From positions 65,789 through 129,788 of the forward strand of contig CAKPDH010000003.1 in assembly GCA_934148845.1 (NCBI GenBank): DNA of 64,000 nucleotides. Reading direction: 5' to 3'. This document shows positions 1 through 64,000 of this stretch, piece after piece. The translations under genes were made by a program, and so were the position numbers. The first letter of the stretch is position 1. Each line of letters opens with the position of its first letter. This DNA is from an uncultured Bacilli bacterium (lineage in GTDB: Bacteria > Bacillota_I > Bacilli_A > RF39 > UBA660). Under the pieces are notes generated by a model that saw only the letters and a program-made list of their open reading frames with translations, ran no database searches and was not told where the DNA came from.

Positions 1-26
1 AAACTGTTGATAAGCACTTTAAAAAA

Positions 27-2411
27 ATGCATAATTTAGAGAAAAAAGCAGTTTTTTATGAAAGAATAATACTGCGGTTCAAAGATATAAAAAAGTTTAT
101 TAATCTTGAAAAAAAATATGTATTTGTAAAGTATTTAAAAAAAATAATATATAATGTATCTTTTTTATTAGTATTATTTTTAATACAAAAAGTATTGTTA
201 AGTATTAATATTTCATTGTATATAAAAATAATAGATTTTTTAAAGAATATTATAAATTTTAATTCTAATAATTATTTTAATTATTTAGTTGCATGTTTAG
301 GTGTTGGAAGTTTTTTAACAGCATTGTTTTTTTCTAATTTATCTGGTATATTTTCTTCAAAATATTCAAACTTAACGACAAAAATATCATCATCAATTCT
401 AAATGAGTACATGAATAGAAAGTATTTTGAATCAATAGTTAATTATCTAGTATTATTAATAATAGAGTTACTATGTTATTCATTTAGTATTAAATTAAAC
501 TTTTTAATTGTTATAGTTACTTTTTTCTTAACAATACGTATTATAATTGTTTTTATTATATTATCAAAAAGAATATTTGGATTTACTAACATAAATTATA
601 TCACATTAGATATGTGTCAAGAAATATTATACTATTTTGATAAATTAAAGATTGCAGTTAAACATTCAAAAAGTGATAGTATAATTTTATCTTATAGAAA
701 TGCAATTAAAACAAAAATTGGTATATTAGAAGAATTATATGATTCTTTTGTTAAAGAAAATGATATAAAGGGATTAGGTGAATTTAATGGTTATATTATT
801 GATTTATTATCAATATATTGCTCTGAAAAAAATGTAATTCCATTTGATGATTTATGGTATGATGACAAAGTAAAACCTAAAAATTGGTTTGAAGCAGATT
901 TTTTTGAGGTAAAAATGGGAATTCAAACTGGGACTTCCTTAAGACCCACATTTGAGAAAAACACTTATTTTTTTGAAGATATTATTACAAACATTATTAT
1001 TAAGTCAATAAAGTACTTATCTAGTCAATGTGAAAAATATAAATTATATGAAATACTAAATTGTTATCATTTACATTTTACAGAATTAAAAAATAGTGGA
1101 GATTTTAATTATTGGAACAATACTAACAAAAAGATAATTAATACTATTATTTCCAATAAGGTATTATTTAAAGATGAAGATGATAAAATAATTTTAATTG
1201 TGGACTTAGTTAGCCTATTATATGTTGATTATATTTTAGATTATACAAATTATGTTGATAATTTATATGCACAAATAGATTTTTGTACAAAAAATGTTGA
1301 TGAATTTGTGAATAGTATTGGTACAAATAATTTTATTTTAAGTTCCACTAGAACAAATGAATTGATTAAAAAGTTGAGATTTGAAAAGAAATATGAAAGA
1401 AAATATATAACAACAGATTATTATATTAAAGAATATATATTCTGGGAATTAAATAAATATATAGCTGAGTATATAGAAAGCTTTCCTAAAATCATTACTG
1501 ATATGAGAAATTTAGGAGAAAAACTATATAAAAATAATAATAAAATAAGCGCTTGTATTATCTTATCTAGAATTATTGAAATGTCTAAAAAAATGGAAAA
1601 TTCAATAGATAAATTATCAATAACATTAAATAAAATTAACAAACTAAATATTAATTTTAAATATAAGCAGATAGATTTGGAAAAAATTGAAAAAGAAAAG
1701 GAAAATATGTATATTTCTTCATTACTTTTATATTCAGATGTAGTTGCAGCATTAAGTGTAGATGAGTATGATTATCGAGATGAAAATATAGATTTTTATG
1801 GAGAATGTTTTTATAATTTGTGTCAAGAAACATTTAATGCAATTTTAAATGAAGATTTTGATAGATTTAAAAAATTGTATGAAAAATTTATTATGATTAC
1901 TATCATTTGTGATGAAGTTATTCATAAAATTATTGATGTAAATTATAACGATAATTATAAATTGAGTAAATATAAAATACCGATGTTACAATTTATGGAT
2001 ATAAGCGGCTATGTAATATATTATTCTCATTTAACAAATAGAAAAGAATGGGAAAAATTAGTTAATAGTAGTTTTCAAAAAATTGTAAGTGTTTCGAAAG
2101 ATAAAGAATTATTTATGAAAAAATTAATAGCGACAGCATCTATTGATTCTAATATATTTAGCGTTGACATATTAAAATCAGATTTTAAATTACGATTTCA
2201 GCACTTTGTAAAAAATAGTAATTATTTAAAATATAGAAGTATTGGACCATTTTCTCAAGAAGTAGTTGATAGTAGTGATAAACTACTTAGTAATTTTACT
2301 TTTTTATATGGTGAATTTTATAATAATTTTTATGAAATATTTGTTTATTATTATGTTAATCCAGAAGTTGATGATTCAGATAAATTTAAAGTAAAGTTTT
2401 TTGATGAATAA
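27..2411 (+). CDS. hypothetical large membrane-anchored protein (N-terminal TM helices, ~600-aa soluble C-terminal region)
   Basis: Uninterrupted 794-aa ORF. The N-terminal ~200 aa contains 3-4 hydrophobic helices. I recognise no catalytic motif. Confidence 0.45.
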   Translation: MHNLEKKAVFYERIILRFKDIKKFINLEKKYVFVKYLKKIIYNVSFLLVLFLIQKVLLSINISLYIKIIDFLKNIINFNSNNYFNYLVACLGVGSFLTALFFSNLSGIFSSKYSNLTTKISSSILNEYMNRKYFESIVNYLVLLIIELLCYSFSIKLNFLIVIVTFFLTIRIIIVFIILSKRIFGFTNINYITLDMCQEILYYFDKLKIAVKHSKSDSIILSYRNAIKTKIGILEELYDSFVKENDIKGLGEFNGYIIDLLSIYCSEKNVIPFDDLWYDDKVKPKNWFEADFFEVKMGIQTGTSLRPTFEKNTYFFEDIITNIIIKSIKYLSSQCEKYKLYEILNCYHLHFTELKNSGDFNYWNNTNKKIINTIISNKVLFKDEDDKIILIVDLVSLLYVDYILDYTNYVDNLYAQIDFCTKNVDEFVNSIGTNNFILSSTRTNELIKKLRFEKKYERKYITTDYYIKEYIFWELNKYIAEYIESFPKIITDMRNLGEKLYKNNNKISACIILSRIIEMSKKMENSIDKLSITLNKINKLNINFKYKQIDLEKIEKEKENMYISSLLLYSDVVAALSVDEYDYRDENIDFYGECFYNLCQETFNAILNEDFDRFKKLYEKFIMITIICDEVIHKIIDVNYNDNYKLSKYKIPMLQFMDISGYVIYYSHLTNRKEWEKLVNSSFQKIVSVSKDKELFMKKLIATASIDSNIFSVDILKSDFKLRFQHFVKNSNYLKYRSIGPFSQEVVDSSDKLLSNFTFLYGEFYNNFYEIFVYYYVNPEVDDSDKFKVKFFDE

Positions 2412-2432
2412 AAGAAAATAAGGTGATAAAGT

Positions 2433-3167
2433 ATGAATACTGAATTGGTAATAGTTATGAGAGATTTTTGTGAGCACGCTTTTATATCACTAAGTAAAGA
2501 CTACCGTAACTATTTTGTTTATACTAAAGGTTCTAAAAGTAAAATATTAAAATATTTTAATTTTTATGATTTGGATAGAATTATAGAAGAACTAATATAC
2601 AAGCTTTTTTTTAATGGTAATATAAAATTATATTTTTACCTAGAAAAAAACAAATTATATTTATCAGAAAAAAAGAACGATACAGGTAATATTATTTTAG
2701 TAAAAAATTTTAAATGGAATTTAAGTTTTTTATCAGAACATAAGAGAAAAAAGATTGTAAAACGATTAAAAAAACTTGATTCGTCAAATTTTAAGCAGGA
2801 TTATACTGACAAAAATTATTCTAGAAACTATTTATATGTAAATGAATTGGTTAATAATGAAGTACTAAAATCAACTAAAGATTTTTTATATTTAAGTATT
2901 AATGAAAGAAATTATACAGATATATACTACGTATATAGCCTGATTAGAATGAGAAAAAAACAGTTACTTATGGTAAATTATGTAGTAAAATTATTTAACG
3001 ATAGTGTAAAAGAAGCATTAAAAATAGATGATGTAGATGATAATTTAGTATTTAATGGATTAACAATGGATACTTTAAATGAATTAGAGAATAAATTATT
3101 ATCAGGTAGTGATACATTGAAAAATATAACAGATTGTTTGTTTAACAGAATAAATAATGAAAGTTAA
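2433..3167 (+). CDS. hypothetical protein
   Basis: 244-aa ORF 22 nt downstream of the previous gene, likely an operon partner. No recognisable motif. Confidence 0.4.
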   Translation: MNTELVIVMRDFCEHAFISLSKDYRNYFVYTKGSKSKILKYFNFYDLDRIIEELIYKLFFNGNIKLYFYLEKNKLYLSEKKNDTGNIILVKNFKWNLSFLSEHKRKKIVKRLKKLDSSNFKQDYTDKNYSRNYLYVNELVNNEVLKSTKDFLYLSINERNYTDIYYVYSLIRMRKKQLLMVNYVVKLFNDSVKEALKIDDVDDNLVFNGLTMDTLNELENKLLSGSDTLKNITDCLFNRINNES

Positions 3168-3184
3168 ATTAAATAAGAAATTTT

Positions 3185-3267
3185 TGTCGAATATTGTCGA
3201 AAAATTGCATGTTGAAAATGTAGCAATTAGTGTTATAATTATGATAGTCATACGGGAATGTGACTAT
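3185..3267 (+). promoter_or_regulatory. sigma-A type promoter with flanking repeat operators
   Basis: Promoter elements: TTGAAA (3212-3217), 16-nt spacer, TGtTATAAT (3231-3239) extended -10. Two direct TTGTCGAA repeats (3185-3192, 3195-3202) sit just upstream of the -35. A perfect inverted repeat ATAGTCA-N10-TGACTAT (3244-3267) lies immediately downstream of the -10. Confidence 0.5.
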
Positions 3268-3362
3268 TACATATAAACATATATAAATATAAAATAGTAA
3301 ATATTAAAAAAGAAATTAGAAAGCTTTATTATACATTAAAGAATAATGTATGATAATTAATC

Positions 3363-3458
3363 AGTGAAGAACTGAATACATATTAATCCAACAAAAAAGA
3401 TTGGAAATATTCCCTTATTTTTGTTATGGACTAATGTGTTCAGTTCTTTTTATGTGTT
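3363..3458 (+). other. structured leader / attenuator-like stem-loop ending in a U-run
   Basis: A ~14-bp inverted repeat AAGAACTGAATACA ... TGTGTTCAGTTCTT encloses a ~53-nt loop that has two internal mini-hairpins. It is followed by TTTTTAT and lies between the promoter and the RBS of the HTH gene. Confidence 0.3.
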
Positions 3459-3530
3459 CCTAAAAAGACTGGCAAAGAAAGGAGGATAATATGGAACTAC
3501 TAAGCTTGATAATCTTATATTGGAGAAATA

Positions 3531-4059
3531 ATGGAAAAAGAACCATTTATAAGTTTAGTATTACTAGAATCAGTATTAGGAGATAATAGATTAACTTACT
3601 TTGAGAGAATATTATTAATAGACATTGTGTCACTATGTAAGAAAAATGGCTATTGTTGGCCTACTAATAGGTATTTTATGAAGAAATTTGATTGTACTAA
3701 ACCAACTGTATCAAAAAGTATAAGTAGTTTATCAAAAAAAAGGATATATTGATATAGAAATTAATAATAGTGAAACAACTAATTCAAAGAGGATAATTAA
3801 ATTATCTGAGGTATTAAAGAAAAGAATAACAAGTATTCAAAAAAATGCTAATACTAGTATTCAAAATAATTTTAACCATTATAATAAATATAATAGAAAT
3901 AAAAGAGATATATTAGATAAAATTTATTATGTTGATGAATTTGGTATTGAATACTGGCATGGTGAACCTATTGAATCAAAAGAAGCAACTAAAGAAGAAC
4001 AAGAAGAGATGGAGAAAATGCTAGAAAGTTTTAAAGAAATGGAGGAAGATATAAATTGA
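3531..4059 (+). pseudogene. HTH replication-initiator/replisome-organiser-like protein, interrupted by a frameshift in an A8 homopolymer
   Basis: The N-terminal 73-aa ORF ends with ...LSKKRIY* inside the run AAAAAAAA (3734-3741). Removing one A reads through as ...LSKKGYIDIEINNSE...EEMEKMLESFKEMEEDIN, which restores the classic EKGYI winged-helix motif of phage and plasmid replication proteins. Confidence 0.5.
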
Positions 4060-4092
4060 TAAAGACACTCATAAACTTAAATGAGGTGGCTT

Positions 4093-4185
4093 ATGTTTAA
4101 TATAATAGAAACTTTCAAAGATGATTCTCCTAATTTTAATGAACTGGTAATTAAATTTATTAAAAGTAAGGTAAATAGTGACTGA
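4093..4185 (+). CDS. small 30-aa ORF between the HTH gene and the recombinase (possible accessory/directionality factor)
   Basis: RBS GAGGTGG sits 5 nt before the ATG. The position is right, but the ORF is very short and the call is speculative. Confidence 0.15.
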   Translation: MFNIIETFKDDSPNFNELVIKFIKSKVNSD

Positions 4186-4263
4186 TACAATGTGCCAAAT
4201 TAAATTTGTATGGTATAATTTAATTGGCTTTAGTTGTTATACAACAAGGAAAGGAGAGTAAGC

Positions 4264-5844
4264 TTGTATAACACTTTAAATGTGATGCCAGATTACTACA
4301 AAGCAGGAATTTATATAAGATTATCAGAAGCTGATGAAGGTAAATCTTACGAATCTGAAAGTGAGAGCGTCCTTAATCAAAGAAATATACTAATGAATTT
4401 TATCAAAGAAAAAGGATTTATTTTTGTAGATGAATATGTAGATGATGGATATTCTGGTACTACTTTTGATAGACCGGGATTTCAAAGATTAATTGAAGAT
4501 ATTAAAGCTAAAAGAATTAATCTTGTAGTAGTAAAAGACTTATCAAGATTAGGTAGAGATCATATTTTAACAGGATATTATGTTGAAACTTTCTTTCCGG
4601 AAAATGGAATAAGATTTATTTCTATGTTGGAAGGATATGATAACGCAATAAATCAAGCAAGCAATGATTCAGCAACATGGTTATTTGCTTGTAATGATTA
4701 CTATAGTAAACAAAATTCTATTAAAATTCGTAATGTTTTAAATGACAAGAGAAGAAATGGTAAATTTATTGGAAGTGCTCCAAGTTATGGATATTTAAGA
4801 GATCCAAATGATAAAGGGCATTTAATACCAGATCCAGAGTATTCATGGGTAGTAAAAAAGATATTTGATATGGCTTATAACGGAGTAGGGCTTTCTGAAA
4901 TAACTACTTATTTGAATGATAATAATATAAAAACACCTAGCAGTTTGAAGAGAAAGAATCCTAATTCAAAAGTTAAATATAATCCTATGTGGACTATTTC
5001 TTCTGTTAAAAAGATTTTGAAAAATCAAATGTATGTCGGTGATATGGTACAAAGTGTACAAACTAAAGTATCATATAAATCTAATAAGAAAAAAGCATTA
5101 CCTAAAAGTAATTGGGATATTGTTAAAAATACTCATGAACCACTAGTAGATAGATTTATCTTTGAAAGTATTCAAAATAATGTTAAAAGAACAAATATTT
5201 CTAATATTACTAAAAGAGATAAAAGATTGTTTGAAAACTTATTATTTTGCAAGGAATGTGGAAATACTTTAACAGTATCATATAGAAAAAATCACGATTA
5301 TTGGACTGTTAATTGTAATAGATATTCAAGAGATCCTAAAAGAAGAATGTGTGAACCACATTTTATGCCTTATGACAAATTAGAACAAGCATTACTTGAA
5401 GTTATAAAAAATACTTGTAAAAAGTATTTAAAAAAATTAGATATAACTAAAATATCTAAAAATATTAATAAAAAAGATAATAGTAATGTCAATAATGAAA
5501 TAAATGAGTTAAGAAAACAAGAAAAAGATTTAATTAGTAAACTAGATATGCTATATCAAGATAAATTTAATGGAATAGTATCAGAAGAAATGTATTTAAG
5601 AATATCTAGAGAAACAGAAAACTCTTTAATTAGAACAAGAGAAAAAATCCAAAGTCTACAAGATACAAAAGAAGAAAAGCAAATTAATAAGTCTGAAATA
5701 AAAGATTATGAAAATAAAATTAGAGAATTAATTGATATTGATAATCCATCAAGAGAGTTAATACAATCCTTAATTGATAAAATTATTATAGATAAAGATA
5801 AAAATATAGAAATTATCTATAAATTTAGTATATTAAATAATTAG
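4264..5844 (+). CDS. large serine recombinase (resolvase/invertase catalytic domain + recombinase domain + zinc ribbon + coiled coil)
   Basis: Catalytic motif GIYIRLSEADEG with the Ser nucleophile. SRLGRD motif. Cys-rich zinc ribbon CKECGN...CNRYSRDPKRRMCEPHF. C-terminal coiled coil. RBS AAGGAAAGGAGAG is followed by TTG at 4264; GTG 4282 or ATG 4285 are alternative starts. An extended -10 TGgTATAAT lies at 4211-4219. Confidence 0.85.
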   Translation: MYNTLNVMPDYYKAGIYIRLSEADEGKSYESESESVLNQRNILMNFIKEKGFIFVDEYVDDGYSGTTFDRPGFQRLIEDIKAKRINLVVVKDLSRLGRDHILTGYYVETFFPENGIRFISMLEGYDNAINQASNDSATWLFACNDYYSKQNSIKIRNVLNDKRRNGKFIGSAPSYGYLRDPNDKGHLIPDPEYSWVVKKIFDMAYNGVGLSEITTYLNDNNIKTPSSLKRKNPNSKVKYNPMWTISSVKKILKNQMYVGDMVQSVQTKVSYKSNKKKALPKSNWDIVKNTHEPLVDRFIFESIQNNVKRTNISNITKRDKRLFENLLFCKECGNTLTVSYRKNHDYWTVNCNRYSRDPKRRMCEPHFMPYDKLEQALLEVIKNTCKKYLKKLDITKISKNINKKDNSNVNNEINELRKQEKDLISKLDMLYQDKFNGIVSEEMYLRISRETENSLIRTREKIQSLQDTKEEKQINKSEIKDYENKIRELIDIDNPSRELIQSLIDKIIIDKDKNIEIIYKFSILNN

Positions 5845-5924
5845 AACTTTGTCGCAACTTGCGACGAGGTGTACATAAAAAAATGATAAACTACTTATAC
5901 GAAGAAACTATTGGGGGTGATATT

Positions 5925-6677
5925 ATGAAAAATAAAGATAAAATATTTGAGTTTTTACAAAAAAATTATGGTTGGATAGTAGCATTACTAACTGGATTAA
6001 CAGTTACAACATCATTTGTATTAAGATTTATAAAATATATTTATTCTAATTTTTATTTTGATTATTATGGTATTTCATATGAACTATTCAATAATAACGA
6101 ATTAGGATTTCTATATAATTTTGGTTTTTCTATTTTAATATTATTATGTTTTGGATCATTAATGTATTGCTATATGCAATTATTTAATAAGAAAGAAATG
6201 AATGTTAAATTAAGAACTATTGTTTTTAATATTTTATTAATTATAGTTTCAAATATAATTGTTGTATTTTCATTAAATTATAAGTATTCATTATGTCAGT
6301 TAATATTTAACTTTTTGGCATTAATTGCAATAGAAATAGTTATGTCAGTTATTTTCTTTAAAATTGATAAAAGAGAAAAAAATAAAAAATATGATTTAAT
6401 TGATTTGTCAAATACTATAAAAATAGTACCATTTTATATAGTTTTATTACTTTTTTCTTTGATATTAAGTTATGGTTCTAATATTGTAATGAACAAGTCA
6501 TATAGAATAATTGGCAATGATAAGGTAATAGTATATACAACCAATGATTATTATTTAACATTAGATTGTAAAATTAAGAATAATGAATTAACCATATATA
6601 AAGGTAAACAAAGCAAAATAAATAATGAAGATGTAGTAAGTGAATTAATCAATTTTGATAAAGTAGAATTAAAATAA
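5925..6677 (+). CDS. hypothetical polytopic membrane protein
   Basis: The ORF has an internal ATG at 5925 preceded by GGGGGTGA. Several hydrophobic helices are present. Confidence 0.4.
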   Translation: MKNKDKIFEFLQKNYGWIVALLTGLTVTTSFVLRFIKYIYSNFYFDYYGISYELFNNNELGFLYNFGFSILILLCFGSLMYCYMQLFNKKEMNVKLRTIVFNILLIIVSNIIVVFSLNYKYSLCQLIFNFLALIAIEIVMSVIFFKIDKREKNKKYDLIDLSNTIKIVPFYIVLLLFSLILSYGSNIVMNKSYRIIGNDKVIVYTTNDYYLTLDCKIKNNELTIYKGKQSKINNEDVVSELINFDKVELK

Positions 6678-6697
6678 ATTTAGCAAGGAGGTAATCA

Positions 6698-7552
6698 ATG
6701 AATCAAGATAAAATGCATTTAGTAAATAAAATATTTAATAATGAAACAATTAGAACTATTTGGGATAAGGAACAAGAAAAATACTTTATAAGTGTCGTGG
6801 ATATTGTTGGAGTACTCGCTGATAGTAGTGAACCCAGAAAATATTGGAACTGGTTAAAAAATAAACTAAAAAAGGAAGAAAATTTTGAAACGTCTAGTAT
6901 TACTAGACAGTTGAAATTAAAAGCTCAAGATGGTAAATATCGTATGACTGATGTTGTTGATATTGAAGGAATGTTTAGAATTATTGAATCAGTTCCAAGT
7001 AAGAATGCAGAACCAATTAAGCAATGGTTAGCAAAATTAGGAAGCGAAAGAATAGATGAGACATTTGACCCATCACTAGCAGCACAAAGAGCGATAGACT
7101 TATATAGAGCCAAAGGTTATGATGAAAAATGGATTGCAAAAAGAATTAAGGGTATTCAAGACAGAAAACAACTTACTGATGTATGGAAAGATGGTGGAAT
7201 AACTGAATCTAAAGAATATGCAATCCTAACAAATGAAATTTATAAAGAATGGTCTGGAATGACTGCAAAACAATATAAATCATTTAAAGGACTTAGGAAA
7301 GAATCATTAAGAGATAATATGACTGATGTTGAAGTAGCACTTGCTGATTTAGGTGAAATAGCAACTAGAGAAATTGCTAAAAAGAAAAATCCAAAAGGTT
7401 TAAATGAAAATATTGATGTAGCAAGGCGCGGTGGGAAAATTGCTGGTAATGCAAGAAAAGATTTAGAAAATGAACTTGGTGAGAGCGTAGTTACTAGTAA
7501 TAATGCATTAAACTACGAATATATTGAAGAAAAAGAAATTGAAATGAAATAG
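6698..7552 (+). CDS. Bro-N domain protein (phage antirepressor-like, DinD-like architecture)
   Basis: The N-terminal region (IRTIWDKEQEKYFISVVDIVGVL...) matches the Bro-N pattern. The RBS AGGAGG is strong. Confidence 0.45.
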   Translation: MNQDKMHLVNKIFNNETIRTIWDKEQEKYFISVVDIVGVLADSSEPRKYWNWLKNKLKKEENFETSSITRQLKLKAQDGKYRMTDVVDIEGMFRIIESVPSKNAEPIKQWLAKLGSERIDETFDPSLAAQRAIDLYRAKGYDEKWIAKRIKGIQDRKQLTDVWKDGGITESKEYAILTNEIYKEWSGMTAKQYKSFKGLRKESLRDNMTDVEVALADLGEIATREIAKKKNPKGLNENIDVARRGGKIAGNARKDLENELGESVVTSNNALNYEYIEEKEIEMK

Positions 7553-7562
7553 GAGATATTAT

Positions 7563-8504
7563 ATGGAAAGCAGTAAAAATAATAAAAAAATAATTATAGC
7601 TTTAATAATATTTATTACAGCCTTGATAATAGTTAATTTTATATTTTCGAATACTAAATATGAAATTACCTTTGAGATAATAATTTGTTTAAGTTTATTA
7701 GTTATCTTAGCGTTGTCAGAGATGTTTGATAATCTTAGTATACCGAAAGTAATATCTTTGTCTAAAAACGTGAAAGAAGTAAAAAAAGAAAATGAAGATT
7801 TAAAAGATGCTAATATAAAATTATTGGAACAAATTACTAATATTAAGAATTCAAATAGTCAAAATATATTTTTGCCAAATTCTTTTAGTACTATTAGTTC
7901 CTCAAATATAGATGATATTAATAAAAATGTTGATAATTTAGAATCAGGAGATTTTGAGACTAAAGTTGTTAATAAAGATTATAAAGTGCCTGCATCAGAA
8001 CGTTATAAATATAGACGTAATTTAGAAATATTCATGTTAAAGAAAGCATTAGACACTGATAACAATATTTCGAGTTATGACATTCAATACGATATTAAGC
8101 TAATTAACAACAAGCTCGTAGATGATAATATAATGAAGAATGAAGCAAGATTTGACGCATTAAAATCGAATTTAAATGAAAAAATCTTTTATGAAGTTAA
8201 AATTACACCATTCATGTTAGATTTTCCTTATCAACTTCACTACATGTTAAGAACTCTTGAATTATATAAGGAATTCACTAAGATACCTTGTAAATTGGTT
8301 TTAGTTTTACCTAAATTTGAAGGAGAATTAGAAAAAATATTATTTAATATGAATAGTGATAGATTTACTATAATGAAAGAAAAAATGTCAAATAGATTTG
8401 AACCAGCCATAGAAAATCATCTATTAGAAATAGTAGAAATTAATGTATCTAAAGAAGAATTAGATAAATATATTAAAGCAAAAGAAGAAAAAAACAACAG
8501 TTAG
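7563..8504 (+). CDS. hypothetical protein with N-terminal TM helix and coiled-coil region
   Basis: 313-aa ORF that is start-coupled to the upstream gene. Confidence 0.4.
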   Translation: MESSKNNKKIIIALIIFITALIIVNFIFSNTKYEITFEIIICLSLLVILALSEMFDNLSIPKVISLSKNVKEVKKENEDLKDANIKLLEQITNIKNSNSQNIFLPNSFSTISSSNIDDINKNVDNLESGDFETKVVNKDYKVPASERYKYRRNLEIFMLKKALDTDNNISSYDIQYDIKLINNKLVDDNIMKNEARFDALKSNLNEKIFYEVKITPFMLDFPYQLHYMLRTLELYKEFTKIPCKLVLVLPKFEGELEKILFNMNSDRFTIMKEKMSNRFEPAIENHLLEIVEINVSKEELDKYIKAKEEKNNS

Positions 8505-8581
8505 TTACACATTGATTATCGGCAGGTGGCGATGGCGCTGAGGTAATTTATGCTTTAAGAAATAATTCTGCACTACCTAAT

Positions 8582-9451
8582 TTGATTTTATCTGAACTTG
8601 AAAAAGAGGGGCAAAACGTTAGAAAAGCTTATCAAAGAAGATTACCAAGTAATACTTCAAAAGACTATTATTTTATGCAAAGGAACACAGGAAATACTCA
8701 GCCCATAACTGTTGAATATGGATTCCTTGATAGTAAAGGTGATGATGTAAATCAACTTAAAAATAATTGGGAAAAGTATGCTGAAGCTGTAGTCAGGGCA
8801 TTACTTGAATATTTAAATTTATCATACGTTCCAGTGGATGGGGAAAAATACTATACTGTAAAAAGTGGAGATAGTTTGTGGAGTATTGCAAAAAAATTTA
8901 ATGTTTCTGTGTCAGAGCTAAAGGAAATTAATGGATTAACAAGTTCTTTATTGTCTGTTGGCAAAATTTTAAAAATTCCAGTTGAGGTTCAACAAGAGGA
9001 TAAGGATAATATTTATATTGTGAAAAGTGGAGATAATTTATATAAAATAGCTAATGCATATGGTGTAAATGTAAATGATATAATAAACATTAATAAATTA
9101 ACTAATACTAATTTATCAATAGGTCAGAAGTTGCAAATTCCAAAAATCAATGATACTCAAATTTATACTGTAAAGAATGGAGATAGCTTATATAAAATAG
9201 CTCAAAATTATAATACAACAGTAGATGAATTAAAAAGGCTTAATAACTTAAATAGTATTATGCTTTCAATAGGTCAAACTCTTAAAGTACCGTTAAAGTC
9301 TTCATCTTCATCAAATACTTATACTGTAAAGAGTGGAGATAGCTTATATAAAATAGCTCAAAATTATAATACAACTGTTAGTGAAATAAAACGTTTAAAT
9401 AATTTAAGTAGTGATATTTTGACTATAGGTCAAGTTCTTAAAATAAAATAA
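8582..9451 (+). CDS. LysM-repeat protein with a 5'-truncated Amidase_3-like fragment (cell-wall hydrolase remnant)
   Basis: Four LysM repeats are present (YTVKSGDSLW/YKIA...). The in-frame upstream region back to the stop at 8513 encodes GGDGAEVIYALRNNS...TVEYGFLDSKGDD, which resembles only the C-terminal part of a MurNAc-L-Ala amidase. There is no ATG; the ORF begins at TTG. Confidence 0.55.
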   Translation: MILSELEKEGQNVRKAYQRRLPSNTSKDYYFMQRNTGNTQPITVEYGFLDSKGDDVNQLKNNWEKYAEAVVRALLEYLNLSYVPVDGEKYYTVKSGDSLWSIAKKFNVSVSELKEINGLTSSLLSVGKILKIPVEVQQEDKDNIYIVKSGDNLYKIANAYGVNVNDIININKLTNTNLSIGQKLQIPKINDTQIYTVKNGDSLYKIAQNYNTTVDELKRLNNLNSIMLSIGQTLKVPLKSSSSSNTYTVKSGDSLYKIAQNYNTTVSEIKRLNNLSSDILTIGQVLKIK

Positions 9452-9453
9452 AA

Positions 9454-9482
9454 TTCTATATCAGTGATATAGAACTTTTTTA
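9454..9482. terminator. bidirectional intrinsic terminator
   Basis: TTCTATATCA-gt-GATATAGAA stem followed by a T-run. The hairpin sits between convergent genes. Confidence 0.5.
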
Positions 9483-9884
9483 TCTTAATAATAATTTGGC
9501 TAAATAAGGGAATAGGAAAATAATTGATATTAGAATAACTATAAATAGAATAATTATAAAAGTATAATTAAGTCCTCCCTTTTTTTTCTCAATTCTTTCT
9601 GAACTTATAGTTTGTGTATTATTAATAAATTCATTAGCTGATTGATCAACCGTAGGTATATTGTTAATATTAGTAACATTACTTTGAGATAAAGAATCAT
9701 TAATGCTAGTTTCTGCATTGTTAGTATTTGCTTGTACTACTGTATTTTTATTTATATCATTTATTGGTTTTCCTGTATTAGGGTCAAATCTCATTTTCAT
9801 ATTGTTATTTTGTGTATTTTCACTTATATTATCTAATGGTTTTCCTGTATTAGGATCAAACCTCATTTTAATTTCATTATTCAT
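9480..9884 (-). CDS. small membrane-anchored protein with duplicated MKMRFDPNTGKP motif
   Basis: The motif MRFDPNTGKP(L/I)(D/N)(N/D)I occurs twice. The protein is Asn-rich and has a C-terminal TM helix. Confidence 0.45.
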   Translation of the reverse strand: MNNEIKMRFDPNTGKPLDNISENTQNNNMKMRFDPNTGKPINDINKNTVVQANTNNAETSINDSLSQSNVTNINNIPTVDQSANEFINNTQTISSERIEKKKGGLNYTFIIILFIVILISIIFLFPYLAKLLLR

Positions 9885-10687
9885 ACTTCACTACCTTGTT
9901 TATTTGGCGTAAACACAAATTGTTTATGCCCTCTATCTATTTCCATTTCTTCTTTTCTACTAAAAGGTATTTCATCTCCCTTTTCATTCAATAGACCAAT
10001 TTCGTTATTTTTATAAATTAACTTATATAAATTGCCTTTGCTATCTACCACGATTCCTCTTTCAAAATCAATTGAAAGCTTTTCACTATGATCAAGTTCG
10101 TAATCAAAAGCAGCATGTAAAACCATATTTTGAAGATAAGTTAAGTCTTCCTTATTAATATTTAAAAGCGGAATCGGTTTTATGCTTTCTTTAATATTTT
10201 TATCAAAATCTTTTATCATTTCTTTTGTATTAGAGTATTTGTTTGCACTTTGATATTTTGTGTTTTCTTGTTGCATTCTTTCAAATTGCGTATTTAGATT
10301 ATGCTTGCTCGCATCTTCCATTATAGTTGTTTCACCATTTTTGTCAGTATAAATATTATATTTTTCATCTAGTAAATTTGCTGTTCTAACATTTTCCATA
10401 CTAAATGATTTTTTATCAAGTGTAAGCATTTTCATTTGATTTAATATTCTTTGATAATCTTCTTCTTTTAGTTCATTACCAAAAGATCCAAAATGTTTCA
10501 TTACAATGTTCATTTTATTTTGATCTAAAAACATATTATAATTTTTAATTTTATTCATAAAATCATCTAATGAACTAAAAACTTTATTATTTAGTAGAAA
10601 CATTATTTTTGATACTATTGCAAGTTCTTGTTGTCTTTTTGCCGGTGTGTCAAATACATATTTATATTCTTTAATACTATAGTGCAT
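9881..10687 (-). CDS. hypothetical protein
   Basis: 268-aa ORF overlapping the downstream gene by 4 nt. Confidence 0.4.
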   Translation of the reverse strand: MHYSIKEYKYVFDTPAKRQQELAIVSKIMFLLNNKVFSSLDDFMNKIKNYNMFLDQNKMNIVMKHFGSFGNELKEEDYQRILNQMKMLTLDKKSFSMENVRTANLLDEKYNIYTDKNGETTIMEDASKHNLNTQFERMQQENTKYQSANKYSNTKEMIKDFDKNIKESIKPIPLLNINKEDLTYLQNMVLHAAFDYELDHSEKLSIDFERGIVVDSKGNLYKLIYKNNEIGLLNEKGDEIPFSRKEEMEIDRGHKQFVFTPNKQGSEV

Positions 10688-10783
10688 AATACCTCCTTAT
10701 ATTTCTAACATAATTATATCAAATAAAAATAAAAATATTGTAAAATTATGAGTTTAAAAAACACATTATACAATATTTTACAT

Positions 10784-11422
10784 TTATTTAAACTTTAGAT
10801 ATTTTATGCCTAATTTTTTATAGATACTTGAAGCTCTTGGTAATTTAAACAATCTAGCAAAAAACAAGTTATAAAATTCGTCAATTAATATAATAGAACA
10901 TAGCGTAATACTTATAATTAAAAATGTTTTTTTATTCATTTTTCTTGCTAGATAGAATGTAAGTGGAACTATTACATATATTAGTAATAAACTTGATATT
11001 CCAAAAAAAAGTACACTTCTTAGACAAACAAAACCATGTATATTGCCAAAATTAAGTATTTCCTTATTATAATCCCAGCATCTTTCACCATTATGTACAA
11101 CATACATAAATAGCCCTGCTATATATTCTAATATTCCACAAGTAATAAAACTAATAGAAAATACTTTTAATTTATTTTTTCTATATTTATATGTTAAAAA
11201 ATAAATAAGTATAGATCCTGTTGCGTATATGTTAATCCAAGGTAGAAAGTTTCCACCCCTCCAGTAGAACTGTTTCATACCACTATTGAAATAATAAAAT
11301 ATAAACTCATAAATAAACCCAAACATCCCAGAAATAACTATAATCAGGCATAATATTCCTAACATTGTTAATTTATCAAATGAGTGATCTTTATTAATAT
11401 ATTTTTTATATAATTCTTTCAT
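10784..11422 (-). CDS. hypothetical polytopic membrane protein
   Basis: 212 aa with 5-6 hydrophobic segments. Confidence 0.4.
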   Translation of the reverse strand: MKELYKKYINKDHSFDKLTMLGILCLIIVISGMFGFIYEFIFYYFNSGMKQFYWRGGNFLPWINIYATGSILIYFLTYKYRKNKLKVFSISFITCGILEYIAGLFMYVVHNGERCWDYNKEILNFGNIHGFVCLRSVLFFGISSLLLIYVIVPLTFYLARKMNKKTFLIISITLCSIILIDEFYNLFFARLFKLPRASSIYKKLGIKYLKFK

Positions 11423-11703
11423 ACATACACCTAACTTCTATAATATATATAAAGTATACAAAAAAAAATAAAAAAATACAATGTTAATTTAAAATGTATC
11501 TTTATATTTAATAAATAATATTATTTTTATTAGTAATATCAGTTTAAAATATTTTTTATTCTAGTGACAAACTAACTTAGTAAGTGTTGAATTAATTTGA
11601 GATTAGTTAAATTTAAATGTTCTTATGGAGTTATTTGCTTTGAGTATTTTATTTTACAAAATAAATTTAGTATTATAAATATTTAATAAATATACTAATT
11701 GCG

Positions 11704-12708
11704 TTAATTTTTATTTAATCTATTAATCCACTCAACCGTATCTCTTATGGTATCTTTTATATCTCTATTTTTAAAGTTTAAGCTTTCTTTTGCTTTTTTG
11801 TTACTAAAATTAGCATTAGAAGATAAAGTATATAAAGAATATTTTGTAAAAAGAGGTGTTTGCTTTTTTAAATTATAATACATTTCAAACACTGGCACTA
11901 TTAATTTTACAAGACCTATTGGTAATATAATTTTGATTCTTTTTCTTCTTTGTACATCACAAATTAAATTAGTTAATTCTTTAATAGTTATATATCTATT
12001 AGATAAAATATAGCATTCCCCTTTATTATCTTTCATACATGCACTAATAATCCCGTCTACTACATCTCTTACATCAATAAAATCGTATCCTCCTTTTACA
12101 CAAGCAAAAAGTTTACCACTAGATACTTTTTTTACTAATTGTGTTAAGTGACTGTTACCAAAATCGTTTGGGCCTATAATTCCAGAAGGATGAATGATGC
12201 AAGCATCTAAATTTTTGCTTTTTACCATATCCATAATATATTTTGAAGCTTCTGCTTTCGTTTTCGCATATAATCCTTTAACATTAATAGGATTAAAATT
12301 AGTTATTTCAGTTATTAATGCATTATTAGGCTTTTCTGGAATTGCATGAACACTACTAATATAGATAAGTTTTGCTTTTGATTCTAAAACTTTATCTACT
12401 ATATTCTTAGTACCAATTACGTTAATATTATAAACAAGTGGATTATATTTTGATTTTATATATACAACTGCTGCACAATGAATTACAAATACTTGCTTCC
12501 CATCTGTGTTTTCAAAAATCGATGATAAAGAATCTTTTTTTGCTACATCACCATAGTATATTTTACATTTTAAGTTTTCTAACGATTTTATAGAATCATT
12601 TTTTAACACAAAAGCTCTGATTTCATTATCATCGTCTTGCTCTAATTTTCTTATAATGTTATTACCTAAAAAGCCATTTGCACCTGTAATAATATAAATT
12701 TTTTTCAT
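11704..12708 (-). CDS. NAD-dependent epimerase/dehydratase (SDR family)
   Basis: N-terminal Rossmann motif ITGANGFLG and a YAKTK active-site region (YxxxK). Confidence 0.75.
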   Translation of the reverse strand: MKKIYIITGANGFLGNNIIRKLEQDDDNEIRAFVLKNDSIKSLENLKCKIYYGDVAKKDSLSSIFENTDGKQVFVIHCAAVVYIKSKYNPLVYNINVIGTKNIVDKVLESKAKLIYISSVHAIPEKPNNALITEITNFNPINVKGLYAKTKAEASKYIMDMVKSKNLDACIIHPSGIIGPNDFGNSHLTQLVKKVSSGKLFACVKGGYDFIDVRDVVDGIISACMKDNKGECYILSNRYITIKELTNLICDVQRRKRIKIILPIGLVKLIVPVFEMYYNLKKQTPLFTKYSLYTLSSNANFSNKKAKESLNFKNRDIKDTIRDTVEWINRLNKN

Positions 12709-13113
12709 AAAAATTTCACCTATTGCTCCTCTTTAAAAAAATAAATTTAACACCGTATCTTTATATAATTATACCACAATTTAATTAATAATAGATAAAA
12801 TATATAACAAAAAAATTAGAGTTACTTGAACCCAATTTAAATACTTTGTTTTAATATTCTATAACTTCTAGATGAAATTTACAGTAAAAATATTTTCAAC
12901 CTATAGTAAACCTCATTGTTTTATAATATAACGTTAAAACTGTATATTCTTTTATAAATTTTTAAATTAAATTTTGATTAGTATATGTTTCATGCACAAT
13001 AAATATGATATGAATAAACCTATTATACTTAAGTAATCTTCTAAATGTTAATGAAAAGTTAATCAAATTTTATATCAAAATATAATCTTCTTTTTTAGTT
13101 GAGAATAAAAAAA

Positions 13114-14325
13114 TTATTTTTTAATTTTTCTTCGTTGCAGTATTGCAACACTCTCCACATGATGTGTATTTGGGAACATATCAAATGGGGTTATAGAAGC
13201 AATTTCATATAAATCACTAAATACTTTTAAATCTCTTACCAGTGTCATCGGATCACATGAAACATAAATTATTTTTTTAGAGTTGTATTTTAAAATATTA
13301 TTAATAGTTTGTATATTTAATCCATTTCTTGGAGGATCAATAATAATTACGTCAGGATTAAAATTTAATTTTTCTGTTGCTTTACCACTATCATTACATA
13401 TAAAATCTATATTATGTATATTATTGATTTCTTTATTAATCATAGCATTATTAATAGCATATTTATTTATTTCAATTCCTAAAACTTTACTACATTTATC
13501 ACTAATAAATATACCAATAGACCCTGTTCCACAATATAGATCAAGCACACATTCATTTTTATCTATATAACTTTTAATCAAATTATATAATTTAATTGTT
13601 ACATTTTTATTTACTTGAAAAAAAGAATCTGGTGAAATTAAGTATAAGTAATTTTCAAGGTTCATTTTAATTTCTTTATCTCCATATAAATGTATATATT
13701 TATTATTATATTTTAAATATATTGAATCGAAATACTCTTTAATATTATTAATATTTATATTGTTAGTACTAGATTCTATTATTAACATAATTTTGTTATT
13801 ATTCGTTCTAAGTGTAAGTTTATTAATATTATTTAACTTTAATAATTTTAAATATTTAAATATATCAAAAATTTTCTTTTCCGCTAGTATACAATTATCT
13901 ATTTTAATTAAATTATTACTATCTGTTTCATAATATCCAATATCTTCTTTTACATGGAATGTAACTTTATTTCTATAATGTATAACATTATCACTTTTAA
14001 CAATAGGATTAATTTTAATATCTTTGTTTAAATATTTTTTTAAAATATTTTTTACTTTGTTTTCTTTAAATTTAAGTTGATCTGCATATTTTAAATGCAT
14101 AATGTTGCATCCACCACAAAAGTTATAGTACTTACAAGGAGCAGTTACTCTATTTTTTGAATATTTAATATATTTTTTTACGTTGCCTTCTAAGTATTTT
14201 TTCTTATTTTTTGTTATATTTACTTCAACTATTTCTCCAGGTAGAGCATTTTCAATAAATGATATTTTATTATCTATTTTAGTGATACCTCTACCATGAT
14301 GATCTAGAGATTCAATTTTAAACAT
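13114..14325 (-). CDS. rlmD: RNA (uracil-C5)-methyltransferase, RlmD/RumA/TrmA family
   Basis: TRAM-like N-terminus. Fe-S cysteine cluster C..CGGC. SAM motif VLDLYCGTGSIG. Conserved C-terminus PFDMFPNTHHVESV. Confidence 0.8.
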   Translation of the reverse strand: MFKIESLDHHGRGITKIDNKISFIENALPGEIVEVNITKNKKKYLEGNVKKYIKYSKNRVTAPCKYYNFCGGCNIMHLKYADQLKFKENKVKNILKKYLNKDIKINPIVKSDNVIHYRNKVTFHVKEDIGYYETDSNNLIKIDNCILAEKKIFDIFKYLKLLKLNNINKLTLRTNNNKIMLIIESSTNNININNIKEYFDSIYLKYNNKYIHLYGDKEIKMNLENYLYLISPDSFFQVNKNVTIKLYNLIKSYIDKNECVLDLYCGTGSIGIFISDKCSKVLGIEINKYAINNAMINKEINNIHNIDFICNDSGKATEKLNFNPDVIIIDPPRNGLNIQTINNILKYNSKKIIYVSCDPMTLVRDLKVFSDLYEIASITPFDMFPNTHHVESVAILQRRKIKK

Positions 14326-14341
14326 AAAACCACCAACAATA

Positions 14342-14965
14342 TTATATCATATTTTTATTATTGGTTGTTAGTAATAAAACATCATACATCTTTTTAAATT
14401 CTTTACTGCTTGCTTGCAAATTATTTAATTCACTTAATATTTTTCTCTCACTTTTTAAAATTTTTCCAAAACACTCATAATAGATATATTTAAGTCTGTC
14501 AATATCATTTTTACTCAGTTCACTCTTTATAAACCTTTTCATAATAGTTTGTTTCCTTGTTTCAATTCTATTTGTTTCACTTTTTATAAATGTTACTTTA
14601 ATTTCTTTTTCCTTTAATTGTTTCATTTCTTCTAATACATCTAGTTCTTCGTCTATATAAAGAAATGATTTTTTTATACTTTTTCCATTATTATCAAATA
14701 AAACTGTTATTATATCTTCATTATTTGTAAATAGAATACCGTTAATGTTATTTTTATTACTAAATAGTTCTGTTTTGTTATTTATAAATAATAGTAGATC
14801 TTTATCTATAATAAATTCACTACTCATAATTTTTTTAAATAATTCTGTGTTTACCTTTATTGTTGGAATTTTTTTAATATGTAATAATTTATCATTCTTA
14901 TTCCAATCAAAAAAATCATATGGAATTTTATTAAAATTTAAATAAATATCATATGTATAATTCAT
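14342..14965 (-). CDS. hypothetical protein
   Basis: 207-aa ORF. Confidence 0.4.
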   Translation of the reverse strand: MNYTYDIYLNFNKIPYDFFDWNKNDKLLHIKKIPTIKVNTELFKKIMSSEFIIDKDLLLFINNKTELFSNKNNINGILFTNNEDIITVLFDNNGKSIKKSFLYIDEELDVLEEMKQLKEKEIKVTFIKSETNRIETRKQTIMKRFIKSELSKNDIDRLKYIYYECFGKILKSERKILSELNNLQASSKEFKKMYDVLLLTTNNKNMI

Positions 14966-15176
14966 TTTTTCCTCCTAAAGAAAGAGCAATAATCATAATT
15001 ATAATACCTATTATTGCATTAATACATTCTATTCTTCTAATAATAAAATTAACATATTCTATAAAATTATACCCTAAATTTAGCAAATTAAGATAACAAA
15101 TAATATACATTAATCCTATAGTCGTGAGGCCAAAACCTATTAAAAATAGAAAGATTTTAAAAAGCATTAAATTCAC
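14949..15176 (-). CDS. small hydrophobic protein
   Basis: 75 aa with two TM helices. Low confidence. Confidence 0.25.
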   Translation of the reverse strand: MNLMLFKIFLFLIGFGLTTIGLMYIICYLNLLNLGYNFIEYVNFIIRRIECINAIIGIIIMIIALSLGGKNELYI

Positions 15177-15247
15177 CTAATAAATCTTATTACATTAATT
15201 AATATTTAGAATGTTTATATATATAATTAATTAGGGTAGGTGAATAT

Positions 15248-16048
15248 ATGAAATTATTAAAATATATATTTTTAGGATTTATACAAGGGTTTACTGAAAC
15301 AATACCTGTATCATCTAGTGGACATTTAATGATTTTTAAAAATATAATGAATGTAGATGTAGATTTTAATACTCTTGCAATAGTTACTAATTTTGGGTCG
15401 TTAATAGCCATTTTAATACTTTTTAGAAAAGATATATCACTATTATTAAAAGGATTTTTTAGATATTTACACAGTAAAGATAGTTATTATAAATTAGAAT
15501 ACAAATATGTAAATATGATTATTGTTGGTTGTATTCCGGCAGGATTAGTAGGTCTTTTGGTAAGTTATTTTGACGTATTTGAAAAAATAGAAAATAATAT
15601 TAAAGTAGTTGGATTATCTTTAATAATAACTTCAATTTTATTATATTTAATTAGAAACTTTAAGGGAAATAAAGATGATAATAATATAGGTTTTTTTGAA
15701 TCTATTATTGTAGGTATATTTCAAATACTAGGATTGTTTCCTGGTATAAGTAGAAGTGGATCCACTATTGTTGGTGGGATGTTTAGTGGTCTTAAAAGAG
15801 ATACAGCATTTAAATATTCATTTATGTTATATATTCCAATTAGTTTAGCGGCACTTGTATTAGAACTTAGTAGTATTGAAATTGGTGGAGCCAATTTAAT
15901 ATATTATTTAATTTCAACATTTACTTCTTTTGTTTTAACTCTTATAGTTACTAAATGGTTTAGAAAAATTGTAAATGAGGGTAAAATTGTATATTTTTCA
16001 GTATACTGTCTTATATTAGGAATATTTATAATTTTATTTCTAAAATAA
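15248..16048 (+). CDS. uppP: undecaprenyl-diphosphatase
   Basis: Both BacA/UppP signature motifs are present: TETIPVSSSGHL and GISRSGSTI. Confidence 0.85.
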   Translation: MKLLKYIFLGFIQGFTETIPVSSSGHLMIFKNIMNVDVDFNTLAIVTNFGSLIAILILFRKDISLLLKGFFRYLHSKDSYYKLEYKYVNMIIVGCIPAGLVGLLVSYFDVFEKIENNIKVVGLSLIITSILLYLIRNFKGNKDDNNIGFFESIIVGIFQILGLFPGISRSGSTIVGGMFSGLKRDTAFKYSFMLYIPISLAALVLELSSIEIGGANLIYYLISTFTSFVLTLIVTKWFRKIVNEGKIVYFSVYCLILGIFIILFLK

Positions 16049-16076
16049 AAAAGTTCTTAGTTGTAAGAACTTTTAA
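16046..16076. terminator. bidirectional intrinsic terminator
   Basis: AAGTTCTTA-gttg-TAAGAACTT perfect hairpin flanked by A and T runs. It lies between convergent uppP and the 16057 minus-strand ORF. Confidence 0.5.
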
Positions 16077-16665
16077 GGACATAAACTCCATGCCCTGACT
16101 CGCTAATTTTAGCATTTTCAATAACTTTATTATCAACTTCTAAATTTATATTATATAATCCTTTAAGCATATTAGTCATATTAATATATTCACTTATGGC
16201 CATATCTTTATTAGTATCTATATAATTTATAATAGGAACAATATATCTATTAAAACAATTTAAAGCTATTTGCTTATTTAATGGATCATTTTCTAAAAAC
16301 TTACTTATTTTAGGTCCAATTATATCATATTCAACTAATAGTCTTTTATATTTTTCATCTTTTTGAAGAATATTAGTTCTGAAATTTCTCATTTTATTTA
16401 GATATATGCAGTTATCATTAAAACCTAATATTTTACATATTATAGTAGTTAAATAACAACCGGAACTCCCATGGTATTTAGAATATTCATACGCACTGTT
16501 ACTTACATTAGAACTTCTGCTATAAGCTTTGCAAAACCTATCACAGGCATATTCATTAGCGCCGTGTCTTTCAAGCCTCTTTTCACAATAAAATTTACCA
16601 TATAAATCGGCTTCATTAAAATTATCAATTTCTAAATAAGTACATTCTGAACAAAATTGTGTCAT
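16057..16665 (-). CDS. hypothetical Cys-rich protein
   Basis: N-terminus CSEC...C..C..C suggests a metal-binding region. 202 aa. Confidence 0.4.
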   Translation of the reverse strand: MTQFCSECTYLEIDNFNEADLYGKFYCEKRLERHGANEYACDRFCKAYSRSSNVSNSAYEYSKYHGSSGCYLTTIICKILGFNDNCIYLNKMRNFRTNILQKDEKYKRLLVEYDIIGPKISKFLENDPLNKQIALNCFNRYIVPIINYIDTNKDMAISEYINMTNMLKGLYNINLEVDNKVIENAKISESGHGVYVLKSSYN

Positions 16666-17125
16666 GTTAATAATCTCCTTTCAAAAAATCTTTAAATGTG
16701 GTACAATTAACAGGGTGGTTACTTTGAAAAGCAGTAAGAATCAGTATAAAAATTATGCACTACATTTATTTATATATTTTATTTCGTTTGCTTTAAATTA
16801 TATCATTTTTTTAATAGGAATGCTACTATTTAATAATAAATTAGTAGGAATGCAATTAATTAATTTAATTAGTTTTATATTATCAATGCTATTTATTTTT
16901 TATGTTGATAAAAAATATGTGCCTGATTTAGTAGATGAAAACAATAGTAGTGAACTGTTAAAGTTCATATTACTTAGAATTTTTGGATTAATATTTGAGG
17001 CAATTATATTATATATATTTATTAGTATATTAGATTATAAATTTTATTTTATTAAATTTATAGGTTTATTTATTTTATTTATACTAAATAGTTTTTGTGT
17101 TAAAAAGTTTAAATACAAAGTTTAG
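16664..17125 (+). CDS. small 4-TM membrane protein (GtrA-like?)
   Basis: 153 aa. The topology resembles GtrA-family proteins, but the assignment is weak. Confidence 0.3.
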   Translation: MLIISFQKIFKCGTINRVVTLKSSKNQYKNYALHLFIYFISFALNYIIFLIGMLLFNNKLVGMQLINLISFILSMLFIFYVDKKYVPDLVDENNSSELLKFILLRIFGLIFEAIILYIFISILDYKFYFIKFIGLFILFILNSFCVKKFKYKV

Positions 17126-19082
17126 AATTATCTTTATTTTTTCTAAACTTTTTTAATTGCTCTTCTATTTTTACTATCACATTAGAACTTTTATATATAT
17201 CAATTAGTTTACTTTTCTCAAGACTATCTTTGTAAAAATATTCTTCATTTACTAAATTAATTACTTGATGCGCTTCAAATTCGTTTAAATTTTCGTTGCA
17301 CAATAAATATTTAAATGCTAAATCAGCTGATTTTAAGTTGTCTTTATCCTTTTTATTATCTATATTTTTTATATATTTTTCATAATCACTTATTGCTTTA
17401 CATACTTTTATAGATAAATCTAGATCAAATTTTGTATCTATATTAATTTTTTCAATTTGACTATTAGGATTATTTTTCCAGTTACCCAAGTCTTTTTTAT
17501 TTATAATAGAAAAATATAATTTAATAAAATCTAATAAACTAATTATTTCTTCTTTATTATATAAATTAGTAATAGTAGAATGATAACTTTTTTTACCTGA
17601 TGAATATATTTCAAGGAAATACTTTCCTTTATTATATATTTCTTTTTGTATAAGTCTAATATAAGCATTTAATGATAACATATCAATTGATTTTACTTTA
17701 TATTGCTCATTTGAATATCTAGATATTTTACTTTTTATATTAAAATCAGTTTCATTTGTTATTTTTACAGGAAGTATTATTTTATCTAGATTTTTATTAT
17801 ATCTAATAAGTGTTGTTATTGTTTGTTGACCATTATTAATTACTGGATTTTTAATTAATATTCCAATACCAGTATCAATAACTTGACCAGTAATACTTAT
17901 ACCATTATTATATTTTATAAAATTTTCAGGTTCTATATCAATTGTTTTAATCATGTTTTTATTTGTATTTAATATGCCTCTAACATTATCATTAAAGTAT
18001 TTTGATATATCTATAGTAACATTATTATAACTATTTGGATTTACACCAAGAGCTTCTATTAAATATTTAATTAAATTATCTGCTTCTATATAAAAGCAAA
18101 AATTATTATTATTATCTTTAGATACATTGTACTGATAGATGTTATCAATTTTTATAGATGGTTTTATTATATTAAGTTCAATATTATTTTTGTCAATAGG
18201 TAGTAGTTTATTTTCAAAATATTTATTAAATATATAACTTGGTTTAATATTAGTATCATAATTTAAATTATTAGAAATACTACAAAAATGTATTTTTTTA
18301 TTTTTTAATGAATCTTTATGCTTTATTATATAATGATATAAATCTTTTCCATAATTTGGAATTTTACCCTTAATACACTGTTCATAATTAATTTTCATTA
18401 TATTAAAATCATCACTATTTATCTCATTAAGCTTTATTTGATATATAAATATTTCGTCATTATTAAAATATATAGCATCAATTTTTCCATCATAATCACC
18501 ATTTATGATATATTTATTAATACATTCTTCATATTCAATATTATAATATGTAGAAATTGCAAATACTTCAAAAGCGCTACCATATCCTTCATTTTTTTTA
18601 TTAATTGAAATTCTATCTAATAATCCTCTAATTATTTCTAGTTCATTTATTATTATTTTAGCTTTTCTTTTACCATATTCATATATTAATTTTCCTTTAA
18701 ATACATTATCTTGATTTTTTTCTAATTCATAAAATTCATTAATACAGTCTACACATTCAACACTATTCCATTCATCGTTAGTTATTAAATATTTATTATT
18801 TATATATCTTATGTACAATTTTTTATAATGCGTTATAGTCCATTTACCAGATCTAATTTTTTCTGTATGAAATAAATCATCTCCACAGAAACTAGTACAA
18901 TCTTTTGAATTTTCTTGAAGTCTTCCTCTTATTTTACTTTTTAGTATATTATTATTTTCAACTTCAAGAAAGCTTGCTACTTCATTATATATTTCTGGTA
19001 GAGTAGCGTACTCTTTATTTTCTCTCATAAGTATGTTATATATACAATCATAGATAATGTTTTTAAAACTTTTGTTGTTCAT
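17109..19082 (-). CDS. large hypothetical protein with ParB/DUF262-like NGQQT motif (candidate defence/abortive-infection protein)
   Basis: Residues ...IGILIKNPVINNGQQTITTLIRY resemble the (I)DGQQR-LTTL signature of DUF262/GmrSD-type ParB-like NTP-binding domains. 657 aa, and the remainder is unrecognised. Confidence 0.35.
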   Translation of the reverse strand: MNNKSFKNIIYDCIYNILMRENKEYATLPEIYNEVASFLEVENNNILKSKIRGRLQENSKDCTSFCGDDLFHTEKIRSGKWTITHYKKLYIRYINNKYLITNDEWNSVECVDCINEFYELEKNQDNVFKGKLIYEYGKRKAKIIINELEIIRGLLDRISINKKNEGYGSAFEVFAISTYYNIEYEECINKYIINGDYDGKIDAIYFNNDEIFIYQIKLNEINSDDFNIMKINYEQCIKGKIPNYGKDLYHYIIKHKDSLKNKKIHFCSISNNLNYDTNIKPSYIFNKYFENKLLPIDKNNIELNIIKPSIKIDNIYQYNVSKDNNNNFCFYIEADNLIKYLIEALGVNPNSYNNVTIDISKYFNDNVRGILNTNKNMIKTIDIEPENFIKYNNGISITGQVIDTGIGILIKNPVINNGQQTITTLIRYNKNLDKIILPVKITNETDFNIKSKISRYSNEQYKVKSIDMLSLNAYIRLIQKEIYNKGKYFLEIYSSGKKSYHSTITNLYNKEEIISLLDFIKLYFSIINKKDLGNWKNNPNSQIEKINIDTKFDLDLSIKVCKAISDYEKYIKNIDNKKDKDNLKSADLAFKYLLCNENLNEFEAHQVINLVNEEYFYKDSLEKSKLIDIYKSSNVIVKIEEQLKKFRKNKDNSKLCI

Positions 19083-19250
19083 GTTACCACCTCATATCTG
19101 GATTATATCATAAAAAAATAGCATGATCAACAATTTTGAAAAAGATCTTTTATAATGACTGCAATTTATAATAATAATTAAATAAGTTAGTATAAGATAT
19201 AATAAAAATCTTGTAAATTAAAAAATTTACAAGATAAAAAATTATAATAA

Positions 19251-20087
19251 TTAAGAAATTTTGACTATATTTAAGTATGCACTAGTATCAGATGAAGGTG
19301 ATATGGTTGCAACATTAGTAGATTTTATTGTAAGTCCTATTTGATCATTTGCATTAAAAGAATTAATGGTACTTCCTACAAAATCAGTATCAATATTTGC
19401 AGTAAGGTTTTTAGTTATTGTTGTGCTTCCAATAGGATTAGCGTTTTGTTTTACATTTAAAGTAACTTCTGTATTTGTACTTGCACTACCAGAAAAAAAG
19501 TATTCTACTTTGTATATTCCATCAGTAGTAATTACTAGTTTATTTTGTGTTCCTAGTGTTACTCCATTAGAAGGCCCATTGCTACCAAGCGGTACATCTT
19601 GTGCTATATTTGCTTCTAGTGATATAGGGGTCACTGTTGTATTGTATTTACGACCATAAGTACTTGTTTGTGAAACAGCTGCTGGTCCAGTAGGTCCAGT
19701 AGGCCCAGTAGGTCCAGTAGGCCCAGTTGGACCTTGAATACCAGCTATTCCTTGCTCACCTTGCTCACCTTGTAATCCTTGAGGCCCAGTAGGTCCAGTG
19801 GGTCCAGTTGGACCTTGAATACCAGCTATTCCTTGTTCACCTTGAGGTCCCGTTGCACCTGTGTCACCTCTAGGTATTACAAAATCTAGAACAGCATTTT
19901 CATCAGTACCGCTATTTGTTACACTTGCATTTGTGCCAGACTCACCAGTTGTAGTTGTTCCAATTGTAATAGTAGCAGGTCCTTGAGGTCCAGTAGGTCC
20001 AGTTGGACCTATATAAACAAGCTTATCTTTATATTTTTTTCCTTCTTCTATAATACATTGAACTTTTTTTGAGTAATTTCCATTCAT
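19251..20087 (-). CDS. collagen-like triple-helix repeat protein with C-terminal globular domain (BclA-like exosporium/surface glycoprotein)
   Basis: Long GPT/GPQ/GEQ Gly-X-Y runs ([42 protein letters not shown]) are followed by a ~140-aa non-collagenous C-terminal domain. Confidence 0.75.
19680..19860. repeat. tandem 9-bp (GGTCCAGTA-like) repeats and a ~33-bp duplication within the collagen-like coding region
   Basis: Repeated GGTCCAGTAGG(T/C)CCAGT units. CCAGTTGGACCTTGAATACCAGCTATTCCTTG occurs twice (~19723 and ~19804). Confidence 0.6.
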
Positions 20088-20183
20088 AAAAATTCTCCTT
20101 TCCCTATATTGTATGAATATAAAAAATTTTAGCTTATTTTAAATATCTAATGAGGGTATCTTTTTAAATAAATATATGATATA

Positions 20184-20612
20184 ATGGTACTAGGAGGTTT
20201 TATGATAGTCGAAATGTCAAGTATATCTAACACTGATTTTATTAAATTATTACTTTCTATTATGGTTATTAACAATAATTTTATATTTGATAACTATGAA
20301 TTGGAAAATAAATTAGGTGAGCTTTACAATGATCCTAAATATAAGAGCTTATTAAAAAATATAATATTAAGTAATAATAATACTCTAGATTTTGTAAAGT
20401 TTTATTCTGCACTTTCACTTGTGCATGCAGTTGGATTAGCAAAATTAATTCAAAATAGTAAAATTTCAAAGACAATTATAATATTAAGTAAGAATGAAGC
20501 AGAGGAAATATTAAATAGCTATTCCAAAAATGTAGTAAGCTTAGTTAAAGATATATATAATGAAATATATAAGCCAAATGCTAAGACTTTAAATAAAATA
20601 AAAAAACTTTAA
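20184..20612 (+). CDS. hypothetical protein
   Basis: 142-aa ORF with RBS GGAGG. Confidence 0.35.
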   Translation: MVLGGFMIVEMSSISNTDFIKLLLSIMVINNNFIFDNYELENKLGELYNDPKYKSLLKNIILSNNNTLDFVKFYSALSLVHAVGLAKLIQNSKISKTIIILSKNEAEEILNSYSKNVVSLVKDIYNEIYKPNAKTLNKIKKL

Positions 20613-21015
20613 AATTTTATAGTTTAGACTGTTGACAAAGTATTTTTGTTAATAGTCTTTTATTTTTTATACTAAATTAGTAAGCTTACTTTATAATATC
20701 TAAAATTAAGACTTATTAACCTTCTTTTTAATAATATATATAATATTAAACTATATACTTTTGGGGATAAATTTATCAAATACAGCTACTGTTTTAAGTA
20801 ATTATAATAGTATACCAACTGCTCCACTAAAAATAGTTAAAGAAGAATTACTATTTCTAAGCTAAAAAGCTGAATTACTTTTTGGTTTAGAAATAATATT
20901 ATTATATTTTACAACTACATTTTTATAACTGGAACTATTTGGTATATAAATAAGTCCATAATAGTTATATTCAATTAATAAACTTTTTCTGTTAGTAAAA
21001 GTATGCCTAATACCA

Positions 21016-21180
21016 TTACAATATTGTGACATTTACTTTACTGTTAGGTATTTTAATGCAACTTTCTAATCTAATATCATTATCAAAATAAATATATGTA
21101 TAACTATTATTTTCCTCAAGTATACTTTTAAGTTCACTACTAGTAGAAACAACAACTGTATTTTCATTAATAACTTTCAT
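21016..21180 (-). CDS. small 54-aa ORF (possibly the 5' part of a disrupted gene)
   Basis: Strong RBS TAAGGAGC precedes the ATG. A downstream out-of-frame continuation of ~55 codons suggests a frameshifted longer gene. Confidence 0.2.
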   Translation of the reverse strand: MKVINENTVVVSTSSELKSILEENNSYTYIYFDNDIRLESCIKIPNSKVNVTIL

Positions 21181-21286
21181 AAAAGCTCCTTAATAAATAA
21201 TATGTTTTTCAAAAAAAATATAAGCTATTTTGATAGTGCTTTTATAAAATTAAAAATACTAACCAAAAAGATTAGTACTTTTATTA

Positions 21287-22047
21287 TTAAAGTTTATAAC
21301 TTTTAAGAATAACATTTATCATTGAAAAAGAAATATTACCAGTATCATTAGTAACACCAGATATTCTACCACATAAAGTAATTTCAAATACATTAGTTCT
21401 TAAAATATTAATTTTGTTACCTGTAATTGATATAATATCAGAATTACCAGGTATAATTCTCGCTGTAGTAATAGTGGATGTACCTGAACTATTAGTATCC
21501 TTAAAGCTAGAAAAGTAAATAGCATCATATGAAGTGGGTCCTAATGTTTCGCACGGTCCAGTAGGTCCTGTTGGACCTATGCTTCCAACAGCATCAGGAG
21601 GTCCTATTATTCCCTTTTCACCTTGTGGACCAGCAGAACCTATATCGCCTTTGTCGCCTTTAGGAATAATAAAATCTAAAGTGTGAACTTCACCATCAAA
21701 GTTATCAATAATAGACGCTTTATCCTCGCTATTTACTTCTTTATACTTATTTTGTCACTTTTACTAGGTGGACCTTGAATATTACCAACATTATCCCAAG
21801 TAATTTTATCTTTATTCCATACATATAATACTCCACCAATTAAATAACAATCTCCAGTTTTGCCTGTAGGATGACTTTTAATTAATTCCTCATAGCTTTC
21901 ATAGTCACCTAAAATACTAATACCGTCTCTCTTATCACCCTTTGGTCCACGTGGACCTACCATTGGATAGATTCCAGCTTTTCTTAATTTTTCTCTGATT
22001 TTTTGACCTTCCAATATAGCCTTAATATTATCATTCATTACTGTCAC
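21287..22047 (-). pseudogene. collagen-like protein paralog, frameshifted
   Basis: The 5' ORF (21733-22047) encodes GPRGPKGDKRDG...GPP and ends at a stop. A shifted frame continues ...LDFIIPKGDKGDIGSAGPQGEKGIIGPP...[10 protein letters not shown] plus a globular C-terminal domain with no start codon. This part is paralogous to [20 protein letters not shown] of the 19251 gene. Confidence 0.55.
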
Positions 22048-22193
22048 CTTATATAAGCATTATATGTAGAAACTAAATAACTAATTAATTAATATTATCA
22101 AGACTATATATTTTTACTAAGCTAAATACAAGTTAAAATATTTTAAATTCCATCAATATTATAGCAAAAGGACTATAAAATATTATAGTCTAG

Positions 22194-23696
22194 TTATTTT
22201 ATTAATGATTCTCCATCCATTTCAATAGGTATTGGTATATTTAAAAGACTTAATATAGTAGGGGAAATATCTGCAAGTTTACCATTTTTTAAGTTTAATC
22301 CTTTTTTTGTTACAATGAATGGTACTTTATTTGTTGTATGTGTAGTACATGGAGTACCATCTTCGTTAATCATAATATCACAATTTCCATGATCTGCAGT
22401 AATAATTAATGTACCATTTATTTCTTTAATTTTAGTGTATAATCTTCCAATACATTTATCTAAGAATTCAACTGCTTTAAGTGTTGCATCATAATTTCCA
22501 GTATGACCTACCATGTCTCCATTAGCGTAATTTAGTACTACAAGGTCTAAGTAATCTCTATTTAATTCATCAATTAGCTTATCTGTTATTTCTATAGCAG
22601 ACATTTCAGGCTTTAAATCATACGTTGCTACTTTGGGAGAATTGACTAATATTCTTTTAGAATTTTTAAGATCTAATTCAACTCCTCCATCAAAGAAATA
22701 TGTGACGTGTGCATATTTTTCTGTTTCCGCAATACGTAGTTGGTTTAGTCCTAAGTTATCAACATACTTCCCTAAAGTATTATTAAGCTTTTGAATATCA
22801 AATGCAGATTTTCCATTGACTGTATCAGTAATAGGCATCATAGATACAAGTTTTATATTTTTTAAATCAACAGTATCCATATCTATATTACTAGGATTAG
22901 TTATAGCTGTAAACATTTCTCTTAATCTATCTGGTCTATAATTAAATACAATAATTCCATCATTATCAGTTAACTTTCCATCAAACAAAACAGATGGTTT
23001 TATAAATTCATCAGTAATTCCTTTATTGTATTGATCATCAAAAAGCTCATTAGCAGTACTATATTTTTCTCCAATTCCACTTACAATAGCGTCATAAGCA
23101 AGTTTTAATCTATCAAAATTATTATCTCTGTCCATAGCGTAATATCTTCCAGAAATTGTTGTAATTGTACCTAAGTTTATTTCTTTAATTTTATTTTCTA
23201 GGTCATTAACAAACTTTTTACCACTGTGTATATCTGTATCTCTTCCATCTGTAAATAGATGAAAATATATGTTATTAATTCCTTCTTTTTTACACATATC
23301 TATTAATGATAATAAATGATTTATATGTGAATGAATCCCACCATCACTAATAAGACCCATTATATGTAATTTAGAATTATTATCTTGTGTATAATGAATT
23401 ACATCTAATATATTTTTATTTTTATAAAATGACTCATCATTAATTGATTTGTTTATTAATTCAAGAGGTTGATATACAATTCTACCAGCTCCTATATTCA
23501 TATGTCCAACTTCCGAATTACCCATTTGACCTTTAGGTAATCCTACTAAATTTCCAGATGCTTCTAGAAATGCATGTGGATAATTATTAAATAAATAATC
23601 AAAATTTGGCTTATTTGCATTTTTGAATGCATTTCCATAGCTTTCTTCTCTTACCCCACAACCATCAAGAATACATAAAACAATTGGCTTTTTCAT
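22194..23696 (-). CDS. gpmI: 2,3-bisphosphoglycerate-independent phosphoglycerate mutase
   Basis: Conserved iPGM motifs: ILDGCG near the N-terminus, GNSEVGHMNIGAGRIVYQ, and metal-binding HGN.DIM / ADHGN. The start is taken at MKKPIVLCILDG. Confidence 0.9.
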   Translation of the reverse strand: MKKPIVLCILDGCGVREESYGNAFKNANKPNFDYLFNNYPHAFLEASGNLVGLPKGQMGNSEVGHMNIGAGRIVYQPLELINKSINDESFYKNKNILDVIHYTQDNNSKLHIMGLISDGGIHSHINHLLSLIDMCKKEGINNIYFHLFTDGRDTDIHSGKKFVNDLENKIKEINLGTITTISGRYYAMDRDNNFDRLKLAYDAIVSGIGEKYSTANELFDDQYNKGITDEFIKPSVLFDGKLTDNDGIIVFNYRPDRLREMFTAITNPSNIDMDTVDLKNIKLVSMMPITDTVNGKSAFDIQKLNNTLGKYVDNLGLNQLRIAETEKYAHVTYFFDGGVELDLKNSKRILVNSPKVATYDLKPEMSAIEITDKLIDELNRDYLDLVVLNYANGDMVGHTGNYDATLKAVEFLDKCIGRLYTKIKEINGTLIITADHGNCDIMINEDGTPCTTHTTNKVPFIVTKKGLNLKNGKLADISPTILSLLNIPIPIEMDGESLIK

Positions 23697-24111
23697 ATAA
23701 TCCTTCTTTCTACAATAATATTTTATCATAAAATATTATTATTATTTAAAAATAATTTATAAGTAATTAATTAAATTAAAATTGTGTAAATGTGTGTATA
23801 AATATAATTATAAACTGTAAATAATAATCTTATTTTTAATAATTATATTTAAATAATAGGAAAAGCTCAATTGAAAAAGTAAATTCCACTTTGTAAAGGT
23901 AAATTCTACTTTTGAATTGATAATTGAGAAAAAAAGAGTAAAAGTGGTAGATTTTTACTCTTTTTTGATATAAAATAGTCGCATAAGTCCCAAAATGACA
24001 TAAATTATTTCATGATTAAAAGAGGTCGAATAAATAAATTTTTTTTGAATTTCAAAATTCCATCCCTAGATTGAATAATTTAAGTTAATTGATGGTGCTT
24101 GTTTTATCAGT

Positions 24112-25203
24112 TTATTTTTTTAATATTGAGTTTGATAAACTGACATTGTTAGGTTCAATTTCTTGAATACCTAATTTATCTATGGTATCTTGTCCATAGA
24201 TTTGACTGAACATAAGATATGGAGACTTAAAGTTTAGTTTTTTTCTTTTATAAGAATTAATATGAGACATAATTAGATTAATATCTGACTGAGATAAATC
24301 ATCAAATGATGTATCTTTTGGAAGTATTCTTCTTAAAAGTTCATGATTAACTTCACAAGAACTTTTTTCAAAAGGGCAAGACGGATGACAATAAAATATT
24401 TGAGTTCTAAGTTCACCAGTTTCCATATCAAATTCAATTTCAGTAGGATTAGAAAACTCGCTTCTGTTATCAGTTAATATGACAACAAAAAGTTTTTTAA
24501 ATTTATCTATACCTAGTAATTCTTGAACATTATTGAAAATATCAATTACAGCCTGTGAATCATTATGTTCTCTAATAAAAGCTAACATAAATGAAGTATT
24601 AACAAAATGAATAGTAAGTAATACTTTGCCACCTTTAACTCCTTCAACAGTATCTGTTTGAACAATAGTAATATCAGGGTTATGTAATAAATATTTTTGA
24701 AAATCTTCATAAGTTCTATTAGTCAAACAATCTTTATCAATTTTATAAACAGTAGATTGTTTTTTTCTTTGTTTAAATCTAACTTTTCTGGGCAAATCAA
24801 TATTTCTAACTTTAAGCAAACCTAAATCAATGAATTTATAAATAGTTTTTTCAGAATGCATAATAGTAGTAGGATTATTAATATAAGCTTGATTAATAGA
24901 TTGACCTTGCTTACAAATTAAGGGAAGTAAAATATTATTTAAATTATCTATTTCTCTTTGATCAATCATAACACCACTTCTGGTTTCAGGCAGCAATTGT
25001 TTGTATCCATTATAAACATAAACTGCATTGTAAATATGTTTAGTTAAAGTACATTGAGTTCTATTTTTCCACCTATTACAAACATAAGGCGGTTTATTAA
25101 GTAAACTACATTTTTCTTCTTTAAAGTTCGAACAATTTTTAATATTACAATTTCTACCTCTATTAGGACAAGTCTTTCTATATAAACAAAATATTATAAA
25201 TAC
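24112..25203 (-). pseudogene. IS30-family transposase, 5'-truncated (no start codon; N-terminal HTH missing)
   Basis: DDE integrase core with C-terminal ...RRILPKDTSFDDLSQSDINLIMSHINSYKRKKLNFKSPY typical of IS30. The in-frame upstream region back to the TGA at 25204 encodes a Cys-rich CNIKNC...YVCNRW...QCTL segment seen in Firmicutes IS30 transposases. It has no ATG/GTG/TTG. Confidence 0.65.
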
Positions 25204-25439
25204 TCATATATTTTCTTATATATTCTTGAAAAAACTAAATATTACATGATATAATTATGAGTGTTAAAGGAGGAAGTAATAGTGAAAGCAAAAAAAGTTC
25301 TTATAAAAAAAATTCTAAATCGGATTGAAAAAGGGGAAGCATTAATATTCCCAGAAAAATATGTGAATGGGAAGAATGTGTAGTTACTGGGTCTTTAGGT
25401 ATATATCATGGATCAGATATAGATGACGCTTTAGAAATA

Positions 25440-25697
25440 ATGATAGCACTTAAAAATGGTGCAAGTATGGAAGAAGCAGCAAAATTGCTTGAGAAACAAA
25501 ATCATTCTGGATCAGGTTTTCATACAGTAAGAAGGATAATACTTGAATTTTCAAATAAAGGTCCTGAATTTTGGGAAGCAACTTCTCCTTATATAGAAAT
25601 GTCTTCAAGTGAGAAACAAATGTTAGAGGCAAAAAAACAAGAAAATGCACAACTTATACAAGCAAACAAGAAAAAAACAAGTGGACCCAAACTATAA
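25440..25697 (+). pseudogene. transposase-like HTH/leucine-zipper fragment (IS3-OrfA-like?)
   Basis: 85-aa ORF with an HTH-like segment and a Q/K/E-rich coiled coil (EKQMLEAKKQENAQLIQANKKK). Upstream out-of-frame pieces at 25324-25440 suggest decay. Confidence 0.3.
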
Positions 25698-25915
25698 TAA
25701 TTGAGTAATGTCATGCACGCTTTGCTCACTTGTGAGTTTAAGTATTGATAGGTTTTCTATTCCTTTTTGTTATGAAGTTCTAAAAGTAAAAACTTGACTT
25801 TATGACTTGCTAAAATTATGCTTAAAAGGGTTTAAAAAGGGAATTTCCCTTTTCACACCGTTATTGGCTTTGCCAATAGCGTAGTGTGTTACTAAAATGG
25901 AATTTTAGTTTTATT

Positions 25916-25940
25916 GGACGAGCTGTAGCTCGTTTTTTAA
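25916..25940 (+). terminator. intrinsic terminator-like hairpin
   Basis: ACGAGC-tgta-GCTCGT followed by TTTTTT. A second complex hairpin lies at 25855-25890. Confidence 0.4.
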
Positions 25941-26147
25941 TGTTAAAATCTCTATCATCATATTTATAATTTTTGCATATAAAAATTATTTATTTTTCCT
26001 TCTTTTGATATGCTATTTTCTATATTTTATAAATCAAAATCATCGTGTAATTACTTTACTTTCTTAAATAGCAAAAAAACTAGACGGTACTTCTAGATTA
26101 ATATTTTAAATAATGATAAAATTCATGTAGAGTTGGAGGATAAAGAT

Positions 26148-26651
26148 ATGGAATATTTAGATTTATATGATGTAAATAAAAATTTAACCGGAGAAAAAAT
26201 AGTTAGGGGTAAGGGAAAACCTCAAGTACCTGAAAATAATTATATTAATATTGTTATAATTTTTATGCAAAATAGTGAAGGTGAGTTTTTATTTCAAATA
26301 ACATCAAAAGAAAAAGGAAACGAAATAGCAACAACAGGAGGCCATGTTAAATCAGGACAAACTAGTTATGAGGCAATTCTTGCAGAAGTAGATGAAGAAT
26401 TAGGGTTAGATATTTCAAAAGAAGATATTAAAATGATAGATTCATATATTTTTGGTGTAGCTTTTATGGATGTTTATTATTTGAATAAAGATATAAACAT
26501 AAATGATTTAAAATTGCAAGATGATGAAGTAGAATCTGTAGAATGGCTTACTATAGATAGAATTAAAGAGTTAATCAATGAGGGAAAAGTAAGAAAAGGT
26601 AATATTAAAGCTTTTGATAGTATATTAGAATATCTTAATAATAATGTATAA
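26148..26651 (+). CDS. NUDIX hydrolase
   Basis: Nudix box GGHVKSGQTSYEAILAEVDEELGL. RBS GGAGGA lies 8 nt upstream of the ATG. Confidence 0.8.
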   Translation: MEYLDLYDVNKNLTGEKIVRGKGKPQVPENNYINIVIIFMQNSEGEFLFQITSKEKGNEIATTGGHVKSGQTSYEAILAEVDEELGLDISKEDIKMIDSYIFGVAFMDVYYLNKDININDLKLQDDEVESVEWLTIDRIKELINEGKVRKGNIKAFDSILEYLNNNV

Positions 26652-26819
26652 AAAAATATTAGTTTATAACTAATATTTTTTTACGCATAAGATATTATCT
26701 TACATATTTACTTGCAAATATTTTTAATTATAAGGGATTTAGGGATTATCCCTACATATAGAATTTGTGGGAGTACAAATTCATTGCTTGCTAGTCCACG
26801 ACTAGATAGAAAATTAGTA

Positions 26820-27020
26820 TTAATTTTCTACTTTTTCAGTATTATTTTCATCTGTATTTGATAACAAGAAATTATTTTTCTCGTTATATTTTTCTATTAT
26901 TTCATTTAATTTTTCTTCAAATGCTTCCATAACTAATTCTTCAAAAGTTGGACCATTTTCATCAAAAAATATATTCATTTTAAATTCATCTTTTCTCATT
27001 TTATCATTCCTTTCATTCAT
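26820..27020 (-). CDS. small acidic hypothetical protein
   Basis: 66 aa, immediately downstream of the resolvase fragment. Confidence 0.25.
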   Translation of the reverse strand: MNERNDKMRKDEFKMNIFFDENGPTFEELVMEAFEEKLNEIIEKYNEKNNFLLSNTDENNTEKVEN

Positions 27021-27366
27021 AAATTACATTTGTTTTAGGTATTAGTAATAGGTAATCTACAATATTACCATCTTGATTTAATGGGCATCCTATAATTCCA
27101 TCATAGTTATTTCTAGTTAGTCTATCAACTTTAATAGTCATTAAAACATCTAATTTCTTATGCTTAATATCTTCTAGTAATCTTTTCATTTGTGGTCTCA
27201 TTAAATCCTTACCAGAATGTCCAGCATCATTATAAACATCAATAATATCGTAATTATTCTTTTCACAATATTCTTTAATCATCCTAAGTTGTGAATCAAT
27301 AGAATATCCATTATCTCTTTGTTCGTCTGTACTTACTCTAACATATACACCAGTTCTTTTACTCAT
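27013..27366 (-). pseudogene. serine recombinase (resolvase) N-terminal catalytic-domain fragment
   Basis: MSKRTGVYVRVSTDEQRDNGYSIDSQ... carries the Ser-recombinase catalytic motif. Only ~100 aa of resolvase domain is present before unrelated sequence and a stop. Confidence 0.6.
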
Positions 27367-27385
27367 AAAATCATCTTCTACTATA

Positions 27386-27740
27386 TACCTCACTTAAAGC
27401 CTATTTGTTCGGGTAAAATTTAAAATTTTTTTGTTTTCTATATGTTTAGCATTTTAAACGCATTTTTTAGGGTATAAATTTATAAAAATTTCATCTTTCA
27501 CTTGTTTGGCACTTTAAAGGCATTTTTTTAACCCTTAAATTGTAAAAAAATTACATTTCTATATATAACCTCACTTAAATCAAGTTTTTTATCCCTAAAA
27601 ATTTATTCCCTCATTATATACCTCACTCAAATGCATTTTTTCAGACCAAAATTTAATATTTCTCATATGTTTGGCATTTTGTGATTAAAAAGTATAGTCT
27701 AAAAACACTATTCTTCATATATATTCCTCAATTAAAATTA
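27386..27740. repeat. degenerate ~100-bp tandem repeats (3-4 copies) between the resolvase remnant and tRNA-Leu
   Basis: Motif A (C)TATATACCTCACTTAAA appears at ~27386, ~27558, ~27614 and ~27719. Motif B TATGTTTAGCATTTTAAACGCATTTTTT and its variants appear at ~27437, ~27498 and ~27664. Confidence 0.5.
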
Positions 27741-28114
27741 AAAAGTTTAGTTTAATTTTTAAATTTTATTAATATTTCTTTAATTTCATTAAGGTTATAT
27801 TTTTGATTAAGTTCTTTAATATAAAAAGGTTTATTACTAATTTCATTTACTTTAATTCATAGATAGTAAGAGTAGTAGGGGAATTGATTATATATTCAGT
27901 AGGTTTTACAAATTTTAGGTTAGTATTAGTTAAATGTCTAATTTTTCCTTTTTTAATCGTGTAGTTATAATTTTCTATAAGTTCTAGTAATTCAGAATTG
28001 GGTTTTAATTCTTCTATAACTTTAAATTTAAGCATAAAAAATGTCCTACTTTCTAGAAAAGAGAACATAAAATAAAAACTTACGAAACCTATTGGTCCGT
28101 AAGTTGTTTTTAAA

Positions 28115-28201
28115 TGGTGCCTGTGATCGGACTCGAACCGATACGATATTGCTATCATTGGATTTTGAGTCCAACGCGTCTACCAATTTCACCACACAGG
28201 C
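28115..28201 (-). tRNA. tRNA-Leu (anticodon CAA), class II with long variable arm, encoded CCA
   Basis: The reverse complement folds as a cloverleaf. Acceptor GCCTGTG/CACAGGC. Anticodon stem TTGGA/TCCAA with loop CTCAAAA. T-arm ATCGG-TTCGAGT-CCGAT. 3' ACCA. Confidence 0.9.
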
Positions 28202-28257
28202 ATTACATATACAGTATAACATATTTTTTTATAATCTGTATATATTTCTAATGAATT

Positions 28258-28815
28258 TTATTTGGAATTTTCTTCTGTATATTTAGAATCAAACAAATTA
28301 ATATCACTATTTGCTTTTTCTGTAACTTCAACTTTTGGTAATTCTTTAATGCTTCCAAGACCAAAATAGTCTAGAAATAATGGAGTTATATTATAAAGCC
28401 TTGGTTTACCTAGTGTATCTGCACGGCCATCTTCTTTAATTAATCCTTTAATTAATAATTTTCTTAGTGCATAACTACTATTAATGCCTCTAATATTATC
28501 TATTTCAAGTCTTGTAATAGGTGCATTATATGCTATAATTGCAAGAACCTCTAATGCAGATTCGCTTAAGTTACTATTATCATCTTTAATTAACTTTTTA
28601 TAATATTCTTTATGAATTTTTTTTGTTGTAAGTTTAAAATGATCACCTAAATATTCAATATTAATACCTCTATCATTGCTCTTATAATCATTGTATAATT
28701 CTTTAATTAAATCTTTAGTGTCGTTTTCACTCATTTCAATTATATTTGATAATTCTTGTAAAGTAAGTCCATCTTCTCCACTTAAAAATAATAAACCTTC
28801 AATAACTGCTTTCAT
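28258..28815 (-). CDS. scpB: segregation and condensation protein B
   Basis: Conserved ScpB N-terminus (EGLLFLSGEDGLTLQEL) and a second winged-helix segment (ALEVLAIIAYNAPITRLEIDNIRG). Confidence 0.85.
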   Translation of the reverse strand: MKAVIEGLLFLSGEDGLTLQELSNIIEMSENDTKDLIKELYNDYKSNDRGINIEYLGDHFKLTTKKIHKEYYKKLIKDDNSNLSESALEVLAIIAYNAPITRLEIDNIRGINSSYALRKLLIKGLIKEDGRADTLGKPRLYNITPLFLDYFGLGSIKELPKVEVTEKANSDINLFDSKYTEENSK

Positions 28816-29515
28816 TCAAATCAATTCCTTTAATAATTATATTTTTAAAATTACTTTCCTGTTCTAGTATTATTTCATGCTTTTTAGTAAGAGATAATAT
28901 TGATAGAAAAGTAACTACTATATATCCTTTATTATATGTATCAAATAAATCAGTAAAATTTACTTGTTTTTTAATTTTTAATAAGTTTTTAATTTCATGA
29001 CTTCTAATTTTTACACTATATTCTTTATTGGTAATTTTAGTATCTAATGGTTTATTTAATTCTTTATTTTCCAATAAAGAATTAAATGCATTTACTAAAT
29101 CATTTAGACTAACTCCGTAATTAACAGTATCAAAATTATCTTTAAATTCAAGTAAATTACTAGCTTCTTTAGTATATACTTCTTTTCTATATTCTTCAAG
29201 TTCTCTAAATGTATTAGTAATATTTTTATATTCACTAAATTCTATTAATCTATTAATTAACTCTTCTTTAGGATCTTCTTTGGTATCTATATTTGGTAAA
29301 AGAGAAGATGATTTTATTTGAATTAATTCAGCTGCCATAACTAAATATTCACTAGCTATATCTAGATTTAATTGTTCCATTTTATTTATATAATCTAAAT
29401 ATCCTTTAGTAATATCATCTATACTAATATCGTATATACTTATATTACTTTTTTTTATTAAATGTAATAATAAGTCCATAGGACCTGTAAAATTATTAAT
29501 ATTTACTTCATACAT
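28799..29515 (-). CDS. scpA: segregation and condensation protein A
   Basis: ScpA N-terminus (FTGPMDLLLHLIKKSNISIYDISIDDIT..YL). It overlaps scpB, as in the canonical operon. Confidence 0.8.
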   Translation of the reverse strand: MYEVNINNFTGPMDLLLHLIKKSNISIYDISIDDITKGYLDYINKMEQLNLDIASEYLVMAAELIQIKSSSLLPNIDTKEDPKEELINRLIEFSEYKNITNTFRELEEYRKEVYTKEASNLLEFKDNFDTVNYGVSLNDLVNAFNSLLENKELNKPLDTKITNKEYSVKIRSHEIKNLLKIKKQVNFTDLFDTYNKGYIVVTFLSILSLTKKHEIILEQESNFKNIIIKGIDLNESSY

Positions 29516-29654
29516 AAGTATATACCTCCTTGTTAATTATAAATTATTTTATAAAATATGTAAAGTTTAAAAATAATTTTATAAATTCATTTAAAAAATC
29601 ATAAAAATAGTATATACTACTATTAGTAAGGTATTATATATCAATGGAGGTTTT

Positions 29655-32204
29655 ATGAAAAAAAGAATTATAGTGTTATTTCTAATTACTATGTTTATTT
29701 TTACTAATAAAGCTTTATGTGTTGAAATCATAAAAGAAGCGGGGTCTATAAAACTAGATGGTAGTTCACCTTGTGGAAAGAGTGCATGTGCTACTACATT
29801 AAATAGTTATGGAATAGGAGTAACCCTAATAAATAGTAATGGACAAATAGTAGGAAATAGAATTAACATATGGAATAATGAAACTACTAAAAGATATGCA
29901 AATATAAAAAAATATGGTCAAATTGGAAAAGATATAAATATAAATATAAATGAACTAGGAAAATATAAAGAAGCTCCTTGTACGGAAAATTATCTATATA
30001 ACAATATATCTGGAACAAATTATTTTAATTCAGATTTACTTACAAAATTAAGTGATAACTATAACTATTCAGAATATATAACAAATTTGAATGAAACAAA
30101 TGTAAAAACTATTTTAAAATATTTTGGAAAAAACATTGAAGATTCCTATAATTATTTTCTTAAAATAGAGCCTATATATTTTCTACATGAAAAATATTTT
30201 ACATATTGTAATTACTTTGTTGGTGATAATAATAATATGCTTAAGTATGCTAATGATTTAAAAGGTAAAGACAAAACTTTTTTATATTATTATTTGATAG
30301 GTGGGAACAATAAAACAATAGGTGGTGACTGGAATGTTTTTAGAAATAGACTGGTAAATCCAAGCTATTCTTGCCCAGGCTTAGGTGGCCTAAAAAATGT
30401 TGAATGCACAAATTTAACTTTAGCTAATTATACTGCAAGTAAAAAAAACGTAGAAGCTTTGTTTGACAACAGGGCAGGTTTAGGCGTAGGGTATGTTGCT
30501 ATTAAAGACTTTTTTAAATCTAAATTTAATATAGTAAAAAAAGATAATACGGGTGCTTTAGTGACAAATGCTACCTTTGATCTATATTTATATAATTATG
30601 AAGATAGATTATATAAAGAATTTAAAAAAAATTTAAAGACTACTTCTGGAAGATTTAGTGGTAATATTGATGTTACAGTAGGTAAGTATATGTTAGTTGA
30701 AAGAAGTGCAAAAGGATATGATTTAACTAAATCTAAATGTGAGGGATGTACTTCTTATGACTCTCCAAACTTTTATTTTGAAATAGATTCAACTACAACT
30801 ACAAAAACATTAACAATAACAAATGTAAAAACTTGTGTATCTGAATTTGATGATATAAGAAATGATAATAAAGGCATTGTATCTATGGAAAAAAGAATAA
30901 AACTTTATGATAAATATAAAGAAAGTGGTAAAAATTTTAATAAACTATTAGATATGAGTAATAAAACTGGAAGTAGTGCTTGTGGTAATGTAGACGATAA
31001 AAAAATAAAAGATACATATAAGTATAATTTATCTTGTTTCAATTTAAAACTAAATAACCAAATTCCATTTGATTCTAATAATTTAACTTATTATAGTGAA
31101 ATAGCTAACATAGAAGGAAAGGTGGCATATTGTCTAACTACACTTGATATAACAACATCAGGTGGAATATACGATAGTGTTACTTCAGGAAGACAAGTAA
31201 CATATGGATCAGCCCCACTTGCAACTGTTAGAAAAGTTTGCTATACATATAATATAAGTAATATGAACACAACAACAACGCAACCTGCAGATGATATTTC
31301 TAGCTATTTTCCACTAATATCTATGAAAAAATATATAAAAACATTTACTAATTCAAATTTAATAGAAAATTATGAATATATAAATAAGGTAAATGATAAG
31401 GTTAAATTTGTCCTTGAAAGTAGAAATGGAAATAGGTATGAATATGTAATGAAAGATCAATATGATTATAAAGATATAATATTGAATTATGGAACTGGAC
31501 AAGTTATAGATAAAGAGTGTGATAGTTACTGTCTAAATATTGGAAAAGGCATTATGAGTAGATTAACTGAAAAAGGATTGCAAACGATTAAATATCAAGT
31601 TAATTACAATTATTACATAAATGGAAAATTACAAAATAATATAGATAATAAGAATTGTAATTATACTGCTAATCCCGAAATAATAAATTCTAAACTTAAT
31701 TTACAGTTTGAACAAATAATGAATAAAAAACCATTTATGAATAAAGAAGGAACTAGTTTTAGAAATGTTAGTTATAATTGGTGGTCTAAAACTATAGATT
31801 ATAAAAATCTAAATGATTTAAATGGTGATGGAATAGTAGATGATTTAGATAAAATAATAAAAAAATATTCAAATAATAGGGAAGAATCTAAATCAGGTGA
31901 TCCTAAAGATAATTATTTAGTTGATTATGTCATGAATGGAAGAAATAATAGTTATAATTCAACTAAAGAGGGATATAGGTATAAAATAGTATTAACTCCA
32001 TCAGACATAAAAAAAATAAGAAAATATAATGATCGAGTAAACAATTATAATGACAATAATATATATTGTAATAATAATACTTGTTCAACTGAATTTATAG
32101 ATAACCTAAGAGAATCTAAAGTATGTTTTAAAAATATTTGCGATTCATTAAGCTTTAAACTAGATTATGCTAAACAAGTATATAATATAATAAATGAAAG
32201 TTAA
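29655..32204 (+). CDS. large secreted adhesin-like protein with Cna-B-type domain (paralogous to next gene)
   Basis: N-terminal signal peptide. One Cna-B-like module (GKYMLVERSAKGYDL). The C-terminal modules are shared with the 32312 protein: LNLQFEQ, DLNGDGIVDDLD Ca-loop, YLVDYVMNGRNNSY, LTPSDIKKIRKYND and CSTEFIDNL. No LPXTG motif. Confidence 0.6.
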   Translation: MKKRIIVLFLITMFIFTNKALCVEIIKEAGSIKLDGSSPCGKSACATTLNSYGIGVTLINSNGQIVGNRINIWNNETTKRYANIKKYGQIGKDINININELGKYKEAPCTENYLYNNISGTNYFNSDLLTKLSDNYNYSEYITNLNETNVKTILKYFGKNIEDSYNYFLKIEPIYFLHEKYFTYCNYFVGDNNNMLKYANDLKGKDKTFLYYYLIGGNNKTIGGDWNVFRNRLVNPSYSCPGLGGLKNVECTNLTLANYTASKKNVEALFDNRAGLGVGYVAIKDFFKSKFNIVKKDNTGALVTNATFDLYLYNYEDRLYKEFKKNLKTTSGRFSGNIDVTVGKYMLVERSAKGYDLTKSKCEGCTSYDSPNFYFEIDSTTTTKTLTITNVKTCVSEFDDIRNDNKGIVSMEKRIKLYDKYKESGKNFNKLLDMSNKTGSSACGNVDDKKIKDTYKYNLSCFNLKLNNQIPFDSNNLTYYSEIANIEGKVAYCLTTLDITTSGGIYDSVTSGRQVTYGSAPLATVRKVCYTYNISNMNTTTTQPADDISSYFPLISMKKYIKTFTNSNLIENYEYINKVNDKVKFVLESRNGNRYEYVMKDQYDYKDIILNYGTGQVIDKECDSYCLNIGKGIMSRLTEKGLQTIKYQVNYNYYINGKLQNNIDNKNCNYTANPEIINSKLNLQFEQIMNKKPFMNKEGTSFRNVSYNWWSKTIDYKNLNDLNGDGIVDDLDKIIKKYSNNREESKSGDPKDNYLVDYVMNGRNNSYNSTKEGYRYKIVLTPSDIKKIRKYNDRVNNYNDNNIYCNNNTCSTEFIDNLRESKVCFKNICDSLSFKLDYAKQVYNIINES

Positions 32205-32311
32205 GAATTCTAAAAAAATATAGAATTCTTTTTAATTTAATCAAAAAGTATTTAAATTAAATTAAATTTATTATATAATTAATATAAGTTTTAGAGTAGT
32301 ATGGAGGATTT

Positions 32312-35300
32312 ATGAAGAAAATTTTTATGATTATTGGCATATCAACAATTATAATATGTATGGTTATGATAAATGTTAGTAATGTAAATAGTGTCACAAC
32401 ATCAGACACATTTGAAGGAATAGGTTCATCGGGAGGTTCTCTTACTTCAAATCCTTGTGGCGAAAGTAGAACATGCATGAATCTTTTACCATATTTTGGA
32501 ATAAAGGTTACAATAGTTAAGAAAAATAATAATTCGCTTAAATCAATAACTAAACCTATTTATGTATGGAATAATGTTAATGAATCTAATGAATTAAATT
32601 ATGCTATAAAATTTATTGTTGAAAATAAATATGTATCTGACGATCCAGGAATTGCACAGTATCTTTATAAAGAATGTTACAACGCAAAAATAGTTGATAG
32701 TATCAAAGTAAGTAATTATATAAAAAAACACAGTATATCATCATCAGGACCTAATTATAATATTTTTAATTATAATGATACAAATTCAGATGATGAGAAA
32801 GCTCGAAATGTATCATCCTGGGATGAAATGAAATCCAAACTTTTAAATGGTAATTCGCATCTTCAAAGTCTTTTAAAAATTATAGCTGAAAATAAATTGT
32901 TTAATGATGGATATTCATTGGATTCTGTGGAAGGAATGTTAATTAAAATTGAACCAATAAATGTTTTTCAAGAAAAAAATGGTGAATCTTGTTTATTTTA
33001 TGTTGGTAGTATGGGAGATATTCATAGTGGCTACACTGGATCTGATTCAGTTCTTAACGATTTTTTTAGTCCAAAAGTAGGCTACTGGAGAGTTTATCAT
33101 AACAGAATAATTAGCTATTATGTTACGAATAGTGATTTTAATTCAATAGGTTATAATGGTATAACAGGATATGAGGGTGAAACAGGAATTGAAGACAATT
33201 ATTCAAAAGCAGTAGAAACATATAATAATAATGGTTATGCTAAAACAGGTCTAGGAGTTGCATATATAAAAATATCATCTCAGTACATACCAGGAAAACT
33301 TCAAATAAAGAAAATTGATGGTATTAATAATCCAATTGCTAATGTGCATTTTGATTTGTATAAAGGTCTTTGTACAGATGGTAAACTTATAAAACAAGAT
33401 ATAGTGACGTCAGGTGAAGGATTAGCTACTGTTGAAAATCTTGAGTCTGGTAAATATTGTATAAAAGAAACACAAGCTCCATATGGATATAAAAAGAGTG
33501 ATTTAGAAAAAATAGTGTATATAACTGCAGGCGAAACAAATAGCGTTGAGTTTAAAAATTTTAAATATCCAGCATTAAAAATCTATAAATATAAAGCTGG
33601 AACAAAGAAAGCTTTATCTGGTGCTGAATTTACGGTATATGCAGGTAATTGTGAAAATAAAGGTGCGAGAATAGACCGTGGTTCTACAAATGAAGATGGA
33701 TTTCTTCAATTTATGTTAAATAAGAGAGGAGCATACTGTGTTGAGGAAACACAAGCACCAAATAACTATATTAACAGCAATTCTTCAAAAAATGTTTATT
33801 TGAAATTTGGCGATGATATAACTTTAGAATTTGAAAATGAGTTAGACTGTAAAGGTGAATTTGAACAGGCAAAAGTTAATGGTGAGGTTTCAATGCAGGA
33901 TAGAATTAAAATATTTTGGGGAAAATATTCTATAGATGGTAAAGGTAGACGATATAATCAATTGTTAAATTTGACCAATAAAGATGCGACTTCTGCTTGT
34001 CAATATAAAAAACCAACGTACACACCCCAAATAACTTGCTTTAATTTTAAATATCCTTCAAATAGTGAATTTAATGCAAACAATCTTTCAAATTATAATG
34101 AACAATTTTTTAGTAATGATGGCTATATTAACTTTTGCTTAACTACTACGAATATATATACTGAAAAAAAATTACCTTCAGATAAAATAAAGGTAAAGGC
34201 CGGCATGATTGTTTTTGACGATAAACTTCAATTAAAGGTAGTTAAAACATGTTATAAATATCAATATGATAGTGCTTCTTCTGCTTCAAACTCAGGATTT
34301 AATTACACATTGAATGATGTATGGATTAACAAATATAGAACTTCATTTACTGAAAATATAATAAATAATGTTCGTATAAATAAATTAATTACTGATTATG
34401 AATATATTAATGAGGATAAAATAAATTATTTAAAAGATATACCTAACGGCTCAAAGTCTATAAGCGATAAAGATGAAAATAACAATTTAATTAAATCTGA
34501 AGATGATGGAAAAATAACTTATGAATATACGTATAAATATGAATATACTCCGATAAGTTTGTTGTATGGCTCTGGAAAGAATATTGCGAGTAAGGGTAAA
34601 TATTCAAACAATTTTAATGTACCGGGAATTATAAGTACATTTTCAGAGTCTGGATCTCAAATCATAAAATTTGGTGTGAAATATAAAGATTATACTGATA
34701 ATAAAGATATATACATAAATACAGAAGATGATGATGATAATTGCAAATATACTGTTGACCAAGCAATTATAACAGGATCTAATTTATTAAATCTACAGTT
34801 TGAACAAGTAAATTTAAAAAATCCATTTATAGAAAAAAATAATAATCCTACTACTGGTAATGTTACTATTAGAAAGGTAGGATCTAATTGGCGTTCAATT
34901 GATATTAATTCCTTTGATCTAAACGGTGATGGAGTTAGAAATGAAATAGATGAAGCAATAAAAAAATACGTTAATGATTTTATAAAGAATCCTTTAGCTA
35001 GTGAAAACGGAGATAACTATTTAGTTAAATATGTTATGAATGGTAGACCTAATAGTTATAGTAAGGATAAGCCTAAGTATGTAATAACGCTTACTCCATC
35101 TGATATTAAAGCTATTAGAAATTATAATGATTCTAATGATTATCAAGATTATGAAAAAGTTTATTGTACAGATTCTAATAATGTTTTGTGTTCAACGGAT
35201 TTCATTGATAATTTAAAAACTACTGATCCTAAGGTATGCGTAGGTGATACTTGTGAAAAGCTAAGCTCAGGTATTAATTTTAAAAGAGAAGTTACTGGTG

Positions 35301-36376
35301 GTAGTGATGTTAAAGATGCTTCATATATTAAGTTTTCTTTAAGTAATAGCGATTATGGTAAAATAGAAGGGGACATGAATATAGTTGTAAAAAAGGGAGA
35401 TAAGATAGAGTTTCCAGAGTTAAATATTAAGGAAGGTTATGGATTACTTGGTTGGATAACAAAAAATGAAAATAATAGATTTAACTACAATAATTATATA
35501 GATATATCAAATGTAACTGCTACTTTAGGTACTCAAGAGTATATGGCTGTACTTGCTAAAGAGCATAAAATATATAGAGAAACTGATGGTAATAATAGTT
35601 ATGTTTGTACGGTTTTGAGTAGAAAAAGTATGCAAGAAAGTGGTTGTCCAAGACTTGCTGACCCATCTAATGCATCTGGATTTGAAGGATGGAAATATAA
35701 TAATAGAGTTATAGATAATTATTATACGAGAAAATTTATTACTGATAATGATGATTTTATAATAACATTTACACCTAGTTATACACAAATTAAAATATAT
35801 GAAAGTATAGAGGTTGTAATGAATAATACAAAAATTAGATATTCTAAACGAGGTGTAGACATAGTAAGTAAGATTGATAAAATAATAGGAACATATTCTA
35901 TGAATGGTAAAATATTTAGTGAGCCAATAAATAAAAATCAATGTGAATATGATGGAGATGTTCACTCAACTAGATTAGGTAAAAATGCTTTTAGAGCAAG
36001 GTGCAAAAGAATATATTCTAAATATATAGACTATGAAATTGTAAAAGTTCCACTAGACTATATTGATACGAATAAAAATGCTTTAGGCGCTGGAATATTT
36101 ACTATATATACTAATTCAAATTATGAAAATGAAATTAGTGAGGCATATATAAAAGATAGTGAAAATAATACTCATAAATTTGAAAGGACTCATTTAGGCC
36201 TAAGAATAGACTTAAAAGAATTTGTGCCAGGAAAATATCCAGTTGGCGATTATTGGTTTGATTTAGTTTTTAAAGGAAAGAATGAAGACCTAATTACATG
36301 TAAGTTTAAAGTTACAAAGACTAAGCTAGGTTTAATTCCTAAAAGAGATGTAATTATATGTCCAGAATATCAATGA
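32312..36376 (+). CDS. giant secreted adhesin-like protein with two Cna-B-type domains
   Basis: Signal peptide. Tandem Cna-B motifs (SGKYCIKETQAPYGY, GAYCVEETQAPNNY). Same C-terminal shared modules (DLNGDGVRNEID, YLVKYVMNGRPNSY, LTPSDIKAIRNYND, CSTDFIDNL). 1354 aa. No LPXTG motif. Confidence 0.65.
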   Translation: MKKIFMIIGISTIIICMVMINVSNVNSVTTSDTFEGIGSSGGSLTSNPCGESRTCMNLLPYFGIKVTIVKKNNNSLKSITKPIYVWNNVNESNELNYAIKFIVENKYVSDDPGIAQYLYKECYNAKIVDSIKVSNYIKKHSISSSGPNYNIFNYNDTNSDDEKARNVSSWDEMKSKLLNGNSHLQSLLKIIAENKLFNDGYSLDSVEGMLIKIEPINVFQEKNGESCLFYVGSMGDIHSGYTGSDSVLNDFFSPKVGYWRVYHNRIISYYVTNSDFNSIGYNGITGYEGETGIEDNYSKAVETYNNNGYAKTGLGVAYIKISSQYIPGKLQIKKIDGINNPIANVHFDLYKGLCTDGKLIKQDIVTSGEGLATVENLESGKYCIKETQAPYGYKKSDLEKIVYITAGETNSVEFKNFKYPALKIYKYKAGTKKALSGAEFTVYAGNCENKGARIDRGSTNEDGFLQFMLNKRGAYCVEETQAPNNYINSNSSKNVYLKFGDDITLEFENELDCKGEFEQAKVNGEVSMQDRIKIFWGKYSIDGKGRRYNQLLNLTNKDATSACQYKKPTYTPQITCFNFKYPSNSEFNANNLSNYNEQFFSNDGYINFCLTTTNIYTEKKLPSDKIKVKAGMIVFDDKLQLKVVKTCYKYQYDSASSASNSGFNYTLNDVWINKYRTSFTENIINNVRINKLITDYEYINEDKINYLKDIPNGSKSISDKDENNNLIKSEDDGKITYEYTYKYEYTPISLLYGSGKNIASKGKYSNNFNVPGIISTFSESGSQIIKFGVKYKDYTDNKDIYINTEDDDDNCKYTVDQAIITGSNLLNLQFEQVNLKNPFIEKNNNPTTGNVTIRKVGSNWRSIDINSFDLNGDGVRNEIDEAIKKYVNDFIKNPLASENGDNYLVKYVMNGRPNSYSKDKPKYVITLTPSDIKAIRNYNDSNDYQDYEKVYCTDSNNVLCSTDFIDNLKTTDPKVCVGDTCEKLSSGINFKREVTGGSDVKDASYIKFSLSNSDYGKIEGDMNIVVKKGDKIEFPELNIKEGYGLLGWITKNENNRFNYNNYIDISNVTATLGTQEYMAVLAKEHKIYRETDGNNSYVCTVLSRKSMQESGCPRLADPSNASGFEGWKYNNRVIDNYYTRKFITDNDDFIITFTPSYTQIKIYESIEVVMNNTKIRYSKRGVDIVSKIDKIIGTYSMNGKIFSEPINKNQCEYDGDVHSTRLGKNAFRARCKRIYSKYIDYEIVKVPLDYIDTNKNALGAGIFTIYTNSNYENEISEAYIKDSENNTHKFERTHLGLRIDLKEFVPGKYPVGDYWFDLVFKGKNEDLITCKFKVTKTKLGLIPKRDVIICPEYQ

Positions 36377-36384
36377 ATTCTTAA

Positions 36385-36420
36385 TTAATTGGAGTACTAA
36401 TACATTAGTATTCCTTTTTT
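36385..36420 (+). terminator. weak intrinsic terminator
   Basis: GGAGTACTAA-taca-TTAGTATTCC imperfect stem followed by TTTTTTT. Confidence 0.4.
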
Positions 36421-36461
36421 TATTTATTTATTGTATAATTATATAGAATAGGAGTGGTTTT

Positions 36462-38015
36462 ATGATACTAAGAAAACCGTATGCATTTTTTATTAAAATG
36501 TTTAAACCAATTCACTTAATATTGAGTGCTTTACTTATTTATAGTATATATCTTGAAAATAAGCTATTGGGAATTTTTAATAATTATATTAATACTGATA
36601 TACTTAGTATAGAAAATTCTTATATAGTAAATAATGGTATATATATAATACCTATTATAGTTATAGTAGCTTCTATTATAATGCTTACTATTATGCATCA
36701 AAAAAATAAACCATATAAATTTTATTTTATTACTATAATATCACTTATATTTGTTATTGTAGTTAATTCATATTCTGTTAATGTAATAAAATTAATGACT
36801 GAGAACATTCTTCCTGTTAGAACAGTTAAAATGGTACATGATTTAATGTTTATAAATATTGTTATAGATATTGTTCTTATAGTACTATTTATAATAAGAG
36901 GTCTTGGAATTAATATTAGAAAATTTGATTTTTCATCTGATTTGTCTAAGATGGATATAAGTGATAAAGATAAAGAAGAGTATGAAGTATCACTTAATAT
37001 TAATTATGATGAAACTAAAAAGAAAAGAAAGAGATTTTTTAGAAATTTTAAATATTTCTATTTTGAACACAAATTTATATGTAATATAACTATTTTATTT
37101 ATATTAATAATTGTCGTATCTATAACATTTATAACTATTAATAATAGAATATATAAAGTAAAGGAATCTACTGTACAGGAATTAAATGGTCTTACATTTA
37201 AAGTAAATAAATCTATGTTTGTAGATACTAATACTAAAGGTAAAAAATTTCTAAGTGATAGTGTATTAGTAGTTGTAGATATTAATTTAAAAAGTAACTA
37301 TAGCAGTAAAGTATTTTCAAAAGACTTTAATTTAAATATAGAAGGTAAAAAGTTCTATCCAACTGATAGTTATTCTAATGAATTATTTGATTTGGGTAAA
37401 ATATTTACTGATGAAAATATAAAAAATACATATACTAAATATCTATTAGCGTTTGAAATACCTCTAAAATATAAAGATAGTAAAATTAAATTTAATTATG
37501 TAAGCTTAGGTAAAAAGGTTATGGTTAATCTAAATCCTACTTTAATTAATAATAATTCTAAAAAATTTAATTATAATATTTCTGATAAACTAGAATTTAA
37601 GGATTCTCTTTCTTCTGTAAGATTAAAAATAAATAGCTATGAAATTATAGATAAATATAAAATAGATTATAAATATTGTTATCAAAATGATTGTATTGAT
37701 TCATCTGAGTATATAAAACCATCTTATGATAAAAATTATGATAAAACTATGCTTAAAATTAATTATGAATTTAGTAGTGATTCAAGTATTAATATAGATG
37801 ATTTAATAAATAAAACTAGTTATATAGAATATTACATAAATAATGAAATATTTTATGATTATGATTTAGAAATTATTTATAGTAATAAAAAGAAGTTTAC
37901 TGATACTATTTTTATAGGTGTTAATAATAAAGTTAAAGATGCAACTTATATTAGCTTAAATTTTGAAGTTAGAAATACAATTTATAAGTATATAATAAAG
38001 GAGGCTAAATCATGA
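36462..38015 (+). CDS. polytopic membrane protein with large extracytoplasmic C-terminal domain
   Basis: ~5 TM helices in the first 220 aa. An Asn/Tyr-rich C-terminal domain follows. Confidence 0.4.
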   Translation: MILRKPYAFFIKMFKPIHLILSALLIYSIYLENKLLGIFNNYINTDILSIENSYIVNNGIYIIPIIVIVASIIMLTIMHQKNKPYKFYFITIISLIFVIVVNSYSVNVIKLMTENILPVRTVKMVHDLMFINIVIDIVLIVLFIIRGLGINIRKFDFSSDLSKMDISDKDKEEYEVSLNINYDETKKKRKRFFRNFKYFYFEHKFICNITILFILIIVVSITFITINNRIYKVKESTVQELNGLTFKVNKSMFVDTNTKGKKFLSDSVLVVVDINLKSNYSSKVFSKDFNLNIEGKKFYPTDSYSNELFDLGKIFTDENIKNTYTKYLLAFEIPLKYKDSKIKFNYVSLGKKVMVNLNPTLINNNSKKFNYNISDKLEFKDSLSSVRLKINSYEIIDKYKIDYKYCYQNDCIDSSEYIKPSYDKNYDKTMLKINYEFSSDSSINIDDLINKTSYIEYYINNEIFYDYDLEIIYSNKKKFTDTIFIGVNNKVKDATYISLNFEVRNTIYKYIIKEAKS

Positions 38016-38662
38016 AGAAAATTGCTTTATTTATTATAAGTATTTTTATATTTACAAATTTAGTAAGCGCTAGGTGTACTAATAGTGATATAGCCAAATT
38101 AAAAAAATACGCTAATAATATTAATTTATCATATAATTTTTATTATGATTTAAATAATCCTATGTTTAGTATAACTGTTAATAATATAATACCTGATATA
38201 TATATTGTTGATTCAAGAGATGATATTAAGTATACATATTTAAATACTAGTAATGGTGAAATTACTATATATAACTATAGACCTAATTATGATTCTGGAA
38301 AATACACAATTTATTCTAATAAAAATGAATGTGTTGGATATAAAGTAGGGGTTAAGTATTATAAATTTCCAAAATATAATTTCTATTATGATACAAAGTA
38401 TTGTGAGGGTTATAAAAATTTAAAAATATGTAATAGATTTTATGATACATCAAATTATACATCGGATCAAGTAAAGAAAATAATAGAAGATTATAATAAA
38501 GAAGATAATAAGGAAGATGAAATTAAATATGTAAATAAAAGCTTTTTAGATACAATAATTGAATTTTATGTGCATAATTATATAATACTTTTAGTAAGCA
38601 TTATAACAATATGTTTATTAATTATATTTATTGAGCGTAAAAGAGATAAATTTAGATTATAA
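38012..38662 (+). CDS. secreted protein with C-terminal TM anchor
   Basis: Signal peptide, a Cys-containing domain and a C-terminal hydrophobic helix. The start overlaps the previous stop (ATGA). Confidence 0.4.
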   Translation: MKKIALFIISIFIFTNLVSARCTNSDIAKLKKYANNINLSYNFYYDLNNPMFSITVNNIIPDIYIVDSRDDIKYTYLNTSNGEITIYNYRPNYDSGKYTIYSNKNECVGYKVGVKYYKFPKYNFYYDTKYCEGYKNLKICNRFYDTSNYTSDQVKKIIEDYNKEDNKEDEIKYVNKSFLDTIIEFYVHNYIILLVSIITICLLIIFIERKRDKFRL

Positions 38663-38720
38663 TTGGTTGAAAAATAGAAAAAAATATGTTAATATGTAAA
38701 TGTAGATTGTAGGTGATATA

Positions 38721-39122
38721 GTGAGAGAATCAGTATGGGGGTATGCAGTAATAGTACTTGGAGTACTGGCAATTATGATTATATGGTTTTTTGGTAATAA
38801 TACTAAAATAGATCAACATAATTATAATTTACTTAAAGAAACAGTAGAAAGTGCTATGTATGATTCGATTGATTTATCAGCTTATAGGGATAAAGGCGTT
38901 GTAAAGATAATTGAAGCAAAATTTATAGAAAATTTTATAAGAAGATTTGCTGAAAATGCAGATTTATCTAATACATATGTAATAGAAATATATGATGTGC
39001 TTGAAGCTCCACCTAAAGTAAGTTTAGTTGTTAAAAGTGCTAATGAGACAACTGCTACAGGTGAAATAGTTAAATTTAATATGGTAAATAATATAGACGC
39101 AGTATTAGAGACTACGTATTGA
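38721..39122 (+). CDS. TadE-like/pseudopilin-like protein
   Basis: N-terminus MRESVWG|YAVIVLGVLAIMIIWFF has a short charged leader ending in Gly and then a hydrophobic helix, which is the prepilin-like class III signal layout. It sits first in the Tad module. Confidence 0.45.
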   Translation: MRESVWGYAVIVLGVLAIMIIWFFGNNTKIDQHNYNLLKETVESAMYDSIDLSAYRDKGVVKIIEAKFIENFIRRFAENADLSNTYVIEIYDVLEAPPKVSLVVKSANETTATGEIVKFNMVNNIDAVLETTY

Positions 39123-39139
39123 GAGGAGAATAAAGAGAT

Positions 39140-40015
39140 ATGAATAATTTTGTTATAGGGTTAAAAAGATTTGTTACAAATAAAAATGTTGTTACTATTG
39201 TACTTGTTTTAGTAGCTCTTGGTTTATTATTTTGGGGGTATACTTCTACATTAAAGAAACAAACAAATCCAGTAAACTTACCAGTAGCGGCTACTACAAT
39301 AAGTGCTAGAACTAAATTAACTAATGAAAATATTAAATATGTTAAAGTTGCAAGTAGTATGATTAGTTCTAATGTTATTAGATCATCACAATCTTTAATT
39401 GATAAGTATGTAAATATTAATGTAACAGTTCCTGAGGGAAGCCCTTTTTATAAAGAATGGGTAGTAGAAGAAAAGGATGTTCCAGGTAACTGGGTTGAAC
39501 AATTAGATCGTAAAAAAGGTGAATTAGGTTACTATATGAGTGTTGATATGAACTCAACACTAGGAAATTCAGTATTACCTAATTCATATATAGATATATA
39601 CATGAAAGCTACTGATGAAAATGGTGTCATAATGTTTGGTAAACTTATGGAAAACATTAAAGTATTAGTAGTTCATGATGGTAGTGGAAAAAATGTATTT
39701 GATAATGTTAATTCTATTGGTACAGCATCAAAAATTGGATTTGCTGTAAGCCAAGATTTATATATATTATTAAAGAAAGCAAATTATCTTGGAATTGATC
39801 TTCAATTAGTGCCTCGTGGTAGTACAGTTCCAGATAATGATTATATTATTGTAAAAAGTTCTACATTAAGAGATTATATTGATGCACAAACAATTACAGT
39901 AGAAGAAGATTTAACTGCTGATGATATGAAGAACAATACTGATAATACAGAAAATAATACTGACAATAATACTAATACTAATACTAATACAAATAACGAA
40001 GCAAATAATCAGTAA
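39140..40015 (+). CDS. cpaB: Flp pilus assembly protein CpaB/RcpC-like
   Basis: N-terminal TM. SAF-like region (PVNLPVAATTISARTKLTNENIKYV). CpaB-type C-terminal region. Confidence 0.6.
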   Translation: MNNFVIGLKRFVTNKNVVTIVLVLVALGLLFWGYTSTLKKQTNPVNLPVAATTISARTKLTNENIKYVKVASSMISSNVIRSSQSLIDKYVNINVTVPEGSPFYKEWVVEEKDVPGNWVEQLDRKKGELGYYMSVDMNSTLGNSVLPNSYIDIYMKATDENGVIMFGKLMENIKVLVVHDGSGKNVFDNVNSIGTASKIGFAVSQDLYILLKKANYLGIDLQLVPRGSTVPDNDYIIVKSSTLRDYIDAQTITVEEDLTADDMKNNTDNTENNTDNNTNTNTNTNNEANNQ

Positions 40016-40043
40016 ATAAATAGAATAAAAAGGGTATGATAAT

Positions 40044-41228
40044 ATGCAGGATAGTATATTTGAAGGAATGGATTTTGGCCCTTTAACAGAATACTTGAAT
40101 AATGATGATATTACTGATATTTCGTATAGTAATAATGGACAAGTATGGTTAAAGACATTATCTAAGGGGATATTTAGAGTTGATAATCCGGCTATAAATA
40201 ATGCATTTATGGAAAAGCTTGCCTTTCAATGTTCAAATGTAATGGGTAAAAGTTTTAATGCAGCCCATCCGTTCCTAGACAGTGAAAGTGCGGAATTACG
40301 TATGAATTTTGTACATGATTCTATAGCAAAAAATGGTATAGCCTGCGTTATACGTAAAACCCCAGCAAAAATTAGACTTGAAAAGAAAAAAATATTAAAA
40401 GAAAAGTATGTAACTGAAGATATACTTGATATGTTAATAACTTGTGTTCATGGACATTGTAATATAATTGTTTGTGGAGAAACAGGTAGTGGTAAAACAG
40501 AATTTGTTAAATATCTTGCTTCAAATACATATGAAAATGAAAAAATAATAACAATAGAAGATACATTAGAGCTTCACTTAGACAAAATATATCCAAATAG
40601 AGATATTGTAGCTATGAAAACTAATAACATAGCAAGTTATTCTGATGTACTTGTAACTTGTATGAGACAAAATCCTAAATGGATTTTATTATCAGAAGTA
40701 CGTAGTGCAGAAGCTGTTATGGCTGTTAGAAACTCAATTTCATCAGGACATTATATTTTATCTACAATACACGCAGATAAGGCTTCTTCAATACCTAATC
40801 GTATGTATAGTTTACTTGAAACTAATCAGGATATAGAACAATTTTTAAAATCTATTTATAGATATATCCAAATTGGTGTATATATAAGAGGATATATGAG
40901 TAAAGAAGAAAAAAGATTTGTAAGAGAAATTGCAGAAGTTACTGAGTTTTATGTAACTGAAGATAATGAGGCTAAATATAATACTATTTATAAAAAAACT
41001 CCAGATGGAGTTGTGTATAGGAGAAATCCAAGCAAATACTTAATTGAATATCTAGAAGCTCAAGGAGTTAAACTACCTAATAATTTTATTAGGGAAGATT
41101 TACCAAATCCTGGTGATGAAGCTAAAAAAGAAAGCATGGATGACTATATGCGTGATATAAGTAGTAATCAAGTATTAGAAAAAAATACTACTAATAATAA
41201 AAAAAATGATGAAATTATATTTGGATAG
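40044..41228 (+). CDS. tadA: Tad/Flp secretion ATPase (TadA/CpaF; GspE/VirB11 superfamily)
   Basis: Walker A CGETGSGKT. Asp box ILLSEVR. His box STIHA. 394 aa, consistent with CpaF rather than VirB11. Flanked by CpaB-like and TadB/TadC-like genes. Confidence 0.85.
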   Translation: MQDSIFEGMDFGPLTEYLNNDDITDISYSNNGQVWLKTLSKGIFRVDNPAINNAFMEKLAFQCSNVMGKSFNAAHPFLDSESAELRMNFVHDSIAKNGIACVIRKTPAKIRLEKKKILKEKYVTEDILDMLITCVHGHCNIIVCGETGSGKTEFVKYLASNTYENEKIITIEDTLELHLDKIYPNRDIVAMKTNNIASYSDVLVTCMRQNPKWILLSEVRSAEAVMAVRNSISSGHYILSTIHADKASSIPNRMYSLLETNQDIEQFLKSIYRYIQIGVYIRGYMSKEEKRFVREIAEVTEFYVTEDNEAKYNTIYKKTPDGVVYRRNPSKYLIEYLEAQGVKLPNNFIREDLPNPGDEAKKESMDDYMRDISSNQVLEKNTTNNKKNDEIIFG

Positions 41229-41240
41229 GAGGTATAAATT

Positions 41241-42143
41241 ATGAATACTGTTTTACTTTTTGTAATTGTATCTGCAATACTTATATTTGTAATTATATAT
41301 AGAAGTAGTGCAGGAACTGAAACTTATGAGTTTGTAAAAACTCAAGGTAGAAGACTATATAGTAAAGTTTCTCCATATACTTATAAAGAAATAAAGAAGA
41401 AAATAAGAGAAATGAAACAGGATTATACTGTTCAACAATATATTTTACACATTGTTATATTTGCAATAGGCGCAGGAGGTATAACTTATTTGTACTTTTA
41501 TAGCATAATTATTTCAATAATATATGCTTTAATAGCAGTAGCGCTTGTACCTTATATTAACTATTTAAGATGTAAAAGAATATATAGTGAATTTATTTTT
41601 GAACAAATCCAAGTATATACTACTAATACCATTATGGAATTTGCAACTACTCAAAGCTTTGTAAAAGCTCTTGAGGGTGTTAATTCATCAGGAGTATTAG
41701 AAGATCCATTAAAACATGATGTTCAGGTAATGATTGATATGGCTTATGAAAATGGTACAATAAATCAATCACTTGAATATATGAATTCTAAATATGATTT
41801 TTATATGGTAAGAAACATGCATCAACTATTTTTACAAATTACTAATGAGGGTTCTAAAGATGCTAGTGATTCACTTGAAAATATGTCAAATGATATAGAT
41901 ACACTTGTTGAAGGAGTGTATAGGGATAGAATCGATAGGGAAGCATTTTATAAAAAATTTCTTAGATTTGGATTAATACTTTACTTAATGATAGGTGTAA
42001 TACAACTTATGTTAGGTGAAACATATCAAGTAATGCTTAAACTATGGTATGCTCAGCTTTTATTACATATTATCGTAATAGTAAATACATTTTTCTTAAT
42101 GTCTGGAACCAAATTTTATAATGAGAATGTAGGTGCCGAATGA
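41241..42143 (+). CDS. tadB: TadB-like membrane protein (GspF-domain)
   Basis: N-terminal TM, cytoplasmic helical domain and C-terminal TMs, in the typical position after the ATPase. Confidence 0.6.
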   Translation: MNTVLLFVIVSAILIFVIIYRSSAGTETYEFVKTQGRRLYSKVSPYTYKEIKKKIREMKQDYTVQQYILHIVIFAIGAGGITYLYFYSIIISIIYALIAVALVPYINYLRCKRIYSEFIFEQIQVYTTNTIMEFATTQSFVKALEGVNSSGVLEDPLKHDVQVMIDMAYENGTINQSLEYMNSKYDFYMVRNMHQLFLQITNEGSKDASDSLENMSNDIDTLVEGVYRDRIDREAFYKKFLRFGLILYLMIGVIQLMLGETYQVMLKLWYAQLLLHIIVIVNTFFLMSGTKFYNENVGAE

Positions 42144-42940
42144 GTATCTGGTTTTATGTACTTATCGCTGCAATTTTTATATTTGTAGTATGTTATAATA
42201 ATATTATTAATGTAAAAACTATAATAACTCAAGTAAATCCTATCTTACTTAAGTTTATGGAAAAAGACTATGAATTTTTATTAAGAGTAAAATATGGTGA
42301 AGCAGAATATGATATAAATTATTTATTTGGAATACGAATAAGAAATGGTATTATAACTAGTGCTGCTTTAATTCTTTTATTAATAGCAGCAGGCTATATG
42401 AGCTATATATTTGTTTTAGCATCATTAATTGCAGGCTTTCTGGCATTTAAAAGTAGTTATTTTACATTAAAAAATTATTACAAAGTAAGACTAAATTATA
42501 TAAGCTCTATGTTACCATATTTCTTGAAAAGCTTAGAAATATTAGTACAACATTATACAGTACCAGTAGCTTTATCAAGAAGTATTGATACCGCGCCAGA
42601 AATATTTAGACCAGGATTAAAACGTTTAGTAGCAAAAATAGACTCAGGTGATTCATCAATACAACCATATGTTGACTTTGCTAATGAATATCCTGTTAGA
42701 GATTCTATGAGAATGATGAGATTATTATATCGTTTAGGACTTGGTACTAATCAAGATAAACATGAGCAAATAATGATGTTTTCAAGAACAGTATCATCAC
42801 TTCAAAATAAAGCAAGAGAAATAAAATATAAAAATAGACTTGAATCTTTTGAAAAAAGAACAATGGTTATGTTATTTGTAACAGGTGGTGGAGTATTACT
42901 TGTATTATTCCTATCAATGACACTAATGATGCAAATATAA
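42140..42940 (+). CDS. tadC: TadC-like membrane protein (GspF-domain)
   Basis: Same topology class as tadB. Start overlaps the previous stop (ATGA coupling). Confidence 0.55.
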   Translation: MSIWFYVLIAAIFIFVVCYNNIINVKTIITQVNPILLKFMEKDYEFLLRVKYGEAEYDINYLFGIRIRNGIITSAALILLLIAAGYMSYIFVLASLIAGFLAFKSSYFTLKNYYKVRLNYISSMLPYFLKSLEILVQHYTVPVALSRSIDTAPEIFRPGLKRLVAKIDSGDSSIQPYVDFANEYPVRDSMRMMRLLYRLGLGTNQDKHEQIMMFSRTVSSLQNKAREIKYKNRLESFEKRTMVMLFVTGGGVLLVLFLSMTLMMQI

Positions 42941-43024
42941 TAAAAAAAACTAAAAAATGTTGAAAAATAAAACAAAAATATGATATACTAAAAGTGTAAT
43001 ATTATAAAGGTAGGTGATATATAA

Positions 43025-43276
43025 ATGAAAGAAGCAGCAGGAGAAGCTAACATGACAGTAATTACAATAGTATTAATAGCAATCGTACTTGCAGTTGGTA
43101 CACTTATTGTAAATACAATGATGAAAAATACAAAAAATAGTAGTGCTTGTTCAGCATGTGGCGGTTCTTGGAAGGGAGGTAAATGTATTGATCCTGATAA
43201 TAGTAATAATCTTATTGATTATACGTCTTGTTTATCAGGTGACCCTGCAAAACCAGCCCCAACACCAACACCTTAG
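43025..43276 (+). CDS. small TM protein, possible Flp-type pilin
   Basis: 83 aa with a short N-terminus, one hydrophobic helix, a Cys-rich middle and a Pro-rich tail. The canonical G/XXXXEY Flp motif is not evident. Confidence 0.3.
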   Translation: MKEAAGEANMTVITIVLIAIVLAVGTLIVNTMMKNTKNSSACSACGGSWKGGKCIDPDNSNNLIDYTSCLSGDPAKPAPTPTP

Positions 43277-43459
43277 TGTTGATGAAGTAAAAAAACTAAT
43301 GGGTAATGACCATAAGAGAGCTAATTTTTAGTTCTCTTTTATTATGGCTTATTTTTAAATGTTCTATATAATTAATTTTTTGTATAGAGTTATTTGGACT
43401 AAAAGTGATTGAATTTCTAAAATTTTTATGATATATTTAATATAGTAAGGAGGATAGAT

Positions 43460-44989
43460 ATGTTTAAGGTAAAAAGAGGTTTTTGGCTGTTTTTGTTTTT
43501 AATGTTTTTGCCTATATTGAATGTATATGCATTTTGTGTAGCTAAAGGTGATTTTGAGTATTGTTTTGATTCTGATGGTACTCAAGTTAGTGGGCCTAAG
43601 GGGGAACTTGATGATGTTATTTCATATGATGCACAAACTAATACTATAACTTTTAATAATTTTAGTGGTAAATATTTAGAAACTGCAGATAAAAGAAAGT
43701 TAAATTTAGTTTTTAAAGGAAGAAATTTATTTACTGAGTATATTAAAATAAGTGATGATTTAATAAATATTAGTGGTGATGGGGAATTAGTATTAGAAGT
43801 AAATGATGAAATTAATTCATTAATTGAGCTTTTTGGGTATCAAAATGAGTATGTTGGTAGTTATTCTACAATTAATATTAATGATATTAAAATAACTATA
43901 ACTGGTAATTTAAAGTATGATCAAGTAGGTATTGATGCAGTAGGGGATTTAAATTTTAAAAATACTAATATAAATATTTCTAATATAAATACTGGCGTTT
44001 TTTTTGGTGGAAGGTTTTTTGCAGATAATATTGGTTTAAATATATCAAATGTAGATACTGGCATGCTTATATCTGGTACAACTAAGTTAGATGATTCTAA
44101 TATAAATATTACTGATTTTAGTGAGTATGGTATGCATATTAGAACATCTACAATGGAGATGCAAGAGTTAGATATTACTAATAGTAATGTTTTTATAGAT
44201 GGAAAGTCTAAAGGTATAGGTGGATTATTATATGTAGGTGAAGAATTTAATCTTATAGATGGTTCATTTTTAATAAAAAATTGTAAGTATGGTATTTTTA
44301 GTAATGAAGCTGAGAATTTAGGCTTTATAAATATTAATGGTAAGTTAGATATTATAGATTCTCTTAGCGCAGCTATTTTACTAAGGGATGAGTCTAATTT
44401 TTCATATAATAAAAATAATATAGAGTTAAGTGGTGATTATGTACTTAGTGATTATATTGATTCTTTATATGGAGCTGGTTTTACTTATGCCAGTGAAAAA
44501 TTACCATATGGATATGATGATTTAGATGGAGAAATGGAAATTGAAATGACCGAGAGTGATTCGGCTAAGGTAGCTAAATCTATAAGCTTTTCTAAAAAGT
44601 ATAAAGAAAATAAATTGCTTGAGCAAAGTAAAAATGAATTAAAGGATAAAGATGATCTTACTTTGAGATTTGATTTAGATGTTTCAAAATTTTTATATTT
44701 GTATGTGGATGGTAAGTTATTAAGTAGAGAAAAAGGCGATTATACAGTTAAGTCTGGTAGTACGGTTGTTACTATTTCTAATAAATATTTGAGTACTATT
44801 AAGTCTGGGAATCATAATGTGAAAGCAGTATTTTCTGATGGTGTTGCAAGCGCTAATTTTAAAACTAATATAGAAAATCCAAATACAGGAATGAATGATG
44901 TAAATATTATTTTAATTATAATATTTACATTTAGTATACTATCTTATTTATTAATAAGAAGACGTAGTAAATTTCAAAAATCAGTGTAA
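43460..44989 (+). CDS. cell-wall-anchored surface protein with beta-helix-like repeats and NPNTG sortase-B sorting signal
   Basis: Signal peptide. Repetitive N(I/V)xxSN(I/V) parallel-beta-helix-like segments. The C-terminus carries NPNTG, then a hydrophobic helix, then RRRSKFQKSV, which is the class B sortase signal architecture. Confidence 0.6.
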   Translation: MFKVKRGFWLFLFLMFLPILNVYAFCVAKGDFEYCFDSDGTQVSGPKGELDDVISYDAQTNTITFNNFSGKYLETADKRKLNLVFKGRNLFTEYIKISDDLINISGDGELVLEVNDEINSLIELFGYQNEYVGSYSTININDIKITITGNLKYDQVGIDAVGDLNFKNTNINISNINTGVFFGGRFFADNIGLNISNVDTGMLISGTTKLDDSNINITDFSEYGMHIRTSTMEMQELDITNSNVFIDGKSKGIGGLLYVGEEFNLIDGSFLIKNCKYGIFSNEAENLGFININGKLDIIDSLSAAILLRDESNFSYNKNNIELSGDYVLSDYIDSLYGAGFTYASEKLPYGYDDLDGEMEIEMTESDSAKVAKSISFSKKYKENKLLEQSKNELKDKDDLTLRFDLDVSKFLYLYVDGKLLSREKGDYTVKSGSTVVTISNKYLSTIKSGNHNVKAVFSDGVASANFKTNIENPNTGMNDVNIILIIIFTFSILSYLLIRRRSKFQKSV

Positions 44990-45027
44990 AGCTTCAATAT
45001 TTTGAAGCTTTTCTAATAGGTGGTAAA

Positions 45028-46602
45028 ATGAGTAATAAGATTAAAATTATAGTAAAGAATAATGATATTATATTTTCTTTATATAATAGAAATATAAATG
45101 ATGAAAATTTAAATAATACTAATATAATTGATATAAAAAACTTAAAGTTTACATCTGAATATATAAGTAATAATTTAGATTTAATGTCTTCTTTTTTAAA
45201 TTTAATTGTATTAAAAAATAATATAACTAAATTAGTTATAACTGATTTAGAAGTAGCGCCTATAATAATTAAATTATCTTATAATATAAATATTCATAGA
45301 TTAATTTTTACTCAAGATATTGAGTTAAATTATACTATATCAGATGCTTTACTTAAAAATAGTAATTTAACTTATATAGAGTGTTATAGTATGCCTAAAG
45401 TTATGTTTAATAGATTTAATTCTTCTATTGTTGAAACGAGATGTAAAGTACCGTTTACAAGCAATTTTATGAAATATAATAATATTAATACTTATTCTAA
45501 GCTATGTAATATAGATAGAATAATAATTGATAGTTATTTAACTAAGAATGACTTAGATGATATTATTTATTTTTTTAGTGTAAATAGAAGTGTTAAAAGA
45601 ATTATAATAAAAGGATATAAAAGGAATAATTTAATAGTTTTTTTACAAATGATTGATAAATATAAATTAAAACATATTAAAATTATATTAGTTGAAGATT
45701 CCCTCGTTTTAAAAGATCTTACTAATGATATGGAACTTTTTACTAAATTAAGTAAAAAATATAATGTAAGTATTAAAATTAAGTATTCGGATTCTTATAA
45801 GAATAAAAACAAATTTAAAGAATTATGTATTATAATAATTAAATTAACTTTACTATTATTAATTTTGGTAGTGATTATTTTAATGCTATTTAAAAAAAAT
45901 ACGATAAAAAATGATAATAAGGGAATTGAAGATAATTTGAAAATAATAGATGAAGTAGTAAGTGATAATTCTAATATAAGTGATAATACGAATTCTTCAA
46001 GTTCTAATTTATATACTAGTCCCTATTATACTAAGTATGATAATGTGTATTCTAAATTGAAAGAAATAAATAACGATACTGTTGGATGGATTAAAGTTAA
46101 AAATACTAAAGTAGATTATCCTGTCGTACAAGGTAGTGATAATGAGTATTATCTAGATCATGCTTTTAATAAAACTAAAAATGGCGCAGGATGGATATTT
46201 GCTGATTATAGAAATAATTTAGATAGTTTAGATGATTTAGATGATAATACTATTATATATGGTCATGATATACAAAAGAATTTTCTTATGTTTGGTTCAC
46301 TTGAATTTTTACTAACTGATGCTTGGAATAGTGATTTAAATAATTTAGATATAACTTTTAATATAAGAGGTAATGATGTTATATTTAAGATATTTTCAGT
46401 GTATACAATTGATAAAACTAGTGATTATTTAGTAACTAATTTTTTAAATAAAGAAGATTATAAAAAATTTATTTTAATGATAAAAAATAGGAGTATTAAA
46501 GATTTTAATGTAGATATAGATGTATACTCTAAAATACTCACATTATCAACTTGTTATAAGACTGATTCAAAAAGATTAGTAGTGCATGCAAAAAAAATGT
46601 AA
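45028..46602 (+). CDS. srtB: class B sortase with ~270-aa N-terminal cytoplasmic extension
   Basis: C-terminal catalytic domain GWIKVKNTKVDYPVVQGSDNEYYLDH...GWIFADYRN...YGHD...LTLSTCY matches SrtB. A single TM lies at ~aa 270-290. The N-terminal domain is Leu/Ile-rich with LRR-like periodicity. Confidence 0.8.
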   Translation: MSNKIKIIVKNNDIIFSLYNRNINDENLNNTNIIDIKNLKFTSEYISNNLDLMSSFLNLIVLKNNITKLVITDLEVAPIIIKLSYNINIHRLIFTQDIELNYTISDALLKNSNLTYIECYSMPKVMFNRFNSSIVETRCKVPFTSNFMKYNNINTYSKLCNIDRIIIDSYLTKNDLDDIIYFFSVNRSVKRIIIKGYKRNNLIVFLQMIDKYKLKHIKIILVEDSLVLKDLTNDMELFTKLSKKYNVSIKIKYSDSYKNKNKFKELCIIIIKLTLLLLILVVIILMLFKKNTIKNDNKGIEDNLKIIDEVVSDNSNISDNTNSSSSNLYTSPYYTKYDNVYSKLKEINNDTVGWIKVKNTKVDYPVVQGSDNEYYLDHAFNKTKNGAGWIFADYRNNLDSLDDLDDNTIIYGHDIQKNFLMFGSLEFLLTDAWNSDLNNLDITFNIRGNDVIFKIFSVYTIDKTSDYLVTNFLNKEDYKKFILMIKNRSIKDFNVDIDVYSKILTLSTCYKTDSKRLVVHAKKM

Positions 46603-46687
46603 TTGTTACATTTTTTTAAATATACGATGATTGACATTTTTAATAGTTATGATATACTTATAATAGTAAAAGTAGGTGATTATACAT

Positions 46688-47188
46688 ATGCATGAGAGTC
46701 TTGGATATTCGGTAATTTTTAATATAGTAATTGTATTTGTTGTAATTATTTTTGTATTTATAGGATCTGTTTTAGTTTATTTTAAAAGTAATAAAGTAAG
46801 TAATGTTATAGCTGATTCAATTGAAAAATATTCTGGATATAATAAGTTATCTATAGAAGAAATAAATAAAAACATGAGTAATCTTGGATATAATAAAATG
46901 AAAATTAAGTGTGAAAACTTGAGTGAAGATGATAAATGTAAAGTAGAGGAAGGTAATCAATTACTTAATGATGGCTCAGATGGATATTGTGTATATTTTT
47001 GTCAGACTACAAAAGAAGTAGAAAAACAAAATGAAAGTGGAAATATAGTTAAGACTAAAGTATACTATTATTATTATAAAATTAAAACAAATATGATGTT
47101 TAAAATACCAATAATAAATGATATATTACCACTTCCTATATGGTCAACAACTAATGTTATGTATGATTTTGATGAAAATTTAAAATAG
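46688..47188 (+). CDS. TadE-like/pseudopilin-like protein (paralog of 47206)
   Basis: MHESLG|YSVIFNIVIVFVV... is a prepilin-like N-terminus. It shares ...SIEKYSGY/IEENGGY and (L)GY(N/L)K motifs with the next ORF. RBS AGGTGA. Confidence 0.4.
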   Translation: MHESLGYSVIFNIVIVFVVIIFVFIGSVLVYFKSNKVSNVIADSIEKYSGYNKLSIEEINKNMSNLGYNKMKIKCENLSEDDKCKVEEGNQLLNDGSDGYCVYFCQTTKEVEKQNESGNIVKTKVYYYYYKIKTNMMFKIPIINDILPLPIWSTTNVMYDFDENLK

Positions 47189-47205
47189 TAAAGTAAGGTG
47201 ATTTT

Positions 47206-47646
47206 ATGAAAGCATCAATAGGCGGAAGTATGCTTTTATATATAGTTTTGTTTTTTGTTTCTGTTGTAATTTTGTTTTTTGTAGGCATAATAGCTTATAA
47301 TAAAGCTTATAGAGTTAAAAATAGAATTGTAAATATAATAGAAGAAAATGGTGGATATACAGATGATCTTAAGGCTACAATAGATGGTGAACTTAAAAAA
47401 TATGGTTATTTGACTACAAAGGTTAGTGTAGATTGTAAGAAGGCATCATCACATAGTAATTCTACTTGTGAAAATCTACCTGCTGGTCAATATAAGTATT
47501 GTATATGTCATACTACTCATAATAGTGGTACAGTTTATGAAGTAATAACTTATACACAGTTTGATATACCACTTATAGGTGGTATATTATCAAACGCAGT
47601 ACATGGTGAGACTAAAACTTTAAGCGTAAATTACGATTATAGATAG
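47206..47646 (+). CDS. TadE-like/pseudopilin-like protein
   Basis: MKASIGG|SMLLYIVLFFVSVV... leader ends in GG and a hydrophobic helix follows. Paralogous to the previous ORF. Confidence 0.4.
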   Translation: MKASIGGSMLLYIVLFFVSVVILFFVGIIAYNKAYRVKNRIVNIIEENGGYTDDLKATIDGELKKYGYLTTKVSVDCKKASSHSNSTCENLPAGQYKYCICHTTHNSGTVYEVITYTQFDIPLIGGILSNAVHGETKTLSVNYDYR

Positions 47647-47662
47647 AATAGAGGGAAATTTC

Positions 47663-48661
47663 ATGAATGTAATTATATCAAATAAAAATCAAGCGTTGCT
47701 AGAAAATTTAGGTATAGATGTAATTAAAGAGATGAATGGCGAGTTTGAGGTAGACGAAATAATAGCAACTTTTCAAAATTTTTTTTATCAAAGAATGATT
47801 TTGGATATAACGGCTATTAAAAATTACTTGGATATTAGGAATTTACAAAAACTTTCAATTTCTTTAAATATGGAAAAAGTAATATTGCTTTTGGATGGAA
47901 CTGATGCAACAAGCAATCCTACATTTTTATCTAATTTAGTATCAATGGGAATATATAATTTTACTAAAAATGTAGAAGGTATTCAGTATCTTTATAATAC
48001 TCCAAATACTTATCGTGATGTAGCACAGTTTCATAACTTGACACAACAAACTACTCAAAGTAATCAACAACAAAGTGTTATGTCTGGTATAAATAATAAA
48101 AATAATCCTATAGCTAATTCTATTTCAGTAGAAGAAAGTGGTGCGACTAGAGTAATAGGTGTAAAAAACTTAACTAAACAATCTGGTGCGACAAGTTTAG
48201 TGTATATGATTAGAAATGTGCTTAAATCTAGATATAAAGTAATTGCTATAGAAGCTGATAAAACTGATTTTACATATTTTAATGATAATACGTTACTTTC
48301 TGTTCCAACATCTGATATTGGAACTGTTATAAAGAGAAATAGCGATATGGATGTTATTGTGATAGATATTAATAATAGTGTGGTAGCTGAAGGCTTTTGT
48401 CAAGATGTTCTATATCTAATAGAACCTTCAATAATAAAATTACAAAAATTAATGGCACTTAATGCAGTAGCGCTTCAAGGCCTAAAAAATAAAAAAGTTG
48501 TATTAAATCAAAGCTTGTTATCAAATCGTGATGTTGCAAATTTTGAATATGAGGCGAGAGTAAATGTATTTTATAATCTTCCTCCCCTTAATGAAAGAGT
48601 AAAAGAACAACCAGATTTAGCTGCTTTATTAGTAAAATTAGGTTTTAATAAGTTAAGATAA
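47663..48661 (+). CDS. TadZ/CpaE-like protein (receiver-like N-domain + ParA/MinD-like domain with degenerate P-loop)
   Basis: RVIGVKNLTKQSGATSLVYMIRNVL...KVIAIEADKT aligns to the VIAV.S.KGGVGKTT...VLLVDLD pattern of CpaE/TadZ, but the Walker A is degenerate. Confidence 0.45.
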   Translation: MNVIISNKNQALLENLGIDVIKEMNGEFEVDEIIATFQNFFYQRMILDITAIKNYLDIRNLQKLSISLNMEKVILLLDGTDATSNPTFLSNLVSMGIYNFTKNVEGIQYLYNTPNTYRDVAQFHNLTQQTTQSNQQQSVMSGINNKNNPIANSISVEESGATRVIGVKNLTKQSGATSLVYMIRNVLKSRYKVIAIEADKTDFTYFNDNTLLSVPTSDIGTVIKRNSDMDVIVIDINNSVVAEGFCQDVLYLIEPSIIKLQKLMALNAVALQGLKNKKVVLNQSLLSNRDVANFEYEARVNVFYNLPPLNERVKEQPDLAALLVKLGFNKLR

Positions 48662-48663
48662 TA

Positions 48664-49161
48664 TTGACAATAAAGTCTTTAAACCGTATAATAATTGATA
48701 GATGGGTGATAAAATTGAAAATTAAATTGGCATACAGACTTATGTTTATATTTGTTATATCATTTATGTTAAGTACAAGCGTATTTGCAGAGTGTAAACC
48801 AGGAGATATTAACTGTTACAATAATTATCCTACTGACACACTTGTAAGCTGTGGTGATGGTATGATTAAAGAAATCCCACCTTTAATACCTAAAGTAACA
48901 AGTATAGTTTATACGACTTTTCAAATATTGGTTCCAATATTATTAGTTGTATTTAGTATGTTTGATTTAGTAAAAGCAATTTCTGCACAAAAAGAAGATG
49001 ATATAAAGAAGGGTCAAAAACAACTTATTAGAAGAATAATTGCAGGTGTTATTGTGTTCTTTGTATTTGTAATTGTAAAATTTGCTATAAGCATTTTAGC
49101 CGATAATAGTGCTGGCATTATTGACTGTGCGGATTGTTTTATAAGAAATAATTGTAAGTAG
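48664..49161 (+). CDS. VirB2/TrbC-like two-TM protein, paralog 1 (signal peptide, KEDDIKKGQKQ loop, C-terminal CxDC)
   Basis: Likely true start at TTG ~48712 (MKIKLAYRLMFIFVISFMLSTSVFA|E). Hydrophobic helix VPILLVVFSMFDL, conserved loop, second helix, C-terminus CADCF..NNCK. Confidence 0.4.
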   Translation: MTIKSLNRIIIDRWVIKLKIKLAYRLMFIFVISFMLSTSVFAECKPGDINCYNNYPTDTLVSCGDGMIKEIPPLIPKVTSIVYTTFQILVPILLVVFSMFDLVKAISAQKEDDIKKGQKQLIRRIIAGVIVFFVFVIVKFAISILADNSAGIIDCADCFIRNNCK

Positions 49162-49177
49162 ATTAAGGAGGATAAAG

Positions 49178-49597
49178 ATGAAAAAGAAATATTTAGTATT
49201 GTTTATAGTTATTGGAGCTTTGTTTTTTATGGCTCAACCAGTTTTAGCAGAAAATATAACAGCATGTGATGCATCTATTAAAGGAGCTGTAATTGATGAA
49301 AAAATACCTAATACTGTAAGCACAATAATTACAATAATTAAAATTGTAGTTCCAATTTTGCTAGTTGTGTTTGGTATGATGGATTTAGTTAAAGGAATTA
49401 TATCACAAAAAGAAGATGAAATTAAAAAAGGGCAACAAATATTTATTAAACGTTTAATAGCTGGAGCACTTGTGTTTTTTGTTTTCATAATCGTACAACT
49501 TATTATAAGCTTAGTAGCAGATGGCCAAAATGAAAATAAAAATATAATGACTTGTGTAAATTGTTTTATTAACAATAAAGGATGTAAAGGGAACTAA
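49178..49597 (+). CDS. VirB2/TrbC-like two-TM protein, paralog 2
   Basis: Signal peptide ...PVLA|EN. VPILLVVFGMMDL, KEDEIKKGQQ, second helix, C-terminus CVNCF..KGCKGN. RBS AAGGAGG. Confidence 0.4.
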   Translation: MKKKYLVLFIVIGALFFMAQPVLAENITACDASIKGAVIDEKIPNTVSTIITIIKIVVPILLVVFGMMDLVKGIISQKEDEIKKGQQIFIKRLIAGALVFFVFIIVQLIISLVADGQNENKNIMTCVNCFINNKGCKGN

Positions 49598-49615
49598 AAA
49601 TTAATAGGAGGCTTT

Positions 49616-50725
49616 ATGATTGAAGCATTAAAAAAATTAAATAAGGGCTTTTTGATCTTTGTAGGGGCGATTATTTTACTTCCAATATTTATTGTTATAT
49701 TTTTGGCTATTATTCAATCTTGCAATAGAAATATTGGATATGAATCTTATGAAGAAAAAATGGAAAAAGCTGCACTTAAATACTTTGATAAAAAAGGCAA
49801 TCCAAAGAATGAGGCCGAAGTGTTAAATGTTAGCCTTTCAACACTTGTTTCTGAAGGTTATATTAAGTCTACTTCTAAGTTACTTGGTGATGACAGTTGT
49901 AAAGGTTCTGTTACTGTAAGGCTTAATGGAACTTTGTTTGAAAGTAATAATGGGGGTTACCTACATCCTTTGGCAACTTTAAAGTGTAAAGATTATGAAA
50001 CAAAAACTTTAACAAGCTATCTTATGAAAGATTTAACTGATCAAGAATCTGGGCTTTATAAAGATAATTTTGGATATGTTTATAAGGGAGATAGTGTAAA
50101 TAACTATATTACATTATTAAAAAATAACTATGTTATTCTTGGAATTGATAATAATAATATAGTTAAATTATTGAAAGTAGATGGATCTTCTCTTACACAA
50201 ATGTGGGACTCTAAATATAATGTAGAGGTAGATGAAGCTTATGGAATTAATATATATAAAGATAGTGAAATGCGTAAGCAATTAATTGCTGATTACAATA
50301 AAGGTAAAATATTTGATAAAAAAGTAAAAGCAAAGCTAGTAAGTTATGATGCGTGTATAGGACTAAGAAGTATAAATGATACATCAATAAATAATGAAAA
50401 TGATTGTAATACTAAGCTTCCAAAGGAAACTGTTTCACTTATTAGTATTTCTGATTATGCAAAAGCTAGTTTAGATAAAAACTGTAATAATATACGTTCT
50501 CGTTCATGTAGAAATTATAATTATTTAAGAGGAGTTAATTTAACTACTTGGACAATTAATGGAGTCTTGGATAATACATACGAAGTATATTATCTTCAAT
50601 ATGGAATTATTAATCATCAAGAAGCTAATACTTTTGAAAACTATAATATTGTAGTATATATAGATGGTAATGAAAAAGTAAAATCTGGTAGTGGTTCTAA
50701 AGATAGTCCTTATATTTTGTATTGA
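49616..50725 (+). CDS. type IV pilin-like protein (prepilin-type N-terminus, large C-terminal domain)
   Basis: MIEALKKLNKG|FLIFVGAIILLPIF... has a class III leader with Gly at -1 and Phe at +1 but no Glu at +5. ...LSTLVSEGYIKS resembles the ComGC/PulG pilin core. RBS GGAGG. Confidence 0.45.
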   Translation: MIEALKKLNKGFLIFVGAIILLPIFIVIFLAIIQSCNRNIGYESYEEKMEKAALKYFDKKGNPKNEAEVLNVSLSTLVSEGYIKSTSKLLGDDSCKGSVTVRLNGTLFESNNGGYLHPLATLKCKDYETKTLTSYLMKDLTDQESGLYKDNFGYVYKGDSVNNYITLLKNNYVILGIDNNNIVKLLKVDGSSLTQMWDSKYNVEVDEAYGINIYKDSEMRKQLIADYNKGKIFDKKVKAKLVSYDACIGLRSINDTSINNENDCNTKLPKETVSLISISDYAKASLDKNCNNIRSRSCRNYNYLRGVNLTTWTINGVLDNTYEVYYLQYGIINHQEANTFENYNIVVYIDGNEKVKSGSGSKDSPYILY

Positions 50726-50773
50726 CATAAGTTATAAAAATATATATAATTTATTTAGAACGGAGGAAATAGT

Positions 50774-51160
50774 ATGATGTTTTTAAAACTTGGAATGGAT
50801 GGAACATATAGATGTGGTAATTTAGATTTTGAATTTTCTGGTACTTTTCCATATATAATTTCGACACTTATTACATTAATAAAAATAATTGTACCAATCT
50901 TATTAATTATATTTGGAATGCTTGATTTAGGTAAAGCTGTTGTAGCGGCAAAAGAGGATGAGATTAAAAAGGGACAACAAACATTTATAAAAAGAGCTAT
51001 AACTGCTGTTATCGTATTCTTTGCAATACAAATTGTACAAATTGTTATTAATTTTGTATCTAGTAAAGATCCTAATGTAGTAAATTGCTTTAATTGTTTC
51101 GTTAACGGAAAAGAAAGCGATAAAGGTTGTATTGATTTAAATAAATCATATGACGAATAG
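50774..51160 (+). CDS. VirB2/TrbC-like two-TM protein, paralog 3 (no cleavable signal peptide)
   Basis: VPILLIIFGMLDL, KEDEIKKGQQ, second helix, C-terminus NCFNCF..GKESDKGC. RBS GGAGGAAA. Confidence 0.4.
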   Translation: MMFLKLGMDGTYRCGNLDFEFSGTFPYIISTLITLIKIIVPILLIIFGMLDLGKAVVAAKEDEIKKGQQTFIKRAITAVIVFFAIQIVQIVINFVSSKDPNVVNCFNCFVNGKESDKGCIDLNKSYDE

Positions 51161-51233
51161 TGATTAATCATTGATTAATCATTTTTTTTTTGATATAATA
51201 TGCATGATTATATTGGTTTATGGAGGAAGATAT

Positions 51234-53231
51234 ATGTCTTTAATTATAGAGTGGATTAGAAATATGATGTTTAGCATAGATAAAATAATATATGCTATGA
51301 TATCAAAAGTATATGATTTATTAATTACAATTGCTAGGACTTCACCATTATCGCAAGCAGACATACTTGCAATAGCTGATAGAATATATAAATTATTGGC
51401 TATTTTTATGGTGTTTAAGGTAACTTTTTCGTTAATCATGTATGTAGTAAATCCTGATGATTTTACTGATAAAAGTAAAGGATTTGGTAAGTTATCGCTT
51501 AACATAGTTCTTGTTTTTGCGCTTTTAATACTTACTCCTCATATATTTAACATGGCATATGATCTTCAGAGGATCGTTCTTGAAGATAACGCCATAGCTG
51601 GTTTAATATTTGGCGAAAAAAATGATAAAGATAATGACTTTTTTACAAGTGCTGGAGATGACATGGCATATATTGCTATATCGCCTTTCTTTGTACCTGA
51701 TGTATCTATTCAAAAAGGTTCACTTTATAACTGTACTACTTTATTAAAAGATAATAAAATGAATGAATCTTGTTCAGGTATTTCTAATGACAGTTTGACA
51801 AAAGTAGCATCATCATCTACCACGTTATACGATTTAACAAAAAAGACAGGTAGTACCTTTACAGATACAATGCTTAAAAATTATGTTACTGGAATAAACA
51901 ATAAAAGCTTAGGAATGGTTTTTAGAAAAGAACTTGTAGAAGCTCAAGTAGATGGCGAATTTATTATGGATTATTCATATATCATTTCAACGGCGGTTGG
52001 TGTGATAATACTTATACTTTTAGTAAACTTTTGTTTAGATGTTTCAATAAGAAGTATTAAATTTGCATTTTTACAATTAATTGCTCCAATTCCAATAATT
52101 TCATATATAGATCCAAAAAGTGGAAAAGATGGATTATTTAAAAAATGGACACAATTATGTGTTAAAACATATTTAAGCTTATTTATACGTTTATTGGCAC
52201 TTTATTTTGCAGTTTATATAATTTCAATGGTTGGAGATTTGGGACTTGTAGATGTTGTTGATAGTTCTTACGTTACAAGTAGACTTATTCTAGTTATAAT
52301 TATAATAGGCGCTCTTATGTTTGCAAAACAACTTCCAAATATATTAAAAGATCTTGGAATTAAACTTGACTCTGATGGATTTAAACTTAATCCTTTAAGA
52401 AGAATTGAAAATGGAGCTTTAGGAGGCAAAATATTAAAAAAGCCTAATGATTTGCTTGGAAAAGCTGGTAAAGCTGCATTGTTTGCACCTGCAATAGGGG
52501 CTGGATTGTTTGGTAAAAAAGCTATAGGTGCTATAGATGCTGCTAGAAACGGAAAAGGTCTTAAACAAGGATGGGATAGAACACATGGAAAATTATATAA
52601 TAATTTAAATAAGAAATTAGATGAATGGGCACCAGATAGAGCAGAAGCTAGAAAAAGTGAAAGAACTGGTAGAGAAGAAGTTGCGGCTATGCATAATAAA
52701 TGGACAAAAGGTAAAGAAGTAGCAGATAAATTAAAACGTTTTAATCCTGATAAACCTTGGGATGCTTTAGATGGATCAGACGTATCGGCGTACAATGCAA
52801 TATATAAAAACCCAGAATTTATAAGATCAAGAATGAATTTGGATCGCGCTGATGCTAAAAATAAAATCTTACATAGAATATCTGAACAGACCATGAGAGG
52901 TAGTAGTGTAGAGGAAGCTTTAAATGCAGAACTGGATAATATAAAAAAGCTTGATTCTAGTTCTCAAAATGATTTATTTAAAATGGCTGGATTGAAATTG
53001 AACGCTACTGGAACAGCACTAACACCGGATGGTCCTTCTGTTACGAAAGAACAAGCAACAGCTAGATTTACTGAAATGTTAGATAAAACTAGTAAAACAG
53101 TGAGTGGAATGGAGAAAGTACATGAAAGTATAAGAAAACAAAATCCAAATGATGCAGCCACAGAAGATGCTTTAAAACATGTAAAATATAATACTACGGA
53201 TCCAACAGATTCAAGTCGAAAATATAGTTAA
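51234..53231 (+). CDS. VirB6-like polytopic membrane protein (TcpH / Tn916-Orf15 class) with Lys/Ala-rich C-terminal tail
   Basis: ~8 TM helices in the first ~400 aa. Charged low-complexity C-terminal region. Directly upstream of the VirB3-like and VirB4 genes. RBS GGAGGAAG precedes the ATG at 51234. Confidence 0.5.
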   Translation: MSLIIEWIRNMMFSIDKIIYAMISKVYDLLITIARTSPLSQADILAIADRIYKLLAIFMVFKVTFSLIMYVVNPDDFTDKSKGFGKLSLNIVLVFALLILTPHIFNMAYDLQRIVLEDNAIAGLIFGEKNDKDNDFFTSAGDDMAYIAISPFFVPDVSIQKGSLYNCTTLLKDNKMNESCSGISNDSLTKVASSSTTLYDLTKKTGSTFTDTMLKNYVTGINNKSLGMVFRKELVEAQVDGEFIMDYSYIISTAVGVIILILLVNFCLDVSIRSIKFAFLQLIAPIPIISYIDPKSGKDGLFKKWTQLCVKTYLSLFIRLLALYFAVYIISMVGDLGLVDVVDSSYVTSRLILVIIIIGALMFAKQLPNILKDLGIKLDSDGFKLNPLRRIENGALGGKILKKPNDLLGKAGKAALFAPAIGAGLFGKKAIGAIDAARNGKGLKQGWDRTHGKLYNNLNKKLDEWAPDRAEARKSERTGREEVAAMHNKWTKGKEVADKLKRFNPDKPWDALDGSDVSAYNAIYKNPEFIRSRMNLDRADAKNKILHRISEQTMRGSSVEEALNAELDNIKKLDSSSQNDLFKMAGLKLNATGTALTPDGPSVTKEQATARFTEMLDKTSKTVSGMEKVHESIRKQNPNDAATEDALKHVKYNTTDPTDSSRKYS

Positions 53232-53251
53232 TAAAAAGGATGTGATACTAG

Positions 53252-53578
53252 ATGGGTAATGATTATAATTATTTAATTCCTGCTAATTCAAAGAAGAGTG
53301 CTTTAATATTTGGAAGATTTACAGGAGTTGATTTAACTATTTTCTTAGTAGGAATAGGAATATCATTTATACTTATGATGTTCTTACCTACTCAGAAGAT
53401 ATGGGTTGCGGTAATTGCTATATTGCCTGCTTTAATAGCCGGATTCTTAGTTTTCCCTGTACCCAATTATCATAATGTTAGAACTGTTATAAAAAATGCA
53501 ATTGATTTTTATACTACAAGGCAAAGATATATATGGAAAGGTTGGTGTGTATTAGATGGCGAAAGAGATAAAAAGTAA
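53252..53578 (+). CDS. VirB3-like small 2-TM protein (PrgI/TcpE/Tn916-Orf17 class)
   Basis: 108 aa with two adjacent hydrophobic helices, immediately 5' of and overlapping the VirB4 gene. This is canonical synteny. Confidence 0.5.
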   Translation: MGNDYNYLIPANSKKSALIFGRFTGVDLTIFLVGIGISFILMMFLPTQKIWVAVIAILPALIAGFLVFPVPNYHNVRTVIKNAIDFYTTRQRYIWKGWCVLDGERDKK

Positions 53579-54101
53579 ATATACTGATGTTCCTGTTAGG
53601 TCTATTACTAATGGTGTAATTTTACTTGATAATGGTAAAAAAGTAACTGGTGTTAAAATAATGCCAAGGAATATATTTATATTAGATCAAAGTATGCAAG
53701 ATGCAATTATTATGAATTTAAAAAATGTATATAATGCAATTGATTATGAGTTTTGGATTGTGGTTGCTGATAGACCGGTTGATATAAATGTGTATCTTTC
53801 ACAGTTACAATTGCTATATAATCAGTCATCAGATGCAAAAATTAGAAAGTTAATTATGGAAGATATAAATAAAGGAAATATGTTTATGAATAATAGTGTT
53901 GTTGATACTGAGTATTTCTTACTTTTTAAAGATAAAAGTGATGATGTATTACAAAAGAGAGTTAGAAATTTAATTAATAATTTTGCGAGTGCTGGCTTAA
54001 CAGCTTTTCAAACTAATAATGATGATTTGCGAATGATTTTGGATAATTTCTTAAATGGAGGACAAACTACTAAGTTTGGTACGGTGTTATCATGGATGTA
54101 A
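53556..54101 (+). CDS. VirB4-family ATPase, N-terminal segment (separate ORF)
   Basis: The 181-aa ORF ends at TAA inside the overlap ATGGATGTAA with the next ORF. Together the two ORFs total ~775 aa, the size of a typical VirB4. Confidence 0.55.
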   Translation: MAKEIKSKYTDVPVRSITNGVILLDNGKKVTGVKIMPRNIFILDQSMQDAIIMNLKNVYNAIDYEFWIVVADRPVDINVYLSQLQLLYNQSSDAKIRKLIMEDINKGNMFMNNSVVDTEYFLLFKDKSDDVLQKRVRNLINNFASAGLTAFQTNNDDLRMILDNFLNGGQTTKFGTVLSWM

Positions 54102-55876
54102 GAAGTCAAATTGCCCCAAAGGGGTTAGAATTTAAATCAAATGAATTTGTTATTAGTGATAAATATGCTTGTATATTAACTGTTATTTCATATCCAAAAT
54201 TTATATATCCTGGTTATTTGAGTAATTTAACTAGTATGGCAGGTATTAAAGTTGTTATTAAACATATACCACTTCCTTTTAGTACAATGAGTAAAATGTT
54301 AAATAAGGAACTTGCTGACTTAAAACAAAGATATCAAGAAGAAAAAGATAAAACTATTCAAGAACGTATTAGACAAGATTATGAATCTCTTGAAATGTTT
54401 ATATCTAACCTAGCATCTAGTCAATCTAAAATTTTTGATTTTCAAATGCATGTTATGATTACTGCTGACACAAAGGAAGAATTAGATTCAAAAAAAATAC
54501 AGGTAAAAAATTATTTAGAAGCTATGGAAATGCGTGCTATACCTTTGAGATTTGAACAAGATAAGGTATTGAAATCTATTTTACCAATATATGAAAAACA
54601 AGATATTGAAGATAGAATTGGTACACCAATTCCGTCTCCAACTATAGCTGCTATGTATCCATTTATTTTTGATAGTATTAAGGATCCAGGATTATCTACC
54701 TTACTTGGTATTGATTTTTCAGGGGGAGTTATATTATTTAATCAATTTTTATATCAAATTAAAAAAGAGCATAATAGAAATAATGCTAATATGATTATTT
54801 TAGGTACAAGTGGTAGTGGTAAATCAACTGCTGCAAAATTACTTTTAAGAAGTAATATTAGAAATAATTATCAAATTGTTGTTATTGATCCAGAAGGCGA
54901 ACTTGAAGAAATGGCTAATACATTTAATGGCGATTTCATAAGTCTTGGTAAAGGTGGAGATTATGGTATGATAAATCCACTTGAAGTTATAGTAGATGCT
55001 GATGAAGAGGAAAAAAGACAAGGTCTAGGTTATACTGTATTTACAAGAACACTTCAGACAATAAAGGCATTTTTAAAGTATTATGATCCATCTATTACTG
55101 AAGATGTTGTAAATATGTTTAGTGAAGTAGTACAAGAAACATATAAAAGATTTGGAATAGATTTTAATTCAGATTTTAGTAATTTTAAATCAAGTGATTA
55201 TCCAACTTTTAAAGATGTATATGCTACAATAAAAGGACGTATTTTATCAATTCCAGAAAAAACTCAGGAAAAAGATGTATTAGAGCAACTTGAAATAAAA
55301 ATTAGACCAATAGTTAGAGAATTAAAATATTATTTTGATGGACATACAACTATAAGTCCAAAAAGTAATTTTGTGGTATTTAATATTAAAGAACTTATGA
55401 ACGCAGATAAAAATATTAGAAACGCATTATTCTTTAATATATTAAAATATGCATGGGGGCTTACACTTAATCCTGCTATAAATACTATAATGATGGTAGA
55501 CGAAGCACACGTATTATTAAGTGGTGGTAATACACTTGGAGCAGATTTCTTAGCACAGATACAAAGACGTGCTCGTAAGTATAATACTGGTACTATAATA
55601 ATAACGCAACAACCAACTGACTTTAGTGATCCTTCTGTTATAACACAAGGAAAAGCAATATTTGATAATGCTTCTTATTATTTAGTTATGGGATTAAAAA
55701 AGCAAGCTGTAGATGATCTTTCTAAATTAATTGATTTAAATGATAATGAAAAAGAAAGTATTAAACAATATGATCAAGGTTCAGCACTTTTTGTATGTGG
55801 AAGCAGAAGAATGAGAATAAATATTATAGTTACTGATGAAGAATTAGATTCATTTGGTAGTGGTGGAGGACTATAA
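54092..55876 (+). CDS. virB4: VirB4-family conjugation/T4SS ATPase (TcpF/PrgJ/Orf16-like), main segment
   Basis: Walker A IILGTSGSGKST. Walker B IMMVDEAHVLL. Conserved ...ARKYNTGTIIITQQPTDF motif of VirB4/TraE. Confidence 0.85.
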   Translation: MDVRSQIAPKGLEFKSNEFVISDKYACILTVISYPKFIYPGYLSNLTSMAGIKVVIKHIPLPFSTMSKMLNKELADLKQRYQEEKDKTIQERIRQDYESLEMFISNLASSQSKIFDFQMHVMITADTKEELDSKKIQVKNYLEAMEMRAIPLRFEQDKVLKSILPIYEKQDIEDRIGTPIPSPTIAAMYPFIFDSIKDPGLSTLLGIDFSGGVILFNQFLYQIKKEHNRNNANMIILGTSGSGKSTAAKLLLRSNIRNNYQIVVIDPEGELEEMANTFNGDFISLGKGGDYGMINPLEVIVDADEEEKRQGLGYTVFTRTLQTIKAFLKYYDPSITEDVVNMFSEVVQETYKRFGIDFNSDFSNFKSSDYPTFKDVYATIKGRILSIPEKTQEKDVLEQLEIKIRPIVRELKYYFDGHTTISPKSNFVVFNIKELMNADKNIRNALFFNILKYAWGLTLNPAINTIMMVDEAHVLLSGGNTLGADFLAQIQRRARKYNTGTIIITQQPTDFSDPSVITQGKAIFDNASYYLVMGLKKQAVDDLSKLIDLNDNEKESIKQYDQGSALFVCGSRRMRINIIVTDEELDSFGSGGGL

Positions 55877-55893
55877 TTTAAGGAGGTTATAGT

Positions 55894-57723
55894 ATGAATT
55901 CACAAGGTGAAGTTAGTAATGATAAAAAAAATCTAGAAAAAGTTAAAAATGCTAATATGGCACGTACTGCTGCGGAGTATGCACAAATGTCTGGTCATCC
56001 AGTAGCATCTTCTATTGGGAAAGGAATTAAAATAGCAGATAAAATAACTCATGGAAAATCTTCTGAAAAAATAGGAAAGAAGTTATCTAAAAATCCAGCT
56101 CTTAATGGAGGAAATTTTGGTATACCTAAAGCATTACAAAACAGATTAAATACTTCTATGAATTCTAATATTAATTCAAATGGATCAAAAAAATCAAATG
56201 CTAATATATCTGAGAAACTTAAAAGGAAAAATAATTTTCCTACTAAGATTGGTAGAGCTATTAACATGCTTAATAAGTCAAAAGCTGGTTTAGAAAAAGT
56301 TTTTGGTGATAAAAGTAGTAAGATTGAAGAAGAGAATGAATTAAGTGGAGTTAATTTAAAGATAAATAAAAAAACATTAATGATAGCTGGTATTACTTTA
56401 GCTTCATTAATGTTCTTTATAATGTTTGGAATTCTTTGTTCTTTGCTTAATGCAGGATATACGGAGCTTATTCAAATAGCAAAAACTTTAACACTTGATG
56501 AGGTAATTGAAAAGATAAATAAGAATAAACAAACTTCTTATAATTATGAAGAGGATATATTTATATTAAATAATTATAATGATGATTCCTTACATCAAGT
56601 AAAAAAAATTACTGATTATACTCTTGAAGAAGCTTTTCCTGAAATAAAGTATTATTCAGAAAAGTATACTGATAATAAAAAAAATATATACAATTATTTT
56701 TATAAGCTTTATTATATAAAAGAATATTATAAAAATAATTATAATGTTAATTTGAATGTTGCTTTAATTCATCTTACTTTAATAGAAAAAAATGAAGATA
56801 AAAGAGAAATCTTTTTACAAAATACTAAGGGATTTGATTTATCACTAAAGGAAAATAATCCTTTGTTTGATTACAATTATGACTGGTATAGTATAGGTTA
56901 TAAGACAAGTATTGATGAAAGCTCACACGATATTGAGTTATTAGCACAACATCAAATATCAGAAAGTTACCGTGAAACTTGTACAGATTCTAATATGAAT
57001 GTTGTAAATAGTAATGAAGATTCAAGTAAAACTATTACTTGTAATGAAGGTGAGACGTATAATAAAGTATCAATAGGTTATAAAATTGATTTAAATAAAT
57101 ATAAAGAATTTTTAAAACAATATTTTGAAGAAAAATATTATATAAATAAAGCAGGTAATTCTGGTAATATTAATAATCCTAATGATTCTAGCAATTTGGA
57201 TACTCCATCAATAAATACAGATTGGCAGAACTGGAGACAATGTAATGAATCTTGGAGTGACTCTGTTATTGGAAATACTTCTTATACTATGTGTACATCA
57301 GGATGTTTAATTACTTCTGTTTCAATACAAATAGCGCGTAGTGGGACACAAACAACAGTAACTCCATTTACGCCAGCAGAAGGTCTTAAGTATTTTTCTA
57401 TTAATAAAAAAACTGCAGAATTTAGATGGAATGTTACTGCAGTAGCACCTTACTTTATTAAGGCTTTTGATATGCCTCTTACTGGTATGACAAAAAAACA
57501 AATTGCTGACAAACTTTCTAAATACTCTAATTATTACATAATTATATATTCTAAGAACTACAGAAATAGAGACCATTTTATGGCCGTTAATTATGTTGAT
57601 ACTAATACAAGTGATATATATGTATTTGATCCAGCTAAACTTGTAAAAAATAATGAATCTGTTTATGGCGGATCTGGTGGGTATTATCCACTTAAAGCAT
57701 ACTTTTTTGAGAAGAAGGATTAA
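55894..57723 (+). CDS. membrane-anchored protein with C-terminal C39-like (papain-fold) cysteine peptidase domain
   Basis: Central TM (LMIAGITLASLMFFIMFGIL). C-terminal ...YTMCTSGCLITSVSIQIARSG ... RDHFMAVNYVD...IYVFDPA fits the Cys...His...(D)P pattern of Peptidase_C39_2 (YvpB/BtrH-like). Confidence 0.4.
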   Translation: MNSQGEVSNDKKNLEKVKNANMARTAAEYAQMSGHPVASSIGKGIKIADKITHGKSSEKIGKKLSKNPALNGGNFGIPKALQNRLNTSMNSNINSNGSKKSNANISEKLKRKNNFPTKIGRAINMLNKSKAGLEKVFGDKSSKIEEENELSGVNLKINKKTLMIAGITLASLMFFIMFGILCSLLNAGYTELIQIAKTLTLDEVIEKINKNKQTSYNYEEDIFILNNYNDDSLHQVKKITDYTLEEAFPEIKYYSEKYTDNKKNIYNYFYKLYYIKEYYKNNYNVNLNVALIHLTLIEKNEDKREIFLQNTKGFDLSLKENNPLFDYNYDWYSIGYKTSIDESSHDIELLAQHQISESYRETCTDSNMNVVNSNEDSSKTITCNEGETYNKVSIGYKIDLNKYKEFLKQYFEEKYYINKAGNSGNINNPNDSSNLDTPSINTDWQNWRQCNESWSDSVIGNTSYTMCTSGCLITSVSIQIARSGTQTTVTPFTPAEGLKYFSINKKTAEFRWNVTAVAPYFIKAFDMPLTGMTKKQIADKLSKYSNYYIIIYSKNYRNRDHFMAVNYVDTNTSDIYVFDPAKLVKNNESVYGGSGGYYPLKAYFFEKKD

Positions 57724-57725
57724 TT

Positions 57726-58379
57726 ATGAAGGTGAAAATATTTATTTTATTTAGTCTATTATTTTTGACTGGGTGTACTGCTACATACAATGTTGAAATA
57801 AAGGATAATACTATAAAAGAGCATTTAAATTTAGTTGAAACTAATAAAGCTATTTTTGATATTCCGAATGAATCTGGTTGGACATTAAGAGGCTTATTTG
57901 ATTCATATCTTAGCAAAGATGTATATTCTAAGGCTGATTACACTATAAAATCTTTAAATAATAATGATAGACTTGGTATAGATTATAAAAATAATAATTT
58001 GTCTGAAATTAAAAATTTGTCTTTATTAAATCAATGTTATAATGATTATTATGTAAGCGATACAAGTGATATTGTACAAATAAGTACAGGTGAAAATTTT
58101 ACTTGTAATGATTATTACAATAATCTTGAATCTTTTAAGGTCGTTATAAAAACAAATCATAAAGTCTTATCTAGTAATGCAACACGTGTTGAGGGTAATA
58201 AGTATATATGGGAAATAGGTAGTAGTGATAGTAAAAACATTGAATTTTCATATTCTAAAGATGAAATTATAAAATCCTTTCCATATTTAATTGTTACATT
58301 ATGTGTATTAGGTATTTGTATTTTAATTTGTATTTATTTCTTAATAAGAAGAAAAATAATATCAAATAATAAAATATAG
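57726..58379 (+). CDS. lipoprotein with C-terminal TM helix (possible VirB7-like/accessory T4SS component)
   Basis: Lipobox LLFLTG|C. The C-terminus has a hydrophobic helix followed by RRK. Confidence 0.45.
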   Translation: MKVKIFILFSLLFLTGCTATYNVEIKDNTIKEHLNLVETNKAIFDIPNESGWTLRGLFDSYLSKDVYSKADYTIKSLNNNDRLGIDYKNNNLSEIKNLSLLNQCYNDYYVSDTSDIVQISTGENFTCNDYYNNLESFKVVIKTNHKVLSSNATRVEGNKYIWEIGSSDSKNIEFSYSKDEIIKSFPYLIVTLCVLGICILICIYFLIRRKIISNNKI

Positions 58380-58391
58380 GTGAGGTGTAAG

Positions 58392-59633
58392 ATGCAAAAA
58401 AGAATATTAAGAATTATTACATTGTTTTCAATATTACTTAGTCCATTAAATATTGTTAGTGCGTATGAATATGTTGATTCAAGTCGCTCTAATGTGATAA
58501 GTTCAATGATAAATGATATATTTAATAAAAAAAGACAATATGATCAAATCTTTGGCGATATGATTGATGAAGAAACGACTGTATATTCAAAAACTAATAC
58601 ATTATATTGGTGGCCTATAGGTAGTATGGAGACTACAAAAAGTGGAAATATTACTTACGCAATGGGTAATCCTGAATATGTAAATATTTCTTCTGGATTT
58701 CAAGGACGTAATGATCCAGCAACAGGTAAGTGGGTAAATCATACAGGACTTGATATTCCATCTGGAGGAAGGGTAAATGAAGTAAATGTAATTGCTGCAA
58801 ATAGTGGTATTGTAGTATATCCAAATAAAAATTCTAAAATAGATTGTCCAACAGGACGTCAAAGTTATTCTCCTTGTAATGGTTATGGAAATTACGTAGT
58901 TATTCAACACAGTGATGGAAACTATACTTTGTATGGTCACTTATATCAAAATTCTATTTTAGTACGTTCTGGTGATAAAGTTGAGCAAGGACAAGTAATC
59001 GCTAAAGTAGGAAGTAGTGGTTACTCTACTGGAGCGCATGTACATTTTGAAGTAAGAATTGGTCAAAATGCCCAGAATGCTACTGTAGATCCACTTGAAT
59101 ATGTAAATGCTTCAAATCCAAGACCTGTATCAACTTCAGATGATAATGAATTGATAAAGATGCTAAAACATCTTGAAGGTGCAAAAACTAGTGGCGATAG
59201 TTATGTAGTTTATCAACCTAAAAATGATGATCCAACGGTCGGTGTTGGTGTAAATTTAAAATATACTGCTGATATGTTTAAAAAATATAATTATGATGTA
59301 TCTAATGTTAAAGCAGGTGATACACTTCCAAAGGATGTTGTTGATAATGTAATGATGGATATAATAGAAGATAAAAAAAGCTCTATTAGATCTATTATAT
59401 CTGAAAATAATATAACTCTTAAGGAATATCAAATTGATGCATTAGCTTTAATGTATTATCAAGCAGGTAACATTAATGGCTTTGTTACAAACTACAAAAA
59501 ATATGGATGTACTGAAGAATTTTATAAAAAATGGTTTTATAATAAAGGATTAAATAAAGAATATATAGAAGGTATCCATAATAGACGAAATAAAGAGTGG
59601 TTATTATTTTCTACTGGTAAGTATACATATTAA
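58392..59633 (+). CDS. bifunctional peptidoglycan hydrolase: M23 (LytM) peptidase + GH24/phage-lysozyme-like domain
   Basis: M23 motifs HTGLDIP...GNYVVIQHSDGNYTLYGHL...GSSGYSTGAHVHFEV. C-terminal LKHLEGAKTSGDSYVVYQ...DPTVGVGVNL resembles the LEG...Y.D..G..T.G.G core of T4-type lysozymes. Signal peptide. RBS GGTGAGGTG. Confidence 0.7.
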   Translation: MQKRILRIITLFSILLSPLNIVSAYEYVDSSRSNVISSMINDIFNKKRQYDQIFGDMIDEETTVYSKTNTLYWWPIGSMETTKSGNITYAMGNPEYVNISSGFQGRNDPATGKWVNHTGLDIPSGGRVNEVNVIAANSGIVVYPNKNSKIDCPTGRQSYSPCNGYGNYVVIQHSDGNYTLYGHLYQNSILVRSGDKVEQGQVIAKVGSSGYSTGAHVHFEVRIGQNAQNATVDPLEYVNASNPRPVSTSDDNELIKMLKHLEGAKTSGDSYVVYQPKNDDPTVGVGVNLKYTADMFKKYNYDVSNVKAGDTLPKDVVDNVMMDIIEDKKSSIRSIISENNITLKEYQIDALALMYYQAGNINGFVTNYKKYGCTEEFYKKWFYNKGLNKEYIEGIHNRRNKEWLLFSTGKYTY

Positions 59634-59644
59634 TGAGGTGAAAT

Positions 59645-60142
59645 ATGAAGAATAAAAAGAGTTTATTAATAATATTACTTTTTGTTGTTGCAATTATTGT
59701 ATTAATAGTAACAATATTTGCAAATAAAGAAGACAAAAGAAAAAATGACATAAGTATAGTTTATGATTATGGTGCATTTTATACTGTAAATTCTTGTCTA
59801 TACAGATTTACAACTTATATTTCATCTAATGATAGTAAAAGTGTTTTGCTTACTTTAAGTAATAATTATAAGAAAGAAAATAAAATAACTGAGGCTAATG
59901 TTTTAGAACATTTTAGTGATGTTCCTAGTGATTCTACTTTTGTATCTAAAAAAATGTATTATGAAAAGATTGATGACAATATTACAAAATATTATGTATA
60001 TGGTTATTTTGAAGAAGATGTTTTAGATGATTATTATGAATCTAATAAAGATTTAAAAAATGTATATTACATTGTATATTTAGATTCTTCAAAAAAAATA
60101 TTTTCTGTAGAACCATATGATGGTAAAGTATTTGGAGGATAA
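59645..60142 (+). CDS. small N-terminal-TM protein (VirB8-like/TcpC-like NTF2-fold candidate)
   Basis: N-terminal TM, then a ~130-aa domain rich in beta-strand-type Y/V/I alternation. RBS GAGGTG. Confidence 0.3.
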   Translation: MKNKKSLLIILLFVVAIIVLIVTIFANKEDKRKNDISIVYDYGAFYTVNSCLYRFTTYISSNDSKSVLLTLSNNYKKENKITEANVLEHFSDVPSDSTFVSKKMYYEKIDDNITKYYVYGYFEEDVLDDYYESNKDLKNVYYIVYLDSSKKIFSVEPYDGKVFGG

Positions 60143-60608
60143 TATGAATGATAGTTCTAAAAAAACATTAGTTGTATTAGTAATTGGAATTATAATAGTA
60201 GGAACATTATATTTGTGTTTAAATAAGATATTTAATAAAAAAAATGAAGATGTATTTTTAAAAAACTATGAAGTAAATGAGTATATTCCTATGTATATAT
60301 CTGATCAATCTAAAGCAGAAATTTACTTAAGTGATTATACTAAAATAATGCATTCGGATATTAATGCAGCATATAATTTACTTGATCCTTCTTATAGAGA
60401 AAAAAAATTTAGTAATATTGCTTCATTTGAAAACTATGTATATAATTTAAGAGCTTCAGTATATAAAGTAGATAAATATTATATAAAAACAGAAGGTAAA
60501 TATGAAATAATTGGTGTTTATGATAATAATGGTAATCTATTTATCTTTAAAACAAATGGTGTAATGCAATATAATGTATTATTTGATGAAAATACAGTAG
60601 AAATTTAG
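60117..60608 (+). CDS. small N-terminal-TM protein (second VirB8-like candidate)
   Basis: Same architecture as the previous ORF; overlaps it by 26 nt. Confidence 0.3.
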   Translation: MMVKYLEDNMNDSSKKTLVVLVIGIIIVGTLYLCLNKIFNKKNEDVFLKNYEVNEYIPMYISDQSKAEIYLSDYTKIMHSDINAAYNLLDPSYREKKFSNIASFENYVYNLRASVYKVDKYYIKTEGKYEIIGVYDNNGNLFIFKTNGVMQYNVLFDENTVEI

Positions 60609-60618
60609 GTGATAAAAT

Positions 60619-62736
60619 ATGAAAATGAGATATAGAGCAGATGCAAAAGATGTAATTATATTTGGCATTTTTGCGCTTGTTTGGCTTTTAATCGTTTCTT
60701 TTGCTGTATCTAACATATATGAATTTTTAAATGGTAGATCTTTTACCATTAATATATTTATAGCGTTTTCACTTCAAAATATAGCTATAACTTTAATTTT
60801 CTTTGTAATAGGAATTGTAGCTGTTTTTGCAGGTGTAAAATCTGTCTTTCTTGAAAAAGAAGACGATGTAACTGGTATTGGTATATCAATAGGAAGTAAA
60901 AAAGAAAAAAATTATGCAAGATGGGCAAAAGATAGTGAAATAGAAAATGGATTAGATGTAAAAGCTGTAGATCCACTATCTCCAAAAGCAGATGCAGCTG
61001 GTATTCCTCTTAAAATGACTCCTAAAAAAGTTTGGGTTGATAATGGTGGGTATCATAATCTTGTAATAGGTAGTACTGGTGCAGGTAAAACACAAACAAC
61101 GGTTTTACCTATGGTAAACCTACTTGCAAAACATGATGAGTCAATGATTGTAACAGACCCTAAAGGCGAAATATATGAGGGAACCTCAAACTATTTAAAA
61201 AGTTTAGGTTATAATATTGTACTTTTAAATTTCCGTGATCCACAGCAAGGTAATGCTTGGAATCCTATGTATTTACCATATTCTTTATATAAAGATGGTA
61301 ATATAGATAAATCAGTTGAGTTACTTGAAGACTTAGCTGCTAATATACTTCACGATCCATCAGCTAAAGGACAGGATCCATTCTGGGAAAATACATCAGC
61401 TGATTATTTTGCTGGTCTAGCTTGTGCCCTTTTTGAAGATGCAAAGCCAGAAGAAATAAATTTAAATAGTATAAGTTTAATGACAACAACTGGAGAAGAA
61501 AAGTTAGCTAATACTACTTATGTAAAAGATTATTTTAGTTATAAAGATCCAGCAGGTACAGCATATACTAAAGCATCCTCTACACTTATGGCTCCTAGTG
61601 AAACAAAGGGTAGTATATTATCTGTATTTAAGCAAAAAATCCAATTATTTGCGTCTCGTGCTAATCTATCAGAAATGCTTTCAAATAATGATTTTGATAT
61701 GCGTGATATTGGTAAAAAGAAAACAGCTGTTTTTATAGTTATTCAAGATGAAAAAACAACATATCATTCACTTGTAACTATATTTTTGAAACAGTGCTAT
61801 GAAACATTAATTTCAGTGGCTCAAGAATCTGGTGGAAAACTTCCACATAGAACTAATTTTATACTTGATGAGTTTGCAAATATGCCACCTTTAAAAGATG
61901 TTACAACTATGGTTACAGCTGCACGTTCTAGAAATATACGTTTTACATTTATTATTCAGAACTTTGCTCAGTTATACGAAGTATATGGTAAAGAAAATGG
62001 TGAAACAATTAAAGGTAACTGTGGTAACATTGTATATTTGATAAGTACAGAGTTATCCGCACTTGAAGAAATTAGTAAAATGTGTGGTGATGTTAAGTCA
62101 AAAGAAAAAGAAAAAACTAGTTCGACTCCTCTTGTAACTGTAAGTGATTTGCAGCGTTTAAGTCAATGGGAGACAATTATATTAAGACTTAGAACTATGC
62201 CTTTTAAAACAAAATTAACACCAAACTATCAAATGAATTGGGGACATAATTTTCCTAAAGCAAAATATCCACAAAGAGAAAAAATTCCTGTAAAAACGTT
62301 TGATATAAAGGCTTTTGTAAATAAAAAAAGAGAAGAAAAAATAAATAGTATGTTAAAAGATGGAAATCAAGGCATGCCAAGTAGTCCATTTGGTGGATCG
62401 TCTTTTAATCCATTTAGCGGCATTAATAGCGGTTTTGATAGACCAGATATAGGAAGTTCATCACCTTTTCAGGGTGGCTATAATATAGATGATATGGTTA
62501 AGAGAATAGATGCAAAAATAGCTGAACTTGAAGCAGAAGAAAAAGAAGAAGAATTAAAGAAAAAAGAAGAAAAAGAAACTGTTATTTCTCCTACTGAAAC
62601 TAAGGAAGAAGTAAATAATATAATAACGGATGATAAACTAAATAATAGTAGTGATAATAATTTATCTATTAAAGACAATGATACAAAAGATATAACAGAT
62701 GATCAATTTTTTGATGATTTCTTTTCAGATGAGTAA
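60619..62736 (+). CDS. virD4: type IV coupling protein (VirD4/TraG/TcpA-like)
   Basis: Two N-terminal TM helices. Walker A GSTGAGKTQT. Walker B FILDEFANMP. TraG/TRAG-type motifs are present. Acidic, Ser-rich C-terminal tail. Confidence 0.85.
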   Translation: MKMRYRADAKDVIIFGIFALVWLLIVSFAVSNIYEFLNGRSFTINIFIAFSLQNIAITLIFFVIGIVAVFAGVKSVFLEKEDDVTGIGISIGSKKEKNYARWAKDSEIENGLDVKAVDPLSPKADAAGIPLKMTPKKVWVDNGGYHNLVIGSTGAGKTQTTVLPMVNLLAKHDESMIVTDPKGEIYEGTSNYLKSLGYNIVLLNFRDPQQGNAWNPMYLPYSLYKDGNIDKSVELLEDLAANILHDPSAKGQDPFWENTSADYFAGLACALFEDAKPEEINLNSISLMTTTGEEKLANTTYVKDYFSYKDPAGTAYTKASSTLMAPSETKGSILSVFKQKIQLFASRANLSEMLSNNDFDMRDIGKKKTAVFIVIQDEKTTYHSLVTIFLKQCYETLISVAQESGGKLPHRTNFILDEFANMPPLKDVTTMVTAARSRNIRFTFIIQNFAQLYEVYGKENGETIKGNCGNIVYLISTELSALEEISKMCGDVKSKEKEKTSSTPLVTVSDLQRLSQWETIILRLRTMPFKTKLTPNYQMNWGHNFPKAKYPQREKIPVKTFDIKAFVNKKREEKINSMLKDGNQGMPSSPFGGSSFNPFSGINSGFDRPDIGSSSPFQGGYNIDDMVKRIDAKIAELEAEEKEEELKKKEEKETVISPTETKEEVNNIITDDKLNNSSDNNLSIKDNDTKDITDDQFFDDFFSDE

Positions 62737-62791
62737 ACTATTTAACTTAATATATAATTAACTTTTGCATACATTATACTAGGGTGGTTAT

Positions 62792-63079
62792 ATGTTTGAT
62801 AATATATCTATATGGGATTTAAGAAATATACAAAATCCTAATTTAATAGATATAAGAAGTATAGAAAAGTATAACAGTAGTCATATAAATGGTGCAAAAA
62901 ATATACCATTAAATAAAATACTAATTGATCCAGTAAAATATATGAATAAAAATGAAAAATATTATATATATTGTCAGCAAGGTTTACAAAGTAGAAAATT
63001 ATGTCAAATACTTGGAAATATGGGATACAATGTTGTAAATATTATTGGCGGTTATGAAAATTGGATTATGAATCAATAA
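62792..63079 (+). CDS. rhodanese-domain protein (single-domain sulfurtransferase)
   Basis: Active-site loop YCQQGLQSRK and IIGGYENW are typical of rhodanese. Confidence 0.8.
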   Translation: MFDNISIWDLRNIQNPNLIDIRSIEKYNSSHINGAKNIPLNKILIDPVKYMNKNEKYYIYCQQGLQSRKLCQILGNMGYNVVNIIGGYENWIMNQ

Positions 63080-63081
63080 AA

Positions 63082-63106
63082 AGACGTAGGTCTTTTTATT
63101 TATAAT
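63082..63106 (+). terminator. intrinsic terminator
   Basis: AAAGAC-gtag-GTCTTT followed by TTATTT. Confidence 0.45.
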
Positions 63107-63171
63107 TAAAAAAATATTGCAAACGTATATTATGAATGATATAATTAATTTACAAGAAAGATAGTGATTAT

Positions 63172-64000
63172 ATGGAATATATTTTATTAATAATGCTTAT
63201 TGTTATTTTAATACTTATAATAATATTATTACTTAGAAAAAATAATAATAATGATACAAATGAAAAAATAAATAAATTGGAAATAAGTTTAATTAAAGAA
63301 ATAGGTGAATTTAAAAATGATTTTTCTCATAGTCTTAATGATGATTTTAATAATCAAACTGAACGACTTGATAATAGATTAAGAATTATTAATGATAAAG
63401 TGAATGAAAGACTAGATGAAAATTTTGAAAAAACTAATAAAACTTTTTCAAATGTACTTGAACGTTTATCAAAAATAGACGAAGCCCAAAAAAAGATTGA
63501 TGAGCTTTCAGTAGATATTATTTCTCTTCAAGGTGTATTAACTGATAAAAAAACAAGAGGAATATTTGGAGAAGTTAATTTGGAACATATTTTATCAAAT
63601 ATATTTGGACCAAATAATACTAAAATATATCAAATGCAGTATACATTTTCAAATGGTACAATTGCAGATTGTGTTCTTTTTGCTCCAGAGCCACTTGGCC
63701 AAATTGCAATAGATTCTAAATTTCCTCTTGAGCATTATCAAATAATGGTTGATAAAAATAATAGTGCTGATGTTAGAAATAATGCTCTAAAAATGTTTAA
63801 AGCTGATATGAAAAAACATATAGACGCTATTAGTAGTAAGTATATTATTCCAGGTGTAACTAGTGATCAAGCAATATTATTTTTACCAGCCGAAGCAATA
63901 TTTGCAGAGGTAAATGCATATCATACTGATATACTTGAATATGCTTATAAAAAAAGAGTGTGGATAACTAGTCCTACGACACTTATTAGTACACTCACTA
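63172..64000 (+). CDS. rmuC: DNA recombination protein RmuC (5' portion; continues beyond window)
   Basis: N-terminal TM, long coiled coil, then the conserved RmuC region (GIFGEVNLEHIL...DCVLFAPEPLGQIAIDSKFPLE...ILFLPAEAIFAE). Confidence 0.8.
   Translation, partial: MEYILLIMLIVILILIIILLLRKNNNNDTNEKINKLEISLIKEIGEFKNDFSHSLNDDFNNQTERLDNRLRIINDKVNERLDENFEKTNKTFSNVLERLSKIDEAQKKIDELSVDIISLQGVLTDKKTRGIFGEVNLEHILSNIFGPNNTKIYQMQYTFSNGTIADCVLFAPEPLGQIAIDSKFPLEHYQIMVDKNNSADVRNNALKMFKADMKKHIDAISSKYIIPGVTSDQAILFLPAEAIFAEVNAYHTDILEYAYKKRVWITSPTTLISTLT

Follow-up and report, generated by a model that had tools for sequence, protein, structure and literature searches.

The two adjacent genes described here, ORF A and ORF B, are probably a cassette of a lineage of low-GC gut Bacilli that has passed into an integrative conjugative element. 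The cassette pairs a putative surface-protein substrate with a class B sortase (SrtB) in which an added N-terminal domain (the "N-domain") would serve as an interaction module. ORF B is a member of a conserved family of N-extended SrtB proteins, not modelled before, in uncultured low-GC gut Bacilli. Both genes lie in the same orientation within a 64-kb stretch of DNA, the whole of which we refer to as the window; the features of the region are listed in Table 1.

Sortases are usually seen as minimal enzymes, consisting of a membrane anchor and an extracellular catalytic domain, and the way in which they find their substrates and their location in the cell is partly understood. A large, folded cytoplasmic domain in a conserved sortase family would mean that at least one gut Bacilli lineage couples protein anchoring to something intracellular. 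With a defined domain and defined neighboring substrates, the family offers a handle on sortase localization or substrate selection. Its unmodelled domain, which comprises 189 clusters at 50% identity, also widens the annotation gap of uncultured, reduced-genome gut Bacilli. Lastly, the finding indicates that conjugative elements take up substrate-plus-sortase cassettes of gut Bacilli, which may serve there as mating or colonization adhesins. In the open-access literature, we came across no sortase that is described as having a large cytoplasmic domain.

Table 1. Positions, in the numbering of the window, of the two genes, their predicted parts and the flanking signals.
Feature	Position	Strand	Details
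Terminator-like hairpin	43314..43338	+	11-bp stem, then T-run; after an 83-aa gene, upstream of the cassette
ORF A	43460..44989	+	509 aa; protein with SrtB-type NPxTG signal, beside ORF B
Signal peptide, ORF A aa 1–24 (MFKVKRGFWLFLFLMFLPILNVYA)	43460..43531	+	Read from sequence
All-beta repetitive region, possibly beta-solenoid, ORF A aa ~137–320	43868..44419	+	AF2
Ig-like/CBM_X2-like stalk domain, ORF A aa ~385–470	44612..44869	+	Pfam, Foldseek, alignment
NPNTG sorting motif, ORF A aa 473–477	44876..44890	+	Pattern and sequence reading
C-terminal membrane-spanning segment, ORF A aa 481–499	44900..44956	+	Hydrophobic stretch
Basic cytoplasmic tail RRRSKFQKSV, ORF A aa 500–509	44957..44986	+	
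Intercistronic hairpin, 10 bp	44988..45011	+	Between ORF A stop codon and ORF B RBS
ORF B, class B sortase with predicted N-terminal cytoplasmic domain	45028..46602	+	524 aa
N-domain, ORF B aa 1–268	45028..45831	+	Profile family, AF2, charge pattern
Single TM, ORF B aa ~267–288	45826..45891	+	
Asn/Ser-rich linker (predicted extracellular), ORF B aa 289–339	45892..46044	+	Sequence
SrtB catalytic domain, ORF B aa 340–524	46045..46599	+	
Triad codons of ORF B	His413 46264–46266; Cys509 46552–46554; Arg516 46573–46575	+	
Promoter-like site, TTGACA-16-TATACT with TG	46631..46658	+	11/12 match; after the sortase stop codon

ORF B is a class B sortase

As one uninterrupted gene, ORF B encodes the N-domain, one transmembrane segment (TM), a linker and, last, the sortase domain of class B. 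The Pfam Sortase family matches aa 355–523 (E 1.2e-10), and the class B model TIGR03064 matches aa 271–519 with 154.7 bits, only ~1 bit above its cutoff of 153.75. All 15 PDB matches are SrtB-family enzymes, none of them SrtA, SrtC, SrtD or SrtE. The best is Clostridioides difficile SrtB 5gyj (5e-29), followed by the enzymes of Clostridium perfringens, Bacillus anthracis and Staphylococcus aureus, with solved SrtBs ranging from 5e-29 to 2e-25. The motifs GWIFADYRN (aa 388–396), IIYGHD (aa 409–414) and TLSTC (aa 505–509) are present; H413, C509 and R516 are each kept in 94–98% of 51 homologues and sit in aligned conserved blocks common with 5gyj. Judged from these matches, ORF B is truly a sortase of class B, and its N-terminal extension is unusually long. 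An earlier reading of the DNA without database searches (the "sequence-only reading") had made the same class assignment and had singled out the extension as unusual, and both points hold: 268 residues and one TM precede the linker, compared with solved SrtB chains of 183–254 aa in all.

The catalytic domain is ~50–60% identical to those of ordinary-length SrtBs. The 120 closest catalytic-domain relatives listed are 156–380 aa long, and those checked on long contigs are ~240–340 aa. The linker is poorly conserved, with a mean column conservation of 0.28 vs 0.60 in the catalytic domain.

The N-domain defines a family with a predicted beta/alpha-repeat fold

A full HMMER scan with the N-domain profile (E ≤ 1e-3) recovers the 189 clusters mentioned above. 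A word-indexed search with the N-domain returned two fragments only; the word-indexed protein search missed even the query's own cluster, so its absences mean little. The match begins at or near residue 1 in all 56 family representatives of at least 460 aa; TL[ST]TC lies near the C-terminus in 49 of these and, by a simple pattern, a TM at ~246–294 in 43. Conservation at the protein level reaches ~26–30% identity, always in frame with the sortase. Residues 1–270, for which a domain search had been proposed, matched no family model in Pfam, NCBIfam or PADLOC.

AF2 predicts a confident beta/alpha-repeat fold for the N-domain (pLDDT 83.8, pTM 0.75), with ~9–10 units of 19–30 residues each. The modelled alternation of short beta-strand/helix units, of 23–30 residues in this comparison, may resemble that of RI-type LRR proteins (SKP2, NLRP3, NLRC4, CARMIL), and the sequence-only reading had called the domain "LRR-like". 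We regard that label as unproven because the matches to RI-type LRRs are weak. They lead the Foldseek results, with a best E of 2e-3 at TM 0.24 (TM 0.22–0.25 among top matches, rmsd >10 Å), and TIM-barrel-like proteins reach similar TM scores; in PDB, the N-domain profile meets LRR proteins at E 0.4–1.8 (ZYG11B LRR 0.43, RNase inhibitor 1.7). No LRR family is among the Pfam matches of 17 members (E ≤ 5) or the NCBIfam matches of ORF B, and hhalign between segments detects no significant internal repeats (≤11% probability). Units of the form Nxx[LIV]xx[LIV]x[LIVC] are conserved at ~111 and ~186, two only, and LRR-motif counts are barely above those of shuffles.

In almost every member, the 15 residues before the TM have a net charge between +2 and +5, and the 15 residues after it are ~0 or negative. 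By the positive-inside pattern, this charge distribution places the N-domain in the cytoplasm, in agreement with the sequence-only reading, and no signal peptide is found on the N-domain. The catalytic domain must face outside because the substrate must be reached there. The predicted topology is thus a cytoplasmic N-domain and an extracellular catalytic domain. Conserved positions of the N-domain are mostly Asn, aromatic or aliphatic, acid/base residues are never invariant, and no enzyme family in Pfam or NCBIfam was matched. This fits a domain that probably has no enzymatic activity and acts as an interaction module in the cytoplasm.

ORF A is a predicted substrate

For ORF A, the sequence-only reading had proposed an NPNTG motif followed by a TM and a basic tail, and all three are found on re-inspection. 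[quoted passage not shown] P474 and T476 of the motif are invariant in the substrate alignment, and the match to TIGR01167 (LPXTG_anchor) has 17.0 bits, above the cutoff of 15.9. Within the window, the sorting-signal pattern is matched by ORF A alone, and direct reading of the C-termini of eight larger ORFs in the window revealed no sorting signal. A 99% identical copy of ORF A is held by a metagenome contig of 109 kb.

The sole recognizable part of the ORF A protein, from the model and fold search, is the Ig-like stalk. Foldseek matches it to Ig domains and to X2 domains of GH5 cellulases; the Pfam match to CBM_X2 has 27.8 bits, below the cutoff of 28.9. The stalk is common to other NPxTG proteins, and the block DYTVKSGST is conserved among homologues. 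Apart from this sub-threshold match, Pfam searches of ORF A returned no SpaA/pilin-type domain and no adhesin-type domain of conjugation adhesins. A further suggestion, that the substrate is a beta-helix protein, could not be confirmed as worded and is best treated as a fold guess. The AF2 model has short consecutive strands across aa ~137–320, with block pLDDT mostly 71–93 and two blocks at ~60, in a whole-protein model with a mean pLDDT of 60.6. No beta-helix family was matched in Pfam, and Foldseek against PDB gave no significant solenoid match, a tailspike appearing at rank 30 with a probability of 0.14.

In the anchoring reaction that we propose, Sec would export ORF A, whose C-terminal TM and basic tail would then keep it in the membrane. 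Outside the cell, the SrtB domain of ORF B, with Cys509/His413/Arg516, would cut between Thr and Gly of NPNTG and link ORF A to the peptidoglycan cross-bridge. Once anchored, ORF A may act as an adhesin on the surface of the donor cell.

Relatives are mostly chromosomal and often have an NPxTG neighbor

Across 55 species genomes, N-extended SrtB genes are mostly chromosomal and adjoin housekeeping genes. Neighbors identified by Pfam include ThrRS, ProRS, PolC, SpoIIP, Mur ligase and Ddl; rpsL/rpsG/fusA/tuf at L009 and enolase at L004 were read by eye. T4SS/Tad genes are absent within 10 kb at ~50 of the 55 loci. The cassette lies among Tad-like/T4SS genes only in the element studied here and in one related element (L008), and its closest relatives sit among housekeeping genes. 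Since N-extended SrtBs form a conserved, mostly chromosomal family, the extra domain belongs to the sortases of the lineage rather than to DNA transfer.

NP[NDKETQ]TG proteins neighbor the sortase in ~20 of the 55 related loci. The NPxTG gene is directly upstream on the same strand at L004–L009 and L053, divergently upstream at seven loci and ~1.6 kb off at four more; at ~35 of the 55 loci, there is no NPxTG protein within 10 kb. At 16 loci, a VPKTG protein accompanied by a small sortase of its own is nearby instead, so adjacency is not universal. No isd/haem genes were found near the sortase, and no NEAT domain in the substrates. Mur ligase and Ddl adjoin the cassette in L004, SpoIIP adjoins the sortase in nine loci, and the element in the window encodes an M23+lysozyme hydrolase; hence, the hosts have peptidoglycan. 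In the L063 population, the substrate gene is disrupted and the sortase is intact.

What the N-domain might do

We propose that a conventional SrtB acquired, in front of its membrane anchor, a cytoplasmic domain of ~270 aa made of beta/alpha repeats. With no conserved catalytic-type residues, this domain would most likely mediate protein-protein interactions, and it could place the sortase at a site of secretion or wall synthesis. It could instead capture the short cytoplasmic tail of substrates, in which case selection would be two-sided, with NPxTG read outside the cell and a basic-aromatic tail read inside. We hold tail reading to be possible, at well short of an even chance. All of the ~20 neighboring NPxTG proteins end with a basic cluster, then F/Y and 1–6 residues (e.g., KFPQA, KFPK.., KFQKSV, KKYI, FKQF and RIYDNL), the related tails KFPQA and KFPK belonging to the cassettes closest to ORF A/ORF B; ~11 of 16 VPxTG proteins of the second, short sortase have no tail aromatic (e.g., RNGKKC). 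Peptide binding is also common among repeat-type beta/alpha domains. However, tail types track the phylogeny of the sortases, which common ancestry by itself would explain; there are only ~6 independent tail types/lineages, with tails of 6–12 residues; and F/Y is frequent in low-GC proteomes, which could produce the pattern.

Similarly tentative is the broader proposal of a two-sided sortase in which the N-domain either reads the basic-aromatic tail or docks on a secretion or wall-synthesis factor, such that anchoring is gated from inside. We know of no sortase for which substrate selection or spatial control of this kind has been described.

The cassette within a conjugative element

The pair sits mid transfer operon, between a Tad-like module with TadB/C-like genes and a T4SS side comprising VirB4, VirD4, VirB6/TrbL-like, PrgI/VirB3-like and M23+lysozyme hydrolase genes. 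The sequence-only reading had placed a dedicated, housekeeping-independent anchoring step here, possibly for an adhesin of a pilus tip or of mating. The location is as it described; that the extension is peculiar to a T4SS setting is not borne out, in that N-extended SrtB is lineage-wide and mostly chromosomal. For an adhesin of either kind, ORF A would be no more than a candidate: Pfam shows no pilin-type (SpaA) domain in it, and the operon's SpaA-domain protein carries no sorting signal. A blastn search of positions 43000–47700 against a plasmid database gave no match.

We favor a cassette that was ancestrally chromosomal and would later have been taken up by the integrative conjugative element. 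Capture is argued for by four observations: (i) the catalytic domain is ~50–60% identical to those of ordinary-length SrtBs; (ii) the closest cassette relatives lie among housekeeping genes; (iii) in L008, the cassette occupies another place within the same Tad-like cluster; (iv) the cassette has a terminator-like site on one side and a promoter-like site on the other.

The cassette could alternatively be a dedicated conjugation/Tad part, with the N-domain docking the sortase on cytoplasmic T4SS/Tad components, which would bring anchoring of the adhesin to the mating channel. Its place in the transfer operon fits, as does its embedding in the Tad-like cluster of L008, and plasmid sortases that promote transfer exist (pCW3 SrtD, as cited in PMC8225981). 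We nevertheless consider a dedicated part unlikely: the great majority of N-domain loci have no T4SS/Tad genes within 10 kb and lie among housekeeping genes, so the partner of the N-domain must exist in element-free cells, and the terminator-like and promoter-like sites bracket the cassette like an inserted unit. A role of the cassette in conjugation is suggested by position only.

It is very improbable that the sortase polymerizes ORF A into a pilus or fiber rather than simply anchoring it to the wall. Some class B sortases do build pili, S. pyogenes 3psq-type enzymes are among the PDB matches, and the operon also encodes a SpaA-domain protein. However, 3psq-type enzymes are the weakest PDB match (2e-13 vs 5e-29 for anchoring SrtBs), ORF A has no SpaA/pilin-type Pfam domain and is the one substrate gene, and we reject the pilus for want of a sorting signal on the SpaA-domain protein.

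It is scarcely credible that the long ORF results from faulty annotation or assembly or has an internal start, the real protein being an ordinary short SrtB and the 800 bases upstream a separate or non-functional frame: typical SrtBs are about 215–255 aa and AT-rich genomes yield long chance ORFs, but the N-domain is conserved across its 189 clusters in frame with the sortase, Met1 is conserved in 92%, a good RBS precedes 45028, AF2 folds the N-domain confidently and the identical protein occurs on 20 independent contigs. The sequence-only reading had allowed that the extension might be a separate ORF; its 268 residues run without an in-frame stop, the same single-ORF fusion is encoded at 55 genome loci, and the coordinates given for two adjacent plus-strand ORFs were exact. 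A frame error or artefactual gene fusion is ruled out by the conservation of the N-domain.

Comparison with known systems

Signals recognized by class B sortases include NPQTN (S. aureus SrtB), NPKTG (B. anthracis SrtB) and (S,P)PxTG (C. difficile SrtB). ORF B resembles known SrtBs in its homologous catalytic domain, its His-Cys-Arg triad and TLSTC, its apparent N-in single-pass anchor and the NPxTG-type signal in the adjacent gene; as for C. difficile SrtB, its substrates are not haem-uptake proteins. Unlike known SrtBs, which have few cytoplasmic residues, it has a conserved, folded domain of ~270 aa before the anchor, a low-complexity linker of ~50 aa from the TM to the catalytic domain, and no isd/haem genes nearby.

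Conjugative plasmids provide two precedents. On pCF10, PrgB, which is anchored by the host SrtA, is a wall-anchored surface protein that is encoded with T4SS genes and aids mating (PMC12857230). On pCW3, SrtD is an element-encoded sortase that lies with T4SS genes and, according to PMC8225981 citing Revitt-Mills 2021, aids mating. In contrast to both, the sortase here is of class B with a cytoplasmic domain, the signal is NPNTG rather than LPxTG, ORF A matches none of their adhesin-type domains in Pfam, and the same cassette occurs T4SS-free in related genomes.

A preprint on "Hodor" gut conjugative megaplasmids reports that they carry a class B sortase and predicted sortase-anchored surface proteins, with 44–47% GC, sizes >200 kb, and SrtB beside SecYEG/trigger factor and giant proteins of >7,300 aa; its passages on these features mention no N-terminal sortase domain (bioRxiv 10.64898/2026.02.21.707213). 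Hodors and the element studied here are both gut Bacillota conjugative elements with their own class B sortase and predicted anchored proteins. A Hodor megaplasmid was rejected as the source, given 44–47% GC vs ~25% in the window and differing gene content.

Signals around and between the genes

The region has three terminator-like sites where 0.4 would be expected, and one of them lies upstream of the cassette. The promoter-like site after ORF B is weak evidence because its class is not enriched over shuffles in AT-rich DNA. Shine-Dalgarno sequences precede both ORF A and ORF B. The hairpin between the two genes has a folding energy of −12 kcal/mol (z −3.16 vs shuffles) and may be an attenuator or an mRNA stabilizer.

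A class B sortase with a conserved N-terminal domain

The C-terminal part of ORF B is a class B sortase (SrtB), as the sequence-only reading had proposed. Pfam Sortase covers residues 355–523, and the class B model TIGR03064 matches residues 271–519 with 154.7 bits (cutoff 153.75). All 15 PDB sequence matches are SrtB enzymes, the best being C. difficile SrtB (5e-29), and His413, Cys509 (in TLSTC) and Arg516 are each kept in 94–98% of 51 homologues. Solved SrtBs are just 183–254 aa long, whereas ORF B has a further 268 residues (the N-domain) ahead of its single transmembrane segment (TM).

The N-domain has no match in Pfam, NCBIfam or PADLOC, and a word-indexed search with it returned two fragments and nothing more. 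A 3-sequence profile, run with HMMER against all 1.84 billion representatives, retrieved 189 clusters at E<=1e-3, of which 126 reach E<=1e-10. Of the members, 56 are at least 460 aa long: the match begins at or near residue 1 in every one of these, a simple pattern places a TM at ~246–294 in 43, and TL[ST]TC lies close to the C-terminus in 49; shorter members look like short-contig fragments. No family member found carries the N-domain in any other architecture. The start residue Met1 shows 92% conservation, and 20 contigs encode a protein identical to ORF B. Conservation of the N-domain in the sortase frame, together with Met1 and this recurrence, rules out a separate ORF joined to the sortase by a frame error. 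The objection that the earlier reading had raised against itself therefore fails, and the long extension is borne out.

The catalytic domain is ~50–60% identical to listed relatives of 156–380 aa, some of which are SrtBs of ordinary length encoded on long contigs; as judged from sequence, the simplest history would be that a conventional SrtB acquired the N-domain. Our searches of the open-access literature turned up no account of any sortase carrying a large cytoplasmic domain. The architecture is surprising for sortase specialists and is tractable by experiment.

Fold and topology of the N-domain

An AlphaFold2 model built from just three sequences (mean pLDDT 83.8, pTM 0.75) consists of an N-terminal beta-hairpin followed by ~nine beta-strand/helix units of 19–30 residues each. 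The earlier description of this region as "LRR-like" was not confirmed. Foldseek returned nothing from the PDB at E<=1e-3; the top matches, with TM scores of just 0.22–0.25 and rmsd >10 A, come from LRR domains of the RI type (2e-3 for SKP2, followed by NLRP3, NLRP14, NLRC4 and CARMIL), and several TIM-barrel enzymes have comparable TM scores. The family profile has no significant match among PDB sequences, no LRR HMM was detected in 17 members even at E<=5, and segment-versus-segment hhalign gave internal-repeat probabilities of <=11%. Two units of the form Nxx[LIV]xx[LIV]x[LIVC], at residues ~111 and ~186, are conserved family-wide; their per-protein count barely exceeds that of shuffled sequences. 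Because the structural matches are weak, LRR HMMs absent and repeats not significant, we describe the model as a probable beta/alpha-repeat domain and treat "LRR-like" as a lead rather than a finding.

Conserved positions are mostly Asn, aromatic or aliphatic (F147, N151, N186, I192, Y253, Y257, C119), and an LNNTN(I/V)I motif is a further such feature, within a low-confidence loop. No invariant acid or base residue is found among the conserved positions of the homologue alignment. Such a composition speaks for binding or scaffolding and against enzymatic activity.

The N-domain lacks a signal peptide. Net charge over the 15 residues ahead of the TM is +2 to +5 in nearly all of ~55 homologues, and over the 15 beyond it ~0 or negative. 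Since positive residues tend to lie inside and the catalytic domain has to be on the wall side of the membrane, a cytoplasmic N-domain is predicted.

The adjacent probable substrate and recurrent pairing in related loci

The sorting signal ascribed to ORF A was present in full on re-inspection (NPNTG, hydrophobic segment and basic tail; see table), and its score against TIGR01167 (LPXTG anchor) is 17.0 (cutoff 15.9). A pattern scan of the ORFs in the 64 kb window, alongside direct reading of the C-termini of eight larger ORFs, matched ORF A only. We take the cassette to be a bona fide SrtB–substrate pair, and what is new in it is the conserved, unmodelled domain, predicted to be cytoplasmic.

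Features of the cassette and of the surrounding element
Feature	Position	Strand	Remarks
Large serine recombinase	4234-5844		Resolvase + Recombinase + Zn-ribbon
Tad-like module	39140-43338		Within Gram-positive conjugation operon
Cys-rich single-TM protein	43025-43276		83 aa; then terminator-like hairpin
ORF A	43460-44989	+	509 aa; adjoins ORF B
Signal peptide, ORF A	residues 1-24		Typical
Sorting motif NPNTG, ORF A	residues 473-477		
Hydrophobic segment, ORF A	residues 481-499		19 residues
C-terminal tail, ORF A	residues 500-509		RRRSKFQKSV
10-bp perfect hairpin	44988-45011		Between ORF A stop codon and ORF B RBS; -12 kcal/mol, z -3.2
ORF B	45028-46602	+	524 aa; one unbroken frame

Both genes have good Shine-Dalgarno sequences, and the intergenic hairpin may set the substrate:sortase expression ratio. 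ORF A has a terminator-like site on its 5' side and ORF B, on its 3' side, a promoter-like site close to consensus, in a window of ~25% GC. The AF2 model of ORF A has a mean pLDDT of 60.6 and is better supported in two parts, an all-beta repetitive region (aa ~140–320) and an Ig-like stalk, the latter alone having recognisable PDB matches; the "beta-helix" ectodomain proposed earlier would be a plausible reading of the model. In one metagenome population (L063, 1–1536), the substrate gene has a small deletion or frameshift ~90 codons in, leaving a 308-aa ORF, and is either pseudogenised or misassembled; the sortase is 100% identical.

Proteins with NP[NDKETQ]TG adjoin N-extended SrtB in ~20 of 55 loci. 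The NPxTG gene lies on the same strand, 17–52 nt upstream of the sortase, in the window's own clade (L004–L009, L053), is upstream and divergent in seven loci, and is ~1.6 kb away in four. Their ectodomains vary and mostly lack Pfam matches; two contain Listeria-Bacteroides repeats, one ORF A homologue has LRR_4, and many share an Ig/X2-like stalk with the block DYTVKSGST. All neighbouring NPxTG tails (window, L004–L058) have a basic cluster, then F/Y and 1–6 residues (e.g., KFPQA, KFQKSV, KKYI, FKQF, RIYDNL). This pattern is unusual for sorting signals, though it draws on just ~six independent lineages and tracks phylogeny.

In 16 other loci (L014 10658–14104 and 15 more), N-extended SrtB is followed by a second sortase of ordinary length (225 aa) and by a SpaA-domain protein of ~600 aa with the C-terminal end VPKTG...KKC, presumably a separate sortase–substrate pair. 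These loci also encode a conserved ~260–290-aa protein without a family match, and the downstream set is on the opposite strand.

Hosts and genomic setting

Scanning 185,579 species genomes yielded 55 loci, all of 20–38% GC. Nearly all belong to gut MAGs (human, rabbit, goat and sheep) that carry the labels uncultured Bacilli, Firmicutes CAG:582, Tenericutes or Mollicutes. Contigs filed in Muribaculaceae or Phocaeicola vulgatus bins (L016, L020, L024, L042, L050, L058) contain this Firmicute-type sortase and are of 22–37% GC; they are probably mis-binned. A Mur ligase and D-Ala-D-Ala ligase adjoin the cassette in L004, and SpoIIP adjoins the sortase in nine loci, indicating that the hosts possess peptidoglycan. 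Field et al. 2024 (PMC10868615) report RFN20 and ML615J-28 to lack srtA/B, in contrast to RF39, so RF39-type lineages may be where the family belongs.

Synteny across the 55 loci is mostly chromosomal. Pfam-confirmed neighbours include ThrRS, ProRS, PolC, SpoIIP and LemA; rpsL-rpsG-fusA-tuf (L009) and enolase (L004) were read by eye. The cassette lies among Tad-like genes only in the window's element (L001 and L059–L064, copies 98–100% identical) and in the related element L008, where it occupies a different position within the cluster, between homologues of the 517-aa and 216-aa proteins. In L049, CpaB/TadA-like genes are ~9 kb from the sortase. The earlier proposal of a dedicated anchoring step inside the Tad/T4SS array thus needs correcting, and the link to conjugation is weaker than it appeared.

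Possible mechanisms

By homology to the established class B sortase mechanism, ORF A would be exported by Sec and held in the membrane by its C-terminal TM and tail; Cys509 of ORF B would then cleave NPNTG between T and G, and the product would be joined to the wall cross-bridge. We favour the N-domain as a cytoplasmic interaction module. It could position the sortase at a site of secretion or wall synthesis; as a T4SS is missing from the neighbourhood of most family members, the partner would then have to come from the host. Alternatively, it could bind the cytoplasmic tail of the substrate, a version to which the basic-then-F/Y pattern of the neighbouring NPxTG tails would point. Docking on the T4SS/Tad machinery, to which the setting of the window's element and L008 would lend itself, is less likely, given the mostly chromosomal family.

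By analogy with PrgB and with pCW3 SrtD (PMC12857230, PMC8225981), ORF A might reasonably act as a mating adhesin, a role suggested solely by its position in the transfer operon. In one population, L063 above, ORF A is frameshifted.

The conjugative element and other genes of the window

The transfer operon (29.6–62.7 kb), which appears to belong to an integrative conjugative element, encodes a VirB11/TadA-like ATPase, CpaB-like, T4SS_pilin-like, TrbL/VirB6-like and PrgI/VirB3-like proteins, VirB4, VirD4 and an M23+lysozyme hydrolase. Class B sortases on conjugative elements are already known (bioRxiv 10.64898/2026.02.21.707213).

The Tad-like module comprises a VirB11/TrbB/TadA-like T2SSE ATPase, a CpaB-like protein (TIGR03177, E 1.4e-6, under cutoff), two polytopic membrane proteins without a family match and the 83-aa Cys-rich protein of the table. 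According to a recent review of T4SSs, conjugation systems of Gram-positive bacteria encode no pili (PMC12857230), so a pilus-like module in this operon would deserve separate attention. Tandem paralogues of 165 and 139 aa (48664–49597) match PF18895 T4SS_pilin weakly and have conserved Cys pairs; an antisense 113-aa ORF (49234–49575) is probably spurious.

At the head of the operon (29655–36376) are two large secreted proteins of 849 and 1354 aa; the larger one contains SpaA/prealbumin-like domains. Their C-termini contain neither a cell-wall sorting signal nor a TM, which excludes both as substrates of ORF B.

In the stretch 4234–8504, a BRO-N domain gene and ORFs without annotation come after the serine recombinase; this region may be the element's integration module or a second mobile element. 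Chromosomal genes (iPGM, tRNA methyltransferase, epimerase) occupy 9–29 kb, and amid them lies a gene for a 657-aa AIPR (abortive-infection phage-resistance) family protein (17109–19082, minus strand).

Follow-up and report, generated by a model that had tools for sequence, protein, structure and literature searches.

No conjugative pili are known from Gram-positive T4SSs (PMC4027160), and reviews up to December 2025 recognise no VirB2 pilin in them, with the Patescibacteria as the single exception (PMC12857230). Whether the Patescibacteria pilins arose with the Gram-positive-type system or were borrowed has been left open, since no Gram-positive class was known to have pilins (PMC12102498). 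For the Mollicutes, NCBI names a 'pilin-like conjugal transfer protein' family, NF045849 (Mbov_0395 / MMCAP2_0565). In this study, we analysed a 64-kb stretch of DNA from an uncultured Bacilli bacterium (64,000 nucleotides, hereafter the window), in which three paralogous genes, pil1, pil2 and pil3, lie directly upstream of T4SS genes (Table 1). Our main reading, to which we give a probability of about 65%, is that their products form a remote branch of the T4SS_pilin (PF18895)/VirB2 superfamily and serve as pilin-type subunits of the downstream Gram-positive T4SS.

Table 1. Features of the pil array and its surroundings, with positions counted from the first base of the window.
Feature	Position	Strand	Remarks
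Tad-type pilus module, upstream of the pil array	38721..48661	+	DUF5411 also present
CpaB-like gene (Tad module)	39140-40015	+	
CpaF-like ATPase (Tad module)	40044-41228	+	
TadB/C-like genes (Tad module)	41241-42940	+	
Flp-like ORF (Tad module)	43025-43276	+	83 aa
Surface-protein gene and sortase gene	43460-46602		Break the Tad module
Two pseudopilin-like genes (Tad module)	46676-47646	+	
CpaE-like gene (Tad module)	47663-48661	+	
Sigma-70 consensus promoter 5' of pil1	48664..48692	+	Perfect TTGACA-17-TATAAT, 12/12 match
Shine-Dalgarno sequence of pil1	48704-48709		GGGTGA
pil1, VirB2-like paralog	48715..49161	+	Probable CDS, 148 aa (mechanical ORF 48664-49161, TTG, 165 aa); PF18895 24.1 bits
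pil2, VirB2-like paralog	49178..49597	+	139 aa; alignment, PF18895, AF2, hhalign
Antisense ORF over pil2	49234..49575	-	113 aa; judged a by-product
p369, interleaved gene between pil2 and pil3	49616..50725	+	369 aa
Second sigma-70 consensus promoter, 5' of pil3	50722..50750	+	Perfect TTGACA-17-TATAAT, 12/12 match
Antisense ORF over pil3	50755..51171	-	138 aa; judged a by-product
pil3, VirB2-like paralog without signal peptide	50774..51160	+	128 aa; alignment, PF18895, AF2
VirB6/TrbL-like polytopic membrane protein	51171..53231	+	Weak MMCAP2_0566 match
VirB3/PrgI-like protein	53252..53578	+	PrgI 23.5 bits; VirB3; NF045975 positions 2-94
VirB4 N-terminal domain, separate ORF	53556..54101	+	TrsD-like; NF045975 positions 108-276, E=1.3e-12
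VirB4 ATPase, C-terminal part	54092..55876	+	NF045975 positions 296-891, E=1e-103
Cell-wall hydrolase	58380..59633	+	M23 peptidase and lysozyme domain; VirB1-type function
VirD4-type coupling protein	60619..62736	+	T4SS-DNA_transf E=7e-58

The three ORFs were confirmed on the plus strand at the places named in the preliminary description. An alignment of their products (40-50% identical; pil1 vs pil2 50%, pil1 vs pil3 40%) showed a common layout in which a helix with VPILL leads into a KED(E/D)IKKGQ loop, followed by another helix and a CxxCF tail. VPILL, D..L.K, KED.IKKGQ, I.R.I, VFF and C..CF were invariant, as were a Cys in the N-terminal part and a further one in the C-terminal part. The helix motif FGM(L/M)DL, attributed earlier to all three proteins, is found in pil2 and pil3, while pil1 reads FSMFDL. 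In pil1, a signal peptide ending at VFA|E is followed by an N-tail with three Cys, the VPILLVVFSMFDL helix, a KEDDIKKGQK loop, helix 2 and a CADCF...C tail; pil2 has a signal peptide ending at VLA|E, one N-tail Cys and a CVNCF...C tail. Both cleavage sites are of the AXA type, and the mature proteins are about 115-128 aa long. As had been described, the third paralog has no signal peptide: GGAGG lies 8 nt 5' of the pil3 ATG and leaves no room upstream. A hydrophobic N-terminus was likewise absent from 52 of 57 pil3-class orthologs vs 1 of 35 pil1-class orthologs. The pil3 class is the most conserved one (median ortholog identity 61%), and it is always the last gene before VirB6. The earlier sizes of 128-165 aa hold for the ORFs as listed; however, pil1 is probably shorter, with its true start at TTG 48715. 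The listed start, TTG 48664, is doubtful because the same three bases open a perfect -35/-10 promoter. Translation from TTG 48715, which is preceded by the Shine-Dalgarno sequence, gives 148 aa and an unremarkable signal peptide, MKIKLAYRLMFIFVISFMLSTSVFA|ECK.

A search of both strands of the window for sigma-70 promoters with 12/12 matches returned only two, before pil1 and before pil3; the latter, 24 nt upstream of pil3, shares bases with the stop codon of p369. The pil3 promoter matched at least 11 of 12 positions in all 30 orthologous pil3 genes, 15 of which were perfect, and in relatives a match of at least 11/12 stood before 31 of 71 first pilin genes after the CpaE-like gene. The match rate was about zero before the VirB6, VirB3, VirB4, CpaE-like, CpaF-like and TadB/C-like genes. 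Consensus promoters on the subunit genes, absent from the machine genes, suggest that the subunits are made in large stoichiometric excess, and the best reading of the sequence is that the pil genes encode highly expressed subunits.

Open reading frames on the opposite strand had been ascribed to strong conservation. Such ORFs do exist over pil2 and pil3, but there is none over pil1, and conservation as their cause was not supported. The antisense frame is poor in stop codons across the whole locus and stays open for 100-230 codons in many genes. When synonymous codons were simulated, 6.8% of the pil2 recodings matched the observed antisense length, and for pil3 the observed length was reached in 1.4%. 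Since the frame is stop-poor locus-wide and pil1 lacks an antisense ORF, these ORFs were rejected as real genes, and we judge them to be by-products.

The T4SS locus is chromosomal and adjoins scpA/scpB. The MPF-FATA parts present are VirB4, PrgI/VirB3, a VirB6-like protein, a cell-wall hydrolase, a T4CP and a TrsD-like ORF (TrsD is described in PMC12102498), and VirB4 is nearest NF045975. The system looks MPF-FATA-like rather than MPF-FA because of PrgI, the TrsD-like N-terminal ORF and a VirB4 closest to that of Mollicute ICEs. The earlier statement that VirB2 is not recognised in Firmicutes MPF-FA systems agrees with the literature (PMC4027160; PMC12857230) but names a class from which this system appears to differ. 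The VirB6-like gene keeps its position in 72 loci, and its ortholog in one of them (L001) showed a weak TrbL_4 match; the split of VirB4 into two ORFs is conserved in 65-67 loci. No VirB8-like or VirB5-like part was identified in the locus. A relaxase was found neither in the window nor in the related loci; no ORF resembled the pBMB67 MobP3 relaxase, and the 849-aa and 609-aa ORFs were rejected as candidates on this ground. The gene interleaved between pil2 and pil3 had been called pilin-like, an assignment that did not stand, as p369 matched no pilin family by any profile. Its product has a membrane anchor at the N-terminus and an ectodomain rich in Cys, six of them invariant, and 45 loci keep the gene between the last pilin gene and the one before it. 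Scans of Pfam, NCBIfam and PHROGs gave no family match for p369, and neither its profile nor that of the p217 lipoprotein matched any PDB entry.

In hmmscan, PF18895 was the top Pfam match for all three paralogs, though below the gathering cut-off of 26.6 bits (pil1, 24.1; pil2, 18.1; pil3, 19.4). It was also the top match for 4 of 5 other members tested and for none of the 5 once the sequences were reversed. Among 150 family representatives, 33 matched PF18895 at E<=0.01 (best, 9.5e-7). Such single-sequence matches are not evidence by themselves because unrelated membrane families score equally well, DUF621 (51 of 150 members) outnumbering PF18895 and MamI being matched by 46 of 150; reversal removed DUF621 as well as PF18895. 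NCBIfam scans of the 150 members gave no support either, since unrelated hairpin families (MamI, MscL) dominated them.

Profile-profile comparison was more specific. The comparison set consisted of 120 database proteins with PF18895, several named 'pilin' and the organism-named ones all from Patescibacteria; the query used to collect it was a constructed sequence, although the retrieved proteins and their annotations are real. In hhalign, the pil family aligned with these pilins at a Prob of 93.9% (E=1.6e-7, 75 columns), spanning the N-tail, helix 1, the loop and helix 2 in one register, and other alignments reached 74.4% and 86%. Reversed-alignment controls gave a Prob of <=3% (score 17-19 vs 38-50 for the real match), and membrane proteins of the same locus (VirB3-like, pseudopilin-like, TadC-like and p165) gave <=1.4%. 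Remote homology to bona fide PF18895 members was therefore detected above the controls. The preliminary description had proposed VirB2-type pilins, and this link, together with the co-occurrence with VirB4 described below, supports that proposal. Searches with the family profile found no solved pilin chain among PDB sequences, and the family HMM detected none of the VirB2-position proteins of the Spiroplasma, zrk4 and pBMB67 plasmids. A plasmid collection searched with the region as DNA and with pil2 as protein returned nothing.

AF2 modelled pil2 as a helical hairpin (residues 42-75 / 79-113; pLDDT 70.5) and pil3 with helices at 24-58, 61-98 and 100-111 (pLDDT 86), its hairpin consisting of two helices of 35-38 residues. 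The pil3 model also has strands in the N-tail (11-14 and 20-22) and the C-tail (119-121), and C14 and C119 lie in these strands, one per tail. The turn between the helices carries six K/R. Together with the cleavage sites, the models give the arrangement of a VirB2-type pilin, in which a signal peptide precedes a two-helix hairpin whose short charged turn is predicted to face the cytoplasm and whose two ends lie outside, with pil3 lacking the signal peptide. Entropy was lowest in the cytoplasmic loop (0.81 bits), the most conserved part, intermediate in the helices (1.2-1.5) and highest in the tails (2.3-2.5), the pattern expected of a tube subunit. The total number of Cys was even in 161 of 178 proteins (90%), with a nearly always odd count in the N-tail (1, 3, 5 or 7) and three in the C-tail. 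These counts suggest that the two tails may be tied together; disulfide formation is an assumption, the host being a probable anaerobe. The pilin-like proteins showed 45-61% ortholog identity vs 81% for VirB4, and in relatives the N-terminus carries variable extensions and added domains that reach about 500 aa. Fast-evolving tails, varying copy number and large ectodomain fusions suggest exposure at the cell surface.

The alternative that we take most seriously, though we regard it as unlikely, is that the proteins are T4SS membrane subunits beside VirB6/VirB3 which form no extracellular polymer, comparable to small membrane proteins that are essential in other Gram-positive conjugation systems. 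The record of Gram-positive T4SSs without conjugative pili (PMC4027160; PMC12857230) would be accommodated, a separate Tad module already supplies a filament, and pil3, the most conserved class and without a signal peptide, fits a fixed machine part. The fold is also a plain membrane hairpin for which the fold search does not single out pilins: Foldseek searches of PDB with the two models gave generic membrane hairpins only, apart from a Pyrobaculum conjugative pilin at a non-significant E=7.4. On the other hand, the profile-profile homology is to a pilin family and not to VirB3, the perfect promoters suggest a large excess of the subunits over the machine, and the features suggesting surface exposure argue for the pilin reading.

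A family profile search recovered 8,729 cluster representatives (50% identity clusters) at E<=1e-3, so the three-paralog pattern is not due to chance; the pil family is large and unannotated. The order Tad / pilin(s) / T4SS recurred in 78 loci. These come from MAGs of animal guts that bear the names Bacilli, Tenericutes or Acholeplasma; one circular genome of the lineage is 1.2 Mb. The number of pilin copies per locus ranged from one to six, and the paralog classes are common to different species and hence predate them, which rules out the tandem triplication as a recent event. The order pilin(s)-VirB6-VirB3-VirB4 was kept in 65-72 of 81 loci. Co-occurrence with VirB4 in other genomes, which the preliminary description had named as a test of the pilin interpretation, was seen in 65-67 of the 81; the pil genes occur with VirB6, VirB3 and VirB4 wherever the contig is long enough, with one exception (L056).

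That exception, a Tad module with one pilin gene followed by a rhodanese gene (which follows VirD4 in the window) and no T4SS, bears on the idea that the proteins serve the Tad pilus as a membrane platform or anchor and are merely adjacent to the T4SS. The array does sit exactly between the CpaE-like gene and VirB6, and pseudopilin genes also have near-consensus promoters (11 of 60 pp170 orthologs). We nevertheless consider this reading improbable. One locus (L048) retains the pilin and the T4SS with no Tad gene within 10 kb upstream, another (L065) likewise has none in 1.4 kb of upstream sequence, and Spiroplasma plasmids have pilin-like, VirB6-like and VirB4 genes without any Tad genes. Moreover, an Flp-like pilin and pseudopilins are already encoded within the Tad module. 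A type IV pilin is not built as two helices behind a Sec-type signal peptide, and a Pfam scan of pil1-3 gave no Flp or TadE match at E<=0.1; the homology found is to T4SS pilins. Finally, that unrelated small membrane proteins (a holin, a bacteriocin-immunity protein or a Cys-rich exported peptide) stand in the locus by chance is very improbable despite their small two-helix form and weak single-sequence matches to many membrane families, because their position is fixed in the 78 loci of different species, the PF18895 link is specific, and Pfam, NCBIfam and PHROGs hold no holin or immunity match, so that the proteins were not placed in such an unrelated family, an outcome that had been named as counting against pilins.

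If the pil proteins are pilin-type subunits, pil1 and pil2 would enter the membrane via Sec and be cut at the sites given above, and pil3 would insert without a signal peptide. Each would form a helical hairpin with both tails outside and the charged KEDEIKKGQQ-FIKR turn in the cytoplasm. The tails could be tied, by disulfides or metal, through the one Cys of the N-tail and the three of the C-tail (CxxC...C). Head-to-tail cyclisation occurs in T-pilin and RP4 TrbC, and the tail tie may do the same job here. The dedicated promoters would make the subunits far more abundant than the machine, and VirB4 and VirB6 would pull the hairpins out of the membrane and assemble them as a wall-spanning tube or short conduit whose lumen is lined by the conserved turn, with the variable tails and the relatives' N-terminal add-on domains facing outward. 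The paralogs might be major, minor or base subunits, or surface variants, and the neighbouring Tad pilus might provide cell-to-cell attachment. Pilus formation itself we infer from sequence. A bolder and tentative scenario, which we would rate as rather unlikely, is that this gut Bacilli lineage with small genomes has a fixed chromosomal Tad-plus-T4SS, with no relaxase found in the window or the loci, whose cysteine-stapled subunits assemble into a true VirB2-type pilus. Bacillota would then have their first conjugative-type pilus, the missing Gram-positive counterpart of the essential Patescibacteria arrays or the lineage that donated them. Such a machine might be used for DNA uptake or cell-to-cell exchange rather than for mobile-element transfer.

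An 8,729-cluster family without curated annotation in the VirB2 position of Bacillota T4SSs would change the picture of systems without VirB2, and, if the reading is true, pilin-type subunits would belong to some Gram-positive systems as a normal component that has been overlooked. In animal-gut metagenomes, thousands of 'hypothetical proteins' would gain a name and a hypothesis with testable features, namely the signal-peptide sites, the four-Cys tail tie and the two consensus promoters.

Compared with known systems, the pil proteins share with classical VirB2/TrbC/TraA (PF04956; T-pilin, RP4 TrbC, F TraA) the signal peptide, the hairpin and the short charged cytoplasmic turn, and the classical pilin gene likewise lies just upstream of virB3/virB4. 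They differ in that PF04956 gave no significant match (eight members scanned; best E=0.87, in one of them) and no solved chain matched, in their longer mature proteins, in a host without an outer membrane, and in that no cyclase or TraF-like gene was identified; PF04956 also matches about a quarter of the retrieved PF18895 proteins. The archaeal Ced/Ted pilins (PDB 8dft, Pyrobaculum calidifontis) are VirB2-like hairpins of about 100-112 aa from cells that also have no outer membrane. 8dft was the sole pilin among the Foldseek matches (TM 0.50/0.60) and was absent with the better pil3 model.

The same T4SS and Tad composite occurs on pAW63 / pXO2 / pBMB67-type plasmids of the Bacillus cereus group and on the Mycoplasmatota plasmid zrk4 (L092, L083). 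Their T4SS part comprises a small SP+2TM protein, TrbL/VirB6, PrgI, an ORF of about 230 aa and a VirB4 of about 600 aa, and their Tad-like part comprises SAF/CpaB, CpaE-like, CpaF-like (an ATPase called VirB11 in PMC1196294), TadB/C-like and small pilin-like genes. The C-terminal part of VirB4 shows 28% identity in this comparison (E=2e-74). Those plasmids carry a MobP3 relaxase, unlike the chromosomal locus here, and the 126-aa protein of pBMB67 is single-copy, lacks the Cys pattern and matches neither PF18895 nor the family HMM. Mollicute ICEs and Spiroplasma plasmids (L082) share the order small hairpin protein, VirB6-like (Mbov_0396), VirB4 (Mbov_0397) and T4CP, and the VirB3, VirB4N and VirB4C ORFs of the window together match the Mollicute VirB4 model NF045975. 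The NF045849 family and the pil family both match PF18895 at 18-24 bits. Direct similarity to NF045849 was not significant: pil1 alone scored, at 15.4 bits against a cut-off of 40, 3 of 150 representatives matched, and hhalign against nine Spiroplasma pilin-like proteins was marginal (P=0.028 vs 0.36 for the reversed control). The Spiroplasma proteins, of about 90 aa, are encoded in single copy, have no signal peptide and contain at most one Cys in place of the conserved four-Cys pattern, and the Mollicute systems use genetic code 4, whereas code 11 is used here.

Close counterparts are the arrays of the Patescibacteria (PF18895; PMC12102498; Southlakia epibionticum array, PMC12857230). These differ from the pil array in that the host here belongs to the Bacillota (Bacilli), the sequences score under the PF18895 cut-off, the loop reads KEDEIKKGQQ as against GGNEEKVKKAK, and four Cys are conserved as against none in 95 of 120 Patescibacteria pilins; a paralog without a signal peptide, the position beside VirB6 and a Tad module, and a VirD4 gene in the locus also set the pil array apart. 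Their host likewise has a single membrane, and their T4SS resembles that of the window in its VirB6, PrgI/VirB3 and TrsD-like ORF with VirB4; no relaxase was seen near the locus of the window. Their pilins likewise combine a signal peptide with a helical hairpin (profile-profile Prob 74-94%), and a Patescibacteria array has the same form, in which several copies with N-terminal extensions of varying length are interrupted by a gene that is not a pilin (L093; PMC12102498). The pil family is a concrete family with which the origin of the Patescibacteria arrays can be asked.

The region carries three open reading frames (ORFs) on the + strand that encode 165, 139 and 128 aa (pil1, pil2 and pil3), as stated in the preliminary description, and a 369-aa ORF (p369) separates pil2 from pil3. 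The products of pil2 and pil3 were 50% and 40% identical to that of pil1, respectively, and the shared motifs VPILL, KED(E/D)IKKGQ, FI(K/R)R, VFF and CxxCF were confirmed; the alignment showed that an N-terminal Cys and another C-terminal Cys are common to all three proteins. TTG at 48664 was rejected as the start of pil1 because a perfect TTGACA-17-TATAAT promoter begins there. Since a GGGTGA ribosome-binding site is present 5' of TTG 48715, pil1 probably encodes a 148-aa product whose signal peptide is normal and ends VFA/E. The predicted signal peptide of pil2 ends VLA/E, and both peptides would be cleaved. pil3 has a GGAGG site upstream and no space for a signal peptide, an absence kept in 52 of 57 orthologs of its class, and the earlier distinction between two paralogs with a signal peptide and one without was upheld.

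PF18895 (T4SS_pilin) was the top Pfam match for pil1, pil2 and pil3, each below the cut-off. In single-sequence scans, unrelated membrane families matched family members equally well, and both kinds of match were lost when the sequences were reversed. Neither TrbC/VirB2 (PF04956) nor any solved pilin sequence was matched, and a fold search returned generic hairpins only. An approximate, Patescibacteria-like pilin sequence, used solely for retrieval, yielded 1,595 real proteins; the best 120 of these all carried a precomputed PF18895 assignment, approximately a quarter also carried PF04956, several were named 'pilin', and those named by organism were from Patescibacteria. Profile-profile comparison of the pil family with PF18895 proteins gave Prob 93.9% and E = 1.6e-7 across the N-tail, helix, turn and helix, and other runs gave 74.4% (broader alignment) and 86% (separate run). 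Reversed alignments gave 1.6-3%, and the VirB3-like, pseudopilin-like, TadC-like and p165 (another locus protein) families gave 1.4% or less against either partner. The match and the low controls together indicate, at the level of sequence profiles, that the pil family branches remotely within the T4SS_pilin superfamily and lies outside Pfam PF18895 by that model's own cut-off. The central proposal of a VirB2-type protein was borne out by a profile-profile match above controls. The most apt description of the pil genes is that of a new, multi-copy version of the VirB2/T4SS_pilin type with cysteine stapling, carried by a Gram-positive lineage, and their products act as pilin-type subunits of the adjacent T4SS with a probability of about 0.65. 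The subunits may form filaments; that these extend into a pilus is put tentatively, at somewhat under even odds.

Coordinates of the features in the window and in comparison loci (L numbers) from other genomes and plasmids
Feature	Sequence	Position	Remarks
Large serine recombinase	window	4234-5844	neighbouring unassigned + strand genes (1-9451)
AIPR abortive-infection protein	window	17109-19082	
Collagen-repeat protein	window	19251-20087	
tRNA gene	window	28118-28201 (-)	beside scpB
Large proteins at locus start	window	29655-38662	849 aa, 1,354 aa, 517 aa, 216 aa
Tad-type pilus module	window	38721-48661	upstream of pil1; complete, fused to T4SS
Flp-like ORF	window	43025-43276	83 aa
Inserted surface-protein and sortase genes	window	43460-46602	between Flp-like gene and pseudopilin genes
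pil1	window	48664 or 48715-49161	
pil2	window	49178-49597	
p369	window	49616-50725	
pil3	window	50774-51160	
VirB4 region as three consecutive ORFs	window	53252-55876	VirB3-like 108 aa, N-terminal domain 181 aa, ATPase 594 aa
Lipoprotein	window	57726-58379	217 aa; after 609-aa ORF; lipobox LLLTGC
VirB4 region as three ORFs	L001	14469-17087	
Tad module and one pilin gene	L056	6856-12005	Tenericutes MAG contig
Ectodomain-pilin hairpin gene	L014	10530-11822	
Ectodomain-pilin hairpin gene	L024	12530-13723	
Ectodomain-pilin hairpin gene	L079	8071-9849	
Ectodomain-pilin hairpin gene	L083	9064-11439	
Tad-type pilus module of the T4SS composite	L083	18486-26022	Mycoplasmatota plasmid
Tad-type pilus module of the T4SS composite	L092	26671-32982	B. 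thuringiensis pBMB67

The pil array is followed 3' by genes for a VirB6/TrbL-like protein, a PrgI/VirB3-like protein, a split VirB4, a lipoprotein, an M23-plus-lysozyme hydrolase and a VirD4 coupling protein. The VirB3-like protein, the N-terminal part (VirB4N) and the ATPase part (VirB4C) matched positions 2-94, 108-276 and 296-891 (1e-103 for VirB4C) of NF045975, the NCBIfam Mollicute ICE VirB4 model. The same three-ORF split was found in L001 and 65-67 other loci. A sequencing frameshift was rejected as its cause, and the split is considered conserved, because the ORF overlap varies between genomes (10 nt in the window, 1 nt in L001). The 217-aa lipoprotein shares its lipobox with 28 orthologs, among which Cys-104 and Cys-127 are invariant; this protein, for which neither a family nor a PDB match was found, might be a VirB8-like or VirB7-like part. 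In p369, six Cys are invariant and the N-terminus carries an anchor; profile searches detected no family for it. Neither a relaxase nor an integrase was found in or adjoining the locus within the window, which stops shortly after VirD4.

The window is AT-rich (G+C approximately 25%), and scpA/scpB, phosphoglycerate mutase and tRNA methyltransferase genes lie upstream of the locus in a chromosomal setting; the tRNA gene beside scpB was the only Rfam match. A rhodanese gene comes next after VirD4, in Acholeplasma sp. CAG:878 as in the window, which hints at a fixed chromosomal site. The serine recombinase, AIPR and collagen-repeat genes may belong to further mobile or defence elements; housekeeping genes stand between them and the T4SS locus.

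The Tad module consists of CpaB-like, CpaF-like ATPase, TadB/C-like and Flp-like genes, two pseudopilin-like genes and a CpaE-like gene whose Walker A motif is degenerate. The two genes inserted in it, which are not in L001, encode a 509-aa surface protein (weak CBM_X2 match; C-terminal NPNTG, hydrophobic stretch and basic tail) and a 524-aa protein with a C-terminal sortase domain. The large proteins at the locus start are probably surface proteins, possibly serving this system as adhesins; the 1,354-aa protein has SpaA/prealbumin-like domains, no family match was found for the other three, and the 517- and 216-aa genes were kept in 19-24 loci.

Only two perfect sigma-70 consensus promoters were found on both strands of the 64-kb window, directly before pil1 and pil3, with a chance expectation of approximately 0.04 (an estimate for the 7.7-kb region scanned). 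Transcription from them is predicted to start near 48699 and 50757. In relatives, near-consensus promoters, matching at 11 or more of the 12 positions, preceded all 30 pil3 genes, 31 of 71 first pilin genes and 24 of 141 other pilin genes. The VirB6, VirB3, VirB4, CpaE-like, CpaF-like, TadB/C-like and p369 genes, several hundred in all, had a single one, at a VirB4N gene. Strong private promoters on the pil genes would suit a protein required in far greater amounts than the machine. At 46631-46658, just 5' of the first pseudopilin-like gene (46676), there is an 11/12 consensus promoter whose -10 box is extended by TG, and a perfect 12/12 promoter was found at 11 of 60 orthologs of this gene in other loci. 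Therefore, the Tad subunit genes, too, have private strong promoters.

The AlphaFold model of pil3 (pLDDT 86) is a hairpin of two helices of 35 and 38 residues, with short strands in the N-tail and C-tail and the CxxC held in a short C-terminal helix. Over 169 distinct sequences, the turn was the most conserved region (entropy 0.81 bits; helices, 1.2-1.5) and the tails were the most variable (2.3-2.5). Identity between species was 45-61% for the pilins and 81% for VirB4 and the CpaF-like ATPase. This pattern fits that expected with the turn facing a conserved partner or lumen and the tails facing outward. The Cys total was even in 161 of 178 proteins, the N-tail count being almost always odd (1, 3, 5 or 7) and the C-tail count three, and four Cys were retained in at least 90% of 150 cluster representatives. 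These counts would fit one link between the N-tail and C-tail plus one C-tail pair, or a four-Cys metal site, and by either means the two tails may be tied together. Antisense ORFs were found over pil2 and pil3 only, none over pil1. Their attribution to strong conservation was not supported. Many locus genes have this antisense frame open over 100-230 codons, and synonymous recoding reached the observed length in 6.8% (pil2) and 1.4% (pil3) of trials; the antisense ORFs are by-products of composition and protein sequence.

Close relatives of pil2 numbered 614 in metagenomes, the few named ones being 'hypothetical protein [Bacilli bacterium]', and the family profile matched 8,729 cluster representatives at E ≤ 1e-3. 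When one genome per species was scanned, at least 216 loci were obtained, 78 of which were fetched for comparison. The sources of these 78 were animal-gut MAGs that bear the names Bacilli, Erysipelotrichaceae, Tenericutes/Mycoplasmatota or Acholeplasma sp. CAG:878, and one is the circular 1.2-Mb genome JBAMOY010000001.1. Some Bacilli-type loci (L020, L022, L023, L032, L051, L053, L054, L061 and L074) bear the MAG labels Muribaculaceae, Bacteroidaceae, Roseburia or Actinomycetes, most likely through mis-binning or mislabelling rather than transfer. As far as each contig reaches, the order was near-invariant: Tad genes, CpaE-like, pilin(s) with or without p369, VirB6, VirB3, VirB4N, VirB4C and then VirD4. 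The loci contained one to six pilin copies (four paralogs in L001), many with extra N-terminal domains. A recent triplication was rejected because the paralog classes are common to different species, and the genes therefore form an old family. In some loci, the array is supplemented by an ectodomain-pilin hairpin fusion of 370-590 aa. More widely, some relatives encode proteins of 370-790 aa in which a signal peptide is followed by a large ectodomain, Cys-rich in those from Bacilli, and by a pilin hairpin at the C-terminus. These resemble fusions of an adhesin to a pilin; in L014 and L024 the gene is placed between pil3 and VirB6, and none is present in the window. In L056, the Tad module and its one pilin gene are directly followed by the rhodanese gene that comes after VirD4 in the window, as if the whole T4SS had been cleanly deleted. 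In L048 and L065, a pilin gene and T4SS are present, and the 10 kb and 1.4 kb upstream, respectively, contain no Tad gene.

Guglielmini et al. did not find pilin homologs in Gram-positive classes (PMC4027160), and a 2025 review described VirB2 as absent from Gram-positive T4SSs, Patescibacteria excepted (PMC12857230). Patescibacteria array systems, such as the pilin array of L093, have the same parts list and array form as the present locus, whereas the host here belongs to Bacillota; their pilins are mostly without Cys, unlike the pil family with its conserved Cys. Spiroplasma plasmids have the same gene order as the window, and their first protein is named 'pilin-like' by NCBI, but its family shows no detectable similarity to the pil family. 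The TrsD-plus-VirB4 arrangement of pGO1-type and Patescibacteria systems is the counterpart of the split VirB4. The T4SS-plus-Tad composite of the window is shared with the Mycoplasmatota plasmid and with pBMB67, which is of the pAW63/pXO2 type, and the CpaF-like ATPase of such plasmids was historically named VirB11 (PMC1196294).
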